In this document: positions 1 to 64,000 of the stretch, piece after piece
Numbering within the stretch: position 1 is the first letter of the stretch
Layout of the letters: each line of letters opens with the position of its first letter
IMG/VR virus record: IMGVR_UViG_3300035183_001077
Reading direction: 5' to 3' (one strand)
Origin: an uncultured virus (IMG/VR IMGVR_UViG_3300035183_001077)
Taxonomy: Duplodnaviria; Heunggongvirae; Uroviricota; Caudoviricetes
DNA length: 64,000 bases
Translations under genes and position numbers: made by a program
The notes under the pieces: model-generated
The model's database searches: none
Told to the model about the DNA's origin: nothing
The model's input: the letters and a program-made list of their open reading frames with translations, nothing else

Positions 1-223
1 AATTGTCAACTAGATTTTTTAATTTCTCGAAGATATTATCTTCCTTTTGCACTTCTTTCAAGTGGTCAATTGGTAGAGTTGCAAAGTTTTTGTACTCATA
101 ATTACCTAGCGCATAATTAACAATCGTAGATAATGACTTTTTGTTTGTACATAAATACATTTTTGCAGCGTATGTTGCTTTCGCAAGCTCTTCAAACTTT
201 GACTTTTCTTCTTCAGCAGTCAT
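1..223 (-). CDS. Hypothetical protein, partial (runs off window edge)
   Basis: ATG at 223, just after the stop of 228..884; reading frame (MTAEEEKSKFEELAKATY...) stays open to position 1. Confidence 0.5.
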   Translation of the reverse strand, partial: MTAEEEKSKFEELAKATYAAKMYLCTNKKSLSTIVNYALGNYEYKNFATLPIDHLKEVQKEDNIFEKLKNLVDN

Positions 224-227
224 CAAG

Positions 228-884
228 TCATGCGCTAGCAAGTTCGCTGTCATTATTCGTCTCCTCTTCTTGATGATGTAATGGAATTAACAGCGACGTT
301 TCACCAGAACAGATAGGGCATTTAAGTAGCAATTGTATTTCATTATCCTTACGATCAATGTGTACTAACTCAAGCGGGTGATCATGGCAGCCAAAATAGA
401 TTTTATTAGACATATGAATTAACGCTATGTAAGAATTAATATCTTTTGTATCCTTTGCGGAAATCAAAGGTATATCTGATATTAGTTTTTCAAGAATTAG
501 TAAATTGGCAACAATGCTGTCAAGCTGAACAAGAACAAGAGCTGCAATAACCGAGGGCAGGCTTTTCTGTGAAAATAGCTCTCTTACTGTTCCTGTATAT
601 TTAATCTTCATTAATTTTTTCAAAAACGCTTCTAGTTCAGGTCGTATCAAATTAAGAAATGTCATTTGAGCATTATCATTGACAATCTGTGATTTAAAAC
701 TATTCATATATAAACATTCAGCTTCAAAATCCCGTTTTAACGCTTCTATGAACTTGTCTTTAAAGTTTAATGTTTGCGGGTCTTTCTTCTTAGCTTCTAT
801 GAAACGCAGTAAAACTTCTATAAGTAAATCTAGAATGCTGCTAGGCTTGCGATTAATCGCAAAGATCTGTTCGTAAGAGTACAT
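228..884 (-). CDS. Hypothetical protein with C-terminal Cys/His cluster (GCHDH...CPIC)
   Basis: 218-aa ORF with GAGGAGG RBS upstream. Confidence 0.7.
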   Translation of the reverse strand: MYSYEQIFAINRKPSSILDLLIEVLLRFIEAKKKDPQTLNFKDKFIEALKRDFEAECLYMNSFKSQIVNDNAQMTFLNLIRPELEAFLKKLMKIKYTGTVRELFSQKSLPSVIAALVLVQLDSIVANLLILEKLISDIPLISAKDTKDINSYIALIHMSNKIYFGCHDHPLELVHIDRKDNEIQLLLKCPICSGETSLLIPLHHQEEETNNDSELASA

Positions 885-960
885 GACGACCTCCTCTCTT
901 TGATAGAAGCACCTCCCCTCGCCTCCTTGCTGAGCATTATAACCGCCTGTACGGAGTTTG

Positions 961-2079
961 TCAAGCCCCTACGTCGAGAAATTTCTGCGTTGCTAATTGA
1001 TCTGACCATAACTTTTCCAGCGGCGATATAATATCGAAAAATTGCAAATCATGTTTTTGCAATTCTTTAATTACTTTATGTCTGGCCGATTTCGATCTTA
1101 CGAAATTGATAATATCATGTTTCGACCACACCGGCGCGAAAGACAGATCGGCCACACATTTGGTGGGAATTAATAATTTATACGGGTAAAGTTTGGTAAT
1201 AGGATCGTTGCATGGATGAGAAAGACAGAATAGAAAAGAATGATGCAACATTGCTAGGTAATATTCTTGTAACGTACCTTCTGCATGGCACAAAACAATA
1301 GTAACTAAACTGTTTTCAAGTACTTCAAGAACGTCTTTTATTGTTCTACAAACAACTATTCTGACATATTTATTTTTCTTCATATTTTCAATAAATTTAG
1401 CCATGTATGAATCTTTGTTATAAAATTCTTCAGTTGGTGCTAGCAGTACGTATTCAAGTTCAGATATTGGAGATGTTGTCAGCATTTGTATCAACTCAAG
1501 TTCTTCTATTCTGTACTTGTACCATAAATTAGAAAACAGTGGGAAAACAATATATTTCTTATCCTCAACTGATTCCAAACTTGTTAAATTATTAAAGAAA
1601 GGCCAATACAGCATATTAGAGTATACCTGCGGCTGATAACGGTTTTGGACAAAATATACCATTTCGGCATGGTTGCTGAATATATAAACAAGATTCGGGT
1701 CTTTTATTATCTTATTTTGCATTATTATCTTTGCCGAGGATAAGAAAAAGGCCCTGCATTCGATTTGTGGTTTTGCTCTGACCGATTCTTCCTTATATTT
1801 TTTAATTTTTTTATACAAAGATTTTGCTGCTCCAATAAACCAGAAATTTGTTGCATTATTAATAACATCTATATAACCTTCATCAGCATCTGCATCTATT
1901 AAGTAGTAATCATATTCTGGTGAGAACGAATGATGTATCGTTTTACAAATATGAAGTGTTTTATGGCCAGCTAAATTTAATATTTTACTTAAACCTTTAC
2001 CCAACAAATACTCTTCTGAGCCTTGTTTGTGTGTTATAATAATATGATTTGCTTGTGAAGAGTAAACACCAGCAGACAT
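961..2079 (-). CDS. Putative glycosyltransferase-like protein (GT-B fold, weak)
   Basis: 372-aa ORF; HAEGTLQEYYLAM loosely resembles the GT4 EGFG...EAM segment. Confidence 0.35.
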   Translation of the reverse strand: MSAGVYSSQANHIIITHKQGSEEYLLGKGLSKILNLAGHKTLHICKTIHHSFSPEYDYYLIDADADEGYIDVINNATNFWFIGAAKSLYKKIKKYKEESVRAKPQIECRAFFLSSAKIIMQNKIIKDPNLVYIFSNHAEMVYFVQNRYQPQVYSNMLYWPFFNNLTSLESVEDKKYIVFPLFSNLWYKYRIEELELIQMLTTSPISELEYVLLAPTEEFYNKDSYMAKFIENMKKNKYVRIVVCRTIKDVLEVLENSLVTIVLCHAEGTLQEYYLAMLHHSFLFCLSHPCNDPITKLYPYKLLIPTKCVADLSFAPVWSKHDIINFVRSKSARHKVIKELQKHDLQFFDIISPLEKLWSDQLATQKFLDVGA

Positions 2080-2100
2080 AAATCCTCGTCAAGTCATAAT

Positions 2101-2460
2101 ATGCCGACTCTAGATCCTGTGTTGCCCACTTACGCTAATGCAATACACACTGGTACGCTCAAAATGTTTGATCATATCAGAAATGGTATATTTTTATGGC
2201 CAGCCAATATTCCTGAATTTGTAGGTTTTCTTAATTCTTATAATGATGGTTCCGGTGCTGGTTGGGATGGTGATATGAAAGATTTAATTGTAAAATCAGC
2301 TGCTTATGCCTTTTTCAGAAGAATATGGGTTTCACTGAAGTTATCAACACGCAATGAAGGGCACCAGTTCAATACTACCGCTGGATGGTATCCTCATTAT
2401 ATGAATTTGTTTGTTAATTTGTCTTCCGTACTTACTAATTTGATGCAGTCTTATGCGTAA
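2101..2460 (+). CDS. Hypothetical protein
   Basis: 119-aa ORF filling the gap between two minus-strand genes. Confidence 0.55.
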   Translation: MPTLDPVLPTYANAIHTGTLKMFDHIRNGIFLWPANIPEFVGFLNSYNDGSGAGWDGDMKDLIVKSAAYAFFRRIWVSLKLSTRNEGHQFNTTAGWYPHYMNLFVNLSSVLTNLMQSYA

Positions 2461-3647
2461 CATAAGTAATTTTTAATAAATGTTATAGCATCATCAATAT
2501 TAAAAAATAATCTATCGTGCGACCATGTATTTATCGTTGGATGTACCCACAAGTAATTTGAAGCATCTTCAATTACTGCTGCATAAGGTTTGTTCCATAT
2601 ATTAGTTAATACGAATTCTTCCGTAACGCCTATACTTGGTTTGCAGAAATTAAATAAAACACAATCCGCTTGAGACAAAGCTACAAAGTTTAATAGAGAA
2701 ATAGCCATTCCCCCTGAAACAATTCCGTGCTTCAGCCCTTCGTAGAAGCGATCAACATCCTTGTCATAAACCGCAAATGGTGAGATTACGTTAAATCCAG
2801 CTTCTTCACATTTTTCTGTCCATTCTTTAATAGAATTTTTAGCATTAGCAAAATTGGAAGTGATTGGTAAAGAAATAAATAAATCAGGTTTTACTCCCGT
2901 TTTCTTATAGTTGAGGTGAGAAGCCAGATCAGTATCTAAAGATGAAAACAGAAAATTCTTAATTTCTTCTATACGCTGGTTTGTAGTTTTAGATAATAAA
3001 GTTGCATCTATATGTTGATAAAATTCAGGGTCATCCTGTTCTACCTCGGAAGGGTTAGTATCTACACCGGCTATATTACGTTTCTCAACAAATTCTGGTG
3101 AAGAGGCGAGATATATTAAATAACCTTTTACTTTATCAAAACCTTCGGCACGTAAAGCATCAGGTAAATCTACCTTTACTGCTTTTGCTTCATTAATAAA
3201 TCTGACATCAGTAATTAAAAAAACTATATAATGTGTTTTGTTATTTTCTTCCGGCAGTTTTTCAGAAATATATTTGCTGGCAGTAACCAACGATGTTTTC
3301 AGACATTGTATCCATAAATCGCTCTGTATTTTTCGTCCCTGTAAACCTAAGCTAATTAATAATTCTCGTGGAATAGCGTTTTCGTTGAAAGGTGGTAATT
3401 TCTTTCCTGGTGGTGGGTAATTATGTAATGTTTCAGAAAGAAACGTTTTGTCCAATAAGTCATGTTCAAAGATTTGTGGACGTACACAGAAGTAATTCTG
3501 AAAATCAACTAGTCCCATACCTCTAAGTGGCGATGCAAGGTGAAAAATATAACAATTGGGTAAACGCCACCTCAAAGCAGCTGCCAAACTGTCTTTCCCA
3601 GACATCCTTTTTCCAGCAATACCAAAAATATAAATTTTTACGTTCAT
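2451..3647 (-). CDS. Deoxynucleoside monophosphate kinase fused to a nucleoside 2-deoxyribosyltransferase/nucleotide N-hydrolase-like domain
   Basis: P-loop GIAGKRMSGKD, SPLR and ITDVRFINEA (T4 gp1-type dNMP kinase); C-terminal LFISLPI...GFNVISP...ADCVLF...SIGVTEE...NKP. Start reassigned to ATG 3647 (GGAG RBS). Confidence 0.75.
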   Translation of the reverse strand: MNVKIYIFGIAGKRMSGKDSLAAALRWRLPNCYIFHLASPLRGMGLVDFQNYFCVRPQIFEHDLLDKTFLSETLHNYPPPGKKLPPFNENAIPRELLISLGLQGRKIQSDLWIQCLKTSLVTASKYISEKLPEENNKTHYIVFLITDVRFINEAKAVKVDLPDALRAEGFDKVKGYLIYLASSPEFVEKRNIAGVDTNPSEVEQDDPEFYQHIDATLLSKTTNQRIEEIKNFLFSSLDTDLASHLNYKKTGVKPDLFISLPITSNFANAKNSIKEWTEKCEEAGFNVISPFAVYDKDVDRFYEGLKHGIVSGGMAISLLNFVALSQADCVLFNFCKPSIGVTEEFVLTNIWNKPYAAVIEDASNYLWVHPTINTWSHDRLFFNIDDAITFIKNYLCYA

Positions 3648-3891
3648 GATAATTCTCCGTAAGTAAGTACCTCTTATTAGTATATATTGGATAAGAATTA
3701 ATAGCAATAATAAAGACAAATAATTAATAGCCATGTTCACAGAACTGGCAGCAGACGGATTAATGTTATTTGTGCTGTATGCTGCCATAGTAAGTTGGGT
3801 TTGGTTGATGGGGTTGATGAACGGTAGGTAAAGAGGTGATGGAAAATTGGATTGAACATTTATTTTTTAAATATTTGGAAGTGGAAAATTT

Positions 3892-3916
3892 AAAAAAAGC
3901 CCCGTGGACTGGGGCT
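3892..3916 (-). terminator. Intrinsic terminator
   Basis: AGCCCC-N7-GGGGCT hairpin followed by a T run on the minus strand, downstream of 3942..4514. Confidence 0.7.
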
Positions 3917-3941
3917 GAAAAACGGATACAACTTAATAACT

Positions 3942-4514
3942 TTATCCCGATTCATTTATAAACAATGAATCGGGAAAGTACACGACCGCATCACGCCGCA
4001 ATAATGAACGTGCGACGTTAACAACGTCATCAGAAAACGACGCGAGAACACAAATTACAACATCCTGCAACACACGGGGCAACAATTTTAAGTAGCGAAT
4101 ATCAACTTTATCGAGAAACATTTTTGCTAATGCAACTACCTCGTCGTACTTTAGACCTATTTTTGCTAAACTGTGGATTAGCATGTCGGACGTCTCATAA
4201 CGAAATTTACGGAACTCTCTCAAGCCTTTTTCTAAACCTAATTTAGAAATCAATTCTTTAAACTCAAGCTTCAGCATTTCTAACGTTTTGGAACGCTCAC
4301 TAAAGACGTCATCTTCTAACCATTTGTAACCGGCGTCTTTTTTCTTGAGGAACGGCAAGAAACTCTCAATAACATGTTTGGCGACAGTCAAATCAAGGTT
4401 ATTATCCAAACATGTTTTCAACTGCCAATCCTGAAAACGGCTCAGATCGACATCTGGAACACGACCTAACTTTGAGTAAACCAAAAGTTGCCGAAAGCTG
4501 CGAATGTCTGCCAT
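3942..4514 (-). CDS. Hypothetical protein
   Basis: 190-aa ORF with AAGGAG RBS. Confidence 0.7.
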   Translation of the reverse strand: MADIRSFRQLLVYSKLGRVPDVDLSRFQDWQLKTCLDNNLDLTVAKHVIESFLPFLKKKDAGYKWLEDDVFSERSKTLEMLKLEFKELISKLGLEKGLREFRKFRYETSDMLIHSLAKIGLKYDEVVALAKMFLDKVDIRYLKLLPRVLQDVVICVLASFSDDVVNVARSLLRRDAVVYFPDSLFINESG

Positions 4515-4594
4515 AGCAGACTCCTTTTTGCCCCTCCCGGAAGGGGCGGTTTAATAAATAAGGCCACCTCCGGGATGGCGGCCTTTTACCAAAA

Positions 4595-4675
4595 TGGACC
4601 CGGTGGGAATCGAACCCACGTTCCCAGGACACCGCCGGGAAACCGGCGGGCCTGGGCTCCCCCCAGGTCGGGCCC
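4595..4675 (-). ncRNA. tmRNA tRNA-like-domain-like mini RNA (Ala acceptor, no anticodon loop, no tag ORF)
   Basis: Acceptor GGGCCCG/CGGGUCC with G3:U70 and A73; T arm GUGGG-UUCGAUU-CCCAC preceded by a 3-nt AAC linker; long stem capped by UUUC instead of an anticodon loop. Confidence 0.6.
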
Positions 4676-4677
4676 AG

Positions 4678-4749
4678 ACGCGGGGGCGGGATTTGAACCC
4701 GCGACCTCCAGGTTATGAGCCTGGCGAGCTACCGCTGCTCTACCCCGCA
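4678..4749 (-). tRNA. tRNA-Met(CAT), initiator-like; CCA not encoded
   Basis: Cloverleaf UGCGGGG-UA-GAGC...GCUC-G-CCAGG-CUCAUAA-CCUGG-AGGUC-GCGGG-UUCAAAU-CCCGC-CCCCGCG; A11:U24 and a weak 1:72 pair. Confidence 0.9.
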
Positions 4750-4846
4750 TTGAAGAAATGCGGAAAATTATTTGTAACTATTTTTTAATATTAAACTTGG
4801 TAAAATATAAAAAATAACGAAAGGGAAACACATAAAGCATGTTTGG

Positions 4847-5254
4847 CTATTTAGTCAGTAATTCCTTAATTTGTGAATACAATTCTGGGTTATCATTCTT
4901 CAAATCTGCAACTAAACCTTCATGCCGCAAATAGCAATAAACGCCGTAAGGTGGATCACGAAACCAGGAAATAACAGCGTAACGTTCTGGACTTAAAATC
5001 AGGTAAAAACGTGTATTCAAGTCTTCTGACCATTTAAGTAATTCATACAAGGTATAACCGTCTTTAACCTTATAAATGTCATAATAAACGGCTGGTTCAT
5101 GGGAATTATGGTTGCAATTTGAACTAAGACATTGCCATTTCAATTCATGAGAAACAAGATCAAAATATTTCTGAACATCCTTTTTAAGATTCAAATTGTA
5201 ACCACGAAGCAAACCATCCTCAACCAACTGGACAAGGTTTTTCGTCTCTGTCAT
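4847..5254 (-). CDS. Hypothetical protein
   Basis: Start reassigned to ATG 5254 (AGGAGG RBS; ATGA overlap with upstream gene). Confidence 0.65.
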   Translation of the reverse strand: MTETKNLVQLVEDGLLRGYNLNLKKDVQKYFDLVSHELKWQCLSSNCNHNSHEPAVYYDIYKVKDGYTLYELLKWSEDLNTRFYLILSPERYAVISWFRDPPYGVYCYLRHEGLVADLKNDNPELYSQIKELLTK

Positions 5255-5430
5255 ATTGCTCCTCCTTCTTTTTCGGAGATTATACAAGTCAAACCAATCC
5301 CCAGCAATAAAAGGTCATTATTAAGGCGAACACCACAAATAGTTCCAATAATAAATAAAGTCAACCAAAAAACAATAAAATAACAACAAAACTCAATATT
5401 TTTTAACTTATCCAATATAAGCTCCCGCAT
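5251..5430 (-). CDS. Small membrane protein
   Basis: Two hydrophobic stretches; translationally coupled to the next gene. Confidence 0.45.
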   Translation of the reverse strand: MRELILDKLKNIEFCCYFIVFWLTLFIIGTICGVRLNNDLLLLGIGLTCIISEKEGGAI

Positions 5431-6319
5431 AACCACGTGTCGGTGAACCATAATGGTCAGTAAGGTTGCCAACTTCTGGAATGTTATTTAACTTCAAAAA
5501 TTCGGCAACTGCCTCAAACGGAGCAGATTGTAACACAACTTTATTTTTACCATTCTTATCTTTAACTACAGACATAAACGGAATACCTAAGTAAGCAGAA
5601 GCTTCAGGAAGCTCAGGAACGGATTTATCCAATAAATTAGCAACCTTAATTCCTCCCAACGTAATCTTAGGAGCACTTTGCAACGCTTTAATGGCAATCA
5701 TAACGTCGAACATAACATCTGAAATAGAACGGCTTTGAAACTCAGCTTTAGACTGAACTCGGAAATAGAAAAGATCATCTGGGCTAACTCCAGGACATAA
5801 CCCACGGTAAGCATCAGCTAAACAATGATCAGCTGCCATAACCATTAAGTCTTCAGAAGTTGGAACGTCAGAAACCGTATGACCTAATGTATTTTTCAAA
5901 ACCCAATTATTACCTCGACGAATCCAAACGTAAGGCATTCCAAACTCTAACTCGTAATATTTCATCATAACCTGGCCATAAGAGGAACCGTAAGGAAACA
6001 ATTTGGCAGGAACATCATAGCCGAAATCACCAACTTGATGATGGTCTAATTTAACAAACGTCCAACCATTAGGACGTTTCTCGAAATCACATTCAACCAG
6101 ATAAACCTTCAACGGCGATGAACCCTGCATATCAGGATTAGCATAACTGAACGAATAAGTTTTGTAAGCATTAGACGAAATTACCCTAACAAAACTATTA
6201 TCCATAGCAAAAGCAACGTTATTAGGACAACGATTAAGCAAAAATTTCTCAACGTAAGACATTTCAACATCTGGAGCACCAAGAACAAAAAGGATGGAAG
6301 AGTTGAGCGTCTGGCTCAT
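5408..6319 (-). CDS. Conserved hypothetical protein with DHH-like motifs
   Basis: LGAPDVEM, LDHH, GSSYGQ, AADH and C-terminal GSPTRGYAG; GGAGG RBS. Confidence 0.55.
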   Translation of the reverse strand: MSQTLNSSILFVLGAPDVEMSYVEKFLLNRCPNNVAFAMDNSFVRVISSNAYKTYSFSYANPDMQGSSPLKVYLVECDFEKRPNGWTFVKLDHHQVGDFGYDVPAKLFPYGSSYGQVMMKYYELEFGMPYVWIRRGNNWVLKNTLGHTVSDVPTSEDLMVMAADHCLADAYRGLCPGVSPDDLFYFRVQSKAEFQSRSISDVMFDVMIAIKALQSAPKITLGGIKVANLLDKSVPELPEASAYLGIPFMSVVKDKNGKNKVVLQSAPFEAVAEFLKLNNIPEVGNLTDHYGSPTRGYAGAYIG

Positions 6320-6400
6320 ATTTGCCTCCTGTTTCTAGTTTACATTATAGAAAAAATAAAAATCAACGAAAAATAAGTTTAATACCTACCAAATCAATTT

Positions 6401-6991
6401 TTATTTAATATTAGGTTCTGAACGACTGTCGTAATAACTCTTGCTAATAAAACTCGCATCATCAACATTGTAAGCCTCATAATGATCCAAACAATCATAC
6501 AAAATACTCAACGCCAAGCTTGGCCAAACGTAAGTATAGTTATTTTCTTCACAATTGTCATACCAATGAACAGCGAAATCAGCTGCCCAACCGGTAAGGA
6601 CGTATTCATTAAATGTATTTAATTCACGAACTTTAATGCCATCAATAATCGACCAATCTGAACCAGTCAACTGACGTAAATAGTGAATTAAGGGATGATC
6701 AGATAAATCATCAACGACAAACTGAAACCGAGGAACTTTCTTATCTAATTCACGAAGGAAGTCAGCAAACTCATCGAAATCAAGATCTAATTCAGGACAA
6801 ACGCAATCAGATTCAATAAAATCAGTATAAGCGCGGTAACAACGCAACTGAATATAACGTGGAGAAACCTCTTCAGGAATAACGCAAGCAAAATGACCAT
6901 CAAGAATCTTACCTTCATAAAGGCAGGCATCACAACAAGAATCACAATAAAGATCACCACAAAAACGGCAAAAGGCTCTCCATCGGGCCAT
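6401..6991 (-). CDS. Hypothetical protein with Cys-rich N terminus
   Basis: CRFCGDLYCDSCCDAC; GGGAG RBS. Confidence 0.65.
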   Translation of the reverse strand: MARWRAFCRFCGDLYCDSCCDACLYEGKILDGHFACVIPEEVSPRYIQLRCYRAYTDFIESDCVCPELDLDFDEFADFLRELDKKVPRFQFVVDDLSDHPLIHYLRQLTGSDWSIIDGIKVRELNTFNEYVLTGWAADFAVHWYDNCEENNYTYVWPSLALSILYDCLDHYEAYNVDDASFISKSYYDSRSEPNIK

Positions 6992-7056
6992 AGTGTTTCT
7001 CCCTCTTTTTGTTTATTCTCAAATCAAGAGTTCAAAAATTAAAAACTTAAAAACTT

Positions 7057-7170
7057 TTTGACTTCCCTGACCCTCGCCTTCCCCTTCCTTCGGAATTGCC
7101 GACTCCCGTTTGTTGTTTAGGAAGTCAGCAAATCCGAAGGAAGGGGAAGGCAAGGATCAAGAAAGTCAAA
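7057..7170 (-). repeat. 51-bp imperfect inverted repeat (long RNA hairpin)
   Basis: 7057-7107 pairs with 7120-7170; 6 of 7 mismatches become G:U on the minus strand. Confidence 0.85.
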
Positions 7171-7182
7171 TCAAAAGTCATA

Positions 7183-7246
7183 CAGCTAATTATTTGTAGG
7201 TAAAATTATAGTTTAAATCATATTCTTATAAACAAATAATTTACTG
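7183..7246. promoter_or_regulatory. Putative divergent phage promoters (AAATAATT motif)
   Basis: Motif on minus (AATAAT 7189-7194) and plus (7235-7240), each with a YR dinucleotide 5-6 nt downstream and then a hairpin. Confidence 0.5.
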
Positions 7247-7348
7247 TTCTTGTGCACGCGCCTTTTCAGGCGCGTGTATAATCACTTCGCTTATTTTTTT
7301 ACATGCTCGTCAGAAATTTTAACAGAGAAATAAGAGGGTAGAACAAAA

Positions 7349-8896
7349 ATGTCAAAGCTACAGATTAGCCAGTCTTTACGAGTATCTAGTGATGTTACGA
7401 ATGCAGTATTAAAGCTTTCCGGTAGTAGAGATCTGGATGTTTTCCTGGACAACGCTTACATGTGTGGCGATTTGCTTATTTTAATATATGGATTTCGTAG
7501 TAGAAGCAATAATGCAAAGGATGTTTATATTCTTGTTGTAAATATGTCGTTCGGTATGGTTGTAGCCAGTTATCATATCCCCTATCGCTTTGTATCTGAA
7601 CAATTGAATATGAACAGCATATACAATTTTATATTGCCAAAACCACTGTCGTTTATTTCAGGTAACAAGATTGCTCTATATTATATTGGCGAAGAGCAAC
7701 AAATATTAAAGCTGCTAGTATATTATATTGACCTTCTATCTGGCAAAGAGTCAGTGAATATAGTTGATGTAAGAGAGTGGTTAGGAAAAAACAAGAAAGA
7801 CGAATTTGGTTATCTTACACCAAAAATTAAATTACCTTCTTCATGCTATTACGACAGTATTTCTCACAAAAGTGTAGAACTTCCTCTCTGTGATAACTTT
7901 GGACAGGTTTCCAGAATTATCCGTCCCGATGGAGACCAGACACTATCTGAATGCTTCTGGGTAAGAACTTTTATGCTCGACCCTGATAATTTAAATAATA
8001 TGCAAACTTTCGATTATGATATTCGTTCTGTATCTACAATGAATATGGTAGCATATAGTGTGGATAAGACATATCCTTGGATATTTGTTGTTGATGCAAC
8101 AAAACAGCTTTTTACACGTGATCGTAATTTTACAATTCACCGATCACCTATTTTTCTCACTCCAATAAACTTAAAAGGCGAATATTTCTGTGTCCAGTTA
8201 CCACCCGTCTGGGTATCGTCTGGTGGAATTGAAGCTGAAGTTATATTCGGCGATGTAAATTACGGTTATTCCGAAAATGGTAATCTTGTAATTACAATGC
8301 CGGGATTGAACTACTATTCGTCTCCGTTCTTGCTTGGATCGAAGGATTTCAACGATCTTATCTTAATTATTAACAAAGATAAATATACTTGCGATTGTTA
8401 TCTTACGAGCTCGTACTCGTTTTTGAATGAAATAAAGAAGTTTGATTGCGGTGTGCGTGTAAATATTAAAGATGAGCCATATATGTTGCTAGTAAGTACC
8501 CACGTTAATGACTATTACAGGTTACGACGCCATGCCTGGGCGGTAGGTAATGATTTTGGCGTTTCTTGCCAGGGATTAGTTTCTCTCAACACAGGACAGG
8601 TTTTCAGTTGCCATGATTATCCATCAGTAAGTCTGCCAGCAATACCCAATGATCCAACTTCTCCAGGAGAGTTAACTTATATAACAGAATGCGACGTACC
8701 AGAACATTTTGTAGTAATAAGAGGAAACTTTAAAGGACCTGAAAAAGGCCGCTATACGTTGGAAAGTGATATATTTCTCATTAGTGTTTCACCCAATATT
8801 TCTATGAAAGAATATAACAATAAATATGCTGCTAGTTCTTCTCAGGATCAGATTATAGTAGAAAATAGAAAATTCATTACGCATGATTTTACGTAA
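7349..8896 (+). CDS. Hypothetical beta-rich protein, possibly a distant relative of the 14789-24533 family
   Basis: 515-aa ORF; similar size and Tyr/Cys/Ile-rich beta-strand pattern. Confidence 0.7.
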   Translation: MSKLQISQSLRVSSDVTNAVLKLSGSRDLDVFLDNAYMCGDLLILIYGFRSRSNNAKDVYILVVNMSFGMVVASYHIPYRFVSEQLNMNSIYNFILPKPLSFISGNKIALYYIGEEQQILKLLVYYIDLLSGKESVNIVDVREWLGKNKKDEFGYLTPKIKLPSSCYYDSISHKSVELPLCDNFGQVSRIIRPDGDQTLSECFWVRTFMLDPDNLNNMQTFDYDIRSVSTMNMVAYSVDKTYPWIFVVDATKQLFTRDRNFTIHRSPIFLTPINLKGEYFCVQLPPVWVSSGGIEAEVIFGDVNYGYSENGNLVITMPGLNYYSSPFLLGSKDFNDLILIINKDKYTCDCYLTSSYSFLNEIKKFDCGVRVNIKDEPYMLLVSTHVNDYYRLRRHAWAVGNDFGVSCQGLVSLNTGQVFSCHDYPSVSLPAIPNDPTSPGELTYITECDVPEHFVVIRGNFKGPEKGRYTLESDIFLISVSPNISMKEYNNKYAASSSQDQIIVENRKFITHDFT

Positions 8897-8913
8897 TCAC
8901 AAAAGGAGAAGAT

Positions 8914-9336
8914 ATGTCAGGAGGAAACCAGCCACGGGTACGTTCGTATGGGCATGTAAAGTGCAAAGAGCAGGACAACGGTTTATTAAATAAACTTAAA
9001 GCCAATTATTTCAGAGAATGGTTTGATGATTGGTGTCGTAACAATAGAAACCCATCAAGACGTAAACCCGAATTAGATCCTGATCCTCTGATTACCTGGA
9101 TTGAAGAATTGTGCCCGGATCATTATGTAAGCGAATTTGATGAAACGACTATTTTATTAAGAACAATCCGTGGCGGAATATATATGTCATTAAAAACTCC
9201 GCCGTGGATGGCTATGCTGAAATACTATGGGAAAAGGATTGGGAATAAGCTGGACGAATTAATAAATTTATACAAAAAGATTTTACCAGATTTGTGTGAG
9301 TTAGAAAAGAAGTTAGAGGAAGTAGTTAGTTGCTGA
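8914..9336 (+). CDS. Hypothetical protein
   Basis: 140-aa ORF with AAGGAG RBS. Confidence 0.7.
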   Translation: MSGGNQPRVRSYGHVKCKEQDNGLLNKLKANYFREWFDDWCRNNRNPSRRKPELDPDPLITWIEELCPDHYVSEFDETTILLRTIRGGIYMSLKTPPWMAMLKYYGKRIGNKLDELINLYKKILPDLCELEKKLEEVVSC

Positions 9337-9387
9337 GGTTTATATTTGTTTTACGTTTAATTTTTTAAAAATTAGGAAAATAATTTG

Positions 9388-9628
9388 TTGCCATGAAACT
9401 CTACTTCCTCTGGGGGGCCCGGGCTATCGGAGTCCGGTAGCCCCCCGCTGCAGCAGCAGACGTCATGGCGAGCTCCCCCGGTCAGGTTTTTCCGGCTTTT
9501 TGTCCTGGCCGGGGGAGTAGTTAAAAGAAAAGCCGGCGCCGCACGGCCTGTGCCCTGGGGGGTCGTGCGGTGGTGGGAGCCCGGGCAGACCCGTGTCCTC
9601 TAGCAATAGAGGGCACGGGGTTTTATTT
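9388..9628 (+). ncRNA. Structured GC-rich ncRNA with two pseudoknots and a terminal terminator
   Basis: Stems 9388-9396/9463-9471, 9473-9486/9504-9517 (loop 9492-9500 pairs with 9528-9536) and 9537-9548/9561-9572 (loop pairs with 9580-9587); G:U pairs only on + strand. Confidence 0.7.
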
Positions 9629-9632
9629 TTTT
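9590..9632 (+). terminator. Intrinsic terminator
   Basis: 13-bp stem with GCAA tetraloop followed by a T-rich tract. Confidence 0.8.
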
Positions 9633-9697
9633 AAATTTTGCAAAGAAAAGTTAAATTATTTTCCTAATTATTAAAAAAATTAGAAAAATAATTTAGT

Positions 9698-9892
9698 ATG
9701 GAACTCACTCCCAAAATCCGGGAGGAGGAGGTTGCCCTCCTCGTCATCCCGACCCGCTTGGAGTGGGTTACCTTGGATCCCGCGAGCGTTTCGTGCCCCG
9801 CTTGCGGGTATCCTCTGGCAGCCCGTCTCACCGACGAGGACTGGGACGGGGTCTGCCCGGACTGCAAGGCTAACTTGACAGAGATCATGTAA
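9698..9892 (+). CDS. Small zinc-ribbon protein, probably leaderless
   Basis: CPAC...CPDC; no RBS; ATG sits 6 nt after an AATAAT motif. Confidence 0.6.
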   Translation: MELTPKIREEEVALLVIPTRLEWVTLDPASVSCPACGYPLAARLTDEDWDGVCPDCKANLTEIM

Positions 9893-10612
9893 CAGGATCT
9901 CTGCAGGTGGTCTTGCAGCCGCCGATGCCGGTAAAGGCTTTCGGTAAAGGCAAGGATGCCTGAACCGAGGGCTGAAGCCGGATAAGGCGGGGGCCCACCC
10001 GGCAGCTGTCCCCTGGGTATGGCTGCCGGGAGTTCGCACAAATCCCAGGGCGGTCGGGGGAGGCCGGTTTCCGGTTCCGGCCTGTGAACCCGGCTGAAGG
10101 GCACGGCCACGCCCTTGCTGCACGGTAGCGGCCCCGGTTGGGTGGGCAGAGGCCGTGTCGAGTAAGCTGCAACCGGGCCCCACGGTGAGCCGACATAGCC
10201 GTGGGGAAACGGGTGTCGGCCCAGAGGCAGGATTGTGGGGTTTCCGCCTTAGCCCCACAGCCCTGGGTTAAAGATGGGCACAAAAAAAGGCGGCGCCTCC
10301 TGTCCCGTAGAGGCCGGGCACGGGCAGGAGGACGACTGGAAAACCCCATCCGGCCTGCCGACCCAGGGGAGGCTGGACGCCTCTTGGGTTACGGGGTCAG
10401 AGGCAGGCCACCGCGGTAGTTTGCCGCGGTCCCGGCTCCGCGCTGGGGCGGCAGCGCGGATAAATGACAGGCCGCCCTGGAGGCCTCTAACATGGAAGTG
10501 TCATAGAGGTACCTCCAGGGCCTGCGGAGACAGCCCCCGCAGGAAGGCCTGTCTAACCCGCCATCCCCCCGTCGTGAGACGCGGGGATGTGAGTCCATAG
10601 CTAGGACTCACC
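9893..10612 (+). ncRNA. Large (~700 nt) GC-rich structured RNA with tandem H-type pseudoknots
   Basis: At least four hairpins whose loops have 7-nt perfect complements just downstream; G:U pairs favour + strand; no credible ORF. Confidence 0.7.
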
Positions 10613-10674
10613 GCAATGTTTTTTAAATATTCAATCTCATTTAATTTATACATTTTACCACAAATAATTTCCTG

Positions 10675-10706
10675 TTCCTGCTGGAGCTGAGAAGCTCCGG
10701 CGGGAA
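10675..10706 (+). other. 14-bp hairpin with GAGA (GNRA) tetraloop
   Basis: TTCCTGCTGGAGCT-GAGA-AGCTCCGGCGGGAA, directly after an AAATAATT motif. Confidence 0.6.
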
Positions 10707-10760
10707 AACACTTCTTATATTTTTTTACTTTTGCCACACCTAGAACACCAAAGATCTGAC

Positions 10761-10789
10761 TTGACAACTGGCTGCCAGGTGAGTATAAT
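10761..10789 (+). promoter_or_regulatory. Consensus sigma70 promoter for the array/effector locus
   Basis: TTGACA (10761-10766), 17-nt spacer, TATAAT (10784-10789). Confidence 0.85.
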
Positions 10790-10820
10790 ACCATCCCATC
10801 ACCGATAAAAGACAACGGTA

Positions 10821-11550
10821 GGGAAGGCATAAGATAGACGCTACTAATAATAGTGGAATAAAAGGCAGAAGATAGACTTATACAAGGAAGGAGATAGACC
10901 GTCGTAGAGATGGATATAATTCTAACATTAGTAAGGATAGTGAAATAAGAGGCAGAAGATAGACTAACAAATAGACGATTCTCACGTCCAAAAATTTAAA
11001 GGAAATAACTAAATGGACTGGCCTGACCTCCATACAAACTGGCGCTGTCTATCCGCCAGGGGCTGCGACTCTCGTGTATGTATCTGCATTGGGAGCAGAT
11101 ACTTACGAAGGAGCGGCTCGAATGGCTGTAAAGTCTCTGCCTTCAGGTCAGTGCCAGTCCATATAATAAAAACAATGGCAGAGGGTAGACGATTAGGGAT
11201 TACGTAGTAAGATACTACAGGAAAGACGTAAGTGTAAAGAAGGCAGAAGATAGACAATGCACAAAAGGAGACACTATAAAAGTGAATGTAAAGAAGGCAG
11301 AGGATAGACAGTGTGTCAAAAAGTATTATAAAAAGTAAGTATAAAGAAGGCAGGAGATAGACTATAATCTCAAAGGTAAAGAAGGCAGAGGATAGACGGC
11401 AACCCTGCTGTCGGTAGAAGAGGGCAGAAGATAGACAGATGATTAGAAAGAAGGCAGATGATAGACAGAACACAACAAATGAATATAAAGAAGGCAGAAG
11501 ATAGACGGACGTGATAAACAATAAGTAAAAAAAGAAGGCAGAAGATAGAC
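10821..11550 (+). CRISPR. Atypical CRISPR-like array: 13 copies of a 19-nt repeat with irregular spacers, interrupted by a tracr-like RNA
   Basis: Consensus AAGAAGGCAGAAGATAGAC; copies end at 10839, 10877, 10899, 10964, 11190, 11255, 11309, 11362, 11397, 11436, 11466, 11506 and 11550; spacers are unique. Confidence 0.75.
11013..11162 (+). ncRNA. tracrRNA/scaffold-like RNA with split anti-repeat
   Basis: Closing stem 11013-11029/11145-11162; hairpin loop GTCTATC (11047-11053) complements repeat 3' GATAGAC; CTCTGCCTTC (11135-11144) complements repeat GAAGGCAGAG. Confidence 0.75.
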
Positions 11551-11588
11551 GGGAAGTGATCAGAAAGCAGACGGGAGGTAAGGCGCCT

Positions 11589-12881
11589 ATGGCAGATCAG
11601 CTTCTGACAGTCAGATTTCGTGTTCCCAAAACAACCAGGTGGCAACAAGCCGCTTTGGAAAAATTTGGGAACATTTATGCTCAAACTGTTGTTAATCTGT
11701 GTCGTTGGGCACAAGACGGTTTTGATTTTAATGAGATGAGTGATCCAATTGATACTTATAGAATAGCAAAACTTTTGCCTTCATGTGAGGAAGTATACGC
11801 TGATTCAAGATTGTTGCACAGTTCGTTGAAAGCGAGTTTAGTCCTCGATGCTGCTTCTAAAATAGCTGCTTACGCTAAATTATGCAAGTTATATAAAGAA
11901 GGAAAGTTAAAATACCGTCCAAAATTCTGGGCAACGGGAAGGAGAGTTCCTTCAAAGTCTTATGAAGAGTTACTTGACGATGCTAAGTATAAAATTTTTG
12001 AAACTAATCGAGAATTTCTTGAATGGCAAAGTGATTTGATGACGTATTACCGTCCGTCTCAGGAAAAGAGACCACCACTTGGTGAATGCTTATTTTTTGC
12101 CGGTGCATCAGGTCAGAGGTTTTGCCATATTATTGCTAAAAGACACAACGGTGAACTTCAGGCCGCTGCTGTTTTGTTTATTGCAGCTAAAAATACACTT
12201 CCTGGATTGACTATAGGTCGTAGCGATGGGTGGATTGATTTGACTACAGGTAAACCTTATTACATTTCTACTAAGACAGCCATTATGTTGCCTTTACTTG
12301 TACGAACAGAATATATTAAAAATTTCATAGGAATGGCTCTGGAAGGGAAAGCCAGGCCTGCTGCTTCAAAATTATTCCGCCGTCGCCGCCATGAAAAGGA
12401 GAAATGGACATGGTACGTATCTACTACATTTAGAGTGAATTGCCCGAAACCCTATGAAACCAGCACTTATATCGAAGTCGAAGCACAATATAAAGAAGAT
12501 AAGGCTCCGTCAGTAATTGTAAAACTACCTGACAAAGAAATTGAGGTATTTTCCAACGTATATGATAATCATTTGAATGCTGTAACTCAACAGCAGCATG
12601 AACGTATCCGTCAGTATCAGAAAAAATTTAGATTTAGAAATGTTACTGGAATACACAAGGAAGGTGCTGTTTGGAAAATGCATTTACATATGGCAGCTAA
12701 TTCTATAATTGATATCGCCAGAACTAACAATTATGGTATTACCTGGGTTGGTGGTGCTCCACACAGGCTTAAACGTCTACCTCACTTTATCATGCAGAAA
12801 GCTCGTCTATCTGGAGTACCGACAAAATGGGTGAAAAAGATGAAAAAATCTGGTACGGAGCAGCATGAAGAAAAAACATAA
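11589..12881 (+). CDS. Nuclease-dead TnpB/Cas12-like RNA-guided DNA-binding protein (430 aa)
   Basis: TnpB-like N terminus (TVRFRV...QQAALE..Y), WYVSTTF...P.PY, H..ANSII..A and FIMQKARLSGVPTKWV motifs; RuvC-I/II degenerate; no Zn finger or RuvC-III; GGAGGT RBS before ATG 11589. Confidence 0.7.
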   Translation: MADQLLTVRFRVPKTTRWQQAALEKFGNIYAQTVVNLCRWAQDGFDFNEMSDPIDTYRIAKLLPSCEEVYADSRLLHSSLKASLVLDAASKIAAYAKLCKLYKEGKLKYRPKFWATGRRVPSKSYEELLDDAKYKIFETNREFLEWQSDLMTYYRPSQEKRPPLGECLFFAGASGQRFCHIIAKRHNGELQAAAVLFIAAKNTLPGLTIGRSDGWIDLTTGKPYYISTKTAIMLPLLVRTEYIKNFIGMALEGKARPAASKLFRRRRHEKEKWTWYVSTTFRVNCPKPYETSTYIEVEAQYKEDKAPSVIVKLPDKEIEVFSNVYDNHLNAVTQQQHERIRQYQKKFRFRNVTGIHKEGAVWKMHLHMAANSIIDIARTNNYGITWVGGAPHRLKRLPHFIMQKARLSGVPTKWVKKMKKSGTEQHEEKT

Positions 12882-13923
12882 CCGTGTTCAACCACCAAGA
12901 CTAGAACTCGATTTCGATTATTTCAGCAGGGAATTGTATTTTTCTTCACGCAGAAATACGGTATTTTTTATTAACTATAAGTTTGATCGCGTTTTTACGT
13001 TTGACTTACAAACATTTCAGCAGAATGGTCAAACAGCTATTCCAAAATTGGAAAATAAAAGAATACTTCACGTTCTTCCAATACCTCAGACAGGTGATTT
13101 TCTGGGAATATGGGGAAGTTATCAGAGTTACGATTTAGGCATTTTTACTGATATGGGAATTATTAAGCTCTACCAGCGGTTACCTTTTCTAGTTAAAGCT
13201 CCCTATTTTGCCTTTGAACTGATCGAAATAGTAACAGGTAATGATAAGATTATATTAATGGACTATAATAAATCGTCAATAATCGTTTTGCACATAGAAC
13301 CTGATACAAAAAACTATGACTTACAAATAATAAAAGCAGCACTGCCGGATCTTGTGTTATGTGATAGGCTGGTAGCAAATCGTTATATTCTCTGTTCCCC
13401 TGATGGAGATTACAATGTATGTTTATTTGATTTAAATACGTTGGAATATTCGGATCCAATAACTATTTACAGTGGATGCAGGAAATTTTATTATAGCCCG
13501 AAATATGATCGCTTACTAATTTCGTGCTATGGTACTTTGATGGAATTTCGTAACGCATCTGCTCATGGTGCGAATTATCAGCTGGCTTACTGTCGACAAT
13601 ATGCTCAGGGTGCTCAGGGGAGGATAGCTGAAATTCTTGCCTGTAAAGACGATGCTATTGACTGTTTGTGTATTACAGATCGCAACAAGAGGTTCAAATT
13701 AGTAAGATTGTGGCCTTACAGATTGTGGTCATGTTATGGAGAATTCAGTTGCTATCACAAAGGTATTGACTGGTGCGCTTTGGATTTAGATGGTGATGAG
13801 AAATATTTGTTTACTAAAATTCGTCGCAACCGTAATAACACCCGTTCTTACATAATACACTACTCAGAGCTGGAGGAGGTAAGCTATGCAAGCGACAGTA
13901 ACCCAGATCAATCAAACCAATGA
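12865..13923 (+). CDS. Hypothetical protein, beta-propeller-like pattern
   Basis: 352-aa ORF overlapping the effector stop; repeated short beta strands. Confidence 0.65.
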   Translation: MKKKHNRVQPPRLELDFDYFSRELYFSSRRNTVFFINYKFDRVFTFDLQTFQQNGQTAIPKLENKRILHVLPIPQTGDFLGIWGSYQSYDLGIFTDMGIIKLYQRLPFLVKAPYFAFELIEIVTGNDKIILMDYNKSSIIVLHIEPDTKNYDLQIIKAALPDLVLCDRLVANRYILCSPDGDYNVCLFDLNTLEYSDPITIYSGCRKFYYSPKYDRLLISCYGTLMEFRNASAHGANYQLAYCRQYAQGAQGRIAEILACKDDAIDCLCITDRNKRFKLVRLWPYRLWSCYGEFSCYHKGIDWCALDLDGDEKYLFTKIRRNRNNTRSYIIHYSELEEVSYASDSNPDQSNQ

Positions 13924-14782
13924 AGCTCAAAATCTAACTCCAATTGGCAAAATACTGTTCTGGACAGTAAAGAATATTGTCCCTGTTGACAAATTTAATA
14001 ATTTCCTGAATTACCTAGACGAGAATGGTTATCATTACCGCCTGTACAATACCGTAGTGAATTATCACCGACTTGTATCAGCAGCATCTTCTTTAACAGA
14101 AATATTAAATAAAAAATATGCTGAAGAACATTCGGGTGAAACCATAGAGTATTTCTATGATGTAACAGTTCGTCCAGAAAAGAAGCTTGGTGAAAAGAAC
14201 TGGAGAATAATCGTTCAGGCTCCAAACAGTCCTGACCTATATTCTACCAGTCTAGTAGTGAGGATAACAGAAGATTTATTCTCGCCTGTTAAATTTGTTA
14301 CTGGCGATCAGGAACTGTTCAATTTGTTATTGGATCAGATGGGTAATTATGTTCATGGTTTGGCCGTAGGTCAGGTTCTGATATCTTTAATAAAATATTA
14401 TTTTGGTATTACTTTACGTGGATGCGGGGGGTTGTACTTTGTTCCTTCGCCGTATGATACGAAGTTTGAAGAGTTACAGGATAAACTGCTGGAATTGTGC
14501 AATTGTGATCTTACTATGTACACAGTCGTAGATGCTAAAAAAGATGTTGAGAATATTTACGAAAATGTTCTTGAGCATCTGAAAGAAATTAAGAAAGGTA
14601 TTGAGTCTCGCATTATTAACAGAGTACGTAAGATAAGGGAAAAAACACGAGACCAGTTAATCCAGACCATTCAAGAAAGCCTTGATGCAATTCGCATTTA
14701 TAAGAATTTGTTGAAACAGAGTATGAGCGATATTGAAAAAGAATTTTACAACATTATGCAAGAGGTGCAGAAGGCTGGATAG
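13886..14782 (+). CDS. Conserved hypothetical protein (DUF3150/DUF6744-like)
   Basis: LRGCGGLYFVP motif followed by a helical coiled-coil C terminus; GGAGG RBS. Confidence 0.5.
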   Translation: MQATVTQINQTNEAQNLTPIGKILFWTVKNIVPVDKFNNFLNYLDENGYHYRLYNTVVNYHRLVSAASSLTEILNKKYAEEHSGETIEYFYDVTVRPEKKLGEKNWRIIVQAPNSPDLYSTSLVVRITEDLFSPVKFVTGDQELFNLLLDQMGNYVHGLAVGQVLISLIKYYFGITLRGCGGLYFVPSPYDTKFEELQDKLLELCNCDLTMYTVVDAKKDVENIYENVLEHLKEIKKGIESRIINRVRKIREKTRDQLIQTIQESLDAIRIYKNLLKQSMSDIEKEFYNIMQEVQKAG

Positions 14783-14788
14783 AAAACC

Positions 14789-16156
14789 ATGACCGACCTA
14801 CCACTCATCAAGGTATCCCTTGATGAATTAAAAGTTATAAAGAAATATGAAGATTATAACGTGGGAACAAGTTCAGAAATTGTTAAAAATAACTACTTAT
14901 ATAGCGCTGGTTTGTTTGGCAATACTCACTCAGGTGCTAGTGAGCTTAGTATCTCAAAATATGACTTATCTACAAGAATGATAATCGCTATAATAACTTT
15001 TGATCTTGCACAAATATGTCCTAAACTGGCTTCCGTACTTTCCCACATACCAGGTTCGTTATACATAAAGTGGTTAGCTCCAGTCGACGGTGATGAGTTA
15101 TGGCTGATAGCAATTAGTACGGAAGTATTGTCCAATATCTTGTATACAACAAGTATTATAAAATTAAAAGCATCAGACCTTTCCATAATTGATATTTCAG
15201 AACGACAAATTGATGCCACGCCAGATAGGAACAATTTTGTTGCCATGACGTTTGGAAAAGCCAAATTAAAGCCGAAAAGTTGGTTTCATGGTATTCAATT
15301 AGAAATGAAACATATGAAATTTTGCCCATGCTACGATAGGTTAAGGACTACTTTCAATGTTCGTATTACAAATGGTCGCAGATACGTTGGTGGATTTGAT
15401 GAAGGATTGGATACTCCGGTATGGTTTGCCATAAGCTGCTGTAAGTATTATGACACATGCCTGTATGCTAGTATGGAGAATAGTAATTGTTATTTTGGCT
15501 GGGGAAAGAAGTGGTCTAGAGGCGGTACTAATATAGATAGATTATATACCGTCAAATTTAATGAAAACTTCTCCGTAGTTGAATTAAAACATGTTGACAT
15601 AGATGGTAAAATTATTAATGCATACCCTATATGGGATGTAAACTATTCTTTTTCCCATAACACTTTGATTTGTGTTAAAATGTACATTCCCAGATCTGGT
15701 ATAGAAATACTGGTCTTCGATGATGACGGTACTTTCGTTTATCAAATACCGATAAAGTTTATTATTGGTACGGACCATACTGGTACGTTCACTTGTATCT
15801 TTTCCGATGATCCAGTTAATAATTTTATATACTTCACTTGTTATAAAGAATATATATCACATGCTGTTTTAGGATATATAAGTTTTGACCACGATAGCAA
15901 AACAATTACAGTTCATGTTACCAATCCAATAAATACTGGTTATAACGAGTCAGATTATTTGGAGTGGGTCGATACTTACATACATCCTGAATATCTTTGC
16001 CTTACAGGCAAGTTCACTTATAAATCGCTTGACATACTGCTATTTCCCGTACAATGGTTGCACGATAATGTAATTAAAAGCGAAACTTTTGCAGCAGAAA
16101 GGTATGAATTTGATAAAAAGGAAATATATGAAGTACAGAAGAGCTGTGTATGCTGA
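14789..16156 (+). CDS. Tandem paralogue family member 1
   Basis: Shares SKYDL, MTFGKAKLKP, GRxYVGGF, PVWFAIxCC, LGYIxFDHD and FPVQWLHDN blocks with its neighbours. Confidence 0.85.
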   Translation: MTDLPLIKVSLDELKVIKKYEDYNVGTSSEIVKNNYLYSAGLFGNTHSGASELSISKYDLSTRMIIAIITFDLAQICPKLASVLSHIPGSLYIKWLAPVDGDELWLIAISTEVLSNILYTTSIIKLKASDLSIIDISERQIDATPDRNNFVAMTFGKAKLKPKSWFHGIQLEMKHMKFCPCYDRLRTTFNVRITNGRRYVGGFDEGLDTPVWFAISCCKYYDTCLYASMENSNCYFGWGKKWSRGGTNIDRLYTVKFNENFSVVELKHVDIDGKIINAYPIWDVNYSFSHNTLICVKMYIPRSGIEILVFDDDGTFVYQIPIKFIIGTDHTGTFTCIFSDDPVNNFIYFTCYKEYISHAVLGYISFDHDSKTITVHVTNPINTGYNESDYLEWVDTYIHPEYLCLTGKFTYKSLDILLFPVQWLHDNVIKSETFAAERYEFDKKEIYEVQKSCVC

Positions 16157-16177
16157 GAAATGAAACAAGGATAAACT

Positions 16178-17584
16178 ATGACGGATATACCTACTATCAG
16201 TATATCCCTCGGTGAATTAGGAATGGAAAGAGATTATCGCATCTACAATAAATGGCTCGGATCGTCAGAAATTATTGAAGGTAATTATTTATATGGTGCT
16301 GTTTTGTTCTATGATACGAACACTGGGAAAGGCAAATTTGTTATTTCAAAGTACGATTTATTTACAAAACTATTGGTGGCTATAAACGATTTTGATCCTG
16401 CACAAATATTTCCTAAATTAATGTTTGCTGCAGGTTGTGTCATACCAAGACTATTAACTCTAAATTGGCTTGTTTCAACTGATGACGAGTTAAGATTGAT
16501 AATATCAGCTGCATATACAACTTCATATGTAACAAACAACATTTTATGTATAAGTAGTGTTATAAGATTAAAAGCGTCAGACCTTTCCGTGATCGATGCT
16601 TCGGAACGGCAAATTGATATTACACCAAGCAATGGGAAATTCATTAACATGACTCTTGGCAAGACTAGATTAAAACCGGCAAGCTGGTTTAAAGATATTC
16701 GCCTGACAGTCGATAACATCGAATTATATCCGTGTCCTGATCAATTAAAAGCTACTTTCAACCTTACAACACTAAAAGGTCGCACGTTCGTTGGTGGGTA
16801 TAATGAGGAATTAAATGGTACGCCAGTATGGTTTGTTACCGATTGTTGCAACTATTATAGAGCGTGCGCGTATTTATATGCGAGCCCGGAGCTTAAGGGG
16901 TATTACTTTGGTTACAGAAGGGAACAACATAAGGACAGTGGTACAATCAGATTATATACCGTTGAATTTGATAAAGACTCCTCTACAGCCGGATTAAAAT
17001 ATATCGACATTGTTGATACTAGTATTCACTTAGACAGCAACTGGAATAGAAATTATCCACTTATAGATTGCAACAGCATGATTTTCGTAGGAAAATTTTC
17101 TTTCCAAGAATTGATAATACTAACCTTTTTTGATAAAGGTACAATAGTTTATAAAATACCAATAAAATACATTATTGGTGCCGAGACTGATCCTATTACT
17201 GCTTGGCATATCGACCGAATTACCTGGAATTTTTATTATGATTCGTTCAACTATTATATATATTTTGTGTGTTACGACGCTGAAGAATCCTTTGCTGTTT
17301 TAGGGTACATAAAACTTGATCATGACAGCAAAACGGCTAAGGTTTACATTACTAATAAGATAAATACCGGGCAATATAGGCCAGGCCATCAGAAGTTGCT
17401 CGACACATACATATGCCCAGAGTATCTTTATCTTACTCACAGTTATGCCCATAACAATTCGCTTATCTTAACGTTATTTCCTGTACAATGGTTGCACGAT
17501 AATATAGTTAGGAGTGAAACTTTCACAGCAGAAAAATATGAATTTGATAAAAAGAAAACGTATGAAGTGCTGAGGACCGAATGA
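16178..17584 (+). CDS. Tandem paralogue family member 2
   Basis: Same conserved blocks. Confidence 0.85.
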   Translation: MTDIPTISISLGELGMERDYRIYNKWLGSSEIIEGNYLYGAVLFYDTNTGKGKFVISKYDLFTKLLVAINDFDPAQIFPKLMFAAGCVIPRLLTLNWLVSTDDELRLIISAAYTTSYVTNNILCISSVIRLKASDLSVIDASERQIDITPSNGKFINMTLGKTRLKPASWFKDIRLTVDNIELYPCPDQLKATFNLTTLKGRTFVGGYNEELNGTPVWFVTDCCNYYRACAYLYASPELKGYYFGYRREQHKDSGTIRLYTVEFDKDSSTAGLKYIDIVDTSIHLDSNWNRNYPLIDCNSMIFVGKFSFQELIILTFFDKGTIVYKIPIKYIIGAETDPITAWHIDRITWNFYYDSFNYYIYFVCYDAEESFAVLGYIKLDHDSKTAKVYITNKINTGQYRPGHQKLLDTYICPEYLYLTHSYAHNNSLILTLFPVQWLHDNIVRSETFTAEKYEFDKKKTYEVLRTE

Positions 17585-18982
17585 ATGACAGATATAAGCC
17601 CGCCAAAAGTCATTGTATCTCTTGATGAATTGGGAATGGTAAAAAGTTACAGAGATGACAGTATGTTGGACGGGTCAAAAATTGTCAAAGGCAATTACTT
17701 ATATAGTGCCCATCTGTGCTATAACGAGAATACTGATAAAGTAGAGCTTGTTGTTTCAAAATACGATTTATCAGTAAAATTGCTGGTGTCTCTTGCAGTC
17801 ATTGATCTTACACAAAAATATGAATCATTACTTAAATGTTATGAACTAGGCGTAGTGAATGTAAAGTGGCTTACTCCAAGTCCTAATGATAGATTAGAGC
17901 TGATTATTACTTTTGCACGTAGAGGACAAATGTCAAATCCAACGTGTAATTTGTTGTGTGTAACAAAAATTGTAAAATTAAAAGAATCAGATTTTTCTGT
18001 GATTGATATATTAGAACGCCAGATTGATGTTGTACCGAATAAAGGAACGTTCATTAGCATGACCTTTGGTAAGGCCAAGTTAAAACCGGAAAATTGGTTT
18101 ACAGCTATTAGGCTCGCGCCAAGCGATCTGGTGGTGCATCCATCTCTTGACCAATTCCGAGCCACCTTCAATGTTAGAATGTCAAATGGTCGTACATATG
18201 TGGGCGGATTCAATGAAGGAGTTGGTAATCCAGTATGGTTTGCCATAAGTTGTTGTAATTACTTCGACACACGCTTATATGCAAATCTAACGTGCAATAA
18301 CCATTATTTTGGTTGGGGAATGAAGCATTATAAAGGTAACAATATAGGCAGATTGTACGCCGTTGATTTTGGTGAAAGTTTTTCTACTGTTGAATTGAAA
18401 TATACTGATACACGTGATAATAGTGATTTTATACCTTCTAGGTGGCTCAGATGTACGAATTACTCACTTTCATGTCGTCGCAGTATTGTTTGTGAAGAAG
18501 CATGTCCCATTAGCAAACCTACAACAATAATGGTTTTTTCCGACAAAGATGTAGCTGTTTATAAAATACCAACCAAAGATATTGCCGGTGATAATCATGC
18601 TAAAAGTATTTTGTGGAATTTTTACCATGATCCGTCCAACGATTTTATATACTTTGTTTGTTATGAATTCAGTGGACCAAACGCGGTTTTAGGGTATATA
18701 AATTTCGATCATGACAATAAAACAGCTAATGTTTATTATACCAATTTAATAGAAGCAAATGTTAATTATAGTAGTAGGCTAGGATATAAGGCTGTGGTTA
18801 ACAGATACATGTGCCCAGAATATATTTATTTGACAAACGATTTCATACAAGATTCGCGTTGCATAATATTGTTTCCCGTACAATGGTTATATGATAATAT
18901 AGCTGAAAGTAAAACTATTGCAGCAGAAGTATATGAATTCGATAAAAAAGAAGTATATAAAGCTCAGGAAATCCGTGCATAA
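17585..18982 (+). CDS. Tandem paralogue family member 3
   Basis: Same conserved blocks. Confidence 0.85.
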   Translation: MTDISPPKVIVSLDELGMVKSYRDDSMLDGSKIVKGNYLYSAHLCYNENTDKVELVVSKYDLSVKLLVSLAVIDLTQKYESLLKCYELGVVNVKWLTPSPNDRLELIITFARRGQMSNPTCNLLCVTKIVKLKESDFSVIDILERQIDVVPNKGTFISMTFGKAKLKPENWFTAIRLAPSDLVVHPSLDQFRATFNVRMSNGRTYVGGFNEGVGNPVWFAISCCNYFDTRLYANLTCNNHYFGWGMKHYKGNNIGRLYAVDFGESFSTVELKYTDTRDNSDFIPSRWLRCTNYSLSCRRSIVCEEACPISKPTTIMVFSDKDVAVYKIPTKDIAGDNHAKSILWNFYHDPSNDFIYFVCYEFSGPNAVLGYINFDHDNKTANVYYTNLIEANVNYSSRLGYKAVVNRYMCPEYIYLTNDFIQDSRCIILFPVQWLYDNIAESKTIAAEVYEFDKKEVYKAQEIRA

Positions 18983-18984
18983 GC

Positions 18985-20385
18985 ATGAGCAGCAGCAAAA
19001 CTATAACAGATCTACCGCTTGTAGAAGTATCTCTCGATGAATTAGGAGTAATGAAAAGTTGTGATGATTGTAATCGTAAAGAAGAATCAAGAATTATCAA
19101 AGGCAATTATGTATATAACGCTAGTTTTATTTATAATAACAAACATGGTGAGAGTGAGATCATTGTTTCAAAATACGACTTATCAATGAAATTGTTGTTA
19201 GCTGTTACGACTGTTAACCTTACACAAGTATTTGCTAGATTACTGTGCTGTAATGTCCTGTATACGTACCGTCTGGACTGGCTAGTTCCAGATACTGACA
19301 ATGAGTTGTGGCTGATAATACGCGTTCTAGATTATAAAGAACATTTACTTTCGGGCGCAATAAGCATTGTAAAACTAAAAGCATCAGACCTTTCCATAAT
19401 AGACATTTCAGAAAAGCAGGTTGATATTTCTCCAAACAGGGGAAATTTTGTTCCTATGACGTTCGGTAAAGCCAAATTAAAGCCAGAAAAGTGGTTCGAT
19501 AAGATTAAATTGTCATCGAGATATATGATACTGTACCCGTGTCATGATCAATTAATAGCTGTTTTTGATGTTAAGCTTTCAAATGGTCGCACATACGTTG
19601 GCGGTTTTAATGAGGGATCTGGTACTCCAGTATGGTTTGCTATTAATTGCTGTAATTATTTCGATACGTATATACATGCCAGTACGAAGCATAATAATTA
19701 TTATTTTGGCTGGGGAGGGGAAAAACGGTATGGAAGTAATGATACAGTCAGATTATACGCTGTTGAATTTAATGAAGAATTTTCCACAGCAGAATTAAAA
19801 TACCTTGATGCTGGTGATGATCTCACTATTGTCTTATCTCCTTATTGGCAGCGCGATGCTTATGTATTTACGCAGTGTAATAGCTTGATTTACGCTCAAT
19901 CACGTTTCGGTAGAGAGGGAATCGACGTAGTCATGATAACTTTTTGTGATAAAGATATAGTTGCTTATAAAATAACAGTAAAACGTGATATTGTTGATTT
20001 TGATAACAATAATCGAATTTATTGGAATTTTTATCATGATCCGTTTAAAGATTTTATATATTTTATATGTTGTGATCGCCTCGGCGGTTCAGGTATCGTT
20101 TTAGGATATATAAGCTTCGACCACGACAATAAAACGGTTACATTCCATACTACCAATACAATGTATACCAATAGTTCTGCACCCGATTACAGTGGACGGA
20201 TCAGAGCTTTTATGCACCCTGAGTATCTTTATTTCAGATCAGATCTCAAACAAGGTTCATATAATATAGCATTACTTCCTGCACAGTGGCTGCATGATAA
20301 TATAATTAAAAGTACAACAGTTACGGCGGAAAAATATGGATTCGATAAAAAGGAAACATATGAAGCTCAGGAAATCCGTGCATAA
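18985..20385 (+). CDS. Tandem paralogue family member 4
   Basis: Same conserved blocks; highly similar to member 5 at DNA level. Confidence 0.85.
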   Translation: MSSSKTITDLPLVEVSLDELGVMKSCDDCNRKEESRIIKGNYVYNASFIYNNKHGESEIIVSKYDLSMKLLLAVTTVNLTQVFARLLCCNVLYTYRLDWLVPDTDNELWLIIRVLDYKEHLLSGAISIVKLKASDLSIIDISEKQVDISPNRGNFVPMTFGKAKLKPEKWFDKIKLSSRYMILYPCHDQLIAVFDVKLSNGRTYVGGFNEGSGTPVWFAINCCNYFDTYIHASTKHNNYYFGWGGEKRYGSNDTVRLYAVEFNEEFSTAELKYLDAGDDLTIVLSPYWQRDAYVFTQCNSLIYAQSRFGREGIDVVMITFCDKDIVAYKITVKRDIVDFDNNNRIYWNFYHDPFKDFIYFICCDRLGGSGIVLGYISFDHDNKTVTFHTTNTMYTNSSAPDYSGRIRAFMHPEYLYFRSDLKQGSYNIALLPAQWLHDNIIKSTTVTAEKYGFDKKETYEAQEIRA

Positions 20386-20387
20386 GC

Positions 20388-21800
20388 ATGAGCAGCAGCA
20401 AAACTATGACAGATCTACCGCTTGTAGAAGTATCTCTCGATGAATCAGGAGTAGTGAAAGATCGTGATGGTTATTATAATTATCAGAACGAATCGAGAAT
20501 TATCAAAGGCAATTACTTATATAGCGCCAGTTTTGCTTATGATAACAAACATGGTGAGAGTGAGATCATTGTTTCAAAATACGACTTATCAATGAAATTG
20601 TTGTTAGCTGTTACAACCGTTAACCTTACACAAGTATTTGCTAGATTACTGTGCTGTGAGGTTCTGTATTCATACCATCTGAGCTGGTTGGTTCCAGATA
20701 ACAGTGATGAGTTGTGGTTGACAGCACGCATTCTAAATTACAAAACAGATTTAATTTCTGGTGTAGCGATCATCGTAAAATTAAAAGAGTCAGACCTTTC
20801 CGTAATCGACATTCCAGAAAAGCAGGTTGATATTTCTCCAAATAAGGGAAATTTCGTTCCTATGACGTTCGGTAAAGCCAAATTAGAGCCGGAAAAGTGG
20901 TTCGATAAGATTAAATTATCATTGCTAAATATGAGGCTGTACCCGTGGCATGATCAGTTGATAGCTGTTTTTGACGCTAAGCTTCTAAATGGCCGCGTAT
21001 ACGTTGGCGGTTTTAATGATGGATCTGGTACTCCAGTCTGGTTTGCTATTAACTGCTGTAATTATTTCGATATGTATATCCATGCCAGTACGAAAAATAA
21101 TAATTATTATTTTGGCTGGGGAGGAGAAAAGCTGTATGAAAGTAATGATACAGTCAGGTTATACGCTGTTGAATTTAACGAAAACTTTTCCACAGCAGAA
21201 TTAAAATATCTTGATGCTGGTGATGATCTCACTGTTGCCATATCTCCTCAATGGATACGCAGTAATCATGTACTTCCGCAATGCAATAGTTTAATTTGCA
21301 CTCGATCACGTTTTGGTAAAGAAAACGACGCAGTTATGATAACTTTTTGTGATAAAGATATAGTTGCTTATAAAATAAAAATGGAACGTGATATTGTTGA
21401 TTTCGTTAACGGTAATGAAGTTGGTTGGAATTTTTATCATGATCCATTTAAAGGTTTTATATATTTCATATGTCGTGAGTATATCAGCGGTTATCGTTAC
21501 AATAAAGGTGGAAAAAAGCCAGGTTTCGTTTTAGGATATATAAGCTTCGACCACGACAATAAAACGGTTACATTCCATACTACCAATACAATGTATACCG
21601 GTAGTTCTGGACCCGGTTACAATATATTGATTGAATCTTTCATGCATCCTGAGTACCTTTATTTCAGATCAGATCACAAACAAGGTTCACTTAATATAGC
21701 ATTGTTTCCTACACAATGGCTGCATGATAACATAGTTAAAAGTACAACAGTTACGGCGGAAAGATATGAATTCGATAAAAAAAAAAGGTGTATGAAATAA
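20388..21800 (+). CDS. Tandem paralogue family member 5
   Basis: Same conserved blocks. Confidence 0.85.
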   Translation: MSSSKTMTDLPLVEVSLDESGVVKDRDGYYNYQNESRIIKGNYLYSASFAYDNKHGESEIIVSKYDLSMKLLLAVTTVNLTQVFARLLCCEVLYSYHLSWLVPDNSDELWLTARILNYKTDLISGVAIIVKLKESDLSVIDIPEKQVDISPNKGNFVPMTFGKAKLEPEKWFDKIKLSLLNMRLYPWHDQLIAVFDAKLLNGRVYVGGFNDGSGTPVWFAINCCNYFDMYIHASTKNNNYYFGWGGEKLYESNDTVRLYAVEFNENFSTAELKYLDAGDDLTVAISPQWIRSNHVLPQCNSLICTRSRFGKENDAVMITFCDKDIVAYKIKMERDIVDFVNGNEVGWNFYHDPFKGFIYFICREYISGYRYNKGGKKPGFVLGYISFDHDNKTVTFHTTNTMYTGSSGPGYNILIESFMHPEYLYFRSDHKQGSLNIALFPTQWLHDNIVKSTTVTAERYEFDKKKRCMK

Positions 21801-21810
21801 AAGGAACTGC

Positions 21811-23247
21811 ATGACAAAAATAAAAAAGCAGGTAAACTCTGATAATCTTATCAGAATCAATTTTAATGCTGACGCCTATTTTCTTAAACAAGGGTTGAAG
21901 TCTAAATTTACAGAATATTGTATCAATGATAACTACATATACGGTGCTTCCCTAATAGTTGACTCTCAAAAGTCAAAAACGTGTTTTTTGATTTCCAAAT
22001 TTGATATACAATTAGGACTGATTGTTGGGGTAAATGAAATAGATCTTATAACCATTGTTCCGGCTTCTAAAGACATGGTTGATCGTATACTTGCCAGCCA
22101 CACTATCTACGATTTCTATTTGAAGGATGACCACTTAATAATTGATATGCTTTTTGTTTTACCAGAAAATATTTTCAACAGGTATATGTTATCAATTGAT
22201 GTAAACACATTACAACTGGTATCGGTTGATCGCGGGCGTGGAAATCTTGCCGAATGCAATCGTGCAGTCTTACGGTTTACTAGACTTAAAGATAATAAAC
22301 TTAAGATAATTGACGAAACTAAACAAACCAGTTTTGATATATTCAAGAGTATTACCACAGAACAGATTGGCAAACGTTTTATATGGATAAATACGGGTGG
22401 TATTCAAGTGTTCACTAGTGGATATGCAGACAAGCATTATCAATACCTTTATAAGAAAGATCCTGATAACAACAATTATTGCTGGGAACATAATCAGATT
22501 TCATTTATCAGCCATCGGCGTCCATTATTTATTGTACCAGCACAGCTCAATCATGCTGGTATAGGTAAAGCTGAAATTATATATTGCGATCACGATCTTG
22601 GCTGTATGACATTATTCAGGCAGCATGAAAGTATACGTGGAGAAGTATTTTATATTGAGCAAACTCCTGATTTGACGAACGAAATTAAGAAAATGAGCGA
22701 TTATTATTATTCGGCAAGATGTAATATTAAATACTGCTGTGATCACATGGAAAACGAATTTATGTTGTATGGTCAACATGTCTTAAAACATGTTGGACAT
22801 CGCGGCGAGTTGCTCATATATTCATTTGATGCTATTACAGCTGCAAATGATGTATTTCATATTTCGCACGAAGATGAAGACGGTACAATTTATATGTATT
22901 ACGTTTGTAAGTTTGATGGAGGCCGTTCCTATTATATAGGTATACCAGCATTCCTAAAAATCAGGGATTTAAATATAGCATGTTATAAAACTGATTTCTG
23001 CTACTACGTTTGTGATCGCATTAAGACCCCTTACGGCTTATATCACTACCCTATACCTTATGCAAATTGCGATAAGTATAGCAAAAATCTTGTATGTGTG
23101 ATTTATGATAGATCGAGCGATTACCATTTTACTGCCATATCCAAGGAAGAAGTTGAGAAGAGAGTAGTGGAAGTACAGGAACTAAAACCAGTATGTTTTT
23201 CCTGGAAATATTATGGTGATATAAAGATGGAGAAAGTACAGTGTTAG
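21811..23247 (+). CDS. Divergent member of the paralogue family
   Basis: NYIYGASL...FLISKFDI..GLIVGVNEIDL matches the family N-terminal block. Confidence 0.7.
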   Translation: MTKIKKQVNSDNLIRINFNADAYFLKQGLKSKFTEYCINDNYIYGASLIVDSQKSKTCFLISKFDIQLGLIVGVNEIDLITIVPASKDMVDRILASHTIYDFYLKDDHLIIDMLFVLPENIFNRYMLSIDVNTLQLVSVDRGRGNLAECNRAVLRFTRLKDNKLKIIDETKQTSFDIFKSITTEQIGKRFIWINTGGIQVFTSGYADKHYQYLYKKDPDNNNYCWEHNQISFISHRRPLFIVPAQLNHAGIGKAEIIYCDHDLGCMTLFRQHESIRGEVFYIEQTPDLTNEIKKMSDYYYSARCNIKYCCDHMENEFMLYGQHVLKHVGHRGELLIYSFDAITAANDVFHISHEDEDGTIYMYYVCKFDGGRSYYIGIPAFLKIRDLNIACYKTDFCYYVCDRIKTPYGLYHYPIPYANCDKYSKNLVCVIYDRSSDYHFTAISKEEVEKRVVEVQELKPVCFSWKYYGDIKMEKVQC

Positions 23248-24533
23248 TATCACCAACACCAATAGTTATGAAGGATTCCCCTGGTCATTTTCTGTATCCT
23301 AAATTTTGTACCATACATGACGGTAAGTTATTACTTTGTTATGTTACAACAACAAAAGACCCGCTTAGTGCAGGGTCAACACTTTTAGATCCGTCTTGTT
23401 TAATATCAATTATTATTTATGATATCAATTATAAAATACCAGTTATTCTTTATAACGATGAGTTTGGTCATCCTGATTTTTCGGTTTATTGTGAGCATCC
23501 TACCGAAAACGAATATTATTTTTGGAAAGATAAATTTCTAGTTGGAAAACACCTTATTACATATTTGGTTGGGTATTGTCTGGATTTAGAAAAAGGAACA
23601 TTAGGTTGTGTGCAATCACGATGGCCATTTGAACCTGTCAAGCTACCATCATATGTTAATGAATTTAAGATTGCTGGTAAATCAGACCGTTTTCTTATTG
23701 GTTATCAATCAATGTATTGGCAACACGAAAATTATTTTGTATTTATTGATAAAGAGCAGCAGTCAGGTAAAGCTTTTAAATTGCAAGATCATAGCAGTCA
23801 AGCTCATTACTTTTCATTATGCCATTGTATTGTTGATGGTATGAACTCGAAAATTTATTACACGCAATTTGAGTTACCAGAAGTTGTTGCTCGTTCCGGT
23901 ATTCATGCCGGACACGCTAATTGTTTATATATGGATGGGACAATTGAAACGATATGTTCGGTATATACTAAACCAGATAGAAATAAATTAATATTACAAT
24001 GCCCTAAAATAGTAAATGAAAGATTTTTGATTTTCGAGGCTATTGAAGCAAAACTTACTGTTACCAATTATAGTCAACGATATGTTTTTGTAATAGATCT
24101 GCTAAAAAATAAATATGTAATTGTTAAATCCTGGGAATGTTTGCGTTATTTCATAAAGGAAGTGAATAAAGATCAAACGGTTATATATCTATGCCGTGTG
24201 TGGGAAGATGAAAAGAAAAGACCTTATTTTGAACTAATAAAAACAATAAATATATCTGGCGATAACATTATAGTATATACTTCACGACAAGATTTTGAAA
24301 ATACTATTACAGAGGATACGTCATTTTTGTCTCTATATACAGATTTAACCTTAGTAACAAACCAGTTCATTATTTTATTCCCAGCAAGAGAGGACTATTT
24401 TGGTTTTTCTTCTCCAACTATTTCAGCCATTTTTATCCCAATTAATGAACTGGAACTTCCAGATATACCGGATAACATAGTCGTTGATTATCTTCCTGCT
24501 AACAGAAATATTACGATACCGGATAACCTGTAA
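23241..24533 (+). CDS. Hypothetical beta-rich protein, possible distant family member
   Basis: 430-aa ORF, GTG start with GGAG RBS. Confidence 0.65.
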   Translation: MLVSPTPIVMKDSPGHFLYPKFCTIHDGKLLLCYVTTTKDPLSAGSTLLDPSCLISIIIYDINYKIPVILYNDEFGHPDFSVYCEHPTENEYYFWKDKFLVGKHLITYLVGYCLDLEKGTLGCVQSRWPFEPVKLPSYVNEFKIAGKSDRFLIGYQSMYWQHENYFVFIDKEQQSGKAFKLQDHSSQAHYFSLCHCIVDGMNSKIYYTQFELPEVVARSGIHAGHANCLYMDGTIETICSVYTKPDRNKLILQCPKIVNERFLIFEAIEAKLTVTNYSQRYVFVIDLLKNKYVIVKSWECLRYFIKEVNKDQTVIYLCRVWEDEKKRPYFELIKTINISGDNIIVYTSRQDFENTITEDTSFLSLYTDLTLVTNQFIILFPAREDYFGFSSPTISAIFIPINELELPDIPDNIVVDYLPANRNITIPDNL

Positions 24534-24547
24534 TAAAAGGAGACCCG

Positions 24548-25801
24548 ATGTGGCCAGAAAAACTGCGTCTGGCTAAGGCATTTTTGCTTTCTCATCCAGT
24601 TTTTAGCTGTTTTGCTCCAGCTTTTTGTAATTTAATTCCTATAGAAACCGATGATTGTCCCACTTTAAGCACTGATAGGTATGGAAGATTGTATTACAGT
24701 AAAGAATATATCGAGTCTAAGAGTGTTCCTCATCTGGCCATAGATTTGCTGCATGAAATTGGTCATTTGCTTGGAATGCATTTTGACAGGTTGGCAAAGT
24801 ATAATGAATATAAAATAAAGTATCTTACTCCTGAAGGTGAAGAAGTAACCTGGGCTACTGTTGCCAATGTTGGAGGAGATATTGAAATCAATAATAGAAT
24901 TATGGAAAGTATTTCTCATGATAATATGTTTTCTAAGTTTCCAGATGTTTTAGAAGAAGTTGATAAAACTTTCGTTAAGTCAGATATTTTCAAATTCCCC
25001 AAAGGACAAACAGCTGAGGAATACTGCCAATTATTAGTTAAGAAAATTAAAGAAAAGCCAGCCAGGTGTGTCTGCTGTTGCGGTGGTTCGGCAGCAACGG
25101 GTAAAAAACAGGAGTGGGAACTTAATGAAAAATCGTCTGTTCCAAAGTTATCCGAGCAGGATATTGAAGCAATAAAAAAGCAGATTTCTAACAATTTGTC
25201 AAAAACCAAAGGTTATTTGACTGGAAAGTGGAAAATCTGGCTGGAGGAGACGATGGAGAAAACCACGGCGAAAGAATATCTGGATTCTATACGCCGTCTA
25301 GTCCGAACAAAAATTTACAGCTGTGCTCGTCATCATCACGATATAACTTATATTCGTCCTAACCGAAGGTTTTCCCGTTCTGACGTTATTTATCCAAGCA
25401 GTATAGATTATACACCCGAAGTTTTAGTTATTGTAGATACTAGCGGAAGTATGGCCGACAAAGAAACTGGTAAACTTGTTAAAGGCGAACTTGACAAAAT
25501 TACACAAACTTTTAAGCCAGTAAATTTGATAGTCGTAGATTCTCAGGTAAAGAAAGTTTATAGAAACTTATATAAAATTTCGGGTGTTGAATTTATTGGT
25601 GGCGGCGGATCTTCACTGGTAGAAGCATTCAGTGAAGCAGAAAAAATACCTCATGATGTAGTAATTGTAGTATCAGATTGCGAAACAGATTGGCCAGAAT
25701 ATTATTACAAACCTGTTATTGTGTTGCTACCTAATGGCAAAAGTAAGAACGCTGTTATTCCGGAATGGGTGGAAGCGTATTATATATTAAATTATGAATG
25801 A
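24548..25801 (+). CDS. DUF2201-type metallopeptidase-VWA domain protein
   Basis: TLSTD, LLHEIGH (HExxH), RPNRR, VDTSGSM MIDAS motif, GGGGS, SDCE. Confidence 0.85.
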   Translation: MWPEKLRLAKAFLLSHPVFSCFAPAFCNLIPIETDDCPTLSTDRYGRLYYSKEYIESKSVPHLAIDLLHEIGHLLGMHFDRLAKYNEYKIKYLTPEGEEVTWATVANVGGDIEINNRIMESISHDNMFSKFPDVLEEVDKTFVKSDIFKFPKGQTAEEYCQLLVKKIKEKPARCVCCCGGSAATGKKQEWELNEKSSVPKLSEQDIEAIKKQISNNLSKTKGYLTGKWKIWLEETMEKTTAKEYLDSIRRLVRTKIYSCARHHHDITYIRPNRRFSRSDVIYPSSIDYTPEVLVIVDTSGSMADKETGKLVKGELDKITQTFKPVNLIVVDSQVKKVYRNLYKISGVEFIGGGGSSLVEAFSEAEKIPHDVVIVVSDCETDWPEYYYKPVIVLLPNGKSKNAVIPEWVEAYYILNYE

Positions 25802-25809
25802 TACTAAAT

Positions 25810-28800
25810 TTATGGATACCATTGGTTCTGGCGTCTCATAGATTCTTTCCTTCTAGATAAGACGCGGAGTTCATCAGTCAGGTAATCTGAGAACATTCTT
25901 TTTAATTTGTTTGCGTTAGCATCTTCTGATTGTAACTGATTTATTCTTACTAAGAATCTATAAAAATCATCGTGTACTTTTTTAGCAGTTTCTAGATCTT
26001 TAACATTCCTGCTTTGTTCAACGAATGCTTTAGCTTCGTTAATTATTTCATAAAAAGTTTTTTCTTGTTTACCTTCTTTATCCCTAAATACTGTTTCAGC
26101 TAGTTGTCTTGGTGTTCCGGTTATCTTATCATGATGTGCAGCTGAAATCACTTCTGTCAGAAACTCTCCAATATCTTTTCTTACTATTCTGCCATAGTTT
26201 TCATCGAAATCTTTCAATTTTTTCTTAAGTTCTCTAGTAGCTGATGCCGATTCTATTTTATTTGCTGTGTCTTCTATTTCGTATGTTATTTTTCTATGTT
26301 GCTCTTCTAAACTTCGTGCGGTATACAGAATTCTTTCAATATCAGAACCCAATAAGCCTGTTAATCTCTTTGCCGTTGCTGTATCCAAGCTGCGAACATC
26401 TTCCAGTGCTGCCCTTACAGCATTCATAGCATTACCAGCAGCTTTCCATTTTTCTCGAAATGCTCCTATCTGATAATCTGGTTTAAATTGAGGGGGTAGA
26501 GTTGCAAAGGCGGCTTCGGCTCGGAGATCAAAAGCATAGCCTGTACCGGAAATTGTTTGAGCATACTGACTCAAAACTCTCGCCGTCAGTAAATTAGGTA
26601 TTGCATGGCCTCCACGCACTACAGCGTCATCAGGAAGTTGATTCAAATATTCTATATACCCATGTAAGCCATATTCATTATTCCTGTCTAGCAGGCGATT
26701 AATAGAATAGTGCCACGCCCTATAATCTGGAACATCTCTATATTGCAATGTTCCAAATCCAAAGAATGGTGATTGTGGTGGATATCTCTTAGAATCAATT
26801 ACTTTTTCTAGACGTTCTACCTGTTCCCTAGCACTTGCTATTATATTGTTTTTCCTTCCCCGCAGTACAACATTTCCATTTAATTCTGTTCGTTCATCTG
26901 GCGCTATATTGTAGATTCCATTATATTTATCAAGTAAGAAATGAACAGCGTCGTTAATTGTTTCTTCTTTATTTTTATCGTTAACATTTTTAAGCTTTTC
27001 CAATACTTGTAGATGTTCGTTCTCACCGTTATCACCGCGAACATGCCAACCTTCTTCAGGTAATCCTGATCTAAACAATCTTGACCTGGTCGAATATAAC
27101 AAAAGCAACGCCTTGTCATATTCTTCTTCAAACTGGTTATTAGTCAATCCAGCAAGCTTTTCTTGTTTACTATTATAAATTTCCTGATATTTTTGTGCTA
27201 AAGGTATATTTAATCTATTAATTTCATTAATAAAATGCGAGACATTCGTCTCCCCACTTACAAGGTAATCAAAATGCTCTATAAGCTGGTGCTTTTTTCC
27301 CAGATCTCCAGCTGCTGCTTCTGTTAAACTGACAAGGTCTTTTAATTTCTGCTGCTCAGCTTCTGTTATTCTCTGTCCTTTTTTTTGCTTGTCTTGTAAC
27401 TCTTTAGCAAACGTTACCATAGTATTATGAGCTTCTATATATATATCTCTAGATTTATTGTATTCTTCTTGAGAAATACTTAGTAAATCAAAAACCGAAG
27501 AAATTTCTGTAAGTCTTTCCCATGCCTGTCTCGCGTTGCTAGCCGAAAAAACATAAGCAGCTAATCTTTCTTGATTTATACCTAGCTTCAAGAGTTCAAC
27601 AACATCGTTATTCTTTAATTCTCTATTAACGGCGTTAATTCCTAGTTCTTTCAGTACAGCCGTTCGCTTAACCGTTGAAAGAACGCGACCATATGTGTCG
27701 ATATTTGCATCATCTATCGCGAGCGACGTATGTAACTTATTAATATGATCAACAACAGCTTTTTGATATTTATCGTTTTTAGGTAAAGCATCTAGAATTG
27801 TCTTCAATACATCAGTATTTTCTATTTCACCCAGTCCTCTTATACGTCTACCTCCCTCGTTATATCCCGTTAAATATTTACCTATCTCTTCGACATGTTC
27901 AATAAAGTTTTTTGCTTGATCTTTAAACTTATCCGTTCGGTATACTAATTTATCCAGATTAATCTCTTGTAATCTGTTATCTAACAGAATCAGCTCGCTG
28001 AAAACTGATTTTAAATTGTTATTTAATTTTTCCTTAACTTCACCTCTATGATTTTCAGGAACCAGTGTAACCGCTAAATCAGCCAGCCTCTCAACGGAAT
28101 CCGGTTTACTTAAATCAATACCATGTCTCTGCATAAACATAGACCGTAACTCATTAAGGCGTTGATCCACTTCTTTTAATTGATCACCAAAAGATGCCTT
28201 AAATAAACGATAGCCAGATCCATCACTTGCAGAAGAAATAGCTTGTATACCCAGAACATAGAAAGTCTGTTTTAGCCGTAATAATTCAGCATACTCTAAT
28301 AAAGCCAGCTGAGGATTACGTCCATAATTAGCAGTCATAAGTTCAGCTGCAGTTTTTTCTAAAATACCATACCGCCCAAATTGTTCGGCAACATTTAATA
28401 CAATATTACCTGTCCTACCTACAACGGAGGGATGTGCATTAAAATTCCTATACAGATCTAACACACCTACATTTTGCAAAGCCCGCATAGGTTCTGTAAA
28501 ATCACTCTGAGCAACTGAGAGCATCATAGCACTACCTATAGGGTTATTTGGAGCTAACGCCAAACCAGCAAGACCGATAAGCTGATTTCGTTGAATTTGC
28601 CTACCCATAGCCGTAAATAGGATTTCATCCAGAAACCTATTTTTTTCACGATTGGCAGCGTCTCTTAATCCTATAAATAATATGGGCAGAGCGTTATTAC
28701 CTGTATGCAAATTTACCAAAGCCTCTATATGAGCTTTGGGGACATTTTCAAGCAAATGATGGAACCTTTCAGCTTCTTCTTTTAAATTGCCTTTTCGCAC

Positions 28801-30708
28801 ATACGTGCAGCCATAATTAACCATATAAAACGGAAACGTTATAAGAACTGGAATAGCCTCACCCCACGTCTTAGGCGGACTAAGTTCGTGGTGTACTTCT
28901 AATAACATTTCGCTGTATAGTTTAGGGTCGTATCTACCAGTAACCAACGGATCGTATTTGATAACATCTCCAAATAGATGATAAATGTTCAATCCTATAG
29001 CAAATAGAGCTGTATGTACTGGATCAACTATACCCGACAACCCAAGAACTGTTCTAAAAGCATATCCAGCAGCTGCTCTTCCTGCATATCGTATGGCAGA
29101 TTCTGTACCTGCACGTACTATTAAACTTTGCATTCTGTTTTCCATTGCCTGGAAAGCACGTATTCTAAACAACTCAGCAGTCATGTTTCTACCGCCGAAA
29201 TATACAGTTTTAATCATATCAGCTGGTAAAGAACCTACAGTGAAACCGATTATCGTATTTGTAGCGGCACCTAAAGCTTTGGCAAAATTACCTTCCGGAT
29301 GATAATACGCCCTGAGGAATTCGCTAGTAGCAAAATATATAGTAAGAGGATCTAATGCTGAGTGAATAAAATGTCTGGCTAACCAACCACTACCAGTAGC
29401 AAGTTGCCCTGCAAAAGTTTTTGGTTGCGCTGCACGCTCTAAAACTTTTTGCTGCAACTGCGTAAATAATACTGGATTTTCTCTACGAATATCATCTCCA
29501 AATATATGTGCAAAGTCTTTAGGATCAAGTCCTTCAATCTGTGTAATTAGCAAATCAAGATGTCCAAGCACTCTGGCATCTTTAGCATCTTTTACATTTA
29601 ACCATTTTTGTTGAGCTCTTAAAGTATGCACAACCTCTCTTTGTATACTAGACCAGTCGGCCTTATCAACATCAATTTTTCCTAATGTGGCTTTTATAAT
29701 TTGATCTGTTCCAAGCACAGTTCTGCCGGAACTGGTTGGTAATCTAGCTAATTCTATCAAATTGGCTTTGATTGTGTTATTAACCTGCTTTTGACGGGTA
29801 GTTGTAATATTCATCACCAAATCTGCTGGTAATTCATTAATAGCCTCTCTTACTCGTTCAACAGCAGCGCGTCTCGGACCGCTGATAGGCCTATTAATGT
29901 AATCATCAACAACTTTAATAACTTCTCGCTTGTAACTTTCTGCATCTTTACCTGTTTTATCTATACCGTTTATCTTATCAAATATCCTTTTCTCTAAAAC
30001 AGGGTCTGTCCTAAATAGTTGGTTCCACGAATCAAAAAATCCGGATACAGCGACCACACGCTCACCAAAGTGTCTTATAAAAGTATGCTCAACTGGCTCA
30101 GCGACATACTTCCTGATAAGCCAACCAGATCCGATAGCAGAACCTGTTATACCCAAAACATTAAACAAACCAGCAACCTCCAATGGATTTCTAAACCATT
30201 TTTCCCAGTAATCATCAGAAGCAAGAGGTCTAGGTAATTCCACATGTCTGATATTAGCAGGTTTTCTTTGATCGCCAGGCGGTGGCCTCCGAACATCGCC
30301 TGCGAGCATTCGCCCTGCTTCATCACGTTCCTTACGTCCGCGTTCAATAGGTTTTGGTAGTTCCAATTCACCCGCCATTGCTCGTTCTCTTTGTCCAGCA
30401 CCACCATGTTCAGCACCACCGGCAGGTGCAGCAGGTCCAGCCTTTTCTCCTTGATCACCTTCACCAGATGGTACACCACCAATTCCTTTGAAACCACCTG
30501 CTGGAAATCCGCCAAAACCTTCTCCTCCATAAGATCTACTGTACCACGGACTACCCATATTACCAAGACCCGACCAAAATGGATTCAATAATAATTGCGG
30601 TATTTGGGGAAGGGAAATACCTATATTATCACCAAGCGGCAGCCGTGAACCAAACAGACTGTTGAGATTAATTAATTGTAAAGCTGGATTTATGTTAAAT
30701 GGCGTCAT
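25810..30708 (-). CDS. Very large helical protein, probable internal virion/ejection protein
   Basis: 1632-aa ORF; Gly-rich N terminus, hydrophobic helices, long charged helical region. Confidence 0.6.
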   Translation of the reverse strand: MTPFNINPALQLINLNSLFGSRLPLGDNIGISLPQIPQLLLNPFWSGLGNMGSPWYSRSYGGEGFGGFPAGGFKGIGGVPSGEGDQGEKAGPAAPAGGAEHGGAGQRERAMAGELELPKPIERGRKERDEAGRMLAGDVRRPPPGDQRKPANIRHVELPRPLASDDYWEKWFRNPLEVAGLFNVLGITGSAIGSGWLIRKYVAEPVEHTFIRHFGERVVAVSGFFDSWNQLFRTDPVLEKRIFDKINGIDKTGKDAESYKREVIKVVDDYINRPISGPRRAAVERVREAINELPADLVMNITTTRQKQVNNTIKANLIELARLPTSSGRTVLGTDQIIKATLGKIDVDKADWSSIQREVVHTLRAQQKWLNVKDAKDARVLGHLDLLITQIEGLDPKDFAHIFGDDIRRENPVLFTQLQQKVLERAAQPKTFAGQLATGSGWLARHFIHSALDPLTIYFATSEFLRAYYHPEGNFAKALGAATNTIIGFTVGSLPADMIKTVYFGGRNMTAELFRIRAFQAMENRMQSLIVRAGTESAIRYAGRAAAGYAFRTVLGLSGIVDPVHTALFAIGLNIYHLFGDVIKYDPLVTGRYDPKLYSEMLLEVHHELSPPKTWGEAIPVLITFPFYMVNYGCTYVRKGNLKEEAERFHHLLENVPKAHIEALVNLHTGNNALPILFIGLRDAANREKNRFLDEILFTAMGRQIQRNQLIGLAGLALAPNNPIGSAMMLSVAQSDFTEPMRALQNVGVLDLYRNFNAHPSVVGRTGNIVLNVAEQFGRYGILEKTAAELMTANYGRNPQLALLEYAELLRLKQTFYVLGIQAISSASDGSGYRLFKASFGDQLKEVDQRLNELRSMFMQRHGIDLSKPDSVERLADLAVTLVPENHRGEVKEKLNNNLKSVFSELILLDNRLQEINLDKLVYRTDKFKDQAKNFIEHVEEIGKYLTGYNEGGRRIRGLGEIENTDVLKTILDALPKNDKYQKAVVDHINKLHTSLAIDDANIDTYGRVLSTVKRTAVLKELGINAVNRELKNNDVVELLKLGINQERLAAYVFSASNARQAWERLTEISSVFDLLSISQEEYNKSRDIYIEAHNTMVTFAKELQDKQKKGQRITEAEQQKLKDLVSLTEAAAGDLGKKHQLIEHFDYLVSGETNVSHFINEINRLNIPLAQKYQEIYNSKQEKLAGLTNNQFEEEYDKALLLLYSTRSRLFRSGLPEEGWHVRGDNGENEHLQVLEKLKNVNDKNKEETINDAVHFLLDKYNGIYNIAPDERTELNGNVVLRGRKNNIIASAREQVERLEKVIDSKRYPPQSPFFGFGTLQYRDVPDYRAWHYSINRLLDRNNEYGLHGYIEYLNQLPDDAVVRGGHAIPNLLTARVLSQYAQTISGTGYAFDLRAEAAFATLPPQFKPDYQIGAFREKWKAAGNAMNAVRAALEDVRSLDTATAKRLTGLLGSDIERILYTARSLEEQHRKITYEIEDTANKIESASATRELKKKLKDFDENYGRIVRKDIGEFLTEVISAAHHDKITGTPRQLAETVFRDKEGKQEKTFYEIINEAKAFVEQSRNVKDLETAKKVHDDFYRFLVRINQLQSEDANANKLKRMFSDYLTDELRVLSRRKESMRRQNQWYP

Positions 30709-30729
30709 AGATCAAGATATAAAAATATA

Positions 30730-33078
30730 TTACTGATTGCCTCCACCATTACCTCCACCATCTTTCCAAGGCCACCACCACCTTTTACCTTCATTACCTC
30801 CGCCACCACCAGCATTTGCTCCACCACCACCTCCGCCACCACCGGCAGCATTTGCTACTGCATTGTTAAACATTTCAGCTAACTGTCGTGCAGCCTCGTT
30901 AGCTTTTTGCGCTTCAGAAGCTATAGTAGACATATCTTGTTGCCGTTGTTTTGCCATATCGGCAAAAGTTGGTGGCTTAAAATTCCCATCAGTGTGAGTC
31001 GTTTTGCCTGTAAGGAAACCAATATTTATCCCTCTTAGATCGTCGCCCATAGTACCTAATTTAATTATTTCTGATAAATAACCAGCAACTTTAACAGGCT
31101 CACTTGTCATAAGGTAAGTTTGTCCAGTATTCGGTTTTTCAGGTGGTTTTTCAGGAGGCTTGGTAGGAGGTTTATCTGGTTTTGGTACTTCTACAAGCTT
31201 ATCACCAGCCTTTACTGCTTTATCAACAAGTTCTTTCCATGCCGAATAAGAAACAGGATTAAACCTAGGTGCCAAATCACCCAACATACCTATCATCATA
31301 TGCAGGTTAGCGTTAGCCATTACATATTGCCACATTGCCCAGGGATTGCTGGCCATCATCGGGTTGGATCTTAGTGCCTGTCCCATAGCTTCAATTTGGA
31401 TTTTATAAAAATGAATAAACGTTAACATAGCTGCATGTTGGTATGGATCAGCAACATATTGTGAGGCTGCAACATATGACATCTTATATTTGTTATCCTC
31501 TCCAGTTGCTTTAAATTTATCAATTTCTTCTTTTGTTGGTGGTCTGATAATGTGATCCGGTCTGAAAGCAGCGGCTGCTTTTGTCCCATCATTCGTCAGC
31601 ATTTTTCCGAAAGTTCCTGCAGTTACACCTACAGGATTTCCATTTTCATCAACAAGATAAGCGATAGCCCTATTACCGTTGGCATCGCCTGATGGTATGA
31701 CAACAACGGAATATTTTCCAGGATTTTCATGCACTTGTTTGGCAAGTTGATGGAACCGAGGGTCAAGCATTTGTTGAGCAGACTGTAATGGATTATTGGC
31801 AAGACCATATCTGCGATTGAATTCTTGCTGCTTGCGTTGAACAAAACGCGACCAATCTTCATAAACACGAGATGATTTACCTCGACTTAAATCAGCATAA
31901 ATTTTTGAAAGTGTTCTCATTTGAGAAATCAGCTCAAGTTCTGGTCTGTGAAACGTCTCAACGGATAGTGGAAAGCGGTGAACCATTTCTTCAACCTGTT
32001 CAGGATCTTTAATTTCTTGCTTAACGTAGTCTATAGCAAAATCTATTGTAGGAAACTCATCGGTGAACCTTTTATTTCCCCTTAATCTGGCTATTACGTT
32101 AGATTTATCTGCATAAAGTAAAGTCAGCGCAGCCCATAAAACATTCGGATCATTTTCGTTTATATCACCCTTATTTTCAAGAATAAAATCAGCAGCTGCC
32201 TGTAATGTTGCCACTATTTTTTCGTCGTGGGGAATAGCATCTGGAGCCAAGTATTTAAATCTTTCTGGATCACGGCCCAAATAATGTTTAATATATTCCC
32301 AAGTGCGGCGCGCTGGTAACGTTTTTCCGTACCGATAAAGGTAATTACCTACGCGATATTCAGGCCTGCCATATTTTGTAACACTATCAACAAGAAACAT
32401 GAGACCTTCATCAAAACTACGAACTCCCTGTATAAATCTGTTGAAAGCAGGGTCAACTGTATAATCTGTTTTTGGCGGCTCAGGCTCTAATATTTTAGTC
32501 AATCCAGGCCTTAAATCAACAGGAGGGCCACCAGCTAAAATTCTTTCGGCTGTCTTTATATTTATATTTGCGGGATCAATCCTACTTTTGAAATTCAACC
32601 TGCTTACATTTTGAGGCATTGTCATTTGATAAACTTCGTTCAATGCTGACACTACTCTATTTTTTAAATTTTCGTTTTGAGGCTGAGGGGCCTGTACTGA
32701 TTTAGCCATAGCTTGACTTGTTTGTATCTTAGGCTGCGTATTTGATAAAATATTAACTTTAGCCAACCCATTATCCTGGCGGAAATCAGAAGTGTTGTTA
32801 TTTAATACATTCTGACCTCGTGTCAAGCCTGTAGGTAGATTATCTATTTTCATATTATCTACAGCATTGATTTGTGTTTTAGCAGCAGCTGTTTTCGGCC
32901 CTTGAACTGGTTGCTGAGCAGTTTGACCACCCTGACCAATCAACTTTTGTAAAACAGTCAGCATTTGTCTCGCTGTGTTTGGGTTGGCAGATGCCTGCTG
33001 CATTATAGTAGTCAATAACTTATTAACCCAATCCTTGATCGATTGACTTGTTGTTGTATTATCTACTCCTGCTGGCAT
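30730..33078 (-). CDS. Large hypothetical protein, probable virion protein
   Basis: 782-aa ORF; Gln-rich N terminus, Pro/Lys linker, Gly-rich tail. Confidence 0.6.
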   Translation of the reverse strand: MPAGVDNTTTSQSIKDWVNKLLTTIMQQASANPNTARQMLTVLQKLIGQGGQTAQQPVQGPKTAAAKTQINAVDNMKIDNLPTGLTRGQNVLNNNTSDFRQDNGLAKVNILSNTQPKIQTSQAMAKSVQAPQPQNENLKNRVVSALNEVYQMTMPQNVSRLNFKSRIDPANINIKTAERILAGGPPVDLRPGLTKILEPEPPKTDYTVDPAFNRFIQGVRSFDEGLMFLVDSVTKYGRPEYRVGNYLYRYGKTLPARRTWEYIKHYLGRDPERFKYLAPDAIPHDEKIVATLQAAADFILENKGDINENDPNVLWAALTLLYADKSNVIARLRGNKRFTDEFPTIDFAIDYVKQEIKDPEQVEEMVHRFPLSVETFHRPELELISQMRTLSKIYADLSRGKSSRVYEDWSRFVQRKQQEFNRRYGLANNPLQSAQQMLDPRFHQLAKQVHENPGKYSVVVIPSGDANGNRAIAYLVDENGNPVGVTAGTFGKMLTNDGTKAAAAFRPDHIIRPPTKEEIDKFKATGEDNKYKMSYVAASQYVADPYQHAAMLTFIHFYKIQIEAMGQALRSNPMMASNPWAMWQYVMANANLHMMIGMLGDLAPRFNPVSYSAWKELVDKAVKAGDKLVEVPKPDKPPTKPPEKPPEKPNTGQTYLMTSEPVKVAGYLSEIIKLGTMGDDLRGINIGFLTGKTTHTDGNFKPPTFADMAKQRQQDMSTIASEAQKANEAARQLAEMFNNAVANAAGGGGGGGGANAGGGGGNEGKRWWWPWKDGGGNGGGNQ

Positions 33079-33081
33079 AGT

Positions 33082-35478
33082 TTATACCGTCTTGAATGAT
33101 AATGTAAGAATTACCTTCTGTTCTATGGTTGCCACAAATATATTATCGCTAGCTACTTGATGCACTGGCGATATATTAATAATTTCCGGAGCCATCAATA
33201 CAGCAAATCCCAACCTCTTGGAAATAATCCGCCTAATATATTGTAAATATTTTTGTATTTCTGCGGCTAAAACGACAGTAGCATAATATTCATAATTATA
33301 AATAAAAATACGAGCAGCTCCCTGGATATGAAGCAGGTTGGTATGCTTATCAAATTCAGAAACTGCAGTTTTTGATAATTTTGTGCCTATTCCTGGTTTT
33401 TGTTCTTTTAATTCAGATCTGTGGACATAAATAGCTGGCACATTTCCTTCTACCAGTGTAACTTCACCAGGCCATAGTTCAATTCTTAAGTTATCTGGGT
33501 AAATATAGTCTTTGGTACTTTCTCTAAATATTCGATAAGAAGCATCACTGAAATAATATCTGAGTAATGGAACGTACACGCCATATATTTCATAGAATGA
33601 TATAAATCTTGGCGGCTGCGGTAAAAACCAGCATGTCAGTTCCGGAGGTATTGGTAATGTACGTATTGATGTGATCGTGAGGAATAATTGCTGGTCCTTG
33701 ATACGGAATATATGCCTGGCCGTCGTATATACGTTGCTGGAAATATTAAATTGGTAGGGCTGTACTTCTAACCTTTTTTCCCGTCGCAAATAGGCTGGGC
33801 TGGAAACCAATAAGAATTGTTTTGAAATCAGGTTTTCTATCAGAGATAATTTAAATGATGCTTCAGAATTGATCGTAAAAGCAAACCATGATAGATGACC
33901 AATAACAGAACGTATCAAGTATGGCTGACTATAGAAATAATAATGGTACGGCGCGGTTATTAATGACTTACCTTTACGAAGATTAACAACTGATTGTAAA
34001 CTGAAATTGTAAGTTTGTAATATTTCTTTAATTTTTAGTTTAAAGTCTGCTTGTGATTGTAAGTAGAAGTTCTTGCTTGAAGAGATATTAAATATTCTAT
34101 TAAATTCAAGAATGGCTGAAGAAGTAATATTGAAGTTCAGAATTATATGAACTGATTTACCCACAGATGCATTAACCGATGATGATAAACTAAAGCCATA
34201 ATATAATAGCGGCTCTACTCTGCTATATTTGAAATTTATTACTGAAGATAAAGTCAGACTGGTATAGCTAACGTTATATATAATCTGTCTATTCAGTAGA
34301 ATATTTGAGCTTAATACAAATGTGTATTGAGCTTTCACTGCTTTTGTAATTAATAAATTCAAATTTGAAGATAATACAAACGTATAAAACGGTCTTATTA
34401 ATGAATTTCTCAATAATCGTACTTGAGAATTTACTAAAAACGTTGTTGTAGAAACACCGCCCATCAAGGATAGTAAACAATTTATTCCAGGACCAGATAA
34501 AGTAAAATTATAACTTTGATATTTTTTAAAGCGACCAAATGTTGTGCTTGATTGCAGTGTAAATAAATATTTTTGTATACCAAACAATTTCGTCGTAAGC
34601 AAAGTAACTGGTGGGTAAATTAAAAACAAATCCAATTTTTTAGCCTGATTAATATCCAGGCTTGTATGAGAGAATAGACTAAAAGATGTAGCATTGATTT
34701 TAATATGGTAATTTCTTCTAAATTCTATTTCTGGAAATGACAGGCTGAAGAAACGTACAAGAGCTACAAATTTCTTTTTTTGCAATAGGAAAGCAGATGA
34801 TAGTAGATGAAACGTATATTGGTTAATACGGTAACTTAAATGAAATAAAATTTGGTTTGCCAGTAATCCAAAGTTATAGACATTTGTAGTTAACCTTCTG
34901 TTAAATAACAAATAACCTGTAGAAGAGAGCTGGAATATCTCTGTGTCTGTAAGTAACAATTTGGTTCTGTAAAAGGTAAGGTTAGAACTTAAATTGAACT
35001 GACCTGAATTGGCAACTATACCGAAGCCAAAAGTGATTTCGGGATAGAAAACATTAAAAGTATGTAAACTGGCACTTACATAATGATGATATAGCAATCT
35101 GGTTGTAGAACTCAAATTAAAGTTGTAAAAAGAATAATTTTTATACCTTGAAAACGTTATAGGTGTAGATGATAAATCAAAGTGCAAAAATAGCACTAAG
35201 TAACTCAAATTAAAATTTAGCTGGCTGGAAATGAAATAAATACGGCCACTAACAAATTTAAAATTTACGATATATTCAGTTGAAGAAGTTAAATTAAATA
35301 TTTTTACAGGAGTATTTAAGTTTCTATAAAAAGATATATTTATAGAGTTTAAGTACAAAAGTTTAGGTTGATATTCCTTATGCCTATAAAAACTTACAGG
35401 AGAAAATGACAAATTGAAATTGATATTAGTAACAAAAAACCTTTTCCCTATTAAGGCATCAGGAAATGTTAGTTGCAT
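33082..35478 (-). CDS. Repeat-containing structural protein with a C-terminal tail-completion-like domain
   Basis: Many ~31-aa degenerate F.LSS repeats; C-terminal domain resembles 53545..54126. Confidence 0.5.
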   Translation of the reverse strand: MQLTFPDALIGKRFFVTNINFNLSFSPVSFYRHKEYQPKLLYLNSINISFYRNLNTPVKIFNLTSSTEYIVNFKFVSGRIYFISSQLNFNLSYLVLFLHFDLSSTPITFSRYKNYSFYNFNLSSTTRLLYHHYVSASLHTFNVFYPEITFGFGIVANSGQFNLSSNLTFYRTKLLLTDTEIFQLSSTGYLLFNRRLTTNVYNFGLLANQILFHLSYRINQYTFHLLSSAFLLQKKKFVALVRFFSLSFPEIEFRRNYHIKINATSFSLFSHTSLDINQAKKLDLFLIYPPVTLLTTKLFGIQKYLFTLQSSTTFGRFKKYQSYNFTLSGPGINCLLSLMGGVSTTTFLVNSQVRLLRNSLIRPFYTFVLSSNLNLLITKAVKAQYTFVLSSNILLNRQIIYNVSYTSLTLSSVINFKYSRVEPLLYYGFSLSSSVNASVGKSVHIILNFNITSSAILEFNRIFNISSSKNFYLQSQADFKLKIKEILQTYNFSLQSVVNLRKGKSLITAPYHYYFYSQPYLIRSVIGHLSWFAFTINSEASFKLSLIENLISKQFLLVSSPAYLRREKRLEVQPYQFNISSNVYTTARHIFRIKDQQLFLTITSIRTLPIPPELTCWFLPQPPRFISFYEIYGVYVPLLRYYFSDASYRIFRESTKDYIYPDNLRIELWPGEVTLVEGNVPAIYVHRSELKEQKPGIGTKLSKTAVSEFDKHTNLLHIQGAARIFIYNYEYYATVVLAAEIQKYLQYIRRIISKRLGFAVLMAPEIINISPVHQVASDNIFVATIEQKVILTLSFKTV

Positions 35479-35480
35479 GA

Positions 35481-35780
35481 TTATCCAGTAATTGTAAATA
35501 TAATTCGTTTGGCTTTGAGTTTAACTGCTGGTTTCAATAATATAAATCCTTTAGCTTGTACCTTAATCGCCAACTTATATGTACCGGCAACTCTATTAAA
35601 ATTGAATATTTTTAAACTTGGTTTTACAGTTCTTCTTAACATCGTAGGCTGAAAAATTAACGATAATTTCATACCGGATGTTAAATCAGCATTACCTGCT
35701 ATCAGGCTAGTCTGAAATGCTTTGAACTGGTAATCAGGAATAATTAAACCAGTTTGAAATATAGTATAACAGAAAGCCAT
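35481..35780 (-). CDS. Hypothetical protein
   Basis: 99-aa ORF in a tightly packed operon. Confidence 0.6.
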   Translation of the reverse strand: MAFCYTIFQTGLIIPDYQFKAFQTSLIAGNADLTSGMKLSLIFQPTMLRRTVKPSLKIFNFNRVAGTYKLAIKVQAKGFILLKPAVKLKAKRIIFTITG

Positions 35781-35783
35781 TTT

Positions 35784-36908
35784 TTATTTATAAATAATAT
35801 CGTTATTCATGCCGACTAATATCCTCTTGTTATCATTGGACGGGATCTGCTCAGGTTCAATTACCCTACCATAAGACAAAAACATATCATAAATATACTG
35901 ACCAGGAATATAGTATAAAAGAGGAGGGTTCATGTCATAAGGACTGGCAGCCATTGGTTCCGGTGGGATGTTTTCATCGAAGCAGAAAAGTTGTAATCCA
36001 TGATAGTAATTATCATTAGTCGGTGGCACAATGTCAGAATAAGTAACTGCTTCATCATCTTTATAAGGTAAAAATGTACCAATTTTAGTTGTAATCTTGC
36101 AATTCCTGATACCTCGTGAAACCGAAGATCTAGAAATATCAAATGGTAACACGTCCTCTCCTTTTAAGTATATAGACATGAAAAGATACGTATTATAATA
36201 TATCGGAGATGCCGAACTGGGAAGACGAAAAGGAGAAGGTAGTAAAATATATTTATTATGAGAAACTAAATAAGCATTAGCATAACCAGGTCCTATATGC
36301 AAAACTATTGCCGCCCAGAAATTTGATAGTGCAGGAAGATTCGGGAAAATACTATAATAGTAATTCTTATCAATTATTTTAGCAAATCCAAAAATTATTG
36401 CAAATTTACGAGTACCTACAAGTATATCGCCTGGTGTGATTGGACTCTGACCCTGCTCCTTACCAGGAGCAGTAAAATATCTGAACATAGAACCAAAACT
36501 AACTATCGTGTCAAAATTTGGAGCCAAAGACGGTTTCAATAATGTACGACTAAGAATAGCAGCTTGAGCTGGGATAGTTACGTTGTCTCTACTAAAAAAA
36601 GTGGTAGTAATAGAAAAATTAAGATGGTTATATATTGATCCGGATTGAGCCCAGAATTCTGTTGAGCTCGAATTGTGCATTCCAGAGTAATAATATGTTT
36701 TGCCAATATATTTCTGCTTTAAATACTGAACTGGATCAGGAATATGATGAAAGCTATACTTATTTATTTTGATTAAACTACTTATTGGGTCTACATCCAT
36801 TCTATTCCAATGAAAATCTTTGATAAGCTTCATATAAACAGCATCACTGGTAGCTTGAGGTGTACAGGAATAATAACTCCAATTTCTAATATATCTATGA
36901 CAAAACAT
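35784..36908 (-). CDS. Hypothetical protein, possible tail-associated
   Basis: 374-aa ORF in the structural cluster. Confidence 0.6.
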   Translation of the reverse strand: MFCHRYIRNWSYYSCTPQATSDAVYMKLIKDFHWNRMDVDPISSLIKINKYSFHHIPDPVQYLKQKYIGKTYYYSGMHNSSSTEFWAQSGSIYNHLNFSITTTFFSRDNVTIPAQAAILSRTLLKPSLAPNFDTIVSFGSMFRYFTAPGKEQGQSPITPGDILVGTRKFAIIFGFAKIIDKNYYYSIFPNLPALSNFWAAIVLHIGPGYANAYLVSHNKYILLPSPFRLPSSASPIYYNTYLFMSIYLKGEDVLPFDISRSSVSRGIRNCKITTKIGTFLPYKDDEAVTYSDIVPPTNDNYYHGLQLFCFDENIPPEPMAASPYDMNPPLLYYIPGQYIYDMFLSYGRVIEPEQIPSNDNKRILVGMNNDIIYK

Positions 36909-36911
36909 AAA

Positions 36912-37805
36912 TTATAATTCTCCACGTTCGCCTTTCAAAATTAATCTTGTTTCAAATACATTTCCATATCGAATTTCTTCACCGGCTATCTCACCATAAG
37001 CTACACCAATAAAATCAATCAGTGCTACTGGTTTGGTTGGGTTATTTATATCCTCGACAGTGGCGACAGAGAAATCGCTATCGGGGTGGTTATAGTTTGG
37101 AGGAGAAAAAACTGAACCAAGAAATATACTTGCCGGATAAAAATCTGGAGCGGCAACATATGCAGATAATTGTCTCTGTTCAGGTACAAGTTTGAGTATA
37201 ATTACACCAAACCTATCATAAAAAACTAAACCACCAGGTCTACGATCAAAATTCTTTAATACTATGTTGCCACCTCCACCACTAGAAGCCCACCTGAGAG
37301 TACAACTTAATGCTAATTCATTATCAGGATAAGCTTTATATAAAGCCAAATCTGCATATATTCCTGTATCTAGCACTGGTGGAAATCCTAATCCAATTCT
37401 AAGCCTCCCCAACGTTAAAAATTTGAAAACTACCATAGTTATACGTGGAAGCACTCTTGTTCTGATACTTAGCCCTATGGTACCTGTAAACGTTTTTGCA
37501 CCTATAATCGGCCAACCGTCAGTAGGAAGCTCTGATTGCAAAGGTTCACGGATAGAACCATATAGTGGATAATTTGGGTATTCATCAGGATAATAATATG
37601 GATAAAATGGGTTATATAACCGCCAGGGACGTTCATCGACGGTTATTAATTCATGAGTAAAAATAGGAGATGTATAAAACTGTCTTAAATATAACGCCGG
37701 ATCAAGTAAATGTTCTTCGTTCCAATTGCTTGGTTTTACAAGAGTGGCGCTTTGTGGAGATGGATCATCAGCAACGGGACTTTTAAATTTATGAAATAAC
37801 CCCAT
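36912..37805 (-). CDS. Putative tail fibre/receptor-binding related protein
   Basis: N-terminal H.F.S.VADD...VKPSNWNEEH resembles a common phage tail-fibre attachment motif. Confidence 0.45.
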   Translation of the reverse strand: MGLFHKFKSPVADDPSPQSATLVKPSNWNEEHLLDPALYLRQFYTSPIFTHELITVDERPWRLYNPFYPYYYPDEYPNYPLYGSIREPLQSELPTDGWPIIGAKTFTGTIGLSIRTRVLPRITMVVFKFLTLGRLRIGLGFPPVLDTGIYADLALYKAYPDNELALSCTLRWASSGGGGNIVLKNFDRRPGGLVFYDRFGVIILKLVPEQRQLSAYVAAPDFYPASIFLGSVFSPPNYNHPDSDFSVATVEDINNPTKPVALIDFIGVAYGEIAGEEIRYGNVFETRLILKGERGEL

Positions 37806-37819
37806 ACTTAATTAATAAT

Positions 37820-38266
37820 TTATTGTAGTTGTATCAGTCCGTCTGTTTGTGAACTATCTATTGTAAATGATTCACCATCCTGAAGCGTAATGGATTGTCC
37901 ATAATCATACCATCCAACAAGTATTTGTGAGTTGGAATTGTTACTGTCCCGTAGCTTGTCAGCATTGTACAAAACAATGTATCTGAATGGTCCAATAGAA
38001 CCACCAGCAGCTGTAAATGTTAAATCTTCAACAACATATTTGTAAACACCACCAGATTCTCCCGTTTCCGACCTTCTAACTAAAGCAGCACCACCAGCAG
38101 GATATCCATTACCAGTGTTAATTTCAACTATGTCAGCTTTAACAGTATTAGTAGCTGCCGGAGCGGTATTACTGAGCATCATCTTATACGTATCCGCACT
38201 AAAATTATGTTTTCCTTCCATAATGTCCTTTACGACTACATTAAATTTGTTCATTGTTGCTGGCAT
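37820..38266 (-). CDS. Phage tail-associated structural protein
   Basis: GNGYPAGG, TFTAAGGSIGPFRYIVLYN and LVGWYDYG.SITL.DGESFT, typical of a widespread ~140-aa phage family; AAGGAG RBS. Confidence 0.7.
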   Translation of the reverse strand: MPATMNKFNVVVKDIMEGKHNFSADTYKMMLSNTAPAATNTVKADIVEINTGNGYPAGGAALVRRSETGESGGVYKYVVEDLTFTAAGGSIGPFRYIVLYNADKLRDSNNSNSQILVGWYDYGQSITLQDGESFTIDSSQTDGLIQLQ

Positions 38267-38360
38267 AAGCTATCTCCTTAATTAGTTCTATGGCATGGTT
38301 CCTGCATAAATTATACACATTGACATAATTTTTTCTATTATCAACAACCTCAGTAGCAAA

Positions 38361-40304
38361 TTATAAATTATAAAGTTTCTTGGACTCTTGTTTGGCTTTC
38401 TCAATATCTGCTTGTGTTGGGCCGTATGTATATGGTACTTTACCAAATCTTGTACCTTCAGCAAGAGCAGGAACAAAGCTCGCGTTACCATAAAGATATG
38501 ATTTAGCTCCTCTTCGTAAAGCATCTGCCAGACTTTTATGCAAATGAGAGCCAAGTTGTCTTGTCATCCAATCTTCATGTTCTTCCAATTGATCAAGAAC
38601 TCTTATATAGGTTGGTTCAAAAGGCGGCGGGTTGTCGTGAACTGTAATTTCTTTAATATTAAATTCTTTCAGCGTCTGTAATACTGATGGTCTGATCTTT
38701 GTACCAATGGTATAATGCAAAACCGGTTCTTCAAGATATTTTCCCAACGCTTCGGAATTTACTCCCACTACTTTACTACCTTTGCGTGGTTTCCAGTAAT
38801 AAGCCAGCTTATTATACGAAACAACATCACCAGGCATAAATGGATCAACAAAATCGGTCATAACTACAGTATTGATAACTCCAGCAGCAAGAACCTCAAG
38901 ATTTTTCTTATTGGCTTTTATACCACCTTTTTGTAATAATCTGTCAAGAATTTGAATAAACTGCCTTCTTGCTTCACCTATATGTTTATGCTTTGTTATT
39001 TGTACTAAATTGGGAATACCTTCAAGTATTTGATCACCAGCTTCTATTTTATCTCCTTTCTTAACCAGAATCTCATCATCCTGCGAAGCATAATATACTG
39101 TTTCAGTGCCGTCTGGAGATTTAATAATAATTGAATAATCACCAGTTTCTTTATTTTTAACTATATCTTTTACAATTCCATCAACATCAGAATGCACTGC
39201 CATTACTTGAGCAGTAGGGCTGGGTAAGAAAAATAAATTTAAATCTTGTAGAATATCCGTCGCCCGTTTAGAAGTCTTTATACCTCCAGTATGTTTTGCA
39301 GAAATCTGAGCCTGAGTAATCGGCTCTGTAACTGCCTGAGCAGCAATAATTCCAACATATTCACCTACAGGAGTGGGAATGTTTCTTTCTCTTACTCCAA
39401 CATCATAAGAACTGAAACCACCATGTTTGGAAATAGAAATAATCGGACTTCTAATTAATATTTTATCAACCCCTTTCTGGCGTAGATAAGCCAGAACTTC
39501 AGGAGTAATTAAAGTATTCTGTTTGAAATGCAGTACAGGTTGAGCCAGTAAAGAACCGACTATATCAGGATCATCCGTAGGAACTGGATATCCTAATTTA
39601 TATTTATAAAATAACGGCGAATCTGTTTCGGTAACGATTTTATCGTGAAGTACTTGTAATAATTCCTTATTCAATGCACCGGCACCTTTAGTTCCAGCAG
39701 CAAGGAAATAAAGACCAAACCTTGCTCCATACGAACCTGCCCACATCTGATGAGGATATAAACCTTTAACAAATGGTCTGGTAACAAAGATTGGAATAGT
39801 ATCGAGTTTATTATCTGTATAAACAATATCACCTAATAACAGTCCTGTAAGCTGCGTGGGGTTACCTCTGGCACCGGATAAAACCTGTAAAACTAACGCA
39901 TTATTTTTCAATCTTTCATCTTTTAATAAACTTTTTTGTAATTCATCAATAGTTTTAGCGCCTAACTTTCCAAATTCAGTTAATAATTTCTGTCTGTCGT
40001 TTCCATAACGTCTGTATAAATCATATTGCTGAGATTCAAGTTTTTTAGTAACTTTAAAATAATCTGGTGGAATTTGAAAATCTTCAGGTTTGGGAGAAAA
40101 AATTGTATTGAAGAAAGTAGATTCTCTACCTAATTCAAGTAATTCATTAACAATATCGCTATAACGGTCTGGGTATTTTTTATAAACATCAGTTAATATT
40201 TTTTTCAGCTGAGATTGTGTTAAATCTTTATTTATTTGAGAGTGATATTCTTCAGGCAGAATAGATAAAAGTAAAGATCTGGCGGCGCTATCAGAATAAA
40301 TCAT
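38361..40304 (-). CDS. rpoC: RNA polymerase beta' subunit, C-terminal part
   Basis: SGARGNPTQL; bridge-helix-like SYGARFGL...T..AGALNKEL; trigger loop GEYVGIIAAQAVTEPITQAQISAKHTGG; sandwich-barrel-hybrid VKKGDKIEAGD. Confidence 0.9.
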   Translation of the reverse strand: MIYSDSAARSLLLSILPEEYHSQINKDLTQSQLKKILTDVYKKYPDRYSDIVNELLELGRESTFFNTIFSPKPEDFQIPPDYFKVTKKLESQQYDLYRRYGNDRQKLLTEFGKLGAKTIDELQKSLLKDERLKNNALVLQVLSGARGNPTQLTGLLLGDIVYTDNKLDTIPIFVTRPFVKGLYPHQMWAGSYGARFGLYFLAAGTKGAGALNKELLQVLHDKIVTETDSPLFYKYKLGYPVPTDDPDIVGSLLAQPVLHFKQNTLITPEVLAYLRQKGVDKILIRSPIISISKHGGFSSYDVGVRERNIPTPVGEYVGIIAAQAVTEPITQAQISAKHTGGIKTSKRATDILQDLNLFFLPSPTAQVMAVHSDVDGIVKDIVKNKETGDYSIIIKSPDGTETVYYASQDDEILVKKGDKIEAGDQILEGIPNLVQITKHKHIGEARRQFIQILDRLLQKGGIKANKKNLEVLAAGVINTVVMTDFVDPFMPGDVVSYNKLAYYWKPRKGSKVVGVNSEALGKYLEEPVLHYTIGTKIRPSVLQTLKEFNIKEITVHDNPPPFEPTYIRVLDQLEEHEDWMTRQLGSHLHKSLADALRRGAKSYLYGNASFVPALAEGTRFGKVPYTYGPTQADIEKAKQESKKLYNL

Positions 40305-40336
40305 ACCAGTTGATTAATTAATCATGGTGTGAAAGA

Positions 40337-40834
40337 TTAAGGACCCATATCTTTCATTGATGGTCCGCTGCTTATTGGAGGTGGAGGGGGGATAACTCCA
40401 GGGTTAGGTCTAACAGGCGGTAAAGGCGGACCTCCAGAAGGTCCAGGTCTAACTGTTCCTGTAGCCTGTTCAGGAGTTTGACCAGCACCTCTGGCTATAC
40501 CAGGCTGACCAGTTCCAGGTCTGGTAACTCCTGGTGGTCTTGGTGCTGGTTGTGGTTTGGCTCGTGATTTCCAATCTTCTTGTCTTGCAGCTAATAGTCT
40601 TTTATTGGCCTCAATGTATTTCGCGTATAATTCAGCTGCTCGTGGATCGCGATTCCGAAAAGCTTCCTGATATCTTTGTAATGCTTTCTCGCGTTCGCGT
40701 TGAGCCTCTGCAATTCTTCGTTGATTTTGTTGCAGAGGTGTAAGATTTGGCCTCGCAGTACCTACAGGTGCATTGCCAGCTTCTCGTATTTCGCCTTGGG
40801 CTGTTTTGGGAAAAAGAAAGAATAGTTTAGACAT
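40337..40834 (-). CDS. Hypothetical Pro-rich protein
   Basis: 165-aa ORF coupled to the upstream gene. Confidence 0.65.
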   Translation of the reverse strand: MSKLFFLFPKTAQGEIREAGNAPVGTARPNLTPLQQNQRRIAEAQREREKALQRYQEAFRNRDPRAAELYAKYIEANKRLLAARQEDWKSRAKPQPAPRPPGVTRPGTGQPGIARGAGQTPEQATGTVRPGPSGGPPLPPVRPNPGVIPPPPPISSGPSMKDMGP

Positions 40835-41634
40835 TACGCTGCCCTTATTATTTTGCCAATGAGTTGTCTTGGAAAAGGATTAAATCTTACTTTTGGTCCA
40901 GCTAAAGTGTCAATAAAAGGAAAACTATTCTGGACCAATTTCTGGCGTTGCTTCCACCACTCCATCATATCGTTTCTTATCGACATAGCTCGTTGCTGAA
41001 GTTCCAGAGGAGTGATTAAACCACGACGAAAATCTGCCTGAGCCTTTTGCCATTGCTGACGATAATCGCTTAACGCGTTCATCCATTCTTGTTGTAGATG
41101 CTGTCTCCATGTTAACCAGTATGCTGCTGATGGTTGTAATCCTGATGAAAGTAGCTGTGCCATTTCACCCCACCAACCAGGATGTGGCAGCCACGTTCCT
41201 ATCGCTTTTGATGTATCATTATCTGCATGAATACGAAGTAGTCGTAGTGTATAGAGCGGGTGCGCTGCCGGGTTTTTTCGGTAATCGTAAGAACGATATG
41301 CAGCTTGTAATATTGACGTTACTATATTAAGCCTGTCTCGATCATCTTTTTGATTAAATGATAAAGTATTGCCATCTATACGGGCACCACGATTATATAG
41401 CTCATTAGCCAAATTGCGAGCTATATTCCCGTTAATATAAAGGCGATTTTTTAAAAACGACTCTAGATTTTGTCTATTAGCAATTTCTTGTTGAGCTGCT
41501 CCTGCTGCACCTAATATTCCACCTCCTAGTCCACCTAATATGCCTAGTCCACCCCCTAGTCCACCTAATGCTCCTATTCCACCTAATTCTCCTACTATGC
41601 GAGGTTGATCTTGATTACCTGCTCTTTTAATCAT
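40834..41634 (-). CDS. Hypothetical protein with Gly-rich N-terminal repeats
   Basis: GGLGG/GILGG repeats. Confidence 0.65.
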   Translation of the reverse strand: MIKRAGNQDQPRIVGELGGIGALGGLGGGLGILGGLGGGILGAAGAAQQEIANRQNLESFLKNRLYINGNIARNLANELYNRGARIDGNTLSFNQKDDRDRLNIVTSILQAAYRSYDYRKNPAAHPLYTLRLLRIHADNDTSKAIGTWLPHPGWWGEMAQLLSSGLQPSAAYWLTWRQHLQQEWMNALSDYRQQWQKAQADFRRGLITPLELQQRAMSIRNDMMEWWKQRQKLVQNSFPFIDTLAGPKVRFNPFPRQLIGKIIRAA

Positions 41635-41639
41635 GGCTA

Positions 41640-41897
41640 TTATACCGGTATTACTAATCCGCTCTCTGTCTGCTTTAGTCTTATTCTCTGCGGTAATTTA
41701 CCTTTATATCCTGATTGTAACAAAATTGGTATAAAATCATCATCTCCCGCATGAGCCGTCATGTAATGATTTTTTTTAATTTCGTGAGCAACGGCTATAG
41801 GAGAATCAGATTCGTCAAGAATTATAATTTTCTTTATTAAAACTTCGACCGGTTCTGAATTATCATTTTTATAAAGCAATACTTTCATTGGTATCAC
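41640..41897 (-). CDS. Hypothetical protein
   Basis: 85-aa ORF. Confidence 0.6.
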   Translation of the reverse strand: MIPMKVLLYKNDNSEPVEVLIKKIIILDESDSPIAVAHEIKKNHYMTAHAGDDDFIPILLQSGYKGKLPQRIRLKQTESGLVIPV

Positions 41898-41950
41898 TCC
41901 ATATTTTTATTATAATTATAACGGGCATTAGCAATCTAAGGAATATATCT

Positions 41951-42757
41951 ATGCCAGAAAAAAGCATCAGAGTGAATAGTTTTGTATCGAATCTCATTAA
42001 AAATATTAAATTGGCCGCCACCGAGCCGCCAAATTACCGTCCCGCAGAAAACCCAGGCGTCAAATGTGGTACTTGTAAGCATTATGACAATGCTACTACT
42101 CTATGCACCAAATATGATACTGGTGTAAATGAAGGTTATGTTTGTGATGCGTTTGAACGTAAAAAAGTTAAATTAAGAGCTGTTACTGAAAGTAATGTAG
42201 AAAAACCTGACCTGTTATCTAAAGTAAGTGCAGTTTTATCTCAAGCTCAAGCAGGAATGATGCCGCCTCCTCCACCTGGTGGCGGTATGCCGCCAGGCGG
42301 TGCTCCGCCAATGGATCCCATGATGATGGCAGCTATGGGTGGCGGTGGAATGCCTCCTCCTGGTGGTGGAGGAATGCCCCCGCCTCCTCCAGGTGGAGGT
42401 TCTCCGTTAGACATGGCTTTAGCTGCACCTCCGCCGCCTGGCGGTGGTGGTGATATGGGTATGGGTGGTGGTATGCCTCCACCACCTTCTTCTACAGAAG
42501 AGCCTGGAAAAGAAGAAAAACCCAAGGAAGAAGAAAAATCAGAAAAGTCAACCGACGAAAAATTAGATGAATTGATTTCAAAACTTGACAGATTAATTGA
42601 ACTATTAGAAAAGAAAATGGCAGTTGATGAAAAAGGACCTGCCTCTACAGTTACTGAAGAAAAAACAGAAACTTCTCATGAACCAGTTGTTAAAGAAAAA
42701 ACTTCCAGTGCAAGCGATGATGTATTGAATCAAATTTTACAATTACTGAACGACTAG
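41951..42757 (+). CDS. Protein with a 4-Cys (HiPIP-like) domain, poly-Pro/Gly/Met linker and acidic coiled coil
   Basis: CGTCKHY...C...VCD; MPPPPPGGG repeats; start reassigned to ATG 41951. Confidence 0.65.
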   Translation: MPEKSIRVNSFVSNLIKNIKLAATEPPNYRPAENPGVKCGTCKHYDNATTLCTKYDTGVNEGYVCDAFERKKVKLRAVTESNVEKPDLLSKVSAVLSQAQAGMMPPPPPGGGMPPGGAPPMDPMMMAAMGGGGMPPPGGGGMPPPPPGGGSPLDMALAAPPPPGGGGDMGMGGGMPPPPSSTEEPGKEEKPKEEEKSEKSTDEKLDELISKLDRLIELLEKKMAVDEKGPASTVTEEKTETSHEPVVKEKTSSASDDVLNQILQLLND

Positions 42758-45700
42758 AGTAACCGGCTGATCCAAGGTTATCTTTCCTTCCATCAAATCT
42801 TTCATTAACTGCTTTTTATCATAATATACTTTTCGCGGTTTTGTTCTATCCTCTTTAGTATTAGCCGCCAGGAAAATACCGCCTGCAAAATCCTTAACTG
42901 GAATGTGCTGGGCTTCCATTGTTCTTGGATTAATAACGCCGCGGCTGGGTAATAGTTTCTCAACCGCTTCTAATCTGGCTTCTTCAGTAATAGGTACGTG
43001 AAAGTTCATCTTATCCCCATCAAAATCAGCGTTAAAACCAGTTAAAACCAGAGGATTCAGTTCCATTACATTACTTTTAGTAATTTTTGGCCAGAAAGCC
43101 AGCATACCAAATTTATGTAAAAGCGGTGCTCTATCAATAATGACTGGTCTGAATTTCATTTCTTCTAATAAAGCATTCTTTGCTGATTCATGTTTATTTT
43201 CTATCATTTCCATAGCTGTCTTCGGCGAAATTCCTTTCATAATTAATTTTCTTAAAATAAACGGTCGATACACTTCCCATAATGAATTTTCAGGTAAAGC
43301 AACTTCATCCAATTTAAGATATGGATTAGGAATAATAACAGACATTCCAACGATATCCACGGGCGTAGCCAATAATTGATACTGCATCATTGAATACTTC
43401 GGGCTACCATTGAATACATGATACAATAACCCTCTGATATTTCTATTGTTAGCACTCTTGCTCAATGGATTAGTCAATCCAACAGCAGCTTCCAAACCTT
43501 TATACATCGTTAATATTTCTTCAGATAAATCGCTTAGCTCACCACGTAAATTTTCATAATTTTTAATTGCTCTAATCAAATCTATATATAAATGATTAGC
43601 ATCGGCTATTATTAATGTTTCCTTCTTCTGTCCAGATAACATTGCCGGAGCAACAGGTCTGAAGATGGGTGGTACTACTGGTACTTTTGTCCACAACAAA
43701 TCTTTCAAAACTATATCATTATCAATTAAAGTACGCAAGAATATTAAATTTTCAATATATCTTGATTTTTCCTGAGGGTTAGAAGCTGAAAAATATAGTT
43801 CTTTCTGGTGATCGTATAATTTCTTCGCACTTACATTTTCAAGAAAAGCTTTCAAACCGTTCGGGCCGGAATAATATCTACTCACAAGGTTGGCTTTTTC
43901 TGGTTTGACGTAGTTTCCATTACTATCTACACCAGCCCGTCCTGATAAAATATCAAGAAATTCAGTTTCAGTCCAACCAAATAACTTGCGAATAAACGGA
44001 GCTACCATAGGATTTGGCAAAGGTACTGGCAATTTGATTGCTGTCCATAGCGTTCCATCAACTCCGCCTGTCAGTTTTTCATCAAATAGACCTCCAGGCA
44101 ACGGTTCAGCTTTCCCTTGAGAAGTAATCTTTAATGCTTTTTCAGACTCTATATACCTGCGATGTGCTAAAACATCTATATCCGTATCAGTTAGTGGAGA
44201 TAAAGACAAATAATCTCTTTTATCATTAATTTTTATTCCCATTCCTGTTAAGTATGCAAGAAACTTCTTATATACAAGTGGAGATTCAAGTGTAGGTAAC
44301 GGCAAGCCATAAATATAATTATGCCAGAATACATCATTTCTTTGTCCGCGGATTAATTTAATATCTCTCAAAATATTTACAGCACCGTGAGCAAGTAATC
44401 CGTAAGTATTTAATAGCCCTACACGTTTAGAGTTAGAAACTACAATCCAATCTGCCGTAATATAATTTGATTCCGGATCGATGCTGAAATCATACATATA
44501 TTCTGATTTGTAAATAGGATGATCCTGAGGCAAAACTTCCACACTTACAACTTCATCGGCATGAATGGTGATTTTATTCTTTTCTTTATCGGATAGATTA
44601 TCTTGATCAGAAACCGAAAACGAAGAAGAAACAGTTACAGGCTTACTGATAAAAATACCATAAATATTATTTTTCAATTGATATAAGGAAAAGCCTAAAC
44701 CTGAATCATTGATAAGATTCTGAGACAAATATCTAACACAATTCGCCAGCAAACTATCAGTTGATTGCTTATCGAAAATTAATTTATCTACTAAACATTG
44801 CTGTGCTAAACGACAGTAGTACTGCCTGTTATTGAACGCGTTTTCAAGTATTGTTAATATTCTTTTTTCACAATTTTTAAATTCAAGGGATAAGCATCCG
44901 GATTTAGTAAGTTTACCACAGAAAGCTACAAGCAAAGAAGCGAAGAAATAACTGGAGCTTACAGCATTAGTTATCTCATCATCTATATTAGTGATAATAC
45001 TTCTAAAATAGGAATTGAAATACCACGAAGGATTAAAGTGTAGTTTTACGGAATAAACTTTTTCATCTACTCGCATCTCATCGGGAGCTACAAACGGTTT
45101 CAAAACGGAATAAAGTAATTGTTTCAAATGATAATTTTGAATATTAAATTTCACAAAAATGCAATCCTTCTTCATTACTAAATCGAACAACAAGTACAAA
45201 ACTAAAATAGTAGATCTCTGGTAAAAATTAGGTTCGATAGTAGCAACAAGAAGCTGATCACCTTTCTTAATTTTCTCTGCCAGCTTGATTGTTCTATCAG
45301 CCAGCAGCATTTTATGATTTTTACTTACAACAACTTTCCTACCTTGAGCAGTTTTTATTTCTACAAAGAAGTTTTTGTTAGGAATGAGATAAGAAAACTT
45401 ACTCGATGGACGACGCAAAACAATTTCAGAATCATTAACAGCTACTAGAGCATCTTCGACATAATTGTCAGCAGAATGAAGATATTTAACAGTTTTAATG
45501 CCGCTGGCAGTCAGAACTTTTTCTGTAGCTGGTAAGCATCCATATTCACCACCTTTTGTGGGAGTATCTTCAATTGTATAGCCGCCAAAAGAACGACCAG
45601 ATAATGCATGTTCGCTGATAAACTTTAATTTCAAAAAATACCTATTTCCCAGCGATATGTTTGGTAATTTCTGACCAGTAACAGGATCTGTCAAGGTTGC

Positions 45701-48346
45701 TGTTAGCTTAACACCATGCTTTTTAGTCTCGTTCATGATGTAATTATATAAATCTGGGATTTTGTCAGGCTCTATATTAACCAAATATCTCTTACCAGTC
45801 TTTTCAGCTACAAGACCAAGCCATCCAGCCAGTAACAATGAAGGGTTACGACGGAACAAGGAAAGTGGATTTTCAATTATTTCTATTCTGCGTCCTTCTT
45901 CATCTACAGGCATTTGCTCGTCAGGAATAATAGCGGAAATAACACCTTTATCACCATATAAACCTGTAAGTTTATCACCAACCTGAGCTGGTCGTTCTGT
46001 TTTAATAAATACCTTTACGCCACCTTTATCGTCTTTAATAACTTTCAGAACTTCTCCAGAAGCATCTTCATCCCATGTCATAGAAACGTCAGAAGGCTTT
46101 AGTTTAAATTTTTTACCATGTATCCAGAAAATAGATTCTTCCGGATTAGACATCAATAAAACAATAGGATCACCTCTTTGTAATACCTGACCAGGTTTTA
46201 CAACACCAGTATCATCAAGCTTCTTTAATTGTTCTGCAGTATATTTTGTCGGGAAAATAGAAATAAATCTATTTTTATCTCTGATAATTGAAGAAGCATC
46301 ATAATGTTCAAAATTTAATAAATGTTGAGAAGTTAACTTTTTAGCTGCCGACTCGCTTATTACAAACGCATCTTCAGTTGTAAAACCACGGTAAGGTAGA
46401 TAGGCCGTTCTTAGATTAACACCTACAGCCAGTGTCCCATTTTTATCGGTAAAGTTAGAATAGGCCAGAAGATCTCCTTCTTTAACTTTATCGCCTTCTT
46501 TAACAGCTGGATATTGATAATAATAAGTTGCCCGATTGGATGGAAGATAATTAGCTAATTTATATTCCTTTGTTTCATTCCTGCCAGTTCGTATGATAAT
46601 GGATTTATCAGTAACTTTTTCAACTATCCCTTTTACATCGGACAGCAATACTTTACCATATCTTTTACCCATGTAGTCATACCAACCTTCCCTTTCATTA
46701 ATGGCATTCTGTACTAATGGAGCTTCTCTATGAACCAGTGGCACAGCCTGAGTAAGTGCTTTAGAACCCATAGCCAGACGATGGGCAAAACTGGCATTAA
46801 ATAACGGTAATAAAGCTACAGAAGGATGATGCATACGATAAAACGAAGGGAGAACATAATCAAGGTCTTTTTTATTAGCCAGACCAAGTTGTCTGTTTTT
46901 AATAGCCGGAACCATGTTTGATGGCCAATTTAAACTTTCAGGAAAACCTACAGTCTTATCAAGCAAGTCAATTGGCCTTACCCACTCATACCGTCCTGTT
47001 CTGTAGTTATAAAACAATCCATACATTTCTCTGCCAACTTTTATAACGCCAGACGTAGGTCTCATATCAACGCCGACATTCTTTTCAGGACTTCTAATTG
47101 GATCAATAAATCCAAGATAAGAAGCATGAATATTTCTGGCTTCCGCTGGAACAGCTTCTTCAGATTCAATACCGCCTCTACCCATAATGGAAATTCTTGT
47201 CGACAAATCATATAATTCAAATGGATTCACTTCATCAGGGTTTTGACCTAAACCACTGTTATAAAAGAAGTTCATAACATATTCTGTCATAAATCCAGAA
47301 GGTAAAACGTCTGAAACTGTTTTCCCTGGCGTAAAGCCAAGTTTTCTTAAATTGTATGCTATAGTCTGCGGTAACAGGTTGAAAGATTCAGCCAGCAAAT
47401 CTTCGGGGCCATATAATTGTTTAAATCCCAAATCATCTTTATCAATCGGCCTCCATCGCCGAGCATACATATTTCTTAGTTTCATAAACGTATCCAAGAC
47501 AACATTTTTATCCAACTTTTTTATAGGCGTTCCATAAATAGCTTTGGTAACTTCATGATCCAAGTCGGCTGACTTAATAATATGCTCTAAAACCTGATCT
47601 TGAGGAAGTTTGTCATAACCTGTCGGGGCAAAAGTTTTCCACTTTTCTATAAGTTTAGTCCACGACGCCGGGCCTGAAGTGTAGTTTTTATTAATTTCAT
47701 ATAATTCATCTCCCAGAGCATATCGTATTTGATCTTCGTTAAATCCCAACCATTTCAGCCAGGTATAACCTGATATCTGGCTTTGGCCAACTTTTACGAT
47801 AAACCTTCGTGTTCTGGGGTCAAAAATGTATTTATGAGAAAGTTCTGGTACGCCTGCATAGTTTACCATAGCTTCAGGCACTGAACCTCCAGAACCGAAA
47901 CGGAAATAAATACCTGGTTTCAAACGTAACTGAGAAGTAAGAGTATATTTGGTCCCATTTAAGACAAAAAACCCTTGTGGGAATGGATAAGGAATATGAG
48001 CGATTAATTTTTTTCTGTTGAAAATTACTTGATTATTTTCCAAATCGACAATCTTTACCCTTGCTCGTAATGGTATTGCAACACTTTTGTTATTAGCCAA
48101 AGCATCAAAAAGGGCATCGTCAGACGTATCAGGATCAGGACCAAATTCAGGTTCAGTAATATGAACCTGGTATTTATTAATAACAACAAAAGGCTGAGAA
48201 AATTTCGTATGGAAATGATTTAATACACTATTTTTAATTACTTGCCCAAGAACAGCAGTATCGTGTATGTCTCTAGCATCGGCAAAATTAAATGATCTAC
48301 GTAAGTAAGGAAGATATATTGTGGTCATACTTTTGCTCCGGTACAA
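42743..48346 (-). CDS. rpoB: RNA polymerase beta subunit fused to the N-terminal part of beta' (contains an intein)
   Basis: Beta motifs GFFVLNG, IDPIRSPE, MGSKALTQAVPL, EDAFVIS, GDKLTG.YGDKG; beta' motifs VPVVPPIFRP, DRAPLLHK and catalytic NADFDGD. Confidence 0.92.
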   Translation of the reverse strand: MYRSKSMTTIYLPYLRRSFNFADARDIHDTAVLGQVIKNSVLNHFHTKFSQPFVVINKYQVHITEPEFGPDPDTSDDALFDALANNKSVAIPLRARVKIVDLENNQVIFNRKKLIAHIPYPFPQGFFVLNGTKYTLTSQLRLKPGIYFRFGSGGSVPEAMVNYAGVPELSHKYIFDPRTRRFIVKVGQSQISGYTWLKWLGFNEDQIRYALGDELYEINKNYTSGPASWTKLIEKWKTFAPTGYDKLPQDQVLEHIIKSADLDHEVTKAIYGTPIKKLDKNVVLDTFMKLRNMYARRWRPIDKDDLGFKQLYGPEDLLAESFNLLPQTIAYNLRKLGFTPGKTVSDVLPSGFMTEYVMNFFYNSGLGQNPDEVNPFELYDLSTRISIMGRGGIESEEAVPAEARNIHASYLGFIDPIRSPEKNVGVDMRPTSGVIKVGREMYGLFYNYRTGRYEWVRPIDLLDKTVGFPESLNWPSNMVPAIKNRQLGLANKKDLDYVLPSFYRMHHPSVALLPLFNASFAHRLAMGSKALTQAVPLVHREAPLVQNAINEREGWYDYMGKRYGKVLLSDVKGIVEKVTDKSIIIRTGRNETKEYKLANYLPSNRATYYYQYPAVKEGDKVKEGDLLAYSNFTDKNGTLAVGVNLRTAYLPYRGFTTEDAFVISESAAKKLTSQHLLNFEHYDASSIIRDKNRFISIFPTKYTAEQLKKLDDTGVVKPGQVLQRGDPIVLLMSNPEESIFWIHGKKFKLKPSDVSMTWDEDASGEVLKVIKDDKGGVKVFIKTERPAQVGDKLTGLYGDKGVISAIIPDEQMPVDEEGRRIEIIENPLSLFRRNPSLLLAGWLGLVAEKTGKRYLVNIEPDKIPDLYNYIMNETKKHGVKLTATLTDPVTGQKLPNISLGNRYFLKLKFISEHALSGRSFGGYTIEDTPTKGGEYGCLPATEKVLTASGIKTVKYLHSADNYVEDALVAVNDSEIVLRRPSSKFSYLIPNKNFFVEIKTAQGRKVVVSKNHKMLLADRTIKLAEKIKKGDQLLVATIEPNFYQRSTILVLYLLFDLVMKKDCIFVKFNIQNYHLKQLLYSVLKPFVAPDEMRVDEKVYSVKLHFNPSWYFNSYFRSIITNIDDEITNAVSSSYFFASLLVAFCGKLTKSGCLSLEFKNCEKRILTILENAFNNRQYYCRLAQQCLVDKLIFDKQSTDSLLANCVRYLSQNLINDSGLGFSLYQLKNNIYGIFISKPVTVSSSFSVSDQDNLSDKEKNKITIHADEVVSVEVLPQDHPIYKSEYMYDFSIDPESNYITADWIVVSNSKRVGLLNTYGLLAHGAVNILRDIKLIRGQRNDVFWHNYIYGLPLPTLESPLVYKKFLAYLTGMGIKINDKRDYLSLSPLTDTDIDVLAHRRYIESEKALKITSQGKAEPLPGGLFDEKLTGGVDGTLWTAIKLPVPLPNPMVAPFIRKLFGWTETEFLDILSGRAGVDSNGNYVKPEKANLVSRYYSGPNGLKAFLENVSAKKLYDHQKELYFSASNPQEKSRYIENLIFLRTLIDNDIVLKDLLWTKVPVVPPIFRPVAPAMLSGQKKETLIIADANHLYIDLIRAIKNYENLRGELSDLSEEILTMYKGLEAAVGLTNPLSKSANNRNIRGLLYHVFNGSPKYSMMQYQLLATPVDIVGMSVIIPNPYLKLDEVALPENSLWEVYRPFILRKLIMKGISPKTAMEMIENKHESAKNALLEEMKFRPVIIDRAPLLHKFGMLAFWPKITKSNVMELNPLVLTGFNADFDGDKMNFHVPITEEARLEAVEKLLPSRGVINPRTMEAQHIPVKDFAGGIFLAANTKEDRTKPRKVYYDKKQLMKDLMEGKITLDQPVTLVVQ
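44432..45538 (-). mobile_element. Intein (369 aa) with degenerate LAGLIDADG-like region
   Basis: Begins CLPATEKV after KGGEYG; block B VSKNHKM; block F YMYDFSI; ends VVSN followed by S(+1)KRVG. Confidence 0.85.
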
Positions 48347-48385
48347 TATCTAATATATTGTAATAACTAAATCGAGAACTGGCAA

Positions 48386-49402
48386 TTAGATAGAATCGTC
48401 AACAGAAACAAGCGGCAACGCAGATGGAGTTCGCCTTAACTTGATAGCCTCTATGGCTCGGTCGACTGCTTTTTGTTTCTTTTTTCTTTCCTCTTTTTCA
48501 CGTTCTTCTTTACCTTCCTGCATACCTTTCAAAGCTCCGTAAGCACCCGCTACTAACAGAGTTCCTATTAAGACTTCTCGTATATATGGTACTGACAACA
48601 ACCACGCCCACCCAGATGTCAATGTATCCAGAACTGCCGTCTTTTCCATAGTAAAAAGATTTATAGCATTATCGTAACTACCATATTTGTGCTTTAATGT
48701 AGTACTCAGTTCCTCTCTTTCTTCTTCAAGTTCTTCCTTACTTATTCTCTTTTCCCTCTCCCACATGAATTTAGATAACAAATTATATACTAACCATCCC
48801 GAAACGAAAGTACCGGTCAATAGCAGCGTATATATTGGCCAGCCAGAAAGATTTTTAGACCACTCAAATATACTGCGGAGAACCTCAGCATTTTTCGGAT
48901 CCTTATATTTTGACAATTGTCTATAAACATCATTGTGTGGATTACGTTGTACTAACTGATCTATAAGACGTTCATTAATTCTACCATCTTGCGTAAAAAG
49001 AATATTTTGCAATTTCTCTAATGAATTTTTATCTATCCCTAAAGCTAGTTTCGTTATTATTCCAAGTTTTTCATACCACGGAGTTTCAGCACCAGGTAAA
49101 TTCTTTATTCCTAATTTGTCCAAATCTAACGTTATGGTACGGGGAGGTAGATTAGCGCCAGTAACGAAATTTTTTGCACTTTCCCAAAGATCTGACAACC
49201 AACCGCTTTCTTTGTATAAACCTTCATCAAATAATTCGTCAGTTTTTTTACGTAACTTACTAGATGACCTAATATAATTAATAATGGCCATCCCAGCTGA
49301 TAAAGCCAACGCCAGAAGTGCGGCATTAATCCAAAAAGGTGGCCTAAATGCCGTTTCGGTTAGCGATTCCCTGCTACTACTTTGTTGAGAAAATTTATTC
49401 AT
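48386..49402 (-). CDS. Membrane-associated hypothetical protein, probable virion protein
   Basis: Three hydrophobic helices, each followed by a charged tract. Confidence 0.65.
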   Translation of the reverse strand: MNKFSQQSSSRESLTETAFRPPFWINAALLALALSAGMAIINYIRSSSKLRKKTDELFDEGLYKESGWLSDLWESAKNFVTGANLPPRTITLDLDKLGIKNLPGAETPWYEKLGIITKLALGIDKNSLEKLQNILFTQDGRINERLIDQLVQRNPHNDVYRQLSKYKDPKNAEVLRSIFEWSKNLSGWPIYTLLLTGTFVSGWLVYNLLSKFMWEREKRISKEELEEEREELSTTLKHKYGSYDNAINLFTMEKTAVLDTLTSGWAWLLSVPYIREVLIGTLLVAGAYGALKGMQEGKEEREKEERKKKQKAVDRAIEAIKLRRTPSALPLVSVDDSI

Positions 49403-49748
49403 ATACGACTTCTTTATTATCTATTATGTAATAATATCTAGCTGCTATAATGGCTGCCTTCCAGGTGTTATCTACAAATTTTATATCCTTAAATAATATA
49501 CCTGTCCACCACCCTTCAGATATATCTGTAAGAAGTTTTTCAAAATTATCACGATCTTCATCTTTGCTTAAATCAAATAAAAAAATCTTATATTCATACC
49601 CTATTGAAGCAATAGCCAAATCAGATGATTTAATCAGAGCCGGTTCAACATTATTGTCTTTAGCCAATTCCTTCGGGATGGCTACCAGGCTATCGTTTAA
49701 TTTAATCAAAATATCATTATTCTTAGTTAATCTGAATTTTTCAGGCAT
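49395..49748 (-). CDS. Hypothetical protein
   Basis: 117-aa ORF in operon. Confidence 0.65.
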   Translation of the reverse strand: MPEKFRLTKNNDILIKLNDSLVAIPKELAKDNNVEPALIKSSDLAIASIGYEYKIFLFDLSKDEDRDNFEKLLTDISEGWWTGILFKDIKFVDNTWKAAIIAARYYYIIDNKEVVYE

Positions 49749-50210
49749 TTAACTTAAATCTTCTTCGTCTTCAAGTTTCTTTCTTGCTCTTCGATATTCA
49801 GACGCAGCTGCCCGTAAAGCCGCAATATCCGACTTATAATCTTCTTCATTAACTGAAGGTAATTTAGTTTGCATTGTTTTCGTAGTAAAGTGAGAAGACA
49901 AATAAGTCAAAGCAACTGGCAAACCAACAAATAAAATGAATAATAAAGATAATCCCGCTGCTAAAGGAGAACCAACAACACTCTTACCAAGAGTAAAAGT
50001 CTCCCCCAAAAGTGCCTCTTTTATTAAACCTTTATTTTCATTATTTAAAATAAGATTGGCTTGTTTCTCGATGTTGGATCTTACTATGGGATCTTTGTAA
50101 TCTTGTTTCAATAAAATACACAATACGTCAACAACGTCGTCGGAAACATGATCATTGAACATATCTAATGCGGCTTTTTCAGCCTTTTTAAAAAATTCTT
50201 TCAGTCTCAT
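49749..50210 (-). CDS. Membrane-associated hypothetical protein
   Basis: One hydrophobic helix; coupled to neighbours. Confidence 0.65.
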   Translation of the reverse strand: MRLKEFFKKAEKAALDMFNDHVSDDVVDVLCILLKQDYKDPIVRSNIEKQANLILNNENKGLIKEALLGETFTLGKSVVGSPLAAGLSLLFILFVGLPVALTYLSSHFTTKTMQTKLPSVNEEDYKSDIAALRAAASEYRRARKKLEDEEDLS

Positions 50211-50515
50211 TAGAATTCCTTATATAATTCCTCCGGAATTAAATCCTTTAATCCTATTTCTTCAGCCTGACTGGCAGCAATTTTCAAACATTTTCTCATA
50301 TTTTCCAAATTCCTTTCCATATCTAATCGTTCATCCGGTTCGGTATCATAACCACCATTGACTAGAACATATCTTAAATGGTTGTATCTATCATAAAATT
50401 GTCTCACAGTTGCAGACGTGTACTCTCCGGTATGTTTATCAACAATATGAATCGTTGCATGCTCAGGCCAGAAAACTAAGCCTTGAAATTCAAATTTAGG
50501 AATTTTTGTGGACAT
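50210..50515 (-). CDS. Hypothetical protein
   Basis: 101-aa ORF, coupled. Confidence 0.65.
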   Translation of the reverse strand: MSTKIPKFEFQGLVFWPEHATIHIVDKHTGEYTSATVRQFYDRYNHLRYVLVNGGYDTEPDERLDMERNLENMRKCLKIAASQAEEIGLKDLIPEELYKEF

Positions 50516-50915
50516 AATTTAATACCACCCTGACAACTTCCTTTACAAGTACAAGCAATAAGGGCTCGGCGATTCTTTCGATAAATACTTCCAGATAATC
50601 AGGTATGGGAAGATCTATCGGTACAATGTAATTATTATACACCAGTGTAAATACCTTCCCCGACAATTCAACAATCTCATCATTGGTTAAATCAGAAAAA
50701 CCAATTTTGAATTTAATAATATTATTTATAATTTCGATAGCAACCTTACTCAGCAACTCCAGAACAGTAATCTCACCAGCTTTAGCGCTAGCTACCAGTT
50801 TTTCTATGTTTTCAACAAACACAGTTATTTCAGATAATACTTTCTCAACATTGCTATCAGAAACATTATTTTTCTGTAATAATGCCCCAATTTCTTTTTG
50901 CAGTTGCACTAACAT
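50496..50915 (-). CDS. Hypothetical protein
   Basis: 139-aa ORF, AGGAGG RBS, PIDLPIPD motif. Confidence 0.65.
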   Translation of the reverse strand: MLVQLQKEIGALLQKNNVSDSNVEKVLSEITVFVENIEKLVASAKAGEITVLELLSKVAIEIINNIIKFKIGFSDLTNDEIVELSGKVFTLVYNNYIVPIDLPIPDYLEVFIERIAEPLLLVLVKEVVRVVLNYVHKNS

Positions 50916-50998
50916 TTTCCCGCCTCCTATTGATTAAATGCGTGATCGTAATTTATTATAATAAATTGAATAACTAATACTCATCGCAGGAAACAGGA

Positions 50999-51421
50999 AT
51001 GAGCGCACCATCATACATTGCACAGACACTAGAAAAAGTATCGGTTTTAAGAGACATTTACGATTTGTTTAAAAACTGGCTTGACAAATCAGACAGCGAG
51101 CTGAGTAAAATAGCCGAAGCCAGGCAATTTAATGAAATTGTACAAGAAAATGAAAAAGAAGTTACAACTGATTTGAATGATGTTTTTAATATATATTCGT
51201 TTGTCAAGTCAGCCAGGCAGAATAAGCCTTATCCCCTAGCAGATAAATTATCGGAGAAATTTAAATATTTCTTAAATATGAAACTGCAAGAATTGTCTCA
51301 ATCAACAAACAGATTTGAAAAAGATGCGTTTTCATTATATTCAAACGAAGCGTTAGATAAATTATTGCTTGTAGGATTTTTGATTGGATCTGGACTGTGG
51401 CAAAGTATTACAAGGAAATAA
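50999..51421 (+). CDS. Hypothetical protein
   Basis: 140-aa ORF. Confidence 0.65.
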   Translation: MSAPSYIAQTLEKVSVLRDIYDLFKNWLDKSDSELSKIAEARQFNEIVQENEKEVTTDLNDVFNIYSFVKSARQNKPYPLADKLSEKFKYFLNMKLQELSQSTNRFEKDAFSLYSNEALDKLLLVGFLIGSGLWQSITRK

Positions 51422-51424
51422 CTT

Positions 51425-52555
51425 ATGTCCAATCATAACTTAAGAGAAAAAAAGCGATTACAGGATTTTTTGTTAGAAAAATATAGTTCCAGGTCTGGTA
51501 AACCTATAGTTACATTAGTTAAAAAGGCTGAAACACCTTCTTTTGATCCGTTGCGGAGAGTAATGAGATTATATGTTTCCCTTTATGAAGAAGCGGAACG
51601 ATTAACCGGGCGCATTGAAAAACTGGAAAAAAGAGCCGATGATGTAGATTTTGCAAATTTATCAGAAATGCAACGTAGAACTATGAATTTGTTGGCTGCA
51701 GCAATTGCTGCACACAATACTACTGATAAAGATAATCTAGCTCAGTTAAAAGGAGAATACCAAAAACTGTTAGATAATCTACGAGACGAGCTGTCAAAAT
51801 ATTTAAATCTACCTAAAAATCATCGAGAGCTATATACAGCAATACATGATTTGGATTGGCACGTCAGAAACGTTGCATCAAAATTAGGTTCTGGCAATGA
51901 AGAAGAATTTAAAAAAGCTATAGAAGGATTAAAAACACATACACAATTGTTAGACAAATTGGTACAAAATCCCAGCTCTGCACAACAAACACTGGAAAAT
52001 TTTGTGAACTTACATTATGGTGGGCATGAGGAAACCCAACCTCTGATTGATAAACCCGTATGGTGGTATTATAAAGAATTAGCTTTCCCAGAACAACCCC
52101 AACAGCAATCAAAGGTTCACGAAATTTATCACAAACCAGTAATCAGTAATCTTCCTGAAGATGAAAAAGAAAAAATTTATAATGCTCGTCATCTCCTTGT
52201 AAAAAATCTGATACAAGGTAACTCTAATGAAGTTAAAGAACTACTGACAACCCCCAGAAGTACAGATATTAAATACCCTTACCCGGAAGGATTGCCGTGG
52301 CACGGGTGGGCACTTGGTATAGGAGCTGGACTGCTTGGGCTAATGGGATTGTTGGATCTGTTCCAAAGAAGAAAGAAAACGCCAGGATTGATTATGACCT
52401 TAGCAGCTCTGCTTGGATTAGCCGCTTGGGGATTACATTATAAACCAAAATCTTTATTTGGTTTTAATCTTGATCCAATGTGGCGGGCATTGCAAAAGAA
52501 TTATCCTAGTATATTTAATTTATTCGGTTCTTCAGATCAAAAAGCAACTCCTTAG
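51425..52555 (+). CDS. Coiled-coil protein with two C-terminal transmembrane helices
   Basis: 376-aa ORF. Confidence 0.7.
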   Translation: MSNHNLREKKRLQDFLLEKYSSRSGKPIVTLVKKAETPSFDPLRRVMRLYVSLYEEAERLTGRIEKLEKRADDVDFANLSEMQRRTMNLLAAAIAAHNTTDKDNLAQLKGEYQKLLDNLRDELSKYLNLPKNHRELYTAIHDLDWHVRNVASKLGSGNEEEFKKAIEGLKTHTQLLDKLVQNPSSAQQTLENFVNLHYGGHEETQPLIDKPVWWYYKELAFPEQPQQQSKVHEIYHKPVISNLPEDEKEKIYNARHLLVKNLIQGNSNEVKELLTTPRSTDIKYPYPEGLPWHGWALGIGAGLLGLMGLLDLFQRRKKTPGLIMTLAALLGLAAWGLHYKPKSLFGFNLDPMWRALQKNYPSIFNLFGSSDQKATP

Positions 52556-52561
52556 TCAGCC

Positions 52562-52753
52562 ATGCCATTCAAGAGTAAAGCTCAAATGCGCTGGATGTTT
52601 GCCGCCGAAGCCAGAGGAGAACTTCCCAAAGGTACAGCTAAACGCTGGGCACGTCATACTAAAAGCATCAAGAAATTGCCAGAACGAAAAGGTAAAAAGG
52701 AAAAGAAATCGTTTGATTTATTGTCTTTGCTGCCAGATATTTTTAATAAATAA
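52562..52753 (+). CDS. Small basic conserved phage protein
   Basis: MPFKSKAQ.RWMFA...AKRWA.HT...LPER pattern. Confidence 0.7.
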   Translation: MPFKSKAQMRWMFAAEARGELPKGTAKRWARHTKSIKKLPERKGKKEKKSFDLLSLLPDIFNK

Positions 52754-52764
52754 CTCACCATGTC

Positions 52765-53538
52765 ATGCTGGCAATTATTAAATTATCTGTTAATACTTCT
52801 GGCGGAACTAGAGTTTACTGGGATTTGATCAATGAGAACATTGTTACTAACGATCCTTTGAATTTTTCTCTATACGCTTCCCAGGATTTCAACAATTGGA
52901 ATTTAATTACAACTGTTACAAACACATTTTTCGCTACAGATCCAAATGAATATAAATTGGGTTCGTTTGATTTTTTATGGTATAAAGTTAAATTGACGTA
53001 TGGTACGAAATCTCTTGAAAGTGCTCCTGTTTCCATTCAACAAAGTTTTGGAAATTTTATTAAATTCAGACTCTGGAATGAGATAAGCAGGAAATACAGA
53101 TTATATGGGCAGCATATTGCTTTGAGGGGAGTTATTTACAGAAGGAAAAGATTTGGTAACCCATGTCCGTTAGACGCAGATCCATTAGCAAAAATGCCGC
53201 AGCGTGCGTTATGTCCCCAATGTTTTGGCACTGGCATAGATGGCGGCTACTTTGTTGGAGACCAGGTAGCTTATTTCTTTCATCAACCTGTGGATACATC
53301 AGAATTGATAACAGAAATAGGCAGAGTTTCCCCTCAGAAAATGCAAGGTTTATTATATTCCGACATACCATACGCCCCAAATGACCTTTTCAGAAATTTG
53401 GAAACTGGTGATATTTGGGAAATTGAATTCATTAAACAGTTTGGAATGGCATCAGCGTTGTTACCTGTAAACATTGTAGCCTGCAGTGAAAAACCACGAA
53501 ATCATATACTTTACAAGTTACCTGTTCCCAATATATAA
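52765..53538 (+). CDS. Putative head-tail connector/closure protein
   Basis: G.PC...CPQCFGTGIDGGY motif, familiar from large-phage neck genes. Confidence 0.55.
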   Translation: MLAIIKLSVNTSGGTRVYWDLINENIVTNDPLNFSLYASQDFNNWNLITTVTNTFFATDPNEYKLGSFDFLWYKVKLTYGTKSLESAPVSIQQSFGNFIKFRLWNEISRKYRLYGQHIALRGVIYRRKRFGNPCPLDADPLAKMPQRALCPQCFGTGIDGGYFVGDQVAYFFHQPVDTSELITEIGRVSPQKMQGLLYSDIPYAPNDLFRNLETGDIWEIEFIKQFGMASALLPVNIVACSEKPRNHILYKLPVPNI

Positions 53539-53544
53539 TAATGT

Positions 53545-54126
53545 ATGCCAGTATCAATCGAATTGCCTGATCAATTTACCCCACCACTGACAGATACCTC
53601 GCTATTACCGTTTTTTATATCTTTAATAAGAAAACACTTCTCTACAGATCCTTCAAACAGGTTTATACCAGCTTTACAGGATCTTGTTTACAATCCCGAC
53701 AGTCCTCATCAATCTTCTATTAATATAGAACCATATGCTGGAATTTATTATTTGATGGGAGGTTTACCAACAGTTTACCTGCAACAAAACAAACAAACAT
53801 TACCAGTTATTGGTCTAACAGATAAACTTGGACCACTGATAACCGACCTGGGGAATTACTGGCGTAGTAATATGTGGGAAGTAGTAATTCATGCGCTGTC
53901 TCCATTCAATGTGAGCACAGAACATATCTTATCAGAAATTTATTACTTATTACATTCAGCAATCAATAATTTTTATAGCCAATTAAATATTCATTTTTGG
54001 CAAATTCCTACAATAACACCATTAAAATTTGTTGGTAGACAAGAAAACGCAGCTGGATTATCATTTTTTGTAGGGCAACTGCAAGTAGTTACAGGCTTGA
54101 CAGATGCCTGGAAAATAATGTTATAA
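53545..54126 (+). CDS. Putative tail completion/terminator-like protein
   Basis: Position after the neck gene; LPTVYL and alpha/beta pattern. Confidence 0.4.
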   Translation: MPVSIELPDQFTPPLTDTSLLPFFISLIRKHFSTDPSNRFIPALQDLVYNPDSPHQSSINIEPYAGIYYLMGGLPTVYLQQNKQTLPVIGLTDKLGPLITDLGNYWRSNMWEVVIHALSPFNVSTEHILSEIYYLLHSAINNFYSQLNIHFWQIPTITPLKFVGRQENAAGLSFFVGQLQVVTGLTDAWKIML

Positions 54127-54141
54127 ATTTGGAGAAGCATT

Positions 54142-56025
54142 ATGAAACGCATTCCTATCCATGTAAGCACAAAAGGATCATGCACAGGAGCCAAAGCAGG
54201 TGAACCATATTCACCAGATCAATGTTTGATTTGCTGGCTAGCTAACAATAAACAGGAATTTAAATTTCTAGATAAAATTAATACTGAGCATCAAACTCTT
54301 GTTTCAAAAACTTATTCTAATCTTGTTGCTGAGAATACTGAGATAGCAAAAATAATAGAAGAAAGGCAGCAACAGGCTAAATATGAAGGTGGTTTCTTCC
54401 AGAAATTATCCAATTTTTATAAAGCTTCTTTCAAATGGTTGTCTTCTGGAGCTGAGTTTTGTCCCGATCACGTACAGGAAAAGAGAAGGTATATTTGTAG
54501 AAATTGCAGTTTAGCCAATGCTGATGGTATATGTACTCATATTGGCTGTGGCTGTCAGGTTAATCAAAAAATCAGGCTTGCAAGTGAATCCTGTCCCATT
54601 CATAAGTGGGAAGAGCATAAACCAAAACCTGAACTTACAGAAAATTATCCCGTACAAGCATGGAAAGAATATGTTCAGAATTTCCGTCTGACTGAATTGG
54701 AAGGCAAGGATCCAGAAGAAATTAAACCTTTCCGAAAACTTAATTTGGCTATTATCGAAACTATACACGAGAAACTGCAAGAATTTAATAATACAAAACA
54801 GGATTATATTAATAATTTGATTGATGATGTATGCTTAGTCATGTGTGGTGGTGGTAGTACATATGTTCAATGTGCATGGCAGTTGGCATATGTTATGAGG
54901 AAATTGGGTTGGTCGGCTCCCATAGAATTCTGGTATTTGGGAGATGTAGAATTAGATTCGTTTAGTAAGAAAATGCTTGAAGATTTACAGGTAAATGTAA
55001 TTGATGCTACAGAAATGTCTAAGAAATACCCAGCCAGAATACTTCATGGTTGGGAATTAAAAGTTTACAGTACATTTTATTCTAAGTACCGTTATATTGT
55101 GTTCCTGGATACAGATATCATACCGACGCAAAATCCTGAATATATGTTTACATCACCGCTTTTTTATGAAACAGGAAATATCTTCTGGCAGGATCCAGCT
55201 AACGAATTTGTCAGCTTAGATGCATTATGGGCTGCTGGAATACCTGTTACACAAAAACTGATTGACGGAGAGTCTGGACAATTTTATGTTGATAAAAAAC
55301 GATGGGCTGCAGAGTTACGAGCTGCTTTATTATTGAATGAATTTTCTGATTACTACTATAAATTCTTCTACGGTGATAAAACCTCGTTTGCACTTGGATG
55401 GGCAATACTCAATAAAAATCTGACATATATTAAAAGAGATTACTCTACATTAGATCACATTTTTGTTGATGATAATGCATATCCCATCTATTTGCACAAA
55501 GATCAATATGGCCAATTATTATTCCAGCATTTCATTCTTGCTAGTAAGGAACTATTGGTTCAAGGTGTAGGATTAGATAATGTAATAAATAAGGAACTAT
55601 ACCTGGAAGCAAATCAAACAATTAAAACTAAGTACGACTGGAGCGGGCAAATCTATTCATGGAATCGCCTAAGTAAAGAAGAGCTTGATTTCAGCAGAAG
55701 AATTGTTGGAAAATATATATATCAAGAACATGATTTTGATGAAATAGACATTAATAAAAAACCGCATGGTAGGGTTGTTCATCTGCAGGATAATGGAAAA
55801 ATAATCGACACTTCAGTAAAAAGCAATGGCGTATTGACTGGATGGAGCATCAGAATACATAATAATAGACCTCAAATAATCCTGTTTTCCAATCATAACG
55901 GTCATAAACCTTTCGTGTCCGTATATTCGTTTCTCAACGAAGAACGACCACATATATGGGTCGGCAAAACAAGGTTAATCAATACACATAAGAGCTACAG
56001 CGTAAGTCTGGAAAAGGTCAGGTAA
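54142..56025 (+). CDS. GT71 (Mnn2-like) mannosyltransferase with Cys-rich N-terminal domains
   Basis: GWELK, FLDTD (DxD), G.IFWQD, ESGQ and YGDKTSF motifs. Confidence 0.75.
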   Translation: MKRIPIHVSTKGSCTGAKAGEPYSPDQCLICWLANNKQEFKFLDKINTEHQTLVSKTYSNLVAENTEIAKIIEERQQQAKYEGGFFQKLSNFYKASFKWLSSGAEFCPDHVQEKRRYICRNCSLANADGICTHIGCGCQVNQKIRLASESCPIHKWEEHKPKPELTENYPVQAWKEYVQNFRLTELEGKDPEEIKPFRKLNLAIIETIHEKLQEFNNTKQDYINNLIDDVCLVMCGGGSTYVQCAWQLAYVMRKLGWSAPIEFWYLGDVELDSFSKKMLEDLQVNVIDATEMSKKYPARILHGWELKVYSTFYSKYRYIVFLDTDIIPTQNPEYMFTSPLFYETGNIFWQDPANEFVSLDALWAAGIPVTQKLIDGESGQFYVDKKRWAAELRAALLLNEFSDYYYKFFYGDKTSFALGWAILNKNLTYIKRDYSTLDHIFVDDNAYPIYLHKDQYGQLLFQHFILASKELLVQGVGLDNVINKELYLEANQTIKTKYDWSGQIYSWNRLSKEELDFSRRIVGKYIYQEHDFDEIDINKKPHGRVVHLQDNGKIIDTSVKSNGVLTGWSIRIHNNRPQIILFSNHNGHKPFVSVYSFLNEERPHIWVGKTRLINTHKSYSVSLEKVR

Positions 56026-56482
56026 GTGAAAATATCTTTTTCAAAGGTATAGACAAGGTAAAGTAAACTACAGGAGATTGTATTTCAACTTTATCTTTGT
56101 CTGTTAGCTTGACAACTTCATCTTTCATAGCGAAGAAGTCTATTTTGCAACAATAAATGGCCGCGTAAATAGCTGCGTCTGATTCCATCTTGAAAGTAAG
56201 TTGTGGTCTAACAAACACATTGTCTGAATTAATATCCTGATTCATAAAATTAGGACCAGTCAACATAACTGTAGAATAATAAAAGTCATCAGATACCGTA
56301 GCATTTAATATTTTATAGTTATCTTCGCTGGTTGAACCTGAACAAAAACCATTTCTCGTATGATACCTCAGCCAACATGGGCGACATTGAGACACGTCAT
56401 AATCAGAATCAGGTACAAACCCAGAACAAAAGCCTTTACTGTGAGGCGGAAAATAAATCCTTTCCAGTTTCAAGTTTCCCAT
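56018..56482 (-). CDS. Hypothetical Cys-rich protein
   Basis: HSKGFCSG...QCRPCWL motif shared with the N terminus of 54142..56025. Confidence 0.6.
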   Translation of the reverse strand: MGNLKLERIYFPPHSKGFCSGFVPDSDYDVSQCRPCWLRYHTRNGFCSGSTSEDNYKILNATVSDDFYYSTVMLTGPNFMNQDINSDNVFVRPQLTFKMESDAAIYAAIYCCKIDFFAMKDEVVKLTDKDKVEIQSPVVYFTLSIPLKKIFSLT

Positions 56483-56627
56483 TATTTACCTCTTGCTCAA
56501 TCGTTTTGATTTTTTCAGAAAAGAAATCCAAAAGTAATTGTTGAAATTTAAATAAATCCGGCAATGGTGGGAAATCGCTCTTCTTACTTTCAATAAATTT
56601 AAATAATGATGAATTATTCATAATCAA
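56436..56627 (-). CDS. Hypothetical protein
   Basis: 63-aa ORF overlapping both neighbours. Confidence 0.5.
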   Translation of the reverse strand: MIMNNSSLFKFIESKKSDFPPLPDLFKFQQLLLDFFSEKIKTIEQEVNNGKLETGKDLFSASQ

Positions 56628-56980
56628 CTACCATTGATTGGTTTGTCTTCCACTGCCTGCTCACTAGTCCATACTTCAGGTTTCTTAACGTCAACCATAA
56701 TTGGCACTTTTACCGTATATTGCCGTTCGATATAAATTTGATAAGAATCGCTAACATTATCAGCTGTAGAAGGAAGTTTTTTATCGCCATTTTTATTCAT
56801 GTAAGACTTAGCCGGTACAACGACTAAGCCTTCTCGTGGTACATTAGCTAAATTAACAGAAACATTGTTATTCTTAGCAGCTTCTTGCTCCGTAGGCACT
56901 TTACCTCGCAAATCTCGCAATACCGCATAAACTACAACTCCGACCAATACTACAGATACACCAATACTGACCCACATCAT
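56624..56980 (-). CDS. Single-pass membrane protein
   Basis: N-terminal TM helix; AAGGAG RBS. Confidence 0.7.
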   Translation of the reverse strand: MMWVSIGVSVVLVGVVVYAVLRDLRGKVPTEQEAAKNNNVSVNLANVPREGLVVVPAKSYMNKNGDKKLPSTADNVSDSYQIYIERQYTVKVPIMVDVKKPEVWTSEQAVEDKPINGS

Positions 56981-56998
56981 AGCGTATTCTCCTTTTGT

Positions 56999-57964
56999 CT
57001 ACTGGTTGGTTTTTCGTCTTCTAAGCAGCAAAATCAATCCAGCCAGTATCGACTGCCCTACAGTGTTTCCAACTATCACGTAATTTTCCCAATCAACTCC
57101 TGGCGATGGAGGTTTGGGCTGTGGTTCCGGCGCAGGTTTGGGTTCAGGTTTAGGTTCAGGTTTGCGTAAATCCGGTACTTCTTTTTGCAACTTATCCGCT
57201 AAAGCCGGATCTACTTTTCTCAGAGCTTCAAAAAGACCAGCAGACACATCATTCGGATCCGGTTGATGGTGTACCAAAACAGCTTTGCCATTCGTATCCC
57301 TAGGCCCAAAAACTGTCATACCGTCAGGTAAAGATACTTGTCTGTTATCAGCGGTAGTATATTTTATTTGCCAATCATCAGGCTTGAAATATTGAAACTT
57401 GAAATAATTATTAAAAGCTGGATGCAGCTTGGAAATTTCATTTTTGAATTGCAAGGATAAGTTTTCTGATCCAACAACTACAGCAGTCAGTTTAGCATTT
57501 TCTGATCTCCAGTCCAGTTCTCCAAACCTAGAAAGATCGTATTTTATACCTTTTTGTCTATCCATATTCCATCTGATTATATCTATACCATAATTCGGAA
57601 TACGATTAGGTGTCATCATATCAGTCGATTTCTCTGGTTTGGCCGCCTCAAGTAATAATCCTGACAAGTCAATCTTATTTTCTTCGCCACCAACTATGCA
57701 AACCCACACATGCCTGTGCTTAGTACCAATGCCAATCCAGTAAGTCTGTCCTTTCTTCAAATCGTATAATTCAAATTCTCTCCTGGTACCCAATGTTTTC
57801 GATTGATATTCCTGATCATTGTCTAACAAAAATAGTAAAGGCACATTCTGCAATACTTCAGGAACAGTTATTACCAATCTAGTAGTATCATTATTGCTTT
57901 GTCCATTTAATGAATTTATAAAAATCAATAGGGTAGCCACATAAATCAGACTGGTTTTTTTCAT
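56999..57964 (-). CDS. Secreted, C-terminally anchored protein with a TIGR03000-like domain
   Basis: Signal peptide; LVITVP...GTRREF..DLKKGQTY; PEPK linker; TM helix plus RRRK tail. Confidence 0.55.
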   Translation of the reverse strand: MKKTSLIYVATLLIFINSLNGQSNNDTTRLVITVPEVLQNVPLLFLLDNDQEYQSKTLGTRREFELYDLKKGQTYWIGIGTKHRHVWVCIVGGEENKIDLSGLLLEAAKPEKSTDMMTPNRIPNYGIDIIRWNMDRQKGIKYDLSRFGELDWRSENAKLTAVVVGSENLSLQFKNEISKLHPAFNNYFKFQYFKPDDWQIKYTTADNRQVSLPDGMTVFGPRDTNGKAVLVHHQPDPNDVSAGLFEALRKVDPALADKLQKEVPDLRKPEPKPEPKPAPEPQPKPPSPGVDWENYVIVGNTVGQSILAGLILLLRRRKTNQ

Positions 57965-57967
57965 AAT

Positions 57968-58627
57968 TTATCTCCTCAAAATATCTACCGGCACTGGTGG
58001 AGGCGGGTCATCAAGTAAAACAACTACCCATGAACTGTCTCCACCGAGATGACTGCTTTTTAATCTTTTGAAAAATTCATCTTTGCTCATCCACTCCCAT
58101 GTATTAGGATAATTGTTGTCTAAACAACATACAAGATTATCTCCAAAAAATACACAATTTACCATGTGTGCTATTCTGGCGCCAGTCCTATCAGATCCAT
58201 ATGTAACACAAGCCATACGATTGGTTTTAGCAGCATATTCTAATAATTTAATACAATTATCCATGCCTTCTACCTGAATATAATTTTCATAATTAAATTT
58301 TCCCTTGAGATATTTGTCAACTTTTGCCGGATAACCACCGCCAGGTTGAGAGCGCATATAATTAAACAAGTCTTTAAGTTTCTCTACATTCTGCCATCTC
58401 GCCGCATGAGTTATTGAAGCCCAAACACATAATCCAGCACCGTCAATACCTCCTTTATTCCTAATATGAAATTGGTTTGGCAGAGGACACTGTACTTCGG
58501 TACCCTGATATACTGGTTCATCAGTTACAGTGCTGTTTTTACCGAAATCGGTTTGTGTAAAACAAACGTAAGTAGGCACTAAAATATTTAATATTAATAA
58601 TGCAAGAAGCAAAACTTGCCTCATCAT
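57968..58627 (-). CDS. Secreted papain-like (C39-like) cysteine peptidase
   Basis: Signal peptide; GLCVWAS, AHMVN and LDNN candidate Cys-His-Asp/Asn triad. Confidence 0.65.
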   Translation of the reverse strand: MMRQVLLLALLILNILVPTYVCFTQTDFGKNSTVTDEPVYQGTEVQCPLPNQFHIRNKGGIDGAGLCVWASITHAARWQNVEKLKDLFNYMRSQPGGGYPAKVDKYLKGKFNYENYIQVEGMDNCIKLLEYAAKTNRMACVTYGSDRTGARIAHMVNCVFFGDNLVCCLDNNYPNTWEWMSKDEFFKRLKSSHLGGDSSWVVVLLDDPPPPVPVDILRR

Positions 58628-58635
58628 TTTCCCCC

Positions 58636-59343
58636 TCAGGACTTCTTATCGTTAGATATTACCTCTGAGCTGTATACCAGTCCAGGCTGATTATTATATC
58701 TTCCTCCTCTATCAGAATAACTCAAAGAACACTGTTTTTCAGCAGAAAAGAAAATAATTTGCCCAATACCTTCATAAGGATATAATCTCACAGGAAAATC
58801 TGATGAATTAAATATTTCTATAGTTAATTTACCGCACCACTCGGGTTCAAGTGGCGTCATATTTAACATTATTCCACACCTGGCGTAAGAACTTTTTCCA
58901 ATACAAATAGCTATTACATCTCTAGGAATCTTAAACCACTCAAGACTTTCTGCCAAACAAAATGAATGTGGTGCTAAATAAAAAGCGCCTTGAATGGTTA
59001 CTTCTTCAAACAACGATTTGGAATAGTCTGGTTTTTTTGGATCCAGGTTGAATCCTGAAATAGATCTTCTAAGAAAAGCAAACTTGTCTCCTAGCCTGAA
59101 CGTATAACCATAACTTGAAAGACCGTAGCTTAACATTCCAGAATTAACAAATCTATCACAAAGAGGTTGAATAACAATTCTTTTAACAATTTCGCTGTCA
59201 GGTAAAACCCCGCATATCCGTGCAGAGTCTTCAGCAATTATTTCAGTTATTTTTACTTGTTCTTCTCGATTTACAGTTTCCGTTTTTTCTTCTCCCATGA
59301 AGCAGCAGCATTTACTTTCAGACAATGCTGGATCCTGATGCAT
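58636..59343 (-). CDS. dcd: dCTP deaminase
   Basis: LSYGLSSYGY, GKSSYARCG, TPLEPEW.G.LTIE, GIGQ and SY.DRGGRY..Q; start reassigned to ATG 59343 (AAGGAG RBS). Confidence 0.9.
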   Translation of the reverse strand: MHQDPALSESKCCCFMGEEKTETVNREEQVKITEIIAEDSARICGVLPDSEIVKRIVIQPLCDRFVNSGMLSYGLSSYGYTFRLGDKFAFLRRSISGFNLDPKKPDYSKSLFEEVTIQGAFYLAPHSFCLAESLEWFKIPRDVIAICIGKSSYARCGIMLNMTPLEPEWCGKLTIEIFNSSDFPVRLYPYEGIGQIIFFSAEKQCSLSYSDRGGRYNNQPGLVYSSEVISNDKKS

Positions 59344-60991
59344 GTTCGTCTCCTTCTGTGGCTTTGGCGTAATACATCTTGTTTTCTCTATCATAACCGA
59401 TGATATGAGAAACGTCAATGAACCCACCCTCTATTTCATCAAAAAATAATATACGATCATTTTCGTCAATCGGGTCATAACGTAATTTTGTACAGTACAA
59501 CCGTGTATACCTACCTGTTTTTATGGCATTATCAGCCGAAGTTATAAGAGAAGGTGCTGAAATACACAAACAGGCATCAAGCTTTTCAGCAAAGTTCCTG
59601 GCTTCAGCCGCAAAAGTGTGATCAGCCAGTTCAGGCTTGCGACGATTAGCTTCTGTACCAAATTGATGAAACAGCCAGACAATACAACTGTATTTCTTTG
59701 CAATCTGCTTCTTAAATATCGTTGGGCACGAACCTATAGCTGTTCGGAAAGAAAACTGGTCTCTTGACTCTGGCGACATCTCCATCATTGCTCGTACATA
59801 ATCTATAATCACGCCGCCTATTTCATATTTTGCTGCCATGTGCTCAACGGACGAACAGACAAACGAAATTCCCAAATCTTCTTTATCTACTTCTACAACA
59901 TCTATAAAGTGTATTGGCAGCTGGGATAATAGGTTTCTACTATATTCAAACCTCTCTCTTTCTGACATTACCATATTTGCTGCTATAAATTTTGGCATAT
60001 TCTTTTTTTCATAATCACACGTACCAAATACATCAGCTAATTGAGAAATATCAGTTAATTTTCTTAATTTAGACAGGGGTATTTTGGCAAGATAACTGTG
60101 AGCTATTTCAGCCAACCTATCAGCACTTACTTCAAAAGTATATAAAAAATAATGTTTATAAACGTAAGTTTCATCGTTTTGCCGTTTCTGGTATTCTCGT
60201 AGGCCATAGTTAACCAGCAGTTGAACGGCCAGAGTAGTTTTTCCACCACCATAGTATCCTAAAATACCGCCTATTTCACCAGCAGCCAGACCGCCTCTCA
60301 ACAATTCGTCTACTGCTGTAAAACCAGAAGAAACAATCCTTCGTACATTAGGCATCCAATTACTATTACTGACATCTTTAACCATCTGTGTATCAATAAC
60401 AGAAACACGTTTGGCTGTATCTTTCAAAAACTCATCAAGGTTTTCGATTACTATATTTTCCGATGAACTCAATGTAGCCAGCAAATCCTGACTTACTTTG
60501 TTAGCTAAAAATTTCTTTAATAATGAAACAATATAACTGCTAGGCAATAAATCTTCACCAGTTTCAGAACGTTTAGCATTCCAGTTACGCCAGAGTTTCA
60601 ACAATCCGTTTTCTTTATTCAAAAACCAAAATATATGATTAACAAAAATATCAGATGATACTGCAGAAAAGTCATCGTCTTGCTCGTTGTTTATACCAGC
60701 TTCTATATCTTCGTCTGACAGTTTCTTAGATATTCTCAATATTTCAGATAACTTCGTTTCTATAATATCTGGCCAGATATTTCTATCAATTTTTTGCTGC
60801 TCTAACTGTTGTATTTGATTCCATAACCACCTGGGAAGGGCATCACGATAAGTTGAAATATATTTATTAAAATCAAGACTATCAGCCTGTGCTTTGATAA
60901 AGGGGTATTGGCACAGGCCTATTATGAGGGTGGTAATCTCAGTAAGAGAGAGTGGGGAAGAAAATTGAATTCGGACTTGTTTGTTAAGCAT
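59318..60991 (-). CDS. DnaB-like (SF4) replicative helicase
   Basis: SGF.AVDELL.GGL, Walker A GYYGGGKTT, IIDY, W.FHQ and C-terminal KLR. Confidence 0.8.
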   Translation of the reverse strand: MLNKQVRIQFSSPLSLTEITTLIIGLCQYPFIKAQADSLDFNKYISTYRDALPRWLWNQIQQLEQQKIDRNIWPDIIETKLSEILRISKKLSDEDIEAGINNEQDDDFSAVSSDIFVNHIFWFLNKENGLLKLWRNWNAKRSETGEDLLPSSYIVSLLKKFLANKVSQDLLATLSSSENIVIENLDEFLKDTAKRVSVIDTQMVKDVSNSNWMPNVRRIVSSGFTAVDELLRGGLAAGEIGGILGYYGGGKTTLAVQLLVNYGLREYQKRQNDETYVYKHYFLYTFEVSADRLAEIAHSYLAKIPLSKLRKLTDISQLADVFGTCDYEKKNMPKFIAANMVMSERERFEYSRNLLSQLPIHFIDVVEVDKEDLGISFVCSSVEHMAAKYEIGGVIIDYVRAMMEMSPESRDQFSFRTAIGSCPTIFKKQIAKKYSCIVWLFHQFGTEANRRKPELADHTFAAEARNFAEKLDACLCISAPSLITSADNAIKTGRYTRLYCTKLRYDPIDENDRILFFDEIEGGFIDVSHIIGYDRENKMYYAKATEGDEHASGSSIV

Positions 60992-61045
60992 AGCTCCAAC
61001 ACCTGCTTAGAACAGTATAAACAACCAACCAGGTTGGCAACAACT

Positions 61046-61861
61046 CTATTCAATCAAGGACTGGTAATCTGTTTGTAATTTATTAGACAGCTTAGTTAAA
61101 GCCGATTCAAGCCCGTCTCTTATTGCCGATATCACCAGGTCTTTAATAATTTCTCTTTTTTCATCCAGAAGTTTACCAAGGTTTATTAATATTTTAGGTA
61201 AAATCTGTGTTTTGAAAATAGATAAAATTTTATCAGTAATCCACCCTTCATAAGCTCTTTCACCAAAAACAGGCTTGTCCTCATCTTTATATTGTGCCTC
61301 TTTGTCCTCATGCTGAACTGCAGGTTGTTTTCTCCTTCTATCACGCAAAAATAAAATAAATTTTATTAAATTGAATACAAACGAACCAATTGAAAGCAAA
61401 AGCATCAGAACTGGCGGAAATGCTATTCCATATTTTTTTGATATTTCTTTAAATTTTGCAACAACTTCTGCCTTTTCATTATCACGCAATCTGCCTTCTC
61501 TACCATAAATCTTGGTTTTATATAATTCTTCCAGCTCATTAGCGTATTCTTCAAGGACATCGTCAGGTAAATCTCTTAATCGGCGGCTGATAGTTTCAAA
61601 TTCCTTCTTACCCTGTTCCGCTACTTCAGCAGAAATGGCAAAATTCTGAAAATCTTCGTCGTTTTCTTCAACTTGAATTCTTTTTTCCAAATCTTTCAAT
61701 ACATTTTCATGAGTTATCATATTTACTCGGTGAGTTTCTACATCTTCATATATTTCTTCTCTGTCAAGCATTTGATCAAGCAACTCTTTAGGTAAATTTT
61801 CAAAAACGTTCTTCAATACCGGCAGCATCAAACTTTCTAAATCTAATTTATCTTGAGCCAT
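61046..61861 (-). CDS. Acidic coiled-coil protein with a central TM helix
   Basis: 271-aa ORF, AGGAG RBS. Confidence 0.7.
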   Translation of the reverse strand: MAQDKLDLESLMLPVLKNVFENLPKELLDQMLDREEIYEDVETHRVNMITHENVLKDLEKRIQVEENDEDFQNFAISAEVAEQGKKEFETISRRLRDLPDDVLEEYANELEELYKTKIYGREGRLRDNEKAEVVAKFKEISKKYGIAFPPVLMLLLSIGSFVFNLIKFILFLRDRRRKQPAVQHEDKEAQYKDEDKPVFGERAYEGWITDKILSIFKTQILPKILINLGKLLDEKREIIKDLVISAIRDGLESALTKLSNKLQTDYQSLIE

Positions 61862-61888
61862 GCCTTACTCCTGTTTCTTACTGGTTTA

Positions 61889-62704
61889 TTATACTACACC
61901 AAATGCAGTTTCGCCGAATTCTTTTATTTTATGATCAATATTACCTTTAATTTGCGAAATTCTTGCCGGAGTTAATTTATATTTCTTAGCAATATCTGCA
62001 AGCTGTTTTGGTTTTTTACCATACATTCCGTATATTTCTTCCATAATAGCCTGATGTAACGGGTCTAAAGATAAATATACAGATTCTAAAAGTAATTTAA
62101 ATTTTTGTTCTTTGACGCCTGGCCGTTCTACAATAACTGTACCTGTACCTACACCCCTTACTGACTCGCCCTCTTCTCCACGTTCTTCCACACCTTCACC
62201 AATGATATTTAGTGATTTTCCCAAAACCTTCTCAATTTTTTTCAAAGAAATACCAGTATAATCAGCAATTTGGGCAGCAGAAGGCTCGTGCCCAAGTTTG
62301 TTTGCTAATTCTTTAATTGCCGCGTTTATTTTATTTCGCAACAAAGCTTCTTTAGATGAAATATACGTAGGATAAATTTCATAGCGAGTATCTTCCATTA
62401 GGCGTTTTAACCGCGTATACAAATGCGTAGTCATGCTGGATTTGGTTGGATCATAATCTTTAATTGCTTTTAGAGCATAATATTTGGCTCGCCCACGTAA
62501 TAAATCGCTGTCAAACGTTCCGCCGTATACATTTAATGTTTTAGTAAGCACAGGATTTATCAAATTTATAAATTCAGACAATTTTTTTGGAGAAAAGTTA
62601 GACTTTACAAGGTTATAAAATGGTACCCGTAATTCTTTCTCAAGCTTTAATTTCTTATCCTCAGCAAAAGATTCTGGCGTTGGATAATCTCTGATTATAT
62701 TCAT
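61889..62704 (-). CDS. Phage-encoded sigma70-family factor (group 3-like)
   Basis: Region 2 ALKAIKDYDPTK; region 3 LGHEPSAAQIADYTGIS; region 4 HTH LADIAKKYKLTPARISQI. Confidence 0.85.
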   Translation of the reverse strand: MNIIRDYPTPESFAEDKKLKLEKELRVPFYNLVKSNFSPKKLSEFINLINPVLTKTLNVYGGTFDSDLLRGRAKYYALKAIKDYDPTKSSMTTHLYTRLKRLMEDTRYEIYPTYISSKEALLRNKINAAIKELANKLGHEPSAAQIADYTGISLKKIEKVLGKSLNIIGEGVEERGEEGESVRGVGTGTVIVERPGVKEQKFKLLLESVYLSLDPLHQAIMEEIYGMYGKKPKQLADIAKKYKLTPARISQIKGNIDHKIKEFGETAFGVV

Positions 62705-62713
62705 GATAATTCC

Positions 62714-64000
62714 TCATGGTATTGTGTTAATATAGGAAGGATCTACCCATAGCGGATGGAAACCATAATAAGGAAATGATGAAACGATCCAGTCTTTCAC
62801 TTCTTCATATCCTCGTACATGAGACAATGAAAAAGTTACTCCGGCCTTCTTTTCATTAATATCATACTCCAGCTCTACGGCAGTAATTTGTCCAATCATA
62901 GCCAGTTTATCTTGGTAATCATCTTTACGAAGAAAATTATATCCAAGTACTTTGGCTATTGTACCAGGACCTGGCATCATACCATAATATTTAATTGCAT
63001 TAATAATTGGCATTACCACAATCATACGCCGTGTCTCATAAGCTAATTTGTGAAATGTCGATCCAGCAATCAACGTACCAAGTTTTGTCATATTCATATA
63101 GTAGAGAGTTGTCCAATATTGCATAAGAACATTTGTCCATGCAGTCATCCAGTTCTGGACATAATTCAATTGAAACGTATTTAACCATTGCTGTACATTC
63201 TGTACATATAAATCAGTCAGAGAAGACCCTTTCATCCACGCTGGAGCTGGAATAACCAGCAACGAACCTGACATAAAGTTATTAAAATAATTAGGAAAAT
63301 TAAACCATGCAACATCATAATAACCAGCAATTGCTGTTTCCTTAGCTAATAACATTCCTGTATGTGGTAATTGACTTTCAGCAACAAGCACTACTCCACG
63401 CACATCCTGACGCACTTCGCCAGAAACTTTCATATAAATATAATCCCGCGGACTGAAAGTAAATTGATAATACGGACTTATTGGATTGTTTGGTATAATG
63501 TAAGCATCAGCACTATAACTTGGAGCAATTAAAAAGTCCCAGGTAGCACCAAGATCAAGCAATCTGGCAAACAGTGTAGCGTTAGTCCACGAAGTAACGT
63601 CTGTTCCAACAAGAGATTGAGCTAGAACTTCAGCATAGCCATACCCATATGTCCACATAAATCGTTTAGCATCATTATTCATCTGTAAAATGAATATCAT
63701 TCTGCCAAGAGAACTAGCTGCTCGTCCTTGACCAATAAACGGCAGTACTGGTTTCCCAGTATATTGAGTCAACTTTAACGCAGCATAATTAGTCAATAGA
63801 CTCGAACCAAGAAGTACAAAAAGATAAGATTGAACTACCCCACCAAAATTAAAAAGCGAAAAATAAGTTCCAGGCAACATCTTTCGCAGTAAATCATATG
63901 ATGTAACAGGAAGCTGCATAGTTAAAATTTGTTGAAATGTCGGTACACCCAGAAATAAATTAGCATTAGAAAAATCAGCAGGACTTGAAGGATGAATCAT
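62714..64000 (-). CDS. Hypothetical protein, probably 5'-partial; possible baseplate/tail hub
   Basis: ORF reaches the window edge; C-terminal GQITAVEL...FSLSHVR beta pattern. Confidence 0.5.
   Translation of the reverse strand: MIHPSSPADFSNANLFLGVPTFQQILTMQLPVTSYDLLRKMLPGTYFSLFNFGGVVQSYLFVLLGSSLLTNYAALKLTQYTGKPVLPFIGQGRAASSLGRMIFILQMNNDAKRFMWTYGYGYAEVLAQSLVGTDVTSWTNATLFARLLDLGATWDFLIAPSYSADAYIIPNNPISPYYQFTFSPRDYIYMKVSGEVRQDVRGVVLVAESQLPHTGMLLAKETAIAGYYDVAWFNFPNYFNNFMSGSLLVIPAPAWMKGSSLTDLYVQNVQQWLNTFQLNYVQNWMTAWTNVLMQYWTTLYYMNMTKLGTLIAGSTFHKLAYETRRMIVVMPIINAIKYYGMMPGPGTIAKVLGYNFLRKDDYQDKLAMIGQITAVELEYDINEKKAGVTFSLSHVRGYEEVKDWIVSSFPYYGFHPLWVDPSYINTIP

Follow-up and report, generated by a model that had tools for sequence, protein, structure and literature searches.

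RNAs that comprise the tRNA-like domain (TLD) of tmRNA and carry no tag have a phage precedent. Mycobacterium phage DS6A is listed as 'TLD only' in PMC4131195, where a similar molecule, whether chargeable or not, is described as a strong inhibitor of tmRNA, perhaps titrating SmpB. Of the 97,179 genes in the curated tmRNA database, according to PMC11915505, 9 are CDS-less and in standard order; that source also describes inhibition of the endogenous tmRNA in E. coli by the DS6A form. The RNA from DS6A was located in the DS6A record, in which it is unannotated.

The RNA reported here lies in a 64,000-nt stretch of DNA from an uncultured virus (IMG/VR IMGVR_UViG_3300035183_001077), the whole of which is referred to as the window. 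Its genes include two RNA polymerase subunits (one with an intein), a sigma factor, a DnaB helicase, a dCTP deaminase and a nucleotide kinase, and the window looks like part of a large phage. The same DNA is present in two microbial-mat runs, and a relative in a hot-spring run. A Planctomycetota host, guessed from the gene types, was unsupported, with one weak and broken match in 301 genomes.

Several other features of the window were recorded. In a 1867-aa ORF (42743–48346), a part resembling RNA polymerase beta is fused with an intein and with an N-terminal part resembling beta-prime; the remainder of beta-prime is a separate 647-aa gene. Five tandem genes of 455–470 aa (14789–21800) are visibly similar to one another; the one searched against Pfam and the two searched against PHROGs gave no match. 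The gene-free region 10800–11550 holds about 12 irregularly spaced copies of a GATAGAC-core motif, often AAGGCAGAAGATAGAC (the window as a whole has 15, counting both strands), and is possibly an origin or a protein-binding array. Two G+C-rich islands (62–65%, in a window of 37%) lie at 9383–9629 and 9695–10621, and no Rfam family was found in them at the gathering threshold. Inverted repeats of 26 nt, rich in A+T, lie on either side of the first (9361–9386 and 9653–9678); inside the second, ARAGORN calls a tRNA-Arg (10359–10452) to which Rfam gives no support.

The RNA gene occupies positions 4595–4675 of the minus strand, RNA positions 1–81 corresponding to window positions 4675–4595, and is separated by a 2-nt spacer from a tRNA-Met(CAU) gene on the same strand (4678–4749; called by ARAGORN, Rfam 66.5 bits), which ends at 4678. 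The earlier note on this DNA, which gave no strand, had described an 81-nt RNA 2 nt past the tRNA-Met, with the alanine determinants G1-G2-G3:U70 and A73, a T arm, an AAC connector and a long irregular stem replacing the anticodon arm, and had recognized in it the tmRNA tRNA-like-domain topology with alanine identity. The feature is confirmed as real, with all of the elements claimed for it present, and its topology fits the large covarying phage family described below.

The acceptor stem is closed over 7 bp (RNA 1–7 paired with 74–80); its 5' strand (4669–4675, 7/7 pairs with 4596–4602) supplies G1, G2 and G3 for the pairs G1-C72, G2-C71 and G3·U70 (tRNA numbering), while its 3' strand (4595–4602) carries U70 and the discriminator A73, CCA not being encoded. 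The D loop (RNA 8–19; 4657–4668) is a stemless, unpaired 12-nt segment made up of A8, a run of six G and a further stretch ending in AG, where host tmRNA has GA. It is followed by P2 (4623–4656), in which a 6-bp basal stem (RNA 20–25 with 48–53), a bulge and a 7-bp hairpin with a UUUC loop stand where pseudoknots and a tag frame would otherwise be; P2 closes after 34 nt, with pair probabilities at 37 °C of 0.83 for the basal stem and 1.0 for the hairpin. A 3-nt AAC connector (4620–4622; GAC in host tmRNA) leads into the T arm (4603–4619), which has a 5-bp stem and a UUCGAUU loop. All of these parts lie on the minus strand, and their order, a D loop with GG, P2, a 3-nt connector and the T arm, is the standard TLD order; an anticodon arm, pseudoknots and a tag reading frame are absent. 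The G+C content of the RNA is 74%, compared with 37% for the window.

On its far side the tRNA-Met is preceded by an A+T-rich leader with a weak sigma-70-like promoter match (4767–4794, minus strand; 9/12 matches; 3 such matches found vs 1.0 expected), and a terminator-like hairpin (4560–4585, minus strand), a consensus match only, lies 10 nt past the discriminator of the mini-tmRNA (4 in the region vs 1.3 expected in shuffles). The tRNA-Met is probably co-transcribed with the mini-tmRNA. Its A11:U24 pair and weak 1:72 pair make it probably initiator-like. Its first acceptor pair is U1·G72 and its discriminator is U, and a 7-bp hairpin between its opening bases and the leader (within 4678–4763) can form in competition with the acceptor stem.

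With default settings ARAGORN called neither a tRNA nor a tmRNA at the 81-nt RNA, and Rfam gave no tRNA or tmRNA match to it at the gathering threshold; in this scoring check, which had been proposed beforehand, it does not behave as an ordinary tRNA or tmRNA. Below gathering, the T arm alone gives a weak Rfam tmRNA match (13.8 bits). Calls made by ARAGORN in the window at low threshold were dismissed as noise. The folding energy (z = –2.14, with 5 of 200 shuffles equally good) is weak evidence by itself. When the 500-nt region was shuffled 20,000 times, the architecture pattern occurred in none of the shuffles; this is a generous control, since the pattern was drawn up with this RNA in view. 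An alternative CCUGGG/CCCAGG hairpin, also suggested in the earlier note, is real and close in energy, but minor in the ensemble, where P2 is preferred to it at both 37 °C (0.83 vs 0.12) and 65 °C (0.53 vs 0.22).

To identify relatives, a degenerate architecture pattern was run against IMG/VR and matched at least 119 loci. Among the 119 viral matches listed, 102 (89 of them distinct) close all 4 acceptor and 3 T-stem pairs left free by the pattern; the other 17, among them full-tmRNA ends and some minis read with a one-base shift, were set aside. The 89 distinct sequences contain many two-sided pair changes (451 cells), which describe the family and do not test it, because these rows were chosen for pairing. 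The real test is the contrast in stem closure between viral matches and bacterial genomes: with a near-identical pattern, only 3 of the 120 matches listed from bacterial genomes were closed, and the matches were mostly 3' ends of full tmRNAs. These three closed sequences (L439:2171–2238, L460 and L468, the first on a 2.2-kb contig of a Gemmatimonadota MAG) are possibly prophage or misbinned phage DNA.

Scans blind to the acceptor were also made. In the GAC-type scan, 84 of the 119 loci listed had closed 7+5 stems, and all 73 distinct sequences carried G3·U70 and A73. The AAC scan gave 11 minis in the 115 loci listed, most of the others being ordinary tRNAs, and again all of the distinct minis (9/9) had both determinants. 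Such retention shows, as judged from sequence conservation, that alanine identity is under selection in the family. Pooling of three sets yielded at least 221 distinct phage-type sequences, with 12 nt as the modal length of the D loop, and tmRNAs of the TLD-only kind are thus common in phages. With the Rfam tmRNA model, 10 of 20 relatives scored above gathering, in whole-model matches of 66–84 nt.

A covariance model of the family was built without the window RNA, which nevertheless scored 51.6 bits over its full length (E = 1.6e-9), compared with 15.6 bits for the adjoining tRNA-Met and 58.2 bits for the DS6A RNA. Ordinary tRNAs with an alanine-like acceptor reached 25–31 bits, and the 3' ends of ten full tmRNAs 27–50 bits (best 49.7). 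Because such sequences can come close to the score of the window RNA, its membership rests on the score together with an acceptor and a P2 that are both closed in cis. By this combination the 81-nt RNA is, with high confidence, a mini-tmRNA.

Among cultured phages, Streptomyces phages LuckySocke (64.5 bits) and Shaeky (59.6 bits) carry mini-tmRNAs inside tRNA arrays (L487:1491–1568 and L488:1491–1569, respectively); neither copy is annotated, and both would be useful experimental models. Streptomyces phage GiJojo gave a blast match equal to that of LuckySocke. Weak model matches in QDWS359, BUDD, Nanosmite, XacN1, Sixama and BF have broken pairs and were not counted as minis, and a match in Gack is doubtful. 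A blastn search with the 81-nt RNA against cultured phages returned matches to the T arm only, and in an exact scan with the 3' 25 nt the 10 viral loci found were tRNAs, full or permuted tmRNAs and tRNA-like sequences, with a close relative in none. Related phage loci were not found in IMG/VR in searches with three single proteins of the window. In the literature searched, which took in part of the supplements of PMC10690425, no paper was found on the phage breadth of the mini-tmRNA or on the AG/AAC junction subtype discussed below; the 10,006 candidate viral RNAs described in PMC10690425 may include members of the family.

Given that no close relative was found in IMG/VR, that the six-G D loop is unlike those of all of the at least 221 relatives (none of which has even a five-G run in this region, and all of which are lower in G+C), and that a hand-drawn cloverleaf-like fold (–47.6 kcal/mol) equals the hand-drawn TLD fold (–47.1 kcal/mol) in energy, we considered whether this copy might be decaying or non-functional, or a rearranged relic of tRNA-Ala, with its stems kept by recent descent. 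We judge this improbable. Every one of the 7+6+7+5 pairs is intact, and the G+C content is 74% where the window has 37%; A8, the GG, the connector and the spacing are those of a TLD and not of a tRNA; and a pure relic would not need G3·U70 and A73, kept in 73/73 and 9/9 of the distinct sequences among the matches listed. In addition, a hot-spring contig from another study matches the leader (4749–4813) and the 3' end of the RNA (4561–4625) with a gap of 51 letters compared with 123 in the window, which suggests that this relative keeps the mini RNA without the tRNA-Met.

No SmpB was found among the window proteins searched (38 against Pfam and 48 against PHROGs), nor in any of 50 carrier virus records, mostly chosen for length, including the 18 that are at least 90% complete; an SmpB partner, if there is one, would therefore be the host's. 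Members of the RF-1/ArfB family were likewise found in 0 of the 50 records. Clustering of the 577 ORFs near 133 loci gave 263 clusters. Their representatives include terminases, portals, capsids, SSB and helicases, with no SmpB, release factor or integrase among them; neither an aminoacyl-transferase nor any other partner recurs there, and unrelated phage groups have no recurrent protein neighbour in common. Judging from these neighbourhoods, the mini-tmRNA gene is a stand-alone passenger, sometimes found among tRNAs, that would rely on host proteins. A full-length tmRNA occurs in 1 of the 50 carriers; one phage record (G039) was seen to hold both a full-length tmRNA and a mini-tmRNA.

The lack of a recurrent neighbour also bears on the suggestion, made in the earlier note, that the RNA is the acceptor piece of a split (two-piece) tmRNA with its tag-coding piece elsewhere. 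Permuted two-piece tmRNAs exist (PMC11915505), and the window does contain an unexplained G+C-rich structured region of 0.7–0.9 kb. However, both strands of P1 and of P2 lie in this one RNA, which leaves none over to pair with a second piece; sequence matches elsewhere in the window, on whichever strand, extend to 11 nt at most; and the permuted model RF04321 scores only 13 bits (E = 1.8). We therefore regard this suggestion as unsupported and very unlikely. Slighter still is the chance that the RNA is the remnant of an attP site, in a phage whose integration target is the host tmRNA gene. Integration of phages at tmRNA genes is known (PMC10865867), but an attP core carries the 3' part only, whereas the 81-nt RNA has both ends paired and its AAC end differs from the host GAC end; a tyrosine integrase is present in 2 of the 50 carriers and in none of the neighbour representatives, and DS6A itself is described as integrating at tRNA-Lys.

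The junction between the D loop and the connector distinguishes this copy. In full bacterial tmRNAs, a GAC connector stands behind a loop ending in YGA (GA/GAC) in 66 of 66 distinct sequences (from 108 calls, of which 7 permuted ones were set aside and the rest were duplicates). Within one phylum, a GAC-type end was found in 80 of 101 genomes, and an AAC match in 1 of 301, a doubtful one with a broken T stem. The 89 distinct phage minis listed divide into GA/GAC (45), AG/AAC (16), GA/AAC (6), AG/GAC (0) and other or unresolved junctions (22), counts that are not independent, as one marine clade supplies many of the AG/AAC rows. A metagenome scan forcing both AG and AAC gave 112 closed sequences among the 117 matches listed, 69 of them distinct. 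The window RNA belongs to this AG/AAC subtype, in which the junction change is paired (covarying); most of its AG/AAC relatives have a shorter, tRNA-like GG-NN-AG loop. In one set (set 1), a tRNA-Met lies near 6 of 30 AAC-type minis and 0 of 53 GAC-type minis. We do not claim a link, since these cases come mostly from one marine clade, and GAC-type minis near a tRNA-Met occur in 4 of 84 loci.

The junction lies at the SmpB interface. In the cryo-EM description of the E. coli complex (PMC8363625), Trp122 of SmpB sits in a pocket of A15, U17 and A334, and C18 and G19 are stacked, with G19 on a leucine patch of SmpB; the substitution G19C abolishes function. In place of U17, C18, G19 and the GAC connector, the window RNA has G, G, A and AAC, and the binding of SmpB is less certain for this copy because these D-loop and connector bases differ from those of host tmRNA. 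This assignment counts back from P2, in what we take to be the E. coli numbering; by it, A20 is replaced by G as well, and A334 is kept.

How the RNA acts can be proposed from these features. It would be transcribed together with the tRNA-Met, trimmed and provided with CCA by host enzymes, and, by way of G3·U70, aminoacylated with alanine by host AlaRS, as the selection on this mark suggests. That the alanine mark is so strictly retained speaks for the importance of charging, and a charged RNA travelling with EF-Tu and SmpB is for this reason the best reading. With host EF-Tu and host SmpB it would compete with full tmRNA, tying up SmpB, entering stalled ribosomes, or both. On a non-stop ribosome it could accept the nascent chain, the chain-acceptance step being described for tmRNA in PMC8012679, and supply no degradation tag, and the taking over of chains in this way would lessen the tagging and proteolysis of products made during infection. 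A decoy or altered-rescue role is plausible, and we hypothesize, with somewhat better than even confidence, that the RNA is charged with alanine, is a rival of host tmRNA for SmpB/EF-Tu and for stalled ribosomes, and thereby reduces tagging.

The rebuilt junction keeps alive a role independent of SmpB, in which an alanine-charged tRNA mimic would act as a decoy, either for EF-Tu or for those enzymes of host defence whose target is the tRNA acceptor end, or would donate alanine outside the ribosome. We hold this to be unlikely, though it is the main rival reading. The equivalents of U17, C18 and G19 are all changed, at a junction invariant in the 66/66 host tmRNAs; the loop of most AG/AAC relatives is tRNA-like; and alanine identity is nonetheless retained, in 9/9 of the acceptor-blind AAC minis among the matches listed. 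However, the paired swap keeps the junction purines and A334, as expected if the same fold is preserved, and the 263 neighbour representatives offer no recurring aminoacyl-transferase or other partner for such an activity.

Somewhat more speculative is the idea that the AG/AAC minis are a class of their own among alanine-charged tmRNA heads, a second one, specific to phages, in which the face for SmpB has been rebuilt. Such RNAs would work without SmpB, or else would enter stalled ribosomes with a changed affinity for it and release chains with one or a few template-free alanines. We regard this as rather doubtful; if true, phages would widely possess a means of rescuing ribosomes without a message, or of alanine tailing that overrides host tagging. 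As a natural G+C-rich junction mutant, this copy is suited to mapping the SmpB interface.

If the RNA competes with host tmRNA as we favour, many unrelated phages would manipulate trans-translation with an RNA. The action of a tag-less tmRNA on a stalled ribosome, a question that mitochondria raise as well, would then be open to experiment, as would the question of why phages care about ribosome rescue. Compared with the 9 standard-order CDS-less genes among the 97,179 of the curated tmRNA database, as given in PMC11915505, at least 221 distinct phage-type sequences were obtained here, mostly missed by default annotation.

Compared with known systems, the window RNA resembles tRNA-Ala in G3·U70, A73 and the T arm, but in the favoured fold it has no D stem, and it lacks a 7-nt anticodon loop with an alanine anticodon and has A at position 8. 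With bacterial tmRNA (RF00023) it shares the alanine acceptor, the GG in the D loop, P2, the 3-nt connector, the T arm and an equivalent of A334, and differs in having no pseudoknots or tag frame, in its junction (AG/AAC vs GA/GAC) and in scoring below the Rfam gathering threshold. Like the CDS-less mitochondrial tmRNA (RF02544) and the ~65-bp plastid tmRNAs of Mallomonadaceae described in PMC11915505, it is a tag-less tRNA-like domain only. According to that source, however, those forms are organellar and mostly permuted, whereas the window RNA is viral and unpermuted, and the mitochondrial form co-occurs with a nucleus-encoded SmpB, whereas no cognate SmpB was found in the 50 phage carrier records. 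The earlier note had rightly placed the RNA among tag-less tmRNA-like RNAs; closer than the protist mitochondria that it cited as a precedent is the DS6A 'TLD only' RNA (PMC4131195, PMC11915505).

The DS6A RNA (tmRNA Website tmID 11587) and the window RNA are both about 80 nt long and of standard order, with G3·U70, A73, a stemless D loop, a P2 closed by a hairpin and a T arm, and in both a tag frame is absent and CCA is not encoded. They differ in that DS6A has a host-like UCGAC loop end and a CAC connector, whereas the window RNA has GGGGGGAG and AAC; in that the window RNA is without the AAA-bulge hairpin of the family; and in that its gene follows a tRNA-Met and belongs to a large phage encoding RNA polymerase subunits of its own. 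The kind itself is thus already published in DS6A, and what differs in this copy is the AG/AAC variant of the junction.

Follow-up and report, generated by a model that had tools for sequence, protein, structure and literature searches.

A probable new large structured RNA with a chain of H-type pseudoknots, following a small zinc-ribbon gene in a heat-loving jumbo phage

An uncultured jumbo phage of the Caudoviricetes (IMG/VR record IMGVR_UViG_3300035183_001077) probably encodes a new large structured RNA. In the window, by which we mean the whole 64,000-nt stretch of DNA that was analyzed, positions 9893-10612 are 67% G+C while the phage contig overall is 36.7% G+C, which agrees with the sharp GC island in an AT-rich genome reported in the first-pass annotation. 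The best overall explanation, to which we give a probability of roughly 50%, is that this region is the ~720-nt structured 3' domain of a + strand unit that includes a zinc-ribbon gene. A phage transcription unit would then run on the + strand from ~9695 to ~10625 (~0.9 kb), opening with a gene for a 64-aa zinc-ribbon protein and continuing into a long untranslated 3' domain of ~720 nt and ~16 helices, in whose predicted fold H-type pseudoknots built on one plan, four of them or perhaps five, occur together with a kink-turn hairpin, a three-way junction and a hairpin with a GNRA cap. That the region gives rise to a functional structured RNA is likely. A new large noncoding RNA had been proposed for this region before; the structure and the lack of a family match speak for that proposal, but the RNA is probably not a free-standing gene. 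It probably shares the transcript of the zinc-ribbon ORF, which would open the unit and leave the RNA domain to make up the remaining four-fifths on the 3' side.

The composition of the locus changes abruptly. In 200-nt windows, the G+C content was 0.615-0.70 across 9700-10599 and 0.31-0.45 in the flanks, and at a threshold of at least 55% G+C the island spans 9369-10635. The stretch was present in two DNA sequencing runs, both of them microbial-mat metagenomes and either possibly its source; no RNA run was among the runs listed with it, and no sequence differences were seen between the contigs of the two runs inside 9300-11600. The habitat of the phage is hot and the phage is heat loving. Stable RNAs in such a habitat require G-C pairs, which accounts for the GC richness of the RNA domain; every other recognizable RNA gene of the phage is GC-rich too (the tRNAs, the tracr-like element and element A), with the tRNAs at 67-73% G+C within the 36.7% G+C genome. 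Directly 5' of the unit lies an AT-rich palindrome (9653-9694, without strand) with two copies of AAAAATTAGRAAAATAATTT, which may act as a promoter or operator. A third copy at 9367-9386 stands directly 5' of the neighboring GC-rich element, and these are the only three matches in the 64 kb, all at this locus (0.37 expected). The same AT-rich 20-mer was found at 17 loci in IMG/VR, none of which had a related GC island. No recognizable sigma-70 promoter was found 5' of 9698, nor was a separate promoter signal found within 9893-10612, except for one weak 9/12 match. Compared with the rest of the window, including element A, the big RNA displayed no paralogy beyond the AT-rich motif.

The unit opens with an ORF of 64 codons (9698-9892, + strand) that starts with ATG, encodes an acidic zinc ribbon (CPAC...CPDC) and is a real gene. 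Its G+C content by codon position is 0.60/0.46/0.77, and a 67-aa relative (P0005, carried by a 1,628-nt contig) is 75% identical to its product, with indels in frame. The zinc-ribbon Pfam matches of the product were weak, all of them under the cut-off, and its AlphaFold model was poor (pLDDT 62) and unsuitable for a fold search. The ORF is GC-rich and strongly folded itself (z = -4.9). A 25-bp hairpin (9862-9889/9893-9918, + strand, mean pair probability 0.95) holds the TAA stop of the ORF in its apical loop and bridges the ORF and the RNA domain; the structure does not begin at 9893, where its start had first been placed. The whole unit (9695-10630) folds with z = -9.4. At its far end, a terminal 7-bp hairpin followed by CGCAAUG and U6 (10590-10625, + strand) is the probable 3' end. 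Because 7 to 9 nt separate the stem from the U run, it is not a textbook terminator, and it was not listed by a terminator scan.

Both the strength of the folding and the recurring H-type topology exceed chance expectation by a wide margin. The minimum free energy (MFE) of 9893-10612 was -405.1 kcal/mol on the + strand (z = -12.34, 20 shuffles) and -383.3 kcal/mol on the minus strand (z = -6.75, 20 shuffles), and dinucleotide shuffles of equal composition folded 63 kcal/mol worse than the + strand. G.U pairs account for 20 of the 232 centroid pairs. The strand asymmetry in folding, together with the G.U pairs, argues for selection at the RNA level and not at the DNA level, and the + strand is the one that had been favored before.

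Four hairpins on the + strand each have a loop 7-mer with a perfect downstream complement, just as first described. Module 1 (9998-10050) has an 11-bp S1 helix with two G.U pairs (9998-10008/10020-10030, probability 0.98), and its loop CCCTGGG (10011-10017) is complementary to 10044-10050. Module 2 (10178-10220) has a 9-bp S1 with one G.U pair (10178-10186/10198-10206, probability 0.97), the loop GCCGACA (10189-10195) with its complement at 10214-10220, an L3 of AAACGGG and an S2a that is unpaired with a probability of 0.93. In module 3 (10233-10293), S1 is 9 bp long with two G.U pairs (10233-10241/10252-10260), the loop CCGCCTT (10244-10250) matches 10287-10293 and the 26-nt L3 has an A run at its end. 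Module 4 (10296-10356) combines a 12-bp S1 with one bulged U (10296-10308/10320-10331, probability 0.68-0.70) and the loop AGGCCGG (10311-10317), complementary to 10350-10356. Common to all four is a geometry with an L1 of 2 nt, an S2 of 7 bp, an L2 of 1 to 2 nt and an A-rich L3 of 7 to 26 nt. With loop-to-downstream pairing and sterically possible loop lengths, the four modules are predicted H-type pseudoknots. A possible fifth (10437-10477, + strand) would form from the hairpin 10437-10444/10453-10460, whose loop GGGCGGC can pair with 10471-10477, and competes with a helix of the three-way junction.

We compared the number of such loops with that in shuffled sequences. With the real hairpin loops fixed, 5 of 10 had a perfect 7-mer partner at most 60 nt downstream, while the maximum in 3000 dinucleotide shuffles was three (6 shuffles); for the four reported loops, 0 of 3000 shuffles reached four partners. 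The repeated topology that the first-pass annotation had noted is borne out by these counts and by the shared geometry. When the count was based on MFE structures, the + strand had two such loops and the minus strand none, and none of 150 shuffles had any. Five of eight A runs fall within or border on the L3 loops, whose combined length is 64 of the 720 nt. At 65 C, the S1 helices were still predicted to form (probabilities 0.60-0.91). Under nested folding, most S2b segments were paired elsewhere (unpaired probability 0.06-0.35). Besides its local partner, the loop 7-mer has a distant perfect complement in three of the four modules (10011-10017 with 10362, 10244-10250 with 9984 and 10311-10317 with 10077), which makes pairings other than the local pseudoknots possible; the loop of module 1 has a 10-nt complement at 10361-10370.

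Between and around the modules, the + strand is predicted to form further domains. D1 (9919-9990) is a hairpin of four tiers that contains two internal loops of UAAAG (pair probabilities 0.95-0.99). It is followed, beyond module 1, by a kink-turn-type hairpin (10052-10095) with a C stem (10062-10067/10077-10082), an NC stem (10052-10058/10089-10095), the bulge U10083 G10084 U10085 and the pairs G10086.A10061 and A10087.G10060. At the level of sequence only, this hairpin fits the kink-turn consensus, in which a C stem is followed by a bulge of 3 nt, tandem sheared G.A and A.G pairs and an NC stem. The S2 sequence of module 4 is identical to that of its C stem. D2 (10100-10159) is a branched hairpin whose closing helix is 14 bp long (10100-10114/10144-10159); ACGGCC (10103-10108) and GGCCGT (10151-10156), earlier suggested to be a kissing pair, are actually nested within this helix. 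D3 (10352-10430) consists of a bipartite hairpin (10352-10409) and a 9-bp hairpin (10410-10430). The multibranch domain that had been described at 10466-10553 is a three-way junction (pair probabilities 0.94-1.00), and an 11-bp hairpin with a GUGA (GNRA-type) tetraloop lies at 10562-10589 (probability 0.96).

The RNA region is kept in a related phage, where its conservation, as read from back-translated proteins, is mosaic. The comparison used two natural variants of a spurious minus-strand ORF over the RNA region (P0032 and P0033), and the divergence figures are minima. P0032, on a contig of 8,461 nt, matches this ORF at an E value of 7e-15; P0033 lies on a 43,259-nt contig, and a relative of the neighboring TnpB-like gene lies on a contig of equal length (43,259 nt). 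The minimum divergence was 2% for the kink-turn hairpin (1 forced change in 46 nt), 14% for D1 and PK2 (at least 14% for D1, 9919-9990, by itself), 28-43% with indels elsewhere and 22% for the zinc-ribbon ORF; in the relative, D2 lacked 24 nt, had gained 13 residues (39 nt) and showed 28% forced changes. Because the kink-turn hairpin is more conserved than the ORF, it appears to be under a constraint of its own. As for the pseudoknots, the determined positions of module 1 S2 were unchanged in the relative, module 2 S2 had one compensatory change (10193-10216, A-U to G-C), module 3 S2b was not alignable, and in modules 1 and 3 a number of S1 pairs appeared broken where the alignment is unreliable. 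Back-translation of P0033 onto the 164 nested MFE pairs gave 3 compensatory and 21 broken pairs, no better than the shifted-partner controls on the same pairs (0-4 compensatory, 14-24 broken). A hairpin was possible in the degenerate sequence of the relative, but 43 of 500 shuffles did equally well, and this search was too permissive. For the spurious ORF at 10501-10830, a protein search yielded no relative, and the comparison thus stops short of the 3' 40% of the RNA.

Searches of wider collections returned little. In IMG/VR, no relative came up in scans with four flanking proteins or with the spurious-ORF alignment A3, the zinc-ribbon ORF yielded a single weak 28-residue match (L001), and an exact 17-mer of the kink-turn strand had no match. 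The TnpB-like alignment matched only a 1,066-nt contig among metagenomes (L002), which is without the RNA, and the zinc-ribbon alignment matched a genome collection only through a spurious 12-residue stretch (L003). Neither a blastn search of plasmids and of GenBank records of phages nor a tblastn search of phages with the 430-aa protein gave a match.

By the family searches made here, the phage RNA belongs to no described RNA family. At gathering score, Rfam 15 returned a single tRNA over the whole window and no known class for the RNA; at E <= 10, searches of 9300-11100 and 9860-10640 returned no large-RNA family (GOLLD, ROOL, OLE, raiA, HEARO). This is in line with the initial view that the RNA is neither GOLLD nor ROOL, and no description of it was found in full-text searches of the literature. 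The best subthreshold Rfam match was Pyrobac-1 (RF01722; 32.6 bits, gathering score 40; E values 0.0013 and 0.00056), with 10041-10103 aligning to all 60 model positions and having an asymmetric internal loop, GA opposite UGUGAA, in common with the model. In Pyrobaculum archaea, the Pyrobac-1 hairpin stands on its own, whereas here the likeness concerns one module of a 720-nt phage RNA. The phage that carries this Pyrobac-1-like module shows bacterial-type signals. GOLLD, ROOL and OLE are large ornate RNAs of bacteria and phages that have Rfam families and have been studied by cryo-EM (PMC12286853). The phage RNA resembles them in size (~600-800 nt) and in very dense structure with pseudoknots and multistem junctions; GOLLD and ROOL are also phage borne, and OLE occurs in extremophiles. 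What sets it apart from all three is its place immediately after a small protein gene, its string of nearly identical H-type pseudoknot modules and its occurrence in the jumbo phage of a thermophile.

Other known RNAs were tried and rejected. Genes for tmRNA (SsrA) occur in huge phages, and the order of a short ORF, a stop-codon hairpin and a row of H-type pseudoknots recalls them; the phage RNA differs in being without a tRNA-like domain, a T arm or a CCA end. An ARAGORN tmRNA search gave 0 genes, the Rfam tmRNA models had no match at E <= 10, and the ORF is an ATG-started 64-aa zinc-ribbon protein that is conserved as a protein and is not a degradation tag. An ARAGORN call of tRNA-Arg at 10359-10452 is not credible: the sequence is 94 nt long, is mismatched in both the acceptor stem and the anticodon stem and has no GTTCRA T loop, and RF00005 had no match over it at E <= 10. 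A group II intron was likewise set aside, with no match to its domain models (Intron_gpII and group-II-D1D4, E <= 10) and no interrupted host gene. Dual-function RNAs (RNAIII/hld of Staphylococcus aureus, SgrS/SgrT, SR1/SR1P) join a small protein and a large structured body with a role of its own in one transcript, as is proposed for the phage unit. RNAIII, SgrS and SR1 act as antisense RNAs via C-rich or seed loops and are 200 to 500 nt long with simple hairpins, whereas the body of the phage RNA is pseudoknotted and its cotranscription with the ORF is only proposed.

The big RNA lies ~1 kb upstream of a TnpB/Cas12f-like gene and adjoins a repeat array with 13 same-strand copies of GGCAGARGATAGAC at 10826-11550. 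A degenerate CRISPR-like array accompanied by a tracr-like RNA is the better explanation of these repeats, given their homology to the regular arrays in records of the gene's relatives (L004-L006) and a conserved anti-repeat. The tracr-like element is a separate 155-nt RNA (11010-11165) that bears the anti-repeat and is conserved by the effector gene in relatives. Guide scaffolds of the TnpB/Cas12f family contain pseudoknots; we rejected the big RNA as tracrRNA or omega RNA of the TnpB-like protein, since it is without an anti-repeat (best duplex with the array repeat -11.8 kcal/mol, shuffle mean -12.7) and was absent beside the effector in relatives (0 of 3 records, L004-L006). Neither the inter-repeat sequences of the array (nothing significant) nor the spacers of L004-L006 (no match) matched the window. 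Cas12r of Thermus phages, a 564-aa effector without tracrRNA (10.64898/2026.04.20.719267), is not obviously the same as the neighboring miniature TnpB-like protein. Separating the big RNA from the tracr-like RNA avoids its misannotation as a guide scaffold.

We weighed several other explanations of the region. It is unlikely, on balance, that the tail is a cis-acting 3' UTR which only stabilizes or regulates the zinc-ribbon mRNA in the heat, its pseudoknots blocking exonucleases. The position of the tail directly after the ORF, the stop codon in the hairpin loop, the want of a separate promoter signal other than the weak match and the retention of both ORF and tail in relatives are consistent with such a role; however, one terminal hairpin is usually enough against an exonuclease, and 720 nt with ~16 helices, a kink-turn and a three-way junction exceed that need, while the kink-turn hairpin diverged by 2% against 22% for the ORF. 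We regard as quite improbable a GC-rich foreign import (a decayed gene or moron) without RNA function, whose folding would be a by-product of composition. The GC3 of the zinc-ribbon ORF, 0.77 against ~0.30 in phage genes, would fit a recent GC-rich import, as would the bracketing of the island by copies of one AT-rich 20-mer and the finding of the TnpB-like gene's relatives in viral contigs of 57.7% G+C, but shuffles that keep the composition fold far worse and lack the pseudoknot pattern, the other recognizable RNA genes of the phage are GC-rich as well, a related phage retains the region in mosaic form, and no match was present in the records of the GC-rich relatives.

It is very improbable that the region acts at the DNA level, whether as a replication origin, a packaging site, an R-loop primer region or an element of a similar kind. 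The surroundings invite the idea, being a gene-poor 2.2 kb (9337-11588) of GC-rich and AT-rich blocks with one small ORF only and 13 iteron-like same-strand repeats, and a transcript of 9893-10612, with 262 G and 218 C on the + strand, would be rich in G; against the idea stand the CRISPR-like reading of the repeats and the strand asymmetry and G.U pairs of the fold. Automatic gene callers place a minus-strand protein-coding gene at 9885-10349 or 9680-10258, and the minus strand does have open frames there, one of 154 aa and one of 192 aa, the former and its relatives being recorded as "hypothetical protein." This reading is scarcely credible: there is no codon periodicity (G+C 0.62/0.69/0.69 by position), the minus-strand ORF sequences are low in complexity and rich in R, P, G and A, and no Pfam match better than E 0.02 was found for eight ORFs (69-192 aa, 9664-11521; six over the island). 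The three + frames are also closed, with 7 to 10 stops in each. Furthermore, this phage has stops where its relative reads through, indels span 8 to 13 residues, and P0032 and P0033 differ by a frameshift, which argues for noncoding sequence.

If the region is the structured 3' domain of the zinc-ribbon unit, the RNA would be stable, resistant to heat and nucleases and able to work as a protein-binding scaffold, although we hold this ribonucleoprotein mechanism in particular only tentatively. The nearly invariant kink-turn hairpin might be the docking site for a protein, and the pseudoknot modules, stiffened by their A-rich L3 loops, would hold the body together. The coencoded zinc-ribbon protein is a candidate partner, its binding being purely conjectural, and the transcript would have a dual function as mRNA and structural RNA. 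By analogy with the homo-oligomers of ROOL, GOLLD and OLE, the RNA might also self-assemble into a heat-stable particle, which we consider improbable. Since three loops have both local and distant partners and the S2 of module 4 equals the kink-turn C stem, such contacts could form intermolecularly. If so, domain swapping would build a multimeric RNA or RNA-protein body, with the zinc-ribbon protein as a partner, and this body might be a decoy or a compartment during infection.

To our knowledge, very few RNAs of more than 500 nt with complex tertiary architecture exist outside ribosomes, introns and RNase P, and each new large class (GOLLD, ROOL, OLE) has been structurally surprising. The high G+C content and predicted heat stability of the candidate make it attractive for structure work. 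It would add an example from a thermophilic phage, in which regular pseudoknot modules and a kink-turn are combined with a tiny zinc-ribbon protein.

The first-pass annotation had described a sharp GC island in an AT-rich genome, and the G+C content in 200-nt windows bore this out (0.615 to 0.70 over positions 9700-10599 versus 0.31 to 0.45 around them; 36.7% for the whole window). The plus strand of 9893-10630 folded with a minimum free energy (MFE) of -405.1 kcal/mol (z = -12.3), and the minus strand folded with -383.3 kcal/mol (z = -6.8). The plus-strand centroid structure contained 232 pairs, 20 of them G.U; the GC-rich region 9893-10612 (~720 nt) is here called the big RNA.

All four hairpins reported earlier, with their loop 7-mers and downstream complements, were present as described, and the topology does repeat: modules 1 to 4 (9998-10050, 10178-10220, 10233-10293, and 10296-10356) are H-type pseudoknots of one design, with a first loop of 2 nt, a loop/downstream stem (S2) of 7 bp, and a second loop of 1 to 2 nt. 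Their third loops are A-rich; these loops cover 64 of the 720 nt, and five of the eight runs of at least three A's in the big RNA lie in or at them. Keeping the real hairpin loops fixed, we found that 5 of 10 loops had a perfect 7-mer complement no more than 60 nt downstream, versus a maximum of 3 in 3,000 dinucleotide shuffles; in an MFE-based count, none of 150 shuffles had any loop 7-mer partner. The hairpin stems (S1) had pair probabilities of 0.68 to 0.98 at 37°C and 0.60 to 0.91 at 65°C, and the downstream segments of S2 paired preferentially elsewhere in nested folding. Three of the four loop 7-mers also have a second, distant perfect complement (10 nt, 10009-10018 with 10361-10370; 8 nt, 10244-10251 with 9983-9990; 7 nt, 10311-10317 with 10077-10083), and a 16-mer around the 3' strand of the K-turn hairpin recurs with 81% identity at 10349-10364. 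Alternative folding, contacts between molecules, or internal duplication could each explain these complements and the recurrence.

Around the modules, the plus-strand centroid structure comprises a four-tier hairpin (D1, 9919-9990), a hairpin with a kink-turn-type internal loop (10052-10095), a branched variable domain (D2, 10100-10159), three hairpins (10352-10460), the multibranch domain claimed near 10466-10553, which resolved into a three-way junction at those positions, a GUGA-capped hairpin 3' of it, and a terminal hairpin followed by 7 to 9 nt and U6. With its C stem, UGU bulge, and tandem G.A, the internal loop of hairpin 10052-10095 fits the consensus of a kink-turn. Two earlier claims had to be revised: the supposed kissing pair belongs to the helix that closes a nested domain, and the start of the structure lies not at 9893 but inside the upstream open reading frame (ORF); a 25-bp hairpin carries the ORF's stop codon in its loop. 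Farther downstream, a degenerate copy of the AT-rich 20-mer motif described below (10640-10670) precedes a short GC-rich hairpin that is capped by a GAGA tetraloop and followed by a T-rich tail (10671-10726, plus strand). This hairpin may be the actual terminator of the big RNA or, alternatively, a third mini unit. No known Rfam class was recognized: the sole signal, and the only part of the big RNA with one, was a Pyrobac-1 match at the K-turn hairpin, below threshold (32.6 bits versus a gathering score of 40). An ARAGORN "tRNA-Arg" call at 10359-10452 (94 nt) was rejected on its mismatched stems, missing T loop, and lack of a match to the tRNA covariance model.

The ORF at 9698-9892, directly 5' of the big RNA, is a real gene. 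Its G+C content by codon position is 0.60/0.46/0.77, it encodes a CPAC...CPDC zinc ribbon (Pfam and NCBIfam matches weak and below cutoff), and an exhaustive search of 1.84 billion representatives returned a 67-aa relative with 75% identity and in-frame indels. The 720 nt after it are noncoding, because each plus frame holds 7 to 10 stops and codon periodicity is absent, none of eight ORFs tested across 9664-11521 (six overlapping the island) had a family match, and the ORF that gene callers annotated over the island on the minus strand exists in a relative as two natural variants, one frameshifted against the other, and is interrupted by stops in the window where the relative continues open. 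Although that ORF was annotated, a minus-strand protein gene is thus scarcely credible.

Two relatives of the spurious minus-strand ORF, P0032 (E value, 7e-15) and P0033, reveal that the big RNA region is retained in a related phage. P0033 and P0011, a relative (~87% identical) of the TnpB-like protein encoded downstream, each lie on a 43,259-nt contig, which suggests that region and gene are syntenic there. Divergence, given as lower bounds from back-translating P0033 and covering the ORF's 3' half and the 5' 60% of the big RNA, was mosaic: 2% (1/46) in the K-turn hairpin, 14% in D1 and in module 2, 22% in the 3' half of the ORF, 28% in D2 along with 24- and 39-nt indels, and 32 to 43% in modules 1, 3, and 4. 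In S2 of module 2, the pair A10193-U10216 is replaced by G-C, as read from two amino acid changes in the spurious ORF; we estimate that this single event would arise by chance ~1 time in 10. Across 164 nested MFE pairs, the back-translation pairing test did not outperform shifted controls, and in modules 1 and 3 several of the S1 pairs appear broken under the protein alignment; we read both as a limit of the method rather than as counterevidence, but neither supports the structure.

Upstream lies a second GC-rich element, probably an independent gene for a small RNA (element A, 9387-9632, plus strand, ~230 nt). It has an MFE of -136 kcal/mol and, over 9387-9620, z = -5.6 on the plus strand (-3.8 on the minus strand), and a strong 13-bp terminator followed by a T run forms its end. 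Its 3' end recurs in variant form on a 151-nt contig in run X1. The AT-rich 20-mer AAAAATTAGRAAAATAATTT directly precedes both units, with copies at 9367-9386, 9653-9672 (minus strand), and 9675-9694 and none elsewhere in the 64 kb; the latter two form a palindrome upstream of the zinc-ribbon ORF and big RNA. The 20-mer could serve RNA genes of the phage as a common promoter or operator; its 17 exact matches in IMG/VR resemble chance.

Downstream of the big RNA lies a miniature CRISPR-like locus (10761-12881), with counterparts in viral contigs L004, L005, and L006 (2453-6062 in L006). Behind a perfect sigma-70 promoter come 13 copies of GGCAGARGATAGAC at irregular spacing, among which sits a 155-nt GC-rich element (11010-11165), and then a 430-aa ORF with a TnpB/Cas12f-like fold (ESM Atlas, TM 0.58 to 0.70), no profile match in Pfam, PHROG, or NCBIfam, and no RuvC D/E/D or zinc finger obvious by eye. 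The three contigs (57.7% G+C) carry 50%-identical relatives of this protein, each followed by a homologous noncoding piece and by ~30 regularly arrayed repeats (period, ~66 nt) that end in GGGAGATAGAC. We identify the 155-nt element as the tracr-like RNA of this locus, because GTCTATC, the complement of the repeat end, is invariant in it and its relatives and its duplex with the repeat reaches -18.7 kcal/mol. The locus may represent a new subtype, either type V or TnpB-derived, and does not obviously correspond to Cas12r of Thermus phages (564 aa, tracr-less; 10.64898/2026.04.20.719267). The big RNA was rejected as the guide scaffold of this system, because it lacks repeat complementarity (-11.8 kcal/mol versus a shuffle mean of -12.7) and is absent from the records of the three relatives.

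Other products of the window include an RNA polymerase beta/beta' fusion protein that bears an intein (42743-48346, minus strand, 1,867 aa; intein-splicing match at residues 965 to 1303), a second polymerase subunit, a DnaB-type helicase, and many family-less proteins. The RNA polymerase is only ~25% identical to those of known jumbo phages. Seven tandem ORFs of 430 to 478 aa (14789-24533, plus strand) resemble a paralogous gene array; the two tested (14789-16156 and 16178-17584) had no family match. The stretch occurs in only two public runs, both DNA and labeled microbial mat metagenome, and the sequence may itself derive from both. In AT-rich thermophiles, stable RNAs show up as GC islands, and with the phage tRNA genes at 67 to 73% G+C, this points to a hot habitat. 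Directly downstream of tRNA-Met (4677-4749, minus strand), a second tRNA-like gene (His, gtg; 4597-4670, minus strand; 73% G+C) appeared at a relaxed ARAGORN threshold, whereas tRNA-Met alone was reported with default settings and by Rfam at its gathering score.

The best reading is a functional structured RNA, at a probability of roughly three in four, on the combined grounds of excess folding stability, strand asymmetry, the repeated pseudoknot design, the lack of coding signal, and conservation that is mosaic but leaves the K-turn hairpin almost unchanged. Set beside that evidence, GC-rich imported DNA without RNA function is improbable, despite the island's composition, and an element acting at the DNA level is more improbable still. 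Because the big RNA directly follows a real small gene, with a hairpin bridging both, we think that it is the structural body of a putative dual-function transcript. The same position would also suit a purely cis-acting 3' untranslated region with a stabilizing role, which we consider unlikely. For the structured RNA, we tentatively favor, by inference, a heat-stable protein-binding scaffold for which the K-turn would provide the docking site and the zinc-ribbon protein might be a partner.

The earlier proposal of a new large noncoding RNA therefore stands as to structure and the lack of a known family, but is amended in that the RNA is probably one part of a transcript with a real ORF. As in tmRNA, a row of pseudoknots comes after an ORF, but the tRNA-like domain is missing; with dual-function RNAs such as RNAIII, the big RNA has only the layout in common. 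It works most like GOLLD, ROOL, and OLE, although it matches none of their models, and we rate it as probably a new class among large structured RNAs of phages, within the known kind of large ornate RNAs.

Follow-up and report, generated by a model that had tools for sequence, protein, structure and literature searches.

A predicted tracrRNA-like scaffold inside the repeat array of a phage locus encoding a truncated Cas12f-like protein

Cas12f RNAs contain two repeat:anti-repeat duplexes. A pseudoknot formed with the 3′ end of the repeat has been described as characteristic of Cas12 tracrRNAs (10.1101/2025.01.20.633832), and TldR proteins have been described as nuclease-dead, truncated RNA-guided DNA binders (10.1101/2023.11.30.569447). 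In the accounts on which we draw here (PMC13472631, PMC10691335), work to date on dead truncated Cas12f proteins has dealt with single-guide regulators encoded on chromosomes, and array-linked ones receive no more than a mention from genome surveys; the first of these accounts mentions a dCas12f subset adjoining CRISPR arrays alongside the sigmaE-associated proteins. In the scenario of Altae-Tran et al. (2023), Cas12f loses its activity and RuvC-III, and the array afterwards shrinks to a half repeat near the tracrRNA (PMC10691335). That scenario starts from CRISPR with a tracrRNA and ends in a single guide fused anew, the opposite of what an "omegaRNA split" would require (PMC10691335).

The window, by which we mean the whole 64,000-nt stretch of uncultured-virus DNA analysed here, carries a locus that resembles these systems in some respects and departs from them in others. 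We give a probability of roughly three in four to the reading that the + strand of 11013-11162 is the scaffold of a phage-borne type V-F-like system whose dead effector silences guide-matched DNA. The split anti-repeat of this scaffold follows the design known from Cas12f and TnpB and adds nothing new in itself. Three features set the locus apart: the effector, apparently dead and truncated, is encoded by a phage; the 17-nt repeats have irregular spacers; and the scaffold sits inside the array.

Architecture of the scaffold RNA and its repeats

The + strand of the scaffold element (see the table) has a minimum free energy (MFE) of -75.8 kcal/mol (z -7.66), a stability matched by 0 of 200 shuffles, whereas the - strand folds 10 kcal/mol weaker. 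A covariance model recovers the element on the + strand with 96.6 bits, gives no match to it on the - strand at E<=1, and counts one scaffold per locus. Searches against Rfam returned no family for it, either at the gathering threshold over the whole window or at E<=1 in 9300-11700. From the folding and covariance results we infer a discrete + strand RNA.

The initial annotation had proposed a 17-bp closing stem with one bulge, a CTGGCG/CGCCAG hairpin with a repeat-complementary loop, and a long central hairpin, and all three lie where it had placed them. The P2 loop has 9 nt (11045-11053, CUGUCUAUC, that is, CTGTCTATC); it contains GTCTATC, which matches the reverse complement of the repeat end GATAGAC exactly and has an unpaired probability of 0.87-1.0 in the thermodynamic ensemble. 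A second segment had been described as unpaired and complementary to the repeat. Its complementarity holds, but in the single-sequence ensemble of the isolated scaffold its 3′ six bases are mostly paired with upstream GAAUGGC (unpaired probability 0.02-0.16), and it is exposed in the comparative consensus structure only. As DNA this segment, CTCTGCCTTC at 11135-11144, is the sole exact + strand copy in the 64 kb. When one mismatch is tolerated, the two strands together give nine matches where 2.06 are expected, a count that 0 of 100 shuffles reached; six of these nine are simply the array repeats as they read on the - strand. Pairing between scaffold and repeat was assessed by accessibility and duplex energies, both contacts crossing the closing stem and making a pseudoknot; the summed duplex energy of the repeat with the two anti-repeat segments was reached by 2 of 2000 shuffled repeats.

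Table. Positions of the predicted RNA, repeat and gene features in the window
Feature	Position	Strand	Evidence or remark
tracrRNA-like scaffold, whole element	11013..11162	+	MFE, covariance model, homologues in L001, L002, L003
P1 closing stem	5′ arm 11013..11029, 3′ arm 11145..11162	+	17 pairs, one bulged U
P2 hairpin	11039..11059; stem 11039-11044 / 11054-11059	+	carries anti-repeat 1 in its loop
Anti-repeat 1, GUCUAUC	11047-11053, within P2 loop	+	predicted to pair with guide-adjacent repeat 3′ end GAUAGAC
P3 long central hairpin	11060..11119	+	fold and comparative alignment
P4 small hairpin, GGCU-GUAA-AGUC	11124..11135	+	consensus structure; absent from single-sequence MFE
Anti-repeat 2, CUCUGCCUUC	11135..11144	+	predicted to pair with repeat core 5′ part GAAGGCAGAG; covaries in L002, L003
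Upstream array, 4 more degenerate units	cores 10823-10839, 10861-10877, 10883-10899, 10948-10964	+	
Downstream array, first 5 of 9 units	cores 11174-11190, 11239-11255, 11293-11309, 11346-11362, 11381-11397	+	
Downstream array, last 4 of 9 units	cores 11420-11436, 11450-11466, 11490-11506, 11534-11550	+	
430-aa Cas12f-like protein gene, apparently disabled truncated RuvC	11589..12881	+	profile search and fold model
Ribosome-binding site, GGGAGG	11573-11578	+	ahead of 430-aa protein gene
Sigma-70-type promoter-like site, TTGACA-17-TATAAT	10761..10789	+	12/12 consensus match, consensus match only

Thirteen repeats, all on the + strand, lie in 10823-11550, four ahead of the scaffold and nine behind it, and share the 17-nt core GAAGGCAGArGATAGAC. 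The array is directly upstream of the effector gene, an adjacency that type V-F loci also have. Its downstream part (11174..11550) has a start-to-start spacing of 30-65 nt, and its first repeat, a divergent one, begins just 11 nt past the scaffold. Cores are separated by anything from 5 to 48 nt, and two of the units are too short for guiding; in this irregularity of its spacers the array, as judged from its sequence, is unlike a working one made by Cas1-Cas2. The repeats vary at core positions 9-10 (AA, AG, GA, AT), which are the two bases between the helices where the initial annotation had seen the variation concentrate, and the GGTAGAC variant does keep its loop pairing through G:U.

Covariation and variation among relatives

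Our comparison covers two lineages, the window on one side and on the other the phage loci L001, L002 and L003, which are near-identical to one another. The effector protein of L002 and L003 is 50% identical to that of the window. In these relatives the scaffold lies between the effector gene and the array, the 29-34 repeats of L002 and L003 follow downstream of the gene with a 66-67-nt period, and about 30 diverse 36-nt spacers, which turn over between phages, are accompanied by a second mini-array. The two lineages have only the protein, the scaffold and the array in common, and no neighbouring protein. Both the in-array position and the closed ends of the scaffold had been thought unusual. 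The former appears, on the loci compared, to be specific to the window lineage, whereas the closing stem is conserved in the relatives; in L002 it has 20 bp and is built from different flanking sequence.

The main claim of the initial annotation was that one shared scaffold pairs with every repeat through two segments and that the guide starts after GATAGAC. This claim is supported by covariation across the homologous loci. Between the lineages, 11 of the 49 scaffold pairs show compensatory changes, among them three of six in the P2 stem, whose loop is invariant, and three of four in P4, which reads CCCG-GUAA-CGGG in L002 and L003. The GUCUAUC loop and the GAUAGAC repeat end are unchanged in L002 and L003. 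Anti-repeat 2 and the repeat have changed jointly, CUCUGCCUUC/GAAGGCAGAG in one lineage corresponding to AUCUCCCACCA/UGGUGGGAGAU in the other; anti-repeat 2 and the repeat core's 5′ portion differ at five of eight aligned positions, and the pairing is kept. Conservation within the repeat is also highest, in both lineages, at the 13-17 bases predicted to pair with the scaffold. Very probably, then, 11013-11162 is a helper RNA (tracrRNA) that contacts each repeat at two separate sites and works for the miniature Cas12f-like protein that this large phage encodes next to it. Of the description of the locus as a split omegaRNA, the shared scaffold and the separate guides stand, while nothing here shows the evolutionary direction.

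Related strains from other metagenomes keep the scaffold and have their spacer blocks replaced. Over 11011-11171 strain X5 has three other letters and one gap, and over 10999-11191 strain X3 has seven other letters and one gap; the effector gene of X5 differs from that of the window at 109 of 986 positions. A metagenome scan for further relatives yielded one 1-kb fragment (L004). Three matches of a pattern scan over genome contigs, in coding DNA, and nine single matches of a repeat-pattern scan were rejected as chance. A second repeat pattern gave at least 120 matches, and among the matches listed, arrays are present at L088 and L090 alone. When the distant relatives P0005 and P0008 served as queries, the scans recovered no locus of viral origin.

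The Cas12f-like protein and a proposed mechanism

By sequence, the 430-aa protein has no match in Pfam, PHROG or the PDB. A profile search found 17 relatives at E<=0.001 and a second, word-index protein search found one further. Among the 15 relatives scanned, nine have the Cas12f1-like TNB domain (PF07282) and six have RuvC_1, and a profile of 16 family members matches AsCas12f-type PDB chains (E 2e-16). An AF2 model of the protein has a pLDDT of 79.7; with only three sequences as input the value was 40.9 and the model useless. The best Foldseek match of the former is AsCas12f, with E 1e-11 and probability 1.0 at a TM of only 0.37-0.40, and the dead Cas12f 9n9c is also matched (E 1e-8). The modelled effector has the WED-REC-RuvC fold of the Cas12f/TnpB type.

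The catalytic residues appear to have been replaced. In an alignment at ~20% identity, YLGIDRG of RuvC-I is placed against YIEVEAQ (Asp to Glu298) and IVLEDL of RuvC-II against ITWVG (Glu to Val387), and the chain ends ~18 residues past the strand that precedes the zinc finger, so that the zinc finger (TNB) and RuvC-III are missing. An intact RuvC Asp-Glu-Asp triad was not found, and three close homologues show the same replacements; one homologue, P0002, is 87% identical to the window protein. The protein is apparently non-cutting. Because Glu296 and Glu298 are invariant across the three close homologues, a rearranged catalytic site is nevertheless conceivable. A Pfam scan of 9 + 33 window ORFs (of any length within 5-20 kb, and of at least 120 aa elsewhere) gave no Cas1 or Cas2 family, and among the scanned window ORFs there was no Y1 transposase family and no TnpA.

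No target was found for the 12 window spacers in the window itself with up to three mismatches, one 2-mismatch 18-mer and some 13-mer matches being at chance level. Spacer targets were likewise not found in 50,697 phage records or in 72,556 plasmids, nor in IMG/VR with two exact 20-mers from the spacers, and the contigs of two relatives contain none outside the arrays themselves.

In the mechanism that we propose, array, scaffold and gene would form one transcript from the consensus promoter, which lies 34 nt ahead of the first repeat core and is the sole + strand site of its kind upstream of the array in 10500-13000. A double-strand RNase of the RNase III type may use the 17-20-bp closing stem as a handle for excising the scaffold from the transcript. 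The repeat would then be held at two places: GAUAGAC at its 3′ end by the P2 loop, in a pseudoknot-type contact as in TnpB omegaRNA and Cas12f guide RNAs, and its 5′ part GAAGGCAGAG by CUCUGCCUUC, just ahead of the closing stem's 3′ arm. With both helices abutting, the scaffold would in effect be one anti-repeat, split by ~80 nt of folded RNA. The 430-aa protein would bind the pair of scaffold and repeat-guide RNA, and the resulting RNP would bind guide-matched DNA without cutting and silence it; rival mobile elements or genes of the host might be the targets. Excision by RNase III and silencing are conjecture throughout. The idea of one transcript fits both the 12/12 promoter and the L002 scaffold, whose start lies within the final codons of the effector gene and has no promoter-like site close to it.

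A more specific picture, which we regard as tentative and would sooner doubt than accept, is that large phages from hot-spring mats harbour a natural multiplex "CRISPRi" that is self-contained and made up of a dead Cas12f, a self-excised tracrRNA and guides with 17-nt repeats, and that this is a living intermediate on the way from Cas12f to single-guide systems. Spacer blocks would then be exchanged between strains even though Cas1-Cas2 are absent. If true, this would be a new viral means of silencing host or rival genes. More generally, the window locus and its relatives place an apparently dead truncated Cas12f-like protein in phages together with a tracrRNA supported by covariation, with arrays of as many as ~30 spacers; in one of the lineages the repeats have been cut back to the core that is predicted to pair with the tracrRNA. 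They offer a very small predicted programmable DNA binder (430 aa, ~150-nt scaffold, 17-nt repeat), a test case for how tracrRNA-plus-array systems become single-guide systems, and a possible example of RNA-guided silencing run by a phage.

Alternative readings and comparison with described systems

One alternative is interference that destroys DNA, the cut being made by a rearranged acidic site or by a separate, recruited nuclease. The two invariant glutamates would suit the former, rearrangements of the TnpB/Cas12 catalytic site have been described (PMC10691335), and large arrays with spacer turnover resemble immunity. We consider it unlikely in view of the valine in place of the RuvC-II glutamate, the absence of the whole RuvC-III and zinc-finger region, and the lack of a partner gene common to the two lineages. 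Quite unlikely, in our view, is a counter-defence decoy, in which phage parts mimic a host Cas12f and soak up its RNAs, poison its dimers or load it with guides of the phage's choosing. Guide-like RNAs with which phages subvert the Cas proteins of their hosts have been described (10.64898/2026.06.01.729453, 10.1101/2024.10.29.618823), the window and the other lineage are both phage-borne, and short, degenerate repeats beside a dead-looking effector would be in keeping with such a role. A pure decoy would have no need, however, of the relatives' ~30 diverse spacers with their turnover and mini-array, and across 50% protein divergence the phage's protein has changed in step with its scaffold and repeat, the three behaving as a unit complete in itself.

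Very unlikely is an RNA-guided transcription activator, in which the dead Cas12f brings a sigma factor and the phage RNA polymerase to guide-matched sites. The dCas12f-sigmaE systems act in this way (PMC13472631), and the window does encode parts of a multisubunit RNA polymerase and, at 61892-62704, a protein containing sigma-70 region 3. That sigma-like gene, however, is 49 kb from the effector and outside its operon, the other lineage lacks a sigma factor and has upstream nothing more than a weak HTH protein, none of the guides finds a match in the window itself, and the guides of dCas12f-sigmaE are single RNAs lacking a tracrRNA (PMC13472631). Hardly credible at all is a reading without RNA, in which the repeats are iterons for replication or packaging and the 150-nt element is a DNA cruciform or a small ORF (11013-11207). 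Short direct repeats, their irregular spacing and the AT-rich intergenic region could be taken in that sense, as could the 64-codon ORF that begins at 11013. It is contradicted by the covariation of scaffold and repeat and by stems that compensate while loops stay fixed; G:U pairs and the strand difference in folding energy favour one strand, the relatives' arrays are regular and of CRISPR type, and the adjoining protein is Cas12f-like. The ORF at 11013-11207 was also rejected as a gene, since L002 has an overlapping ORF to which it shows no similarity.

The reading of the locus as a type V-F-like system with a silencing effector can be set against each of the described systems. With type V-F Cas12f (AsCas12f, Un1Cas12f1, OsCas12f; PDB 8J3R, 8J12, 7WJU, 7C7L, 9NZQ) it shares the Cas12f-like fold and profile, the dual RNA with two repeat duplexes, the pseudoknot-type contact on the guide side and the guide 3′ of the repeat; the features that define a tracrRNA, including contact with the repeat 3′ end, are found here computationally. 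It differs from type V-F in a protein with replaced RuvC residues and neither TNB zinc finger nor RuvC-III, in a scaffold whose ends are closed by a 17-20-bp stem and which lies within the array, and in repeats reduced to ~17-20 conserved nt with irregular spacers. Adaptation genes are present in some V-F loci only, and no Cas1 was among the 42 window ORFs scanned.

Like the window protein, the dCas12f-sigmaE proteins (Hoffmann et al., PMC13472631; PDB 9N9C) derive from Cas12f and have a C-terminal truncation, which removes part of the RuvC site, and a binding-only role is predicted for both them and the window protein. Sequence similarity between the solved dCas12f and the window protein is undetectable, the likeness being that of the fold match to 9n9c given above. 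In dCas12f-sigmaE loci rpoE is operonic, whereas the ORFs flanking the window effector have no sigma domain and the sole sigma-like protein is the distant one. Those systems are encoded on Bacteroidota chromosomes and use single 85-105-nt omega-like guides for which the authors report no tracrRNA (PMC13472631); the window system is phage-borne, and its predicted separate tracrRNA is the best-supported feature here. As on the path described in PMC10691335, the window protein has no RuvC-III and the repeats are reduced to the half that pairs with the tracrRNA. Unlike on that path, the window keeps an array of 13 units and an unfused scaffold, and lacks the associations with RpoE, relaxase and integrase. 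TnpB omegaRNAs and TldR guide RNAs have the same guide-proximal pseudoknot with an upstream loop and likewise serve a miniature RuvC-fold protein, but each is a single molecule with one guide, whereas in the window one scaffold would serve many separate repeat-guide units.

Predicted scaffold RNA and its pairing with the repeats

The + strand of the element at 11013-11162 is predicted to fold with a minimum free energy of -75.8 kcal/mol (z -7.66), which 0 of 200 shuffled sequences matched, and the - strand is 10 kcal/mol weaker. The closing stem, loop hairpin and long hairpin described in the initial annotation are reproduced exactly by this fold. GTCTATC in the loop is perfectly complementary to the repeat end GATAGAC, and CTCTGCCTTC (11135-11144) to GAAGGCAGAG, as the proposed two-segment anti-repeat implied; together the two make a normal antiparallel anti-repeat for the full 17-nt repeat core, with roughly 80 nt of folded RNA between its two parts. 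CTCTGCCTTC has a single copy on the + strand of the 64 kb, the other near-matches being the repeats themselves on the opposite strand. The segments had also been called exposed, and for the second one this is true of the comparative structure, where a small GUAA hairpin forms nearby and the anti-repeat is left free, but not of the isolated window scaffold, where an upstream GAAUGGC is predicted to take up most of it by pairing (unpaired probability 0.02-0.16).

The more distant of the effector's two close homologues (50% identity) is encoded in three IMG/VR contigs, L001-L003, and its N-terminus is found on a 1-kb metagenome fragment. L001-L003 come from tailed phages: capsid, connector and tail proteins are encoded next to the locus. 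All three have the gene, a scaffold homologue directly after it, and then 29-34 array repeats (consensus GTCACAAGCGAACyATGGTGGGAGATAGAC, period mostly 66-67 nt). The L002 element, as folded, has the same architecture as the window scaffold, and an unpaired stretch in it carries AUCUCCCACCA, the exact complement of UGGUGGGAGAU in the repeat of that lineage.

With the repeats of both lineages aligned at their common GAUAGAC end, five of the next eight positions differ, and at all five the anti-repeat carries the matching change (window versus the L002 lineage, read from the strings). RNAalifold gives 49 pairs over three distinct scaffolds, of which 11 stay paired through changes on both sides; several of these are G:U, and the opposite strand would have A-C mismatches there. 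The covariation by which the initial annotation proposed to check the scaffold is thus present, between two lineages only (the window and L001-L003), and the feature is real; the interpretation offered there is supported in substance. A covariance model built from the three scaffolds was run over 103,111 bases (the window, L001-L004, the further L003 stretch L014, and two arrays found by repeat-pattern scan, L088 and L090). Each effector locus gave a single + strand hit, a result built in for the sequences from which the model was made. On the reverse strand the L loci score 26-31 bits and the window element gives no match at E<=1. No neighbouring protein is common to the two lineages; the conserved unit is the protein, the scaffold and the array. 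The scaffold-pairing bases are the best-conserved part of the repeat in both lineages, and in the window repeat nothing is left beyond them.

Directly past the L002 scaffold (7467-7520; L003 about 3925-3975), a 14-bp GC-rich stem is followed by UUUUUAU, and in its loop region lies a further anti-repeat, this one contiguous: GUCUAUCUUCCACC, which would pair with the repeat with a single G:U. This anti-repeat is degraded in L003 and has no counterpart in the window; the structure may be a terminator able to pair with repeats as well, or it may be a relic.

Features of the scaffolds, the arrays and the window
Feature	Location	Strand	Details
Closing stem of the element		+	17 bp, one bulge; RNA fold
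Hairpin of the element		+	6 bp, 9-nt loop CUGUCUAUC; RNA fold
Long hairpin of the element	11060-11119	+	RNA fold
L002 closing stem			20 bp, built from different flanking sequence; RNA fold
L002 hairpin			CCUGUG/CACAGG, loop CUGUCUAUC, identical to window loop; RNA fold
L002 further hairpins			Central hairpin and small GUAA-capped hairpin; RNA fold
Promoter-like site	10761-10789	+	TTGACA-17-TATAAT; 12/12 consensus match, 34 nt before first repeat
Mini-array	L014 1497-1665 (L003 contig ~30.0-30.2 kb)		Three repeats
RNA polymerase/sigma genes	42746-48346, 38364-40304, 61892-62704	-	Domain content
tRNA gene	4678-4749	-	Rfam RF00005, 66.5 bits; phage-like region

The array, its variation and its surroundings

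Thirteen direct repeats, all on the + strand, lie at 10823-11550, with the conserved core GAAGGCAGArGATAGAC usually preceded by (T/G)TAAA. Their start-to-start distances are 38, 22, 65, 226, 65, 54, 53, 35, 39, 30, 40 and 44 nt, the 226-nt interval between repeats 4 and 5 being the one that holds the element. After the last repeat, GGGAGG precedes the start codon of the 430-codon ORF (11589-12881). The spacers are irregular (5 to 48 nt) and do not look like Cas1-Cas2 products, and Cas1 was not found among the 42 window ORFs scanned. No spacer target was found in the window, 50,697 phage records, 72,556 plasmids, the relatives' contigs outside the arrays or, for two exact 20-mers, IMG/VR.

Contigs of other hot-spring and mat metagenomes served for comparison, a material uninformative on rare variants and depth. 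A contig of run X2 is near-identical to the window locus. Run X5 differs by 3 letters and 1 gap over the scaffold stretch 11011-11171 and by 109 letters in 986 of the protein gene, and run X3 by 7 letters and 1 gap over 10999-11191. The X5 scaffold differences shown are in the anti-repeats or next to them: 11051 A>G, a loop change that keeps a G:U pair with the repeat U; 11134 T>C; and an extra A inserted after 11144. In X3 and X5, inter-repeat blocks are skipped, swapped for other letters or added as extra units, and the L002 and L003 arrays have some spacers in common and others different. The L003 contig also bears, some 24 kb away from its effector gene, a second mini-array of three same-family repeats, preceded (by eye) by a promoter-like TTGAC...TACAAT, and the covariance model finds no scaffold copy near it. 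Block turnover and the mini-array are the behaviour of a used guide array, with one scaffold serving in trans. One X3 contig runs on past window 10730 into the reverse complement of a repeat; that strain may have the array, or a copy of it, in the opposite orientation, and the join could equally be an assembly artefact at repeats.

Ahead of the array promoter, 10640-10728 resembles 7212-7302, itself ahead of the gene at 7349 (73% identity over 41 nt, 83% over 23 nt), and the 36 nt at 10614-10649 also occur next to different sequence in X2 and X5 contigs; the likeness may reflect a repeated phage intergenic or regulatory element. Just upstream lies a GC-rich island (9500-10625; about 60% or more G+C by eye, the 2-kb bins at 8-12 kb having 0.42-0.48 versus about 0.35 elsewhere), which includes a 64-aa zinc-ribbon ORF (9698-9892). 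On either strand its segment 9893-10625 is predicted to fold much more stably than shuffled sequence (z -9.9 and -10.6); the segment terminates in a hairpin and T-run on the + strand, has its 3' end conserved in X5, and matches no Rfam family (best Pyrobac-1, 32.6 bits, under the gathering score); it is possibly a large structured phage RNA. At 14789-24530 (+) paralogous genes follow one another in tandem; their products are about 455-470 aa long, with N-termini alike by eye (MTD.P...SLDELG), and those scanned had no Pfam or PHROG match. A 1867-aa RNA polymerase beta and beta' fusion interrupted by an intein splicing domain, a further beta'-domain-5 protein, a protein with sigma-70 region 3, a DnaB-like helicase and a dCTP-deaminase-like gene together suggest a large phage that encodes a multisubunit RNA polymerase of its own.

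A truncated Cas12f-like effector

The 430-aa protein has no sequence match in Pfam, PHROG or PDB, and only two close homologues (87% and 50% identity) among 5.8 billion clustered proteins. An exhaustive profile search brought in 17 proteins at E<=0.001; a Pfam scan of 15 of them found a Cas12f1-like TNB domain in 9, RuvC_1 in 6 and no hit in 6. In the alignment of 16 sequences (fragments P0004, P0006 and P0014 left out), active-looking relatives carry YLGIDRG, IVLEDL, a CxxC...CxxC finger and HxDxxAxxNIARR. At each of these points the window protein departs from them, as do its two close homologues: all three have Y(I/L)EVE, which replaces the RuvC-I Asp with Glu298, and (I/V)(T/R)WVGG, which puts Val387 in place of the RuvC-II Glu. 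All three also end about 18 residues past the strand preceding the zinc finger and therefore lack the TNB domain and RuvC-III. Five other relatives (P0005, P0007, P0010, P0011 and P0013) also appear inactivated in the alignment by eye. The distant P0010 and P0011 likewise lack the RuvC-II Glu (VVKGGG and VIVGGA), and in them a C-terminal extension, which by eye seems to duplicate the preceding strand-helix segment, replaces the zinc finger.

Against PDB, the family profile matches AsCas12f-type chains at E 2e-16. The AlphaFold2 model reached a pLDDT of 79.7 with the 16-sequence alignment versus 40.9 with 3 sequences, and its top Foldseek match is AsCas12f (E 1e-11), with Cas12k, CasX, other Cas12f and the solved dCas12f 9n9c (E 1e-8) ranked lower; its low TM-scores (0.3-0.4) are in keeping with the flexibility of a multi-domain model. 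The effector is therefore Cas12f-like, truncated and, judged by its sequence, not a RuvC nuclease. Glu296 and Glu298 are invariant, and a catalytic site rearranged around them is conceivable.

Proposed working and relation to known systems

Given a complementarity that covaries, a conserved fold, the strand and a truncated Cas12f-like protein alongside, we read the element as a tracrRNA with a probability of about 0.8-0.85. A single transcript is proposed, which would start at the 10761 promoter and take in repeats 1-4, the scaffold, repeats 5-13 and the gene; a consensus scan finds no second + strand promoter-like site ahead of the effector gene. The L002 scaffold overlaps the end of the effector gene, starting within its last codons, and L002 5200-7700 has no promoter-like site, which suggests that in both lineages the RNA would be excised from a longer transcript. 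The closing stem would be the processing handle, which would account for the ends-closed design that the initial annotation found unusual, and a duplex of 17-20 bp is what a double-strand-specific RNase requires. The scaffold would then pair with each repeat, and the guide-adjacent loop contact would be the counterpart of the pseudoknot in which Cas12 tracrRNAs and omegaRNAs engage the 3' end of the repeat (10.1101/2025.01.20.633832). The RNP would bind guide-matched DNA without cutting and thereby silence it; that such silencing is the biological role we regard as an even bet.

A literature search, with subscription journals and supplements outside its scope, found no description of a phage-borne dead Cas12f with a tracrRNA, nor of one whose tracrRNA lies inside its array. 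The split anti-repeat is ordinary, since the known Cas12f/TnpB design already has it together with a guide-proximal pseudoknot. Nuclease-dead, C-terminally truncated Cas12f proteins are likewise already published: PMC13472631 describes a sigmaE-linked dead Cas12f that carries out RNA-guided transcription with single guides and for which a tracrRNA was not found, and mentions, from genome analysis only, a separate dead-Cas12f cluster beside CRISPR arrays. Altae-Tran et al. (PMC10691335) report inactivated branches inside Cas12f and several V-U groups, and propose that Cas12f lost RuvC-III, that the array dwindled until only a half repeat was left close to the tracrRNA, and that this half repeat and the tracrRNA then fused. 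The window system is no new class of system; with its repeats reduced to the tracr-pairing half and a divergent repeat 11 nt past the scaffold end, it looks like a comparable stage that still has many units.

Follow-up and report, generated by a model that had tools for sequence, protein, structure and literature searches.

A phage-borne Cas12f-family effector, truncated and apparently nuclease-dead, that travels with a structured RNA and a CRISPR-type array and is predicted to bind rather than cut DNA

Introduction

Nuclease-dead, truncated forms of Cas12f are already in print (Hoffmann et al. 2026; Al-Shayeb et al. 2020), and the protein considered here, P0001, is a further case. It is encoded in a stretch of 64,000 nucleotides from an uncultured tailed phage (IMG/VR record IMGVR_UViG_3300035183_001077), the whole of which we call the window. 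Hoffmann, Wiegand et al. (Nature 2026, PMC13472631) describe an array-associated cluster of nuclease-dead Cas12f proteins (their Extended Data Fig. 1a,b) which resembles P0001 in its Cas12f-like fold, RuvC mutations, C-terminal truncation, and adjoining CRISPR array, and also in having a conserved structured RNA beside the array, as judged by covariation, and a repressive role that is predicted rather than demonstrated. The two differ in that the published cluster resides in bacterial genomes and metagenome-assembled genomes and is described as targeting efflux-pump promoters, whereas P0001 is phage-borne and its spacers yielded no target in our searches. The likeness is one of described features (dead Cas12f, array, conserved intergenic RNA).

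A second relevant protein is the "dCas14" of huge phages (Al-Shayeb et al., Nature 2020, PMC7162821), a Cas14/Cas12f-type protein proposed to repress rather than cleave. Like P0001, it is described as a phage-encoded effector of this type without catalytic residues; compared by description, a single residue is missing from it and it comes with a spacer directed at a host glycyl-tRNA synthetase gene, whereas P0001 lacks all three residues and the C-terminal domain as well, and spacer searches gave no target.

The natural dead, truncated Cas12f proteins studied so far are chromosomal transcription activators of Bacteroidota. Fta dCas12f of the dCas12f-sigma-E systems (PDB 9n9c/9n9m) shares with P0001 a truncated dead fold (Z 17.1, rmsd 5.0 over 303 residues) and the lid region between beta4 and beta5, which P0001 keeps. 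Nevertheless, there is no rpoE gene (encoding an ECF sigma with a C-terminal extension) beside the P0001 gene; dCas12f-sigma-E, as its published description has it, uses a single chimeric gRNA with neither tracrRNA nor array, whereas the P0001 locus has an array and a separate scaffold RNA; and dCas12f-sigma-E is chromosomal whereas P0001 is on a phage. Active type V-F Cas12f nucleases (AsCas12f, PDB 8j12/7wju/8dzj; OsCas12f, 9nzq; SpCas12f1, 9i8y) provide the best fold matches to P0001 (Z 17-18) and resemble it in miniature size and in having a CRISPR array, and their tracrRNA has a candidate counterpart at the P0001 locus, but P0001 is without their D-E-D triad, TNB zinc ribbon, and RuvC-III helix.

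Cas12m (type V-M) and TldR, as these are described, are RNA-guided binders that silence without DNA cleavage, a behavior which for P0001 is predicted. Cas12m has about 600 amino acids, retains an altered RuvC and TNB, and is described as using crRNA only; P0001, with 430 amino acids and no TNB, matches its fold more weakly (Z 10.3). TldR is derived from TnpB and has a fixed guide, no known CRISPR array, and a guide RNA that overlaps its own gene, whereas the guide apparatus of P0001 is a repeat array with variable spacers and a separate scaffold. Lastly, Cas12r of the Thermus Lalka phages, whose spacers target other mobile elements (bioRxiv 10.64898/2026.04.20.719267), is also a type V effector of thermophile phages, with degenerate repeats and occasional very short spacers, and adaptation genes are not mentioned for it in the cited part of the preprint; unlike P0001, Cas12r has 564 amino acids, depends on an active RuvC (D238A loses interference), and needs no tracrRNA, according to the same text.

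Results

P0001 is a homolog of Cas12f-like nucleases

The effector gene and its ribosome binding site are as follows.

11589..12881, + strand: effector gene (P0001, 430 aa), Cas12f-like, C-terminally truncated and apparently nuclease-dead
11573..11577, + strand: Shine-Dalgarno-like GGAGG, recognized from sequence, 11 nt before the effector ATG

The reading frame closes with a stop codon at 12879-12881, and the orthologs share the same start methionine (MADQ or MPDQ). The comparisons drew on two homologs of the window effector (P0002 and P0003) and on two intact relatives (P0007 and P0010) supplied by exhaustive HMMER searches, the latter two with the Pfam Cas12f1-like_TNB and RuvC_1 domains. 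By itself P0001 had no meaningful match among Pfam, PHROG, or PDB sequences, nor did profile A1, built from the three homologs including P0001; aligned with hhalign to profile A5 of the intact relatives, profile A1 scored a probability of 99.1% (E 9.3e-19, 371 columns). A family profile (A2) found type V-F Cas12f as its best class of sequence match (AsCas12f, E 1e-9), and the family profile gave no sequence match to dCas12f 9n9c at E values up to 10. We conclude that P0001 is a full-length homolog of the Cas12f-like nucleases, and that this homology is not a matter of chance.

Structure prediction concurs. With the AlphaFold2 model of P0001 (pLDDT 73, pTM 0.60), the top Foldseek matches are all Cas12f (AsCas12f, E 1.3e-10), and the best 10 rows of the VIA fold comparison (Z 16.9-18.1) are every one of them Cas12f or the natural dCas12f 9n9c/9n9m, with AsCas12f, SpCas12f1, OsCas12f, and 9n9c among the matches at Z 17-18. 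The comparison covers model residues 1-430, whose counterpart in AsCas12f is residues 1-379, and as modeled the fold is that of Cas12f from the N-terminal WED/REC part up to and including the RNase H core of RuvC, with its five strands. The preliminary description had spoken of an effector with a TnpB-like segment and a strong ribosome binding site; GGAGG does lie at the distance given above, and the effector proves, by fold and profile matches, to be more precisely Cas12f-like.

The catalytic residues and the C-terminal end are lost

Three elements of the RuvC region can be placed on the DNA.

12480-12482, + strand: Glu298 codon, at the RuvC-I Asp position
12747-12749, + strand: Val387 codon, at the RuvC-II Glu position (MAFFT)
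12750-12821, + strand: lid-like segment, residues 388-411

In a MAFFT alignment with P0007 and P0010, YLGIDRG of RuvC-I stands opposite YIEVEAQ (residues 294-300 of P0001), placing Glu298 at the catalytic Asp, and MIVLEDLN of RuvC-II stands opposite GITWVGGA, placing Val387 at the catalytic Glu; hhalign offers an alternative in which a gap, not Val387, faces that Glu. In either register GITWVGG carries no conserved acidic residue: residues 376-423 of P0001 include none at all, D375 is Ala in P0003, and the three homologs have no conserved acidic residue after E319 as far as the tail. P0001 ends after strand beta5, whereas its relatives extend about 90 residues further, a stretch that includes C..C/C..C and SDxGAGVNIA; P0001 has no RuvC-III helix, no PF07282 (Pfam) match was found in P0001, and there is not a single cysteine in residues 380-430, so that both the zinc ribbon (TNB) and RuvC-III are missing. 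All three catalytic carboxylates have thus been lost: Glu298 replaces the Asp, Val387 or a gap takes the place of the Glu, and truncation has removed the third. The whole zinc-ribbon domain has gone as well.

These results agree closely with the preliminary description, which by eye had read the RuvC triad and the Zn-finger/RuvC-III end as lost. All the strings it quoted occur in ORF 11589..12881 (YIEVEAQ; HMAANSIIDIA, followed by NNYGITWVGG at residues 380-389; and FIMQKARLSGVPTKWV at residues 400-415, after which come the tail KKMKKSGTEQHEEKT and the stop); its register is that of the MAFFT alignment with the two intact relatives; and the missing end is accounted for by truncation after beta5.

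A split gene supplying the missing end was considered and rejected, as the 64-aa zinc-ribbon ORF at 9698..9892 has no TNB match and the ORF downstream of the effector is propeller-like.

A predicted promoter, an array, and a tracrRNA-like RNA precede the effector gene

Upstream of the effector gene, and in the same orientation, lie the following.

10761..10789, + strand: sigma-70-type promoter, TTGACA-17-TATAAT, 12/12 consensus positions (consensus match only), directly upstream of the first repeat unit
10826..10964, + strand: repeat block A, 4 units with the 14-nt core GGCAGAAGATAGAC, unit ends at 10839, 10877, 10899, and 10964
11012..11165, + strand: tracrRNA-like scaffold RNA with a closing helix, a hairpin, a long hairpin, and a candidate anti-repeat
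11045-11053, + strand: scaffold hairpin with invariant loop CTGTCTATC
11132-11145, + strand: candidate anti-repeat AGTCTCTGCCTTCA
11177..11550, + strand: repeat block B, 9 units, with irregular inter-unit spacers of about 10 to 34 nt

A search with the repeat core, in which as many as 2 mismatches were allowed, gave 13 matches (0.2 expected by chance), every one of them on the + strand, and the 13 units, which span 10826-11550, have their 3′ end in common with the 30-nt repeats of the orthologous arrays. The CRISPR array that adjoins Cas12f genes is present here as 13 degenerate units and in the three orthologous loci (L001-L003) as canonical arrays: 33-34 units, 30-nt repeats ending in GAGATAGAC, mostly 35-37-nt spacers, and a regular period of 65-67 nt. 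The window array is irregular and includes spacers of 10-15 nt, which are not long enough to serve as guides; a portion of the array may therefore be inert. The first unit of block B is a core-only half repeat 12 nt past the scaffold, and L002 likewise has a core-only first unit right after its scaffold.

The scaffold (fold z-score -7.58) is homologous to DNA just 3′ of the orthologous genes in L001-L003. Changes on both sides have preserved 11 of its 41 consensus pairs, a count drawn from two lineages only, and in run X5 scaffold identity is 97.5% against 89% for the gene. The candidate anti-repeat and the window repeat form a predicted duplex of -18.7 kcal/mol whose z of -2.5 is modest, and the anti-repeat covaries with the repeat: the window has CTGCCTTC opposite GAAGGCAG, and at the aligned place L002 has ATCTCCCACC opposite GGTGGGAGAT. 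The idea that a guide RNA apparatus is conserved is thereby upheld, both by the scaffold homology in L001-L003 and by the compensatory pairs. No Rfam family matched in 9000-11700, and folding the scaffold together with the half repeat that follows it gave no cis pairing between the two.

Spacer searches were negative throughout: within the window, no convincing target was seen for any of its 13 spacers, each searched by its first 14-20 nt; the window and L002 arrays found no match in GenBank phages; the L003 array, compared with the L003 and L002 records, matched arrays only (including a second array of 3 repeats); in the genome contig collection two spacers, one from the window and a degenerate one from L002/L003, each had 0 matches; and in the viral contig collection one shared spacer matched just the arrays themselves, and the 19-nt repeat of the window had 0 matches. 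No Cas1, Cas2, or Cas4 gene was found among the 38 ORFs scanned of L002, L003, and L005 (12 + 26), all of them incomplete records.

The module moves between phages and is maintained by selection

L001-L003 are HK97-type phages whose effectors are about 50% identical to P0001, and none of the 43 other window proteins tested has a match in them; the effector, the structured RNA, and the CRISPR-type array travel as a module between otherwise unrelated phages. A metagenome scan for further relatives yielded a single fragment of 1066 nt, which belongs to the P0003 clade, a second word-index search returned no more, searches with P0005, P0007, and P0008 gave no viral loci, and a search for conserved scaffold motifs recovered the same three contigs only.

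The effector is kept under strong purifying selection. The viral orthologs in L002 and L003, which differ by 8.4%, are separated by 97 synonymous and 12 non-synonymous changes (dN 0.012, dS 0.41, dN/dS ~0.03), and a P0002-like variant from another sequencing run agrees at 11 of the 12 changed codons. Three lineages, at 50-87% identity, all retain an intact ORF, and the lid-like segment is 75% identical between P0001 and P0003, compared with 49% for the whole protein. This comparison of homologs bears out the earlier supposition that the gene is selected rather than decaying. Spacers behave differently: only 8 are common to L002 and L003 although the genes are so close, and in run X3 array segments have been replaced beside a gene that is 96.6% identical.

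Discussion

The residues that cut have been lost, yet selection keeps the protein together with a helper RNA and a guide array, and this argues that the function is most likely RNA-guided binding, not cutting. We consider it more likely than not that P0001 is a phage-borne, naturally nuclease-dead Cas12f-family effector that binds DNA by RNA guidance and silences it sterically. The host-type sigma-70 promoter at 10761-10789 would transcribe the array, scaffold, and gene; the anti-repeat of the scaffold RNA (11012-11165) would pair, like a tracrRNA, with the conserved 3′ part of each repeat; P0001, probably as a Cas12f-like dimer, would load these dual guides; and the loaded protein would form R-loops on matching DNA without cutting it, so that transcription or replication might be sterically blocked in the manner of CRISPRi. 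Truncated dCas12f has been described to bind DNA by RNA guidance (PMC13472631; 10.1101/2025.06.10.658880). Since spacers turn over fast among close relatives while the protein and scaffold are fixed, the targets are more likely to be variable DNA, and we would expect competing mobile elements or variable host loci rather than one fixed regulatory site.

P0001 might instead recruit a partner, its truncated RuvC and lid-like segment docking a phage sigma factor or RNA polymerase, the downstream beta-propeller, or a host factor, in which case guide binding would activate transcription or bring an enzyme to the target, not merely block it. The known truncated dCas12f, as described, docks its partner through the truncated RuvC, a precedent that favors recruitment over steric silencing; the lid-like segment is the best conserved part of the protein; a multisubunit RNA polymerase is among the phage's own gene products, as are sigma-like proteins (61046..61861 and 61889..62704); and the last 17 nt of the effector gene are shared with the next ORF.

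12865..13923, + strand: downstream ORF, 352 aa, beta-propeller-like, 17-nt overlap with the effector gene, doubtful member of the system

We nevertheless think recruitment unlikely. Apart from the effector, no gene recurs in both the window and its orthologous modules, which leaves no conserved protein partner in sight, and quick spacer turnover suits interference better than a fixed activation program. The downstream ORF, named as a partner in the preliminary description, finds no support in that role: it has no homolog in L001-L003 and no Pfam or PHROG family, and its structural neighbors in the atlas (WD40- or YncE-like, TM about 0.6) give it a generic beta-propeller look. The sigma-like gene at 61889..62704 is 49 kb from the effector gene and carries Sigma70_r3, and because it has region 3 it is not of the sigma-E (ECF) type known to dock on dCas12f; Pfam and PHROG searches found no sigma domains in the six ORFs around the effector gene, nor were any found in the scanned ORFs of L002, L003, and L005. 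The more specific proposal that the truncated RuvC and lid form a docking platform for phage RNA polymerase, sigma-like factors, or the co-translated beta-propeller is doubtful indeed, but if true, the fast-evolving array would steer RNA-guided transcription, or the recruitment of an enzyme, to the DNA of hosts or rivals, and the module would be a programmable, virus-encoded take-over device rather than a passive CRISPRi block.

Residual or alternative catalysis, in which Glu296 and Glu298 together with further residues, or a separate nuclease half acting in trans, cut DNA or process pre-crRNA, seems to us very improbable. Glu296-Val297-Glu298 is invariant in the three homologs, and TnpB clades with rearranged yet active RuvC sites have been described (PMC10691335). 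Against this, no conserved acidic residue lies between E319 and the tail; the RuvC-III helix is missing; the sole nearby zinc-ribbon ORF (9698..9892) is not of the Cas12f TNB family; the downstream ORF is beta-propeller-like rather than a TNB or RuvC-III piece; and in L001-L003 the scaffold RNA comes directly after the gene.

We regard as more improbable still a guide-independent role in which the repeats are iteron- or operator-like sites bound by P0001 or another factor near a replication origin and no guides are made, despite the short units, the irregular spacing, and the proximity of the region to a strand switch in gene orientation and to the minimum of cumulative GC skew: the 3′ ends of the units are those of canonical 30-nt CRISPR repeats with a 65-67-nt period in the orthologous loci, 13 of 13 units share one orientation downstream of a promoter, and the scaffold RNA has a covarying anti-repeat. 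Finally, that P0001 is a functionless, decaying remnant of a formerly active phage Cas12f system, as loss of the triad and C-terminus and the degenerate window array might suggest, is scarcely credible because dN/dS is ~0.03, and is also opposed by the intact ORF across three lineages (50-87% identity), by scaffold conservation exceeding that of the gene, and by the 33-34-unit arrays retained beside the orthologs.

An array-linked silencing role for dead Cas12f has so far only been predicted, and the phage "dCas14" is a single remark in print. At the locus described here a promoter, an array, a tracrRNA-like RNA, and a protein of 430 aa make up a compact mobile module, which is exchanged among unrelated phages of hot-spring and mat communities and in which protein and scaffold are strongly conserved and spacers turn over quickly. 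The phage carrying P0001 is itself a large hot-spring phage. If the binding-only mechanism is true, the module would offer a natural CRISPRi tool that is small and probably thermostable, and would exemplify silencing directed by a phage against other phages or against its host. The window array is a reduced one, with a core-only half repeat beside the scaffold and then short repeats, and in this it resembles the intermediate stage proposed for the passage from CRISPR-Cas12f to single-guide dCas12f (PMC10691335).

A dead Cas12f-like effector

The gene under study and the RNase H core of its product are laid out as follows.

11589..12881, + strand: ORF of a nuclease-dead Cas12f-like gene (P0001, 430 residues)
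P0001 residues 294-300, 308-312 and 317-319: beta1, beta2 and beta3 of the RNase H core (AlphaFold2 model)
P0001, remainder of the core: two long helices, beta4 (383-387), a helix, beta5 (412-418), and the chain end (AlphaFold2 model)

The start Met of P0001 is also that of its orthologues, and the ribosome binding site noted in the preliminary description is GGAGG, 11 nt 5′ of the ATG. Every string quoted there is found in P0001: YIEVEAQ (residues 294-300), HMAANSIIDIA followed by NNYGITWVGG, and the TnpB-like segment FIMQKARLSGVPTKWV (residues 400-415), after which come a charged tail of 15 residues and the stop.

P0001 alone has no matches in Pfam, PHROG, or PDB sequences. A word-index search returned two homologues, P0002 (87% identity) and P0003 (50%), and HMMER, run exhaustively over 1.84 billion representatives, returned 8 proteins at E ≤0.001. 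Two of these, P0007 and P0010 (484 and 485 aa; Pfam Cas12f1-like_TNB and RuvC_1), keep YLGIDRG, MIVLEDL, two Cys pairs, and SDxGAGVNIA, all intact; P0005 has lost the acidic residues and kept a zinc ribbon; the C-terminus differs in P0008 and P0009, both dead forms. A profile of the three dead homologues matches a profile of the two intact relatives with 99.1% probability (E 9.3e-19, 371 columns), pairing P0001 residues 5-411 with residues 2-396 of 485 in the intact proteins, so that homology covers the entire length of P0001 and ends where P0001 ends. An eight-sequence profile finds AsCas12f (E 1e-9) and OsCas12f (E 7e-8).

Alignment with the intact relatives upholds the register first drawn by eye: i) the RuvC-I Asp lies opposite Glu298 of P0001 (MAFFT); ii) the RuvC-II Glu lies opposite Val387 (MAFFT) or a gap (hhalign), so that by either alignment P0001 has no acidic residue at this position; iii) residue counts find no Asp or Glu in residues 376-423; and iv) no Cys occurs in residues 380-430, consistent with loss of the zinc finger and RuvC-III end.

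In the AlphaFold2 model (8-sequence alignment; pLDDT 73, pTM 0.60) the strands are ordered as in an RNase H core. Foldseek ranks Cas12f structures best (AsCas12f 8j12, E 1.3e-10), and the first ten VIA-align rows (Z 16.9-18.1), which count as tied, are SpCas12f1, AsCas12f, OsCas12f, and natural nuclease-dead dCas12f (9n9c, Z 17.1; 9n9m, Z 16.9); CasX, TnpB, and Cas12k score lower (Z 12-15), as does Cas12m (10.3). The model superposes on AsCas12f residues 1 to ~380. Segment 388-411, between beta4 and beta5, where the 'lid' of Fta dCas12f is located (10.1101/2025.06.10.658880), is better conserved between P0001 and P0003 (75% identity) than the protein overall (49%). We conclude that P0001 is a Cas12f-fold protein without catalytic triad, zinc ribbon, or RuvC-III.

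Selection on the effector gene

The suggestion that the gene is kept by selection rather than decaying is borne out by its orthologues. Between viral loci L002 and L003 the gene shows 109 differences in 1299 positions, 97 of them synonymous and 12 non-synonymous (Nei-Gojobori; dN 0.012, dS 0.41, ratio ~0.03); the gene of L001 is that of L003. In X5, a public hot-spring run, a contig spanning 986 nt of the gene has 109 differences from the window and 41 amino-acid differences; of the 12 codons changed by the 36 differences listed, 11 encode the P0002 residue, and the window's clade therefore has a second lineage in nature. From these counts, with 36 of the 109 differences listed, we roughly estimate dN/dS between X5 and the window at near 0.2. 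To judge from these substitutions, the effector is under purifying selection.

Repeat units, arrays, and scaffold RNA

Two further features lie upstream of the effector gene.

10761-10789: promoter, perfect consensus match (TTGACA-17-TATAAT)
11012-11165: GC-rich structured scaffold element amid the window's repeat units (homology to L001-L003)

A 14-nt core, GGCAGAAGATAGAC, recurs there in 13 copies (10826-11550, all +, ≤2 mismatches) against a chance expectation of 0.2. In L001-L003, the viral loci that encode the 50% orthologue, ordinary CRISPR arrays of 33-34 units, with spacers mainly 35-37 nt, lie directly 3′ of the gene; the 30-nt repeat, GTCACAAGCGAACTATGGTGGGAGATAGAC, has a variable 5′ half and a constant 3′ half, and its 3′ end GAGATAGAC is common to the window units. 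A homologue of the window scaffold sits between gene and array in L001-L003, and both lineages have the order scaffold, core-only half repeat, spacer.

The window scaffold has a fold z of -7.58. In the consensus structure 11/41 pairs are kept via changes on both sides (three sequences from only two lineages), and hairpin loop CTGTCTATC is invariant. Immediately 5′ of the closing helix's 3′ strand is a stretch complementary to the lineage's own repeat, CTGCCTTC facing GAAGGCAG in the window and ATCTCCCACC facing GGTGGGAGAT in L002, with duplex energies that modestly beat shuffles (z -2.5 to -2.9); L001-L003 have an additional anti-repeat, GTCTATCTTCCACC, within a terminator-like hairpin. In X5 the scaffold is 97.5% identical, as against 89% for the gene. 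A conserved structured RNA and a CRISPR-type array are both linked to the dead effector.

Only 8 spacers, identical or almost identical and unchanged in order, are common to L002 and L003. In X3, another public metagenome run, a gene piece is 96.6% identical, yet array segments are swapped for other sequence; joints in metagenome contigs matched at 80% likeness may be artefacts, and the X5 joints have short sides. Some window spacers are 10-15 nt, too short for guiding, and part of the array may therefore be inert. No spacer targets were found in the window, GenBank phages, the L002 and L003 records, or, for one or two spacers, viral and genome collections. One 36-nt spacer exists in two versions in these related phages (L002 unit 5 and L003 unit 7, 5 positions differing), the result either of two acquisitions from variant targets or of drift. 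The orthologous phage contig has a second array of 3 repeats from the same family at L005 16323-16488 (30022-30187 in G001 numbering), ~24 kb away from the main one.

Carriers and mobility

The window is part of a ~137-kb contig of an AT-rich phage (~35% GC) that also encodes a DnaB-like helicase and a dCTP deaminase; L001-L003 and L005 come from phages of 57% GC that encode an HK97-type capsid, portal, protease, and terminase. When 44 window ORFs were compared with these loci by tblastn, the effector alone matched, and we conclude that the module moved between unrelated phages. A scan of 38 ORFs of the orthologous loci, a record only about half complete, gave no Cas1, Cas2, or Cas4 family. 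By sample label, window DNA occurs in microbial mat runs and its relatives in hot springs runs; none of the runs listed is of RNA.

The window phage has its own multisubunit RNA polymerase: 42743..48346 (-) encodes an 1867-aa fusion of beta (Rpb2 domains) and beta' (Rpb1 domain 2) with an intein splicing domain, and 38361..40304 (-) a separate 647-aa beta' piece with Rpb1 domain 5 and an M23-like insertion. Of two adjacent ORFs of 271 aa each, 61889..62704 (-) gives hits to Sigma70 region 3 and to a PHROG sigma factor family, and 61046..61861 (-) gives none to any family.

Proposed action and known systems

We propose that the scaffold RNA would serve as tracrRNA, and that P0001 would take up repeat-spacer guides and bind matching DNA without cutting, the outcome being silencing through occupancy; fast spacer change speaks for variable targets. 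The main rival, that the effector recruits a partner, would find support in a neighbouring protein conserved across modules, but tblastn of the window ORFs against the orthologous loci revealed none. The preliminary description's dead site is confirmed, and its functional interpretation is partly supported, selection as read from the sequences being the supported part.

The ORF overlapping the effector gene is beta-propeller-like. In L002 (5637..6347) and L003 (1767..2477, +), the start of the effector gene is overlapped by an ORF of 236 aa, which gives weak helix-turn-helix matches and has no counterpart in the window. Helix-turn-helix proteins beside dCas12f have been reported in the literature.

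Hoffmann, Wiegand et al. (PMC13472631) describe dCas12f C-terminal truncations that take away part of the RuvC site; most dCas12f are rpoE-linked with single guides, and a separate cluster, predicted to be repressors, adjoins CRISPR arrays. Altae-Tran et al. (PMC10691335) propose Cas12f RuvC-III loss, reduction of the array to a half repeat by the tracrRNA, and fusion of both; the window layout resembles this proposed intermediate. Al-Shayeb et al. (PMC7162821) mention a phage 'dCas14' without one catalytic residue. Thermus phage Cas12r is an analogue that is active and tracr-less. The effector differs from Cas12f nucleases in lacking the catalytic triad and TNB, and from the sigma-E system in lacking rpoE and a single guide; it fits the array-associated dead-Cas12f kind already in print. 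Literature searches, in the passages covered, yielded beyond these reports no account of a Cas12f that is carried by a phage beside an array and lacks both triad and TNB.

Other elements in the window

Two GC-rich (60-65%), strongly structured stretches lie within this 35%-GC phage, at 9393-9632 and ~9690-10630 (+), with fold z of -6.7 for 9393-9632 and -12.3 for 9893-10630. A terminator (9590-9619, terminator scan) closes the first and a hairpin plus T-run (by eye) the second; the AT-rich repeat TTAG(G/A)AAAATAATTT precedes each, with a third copy before the array. Neither matches an Rfam family, and both probably correspond to large non-coding RNAs of the phage, of unassigned kind; such islands would suit a thermophilic host. 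At the 5′ end of the second, a 64-aa ORF (9698..9892, +) with two CxxC pairs (zinc ribbon) has weak Pfam zinc-ribbon matches and none to the Cas12f TNB family, and may be a real gene or an open frame within the RNA. Within the same stretch, a 94-nt 'tRNA-Arg(acg)' called by ARAGORN (10359-10452, +) falls below the Rfam tRNA gathering score; it could be a fold resembling tRNA or a false positive. After the effector operon, 14789..23247 (+) holds five tandem paralogues without known domains (455-470 aa, 41-77% identical) and a distant sixth, 21811..23247.
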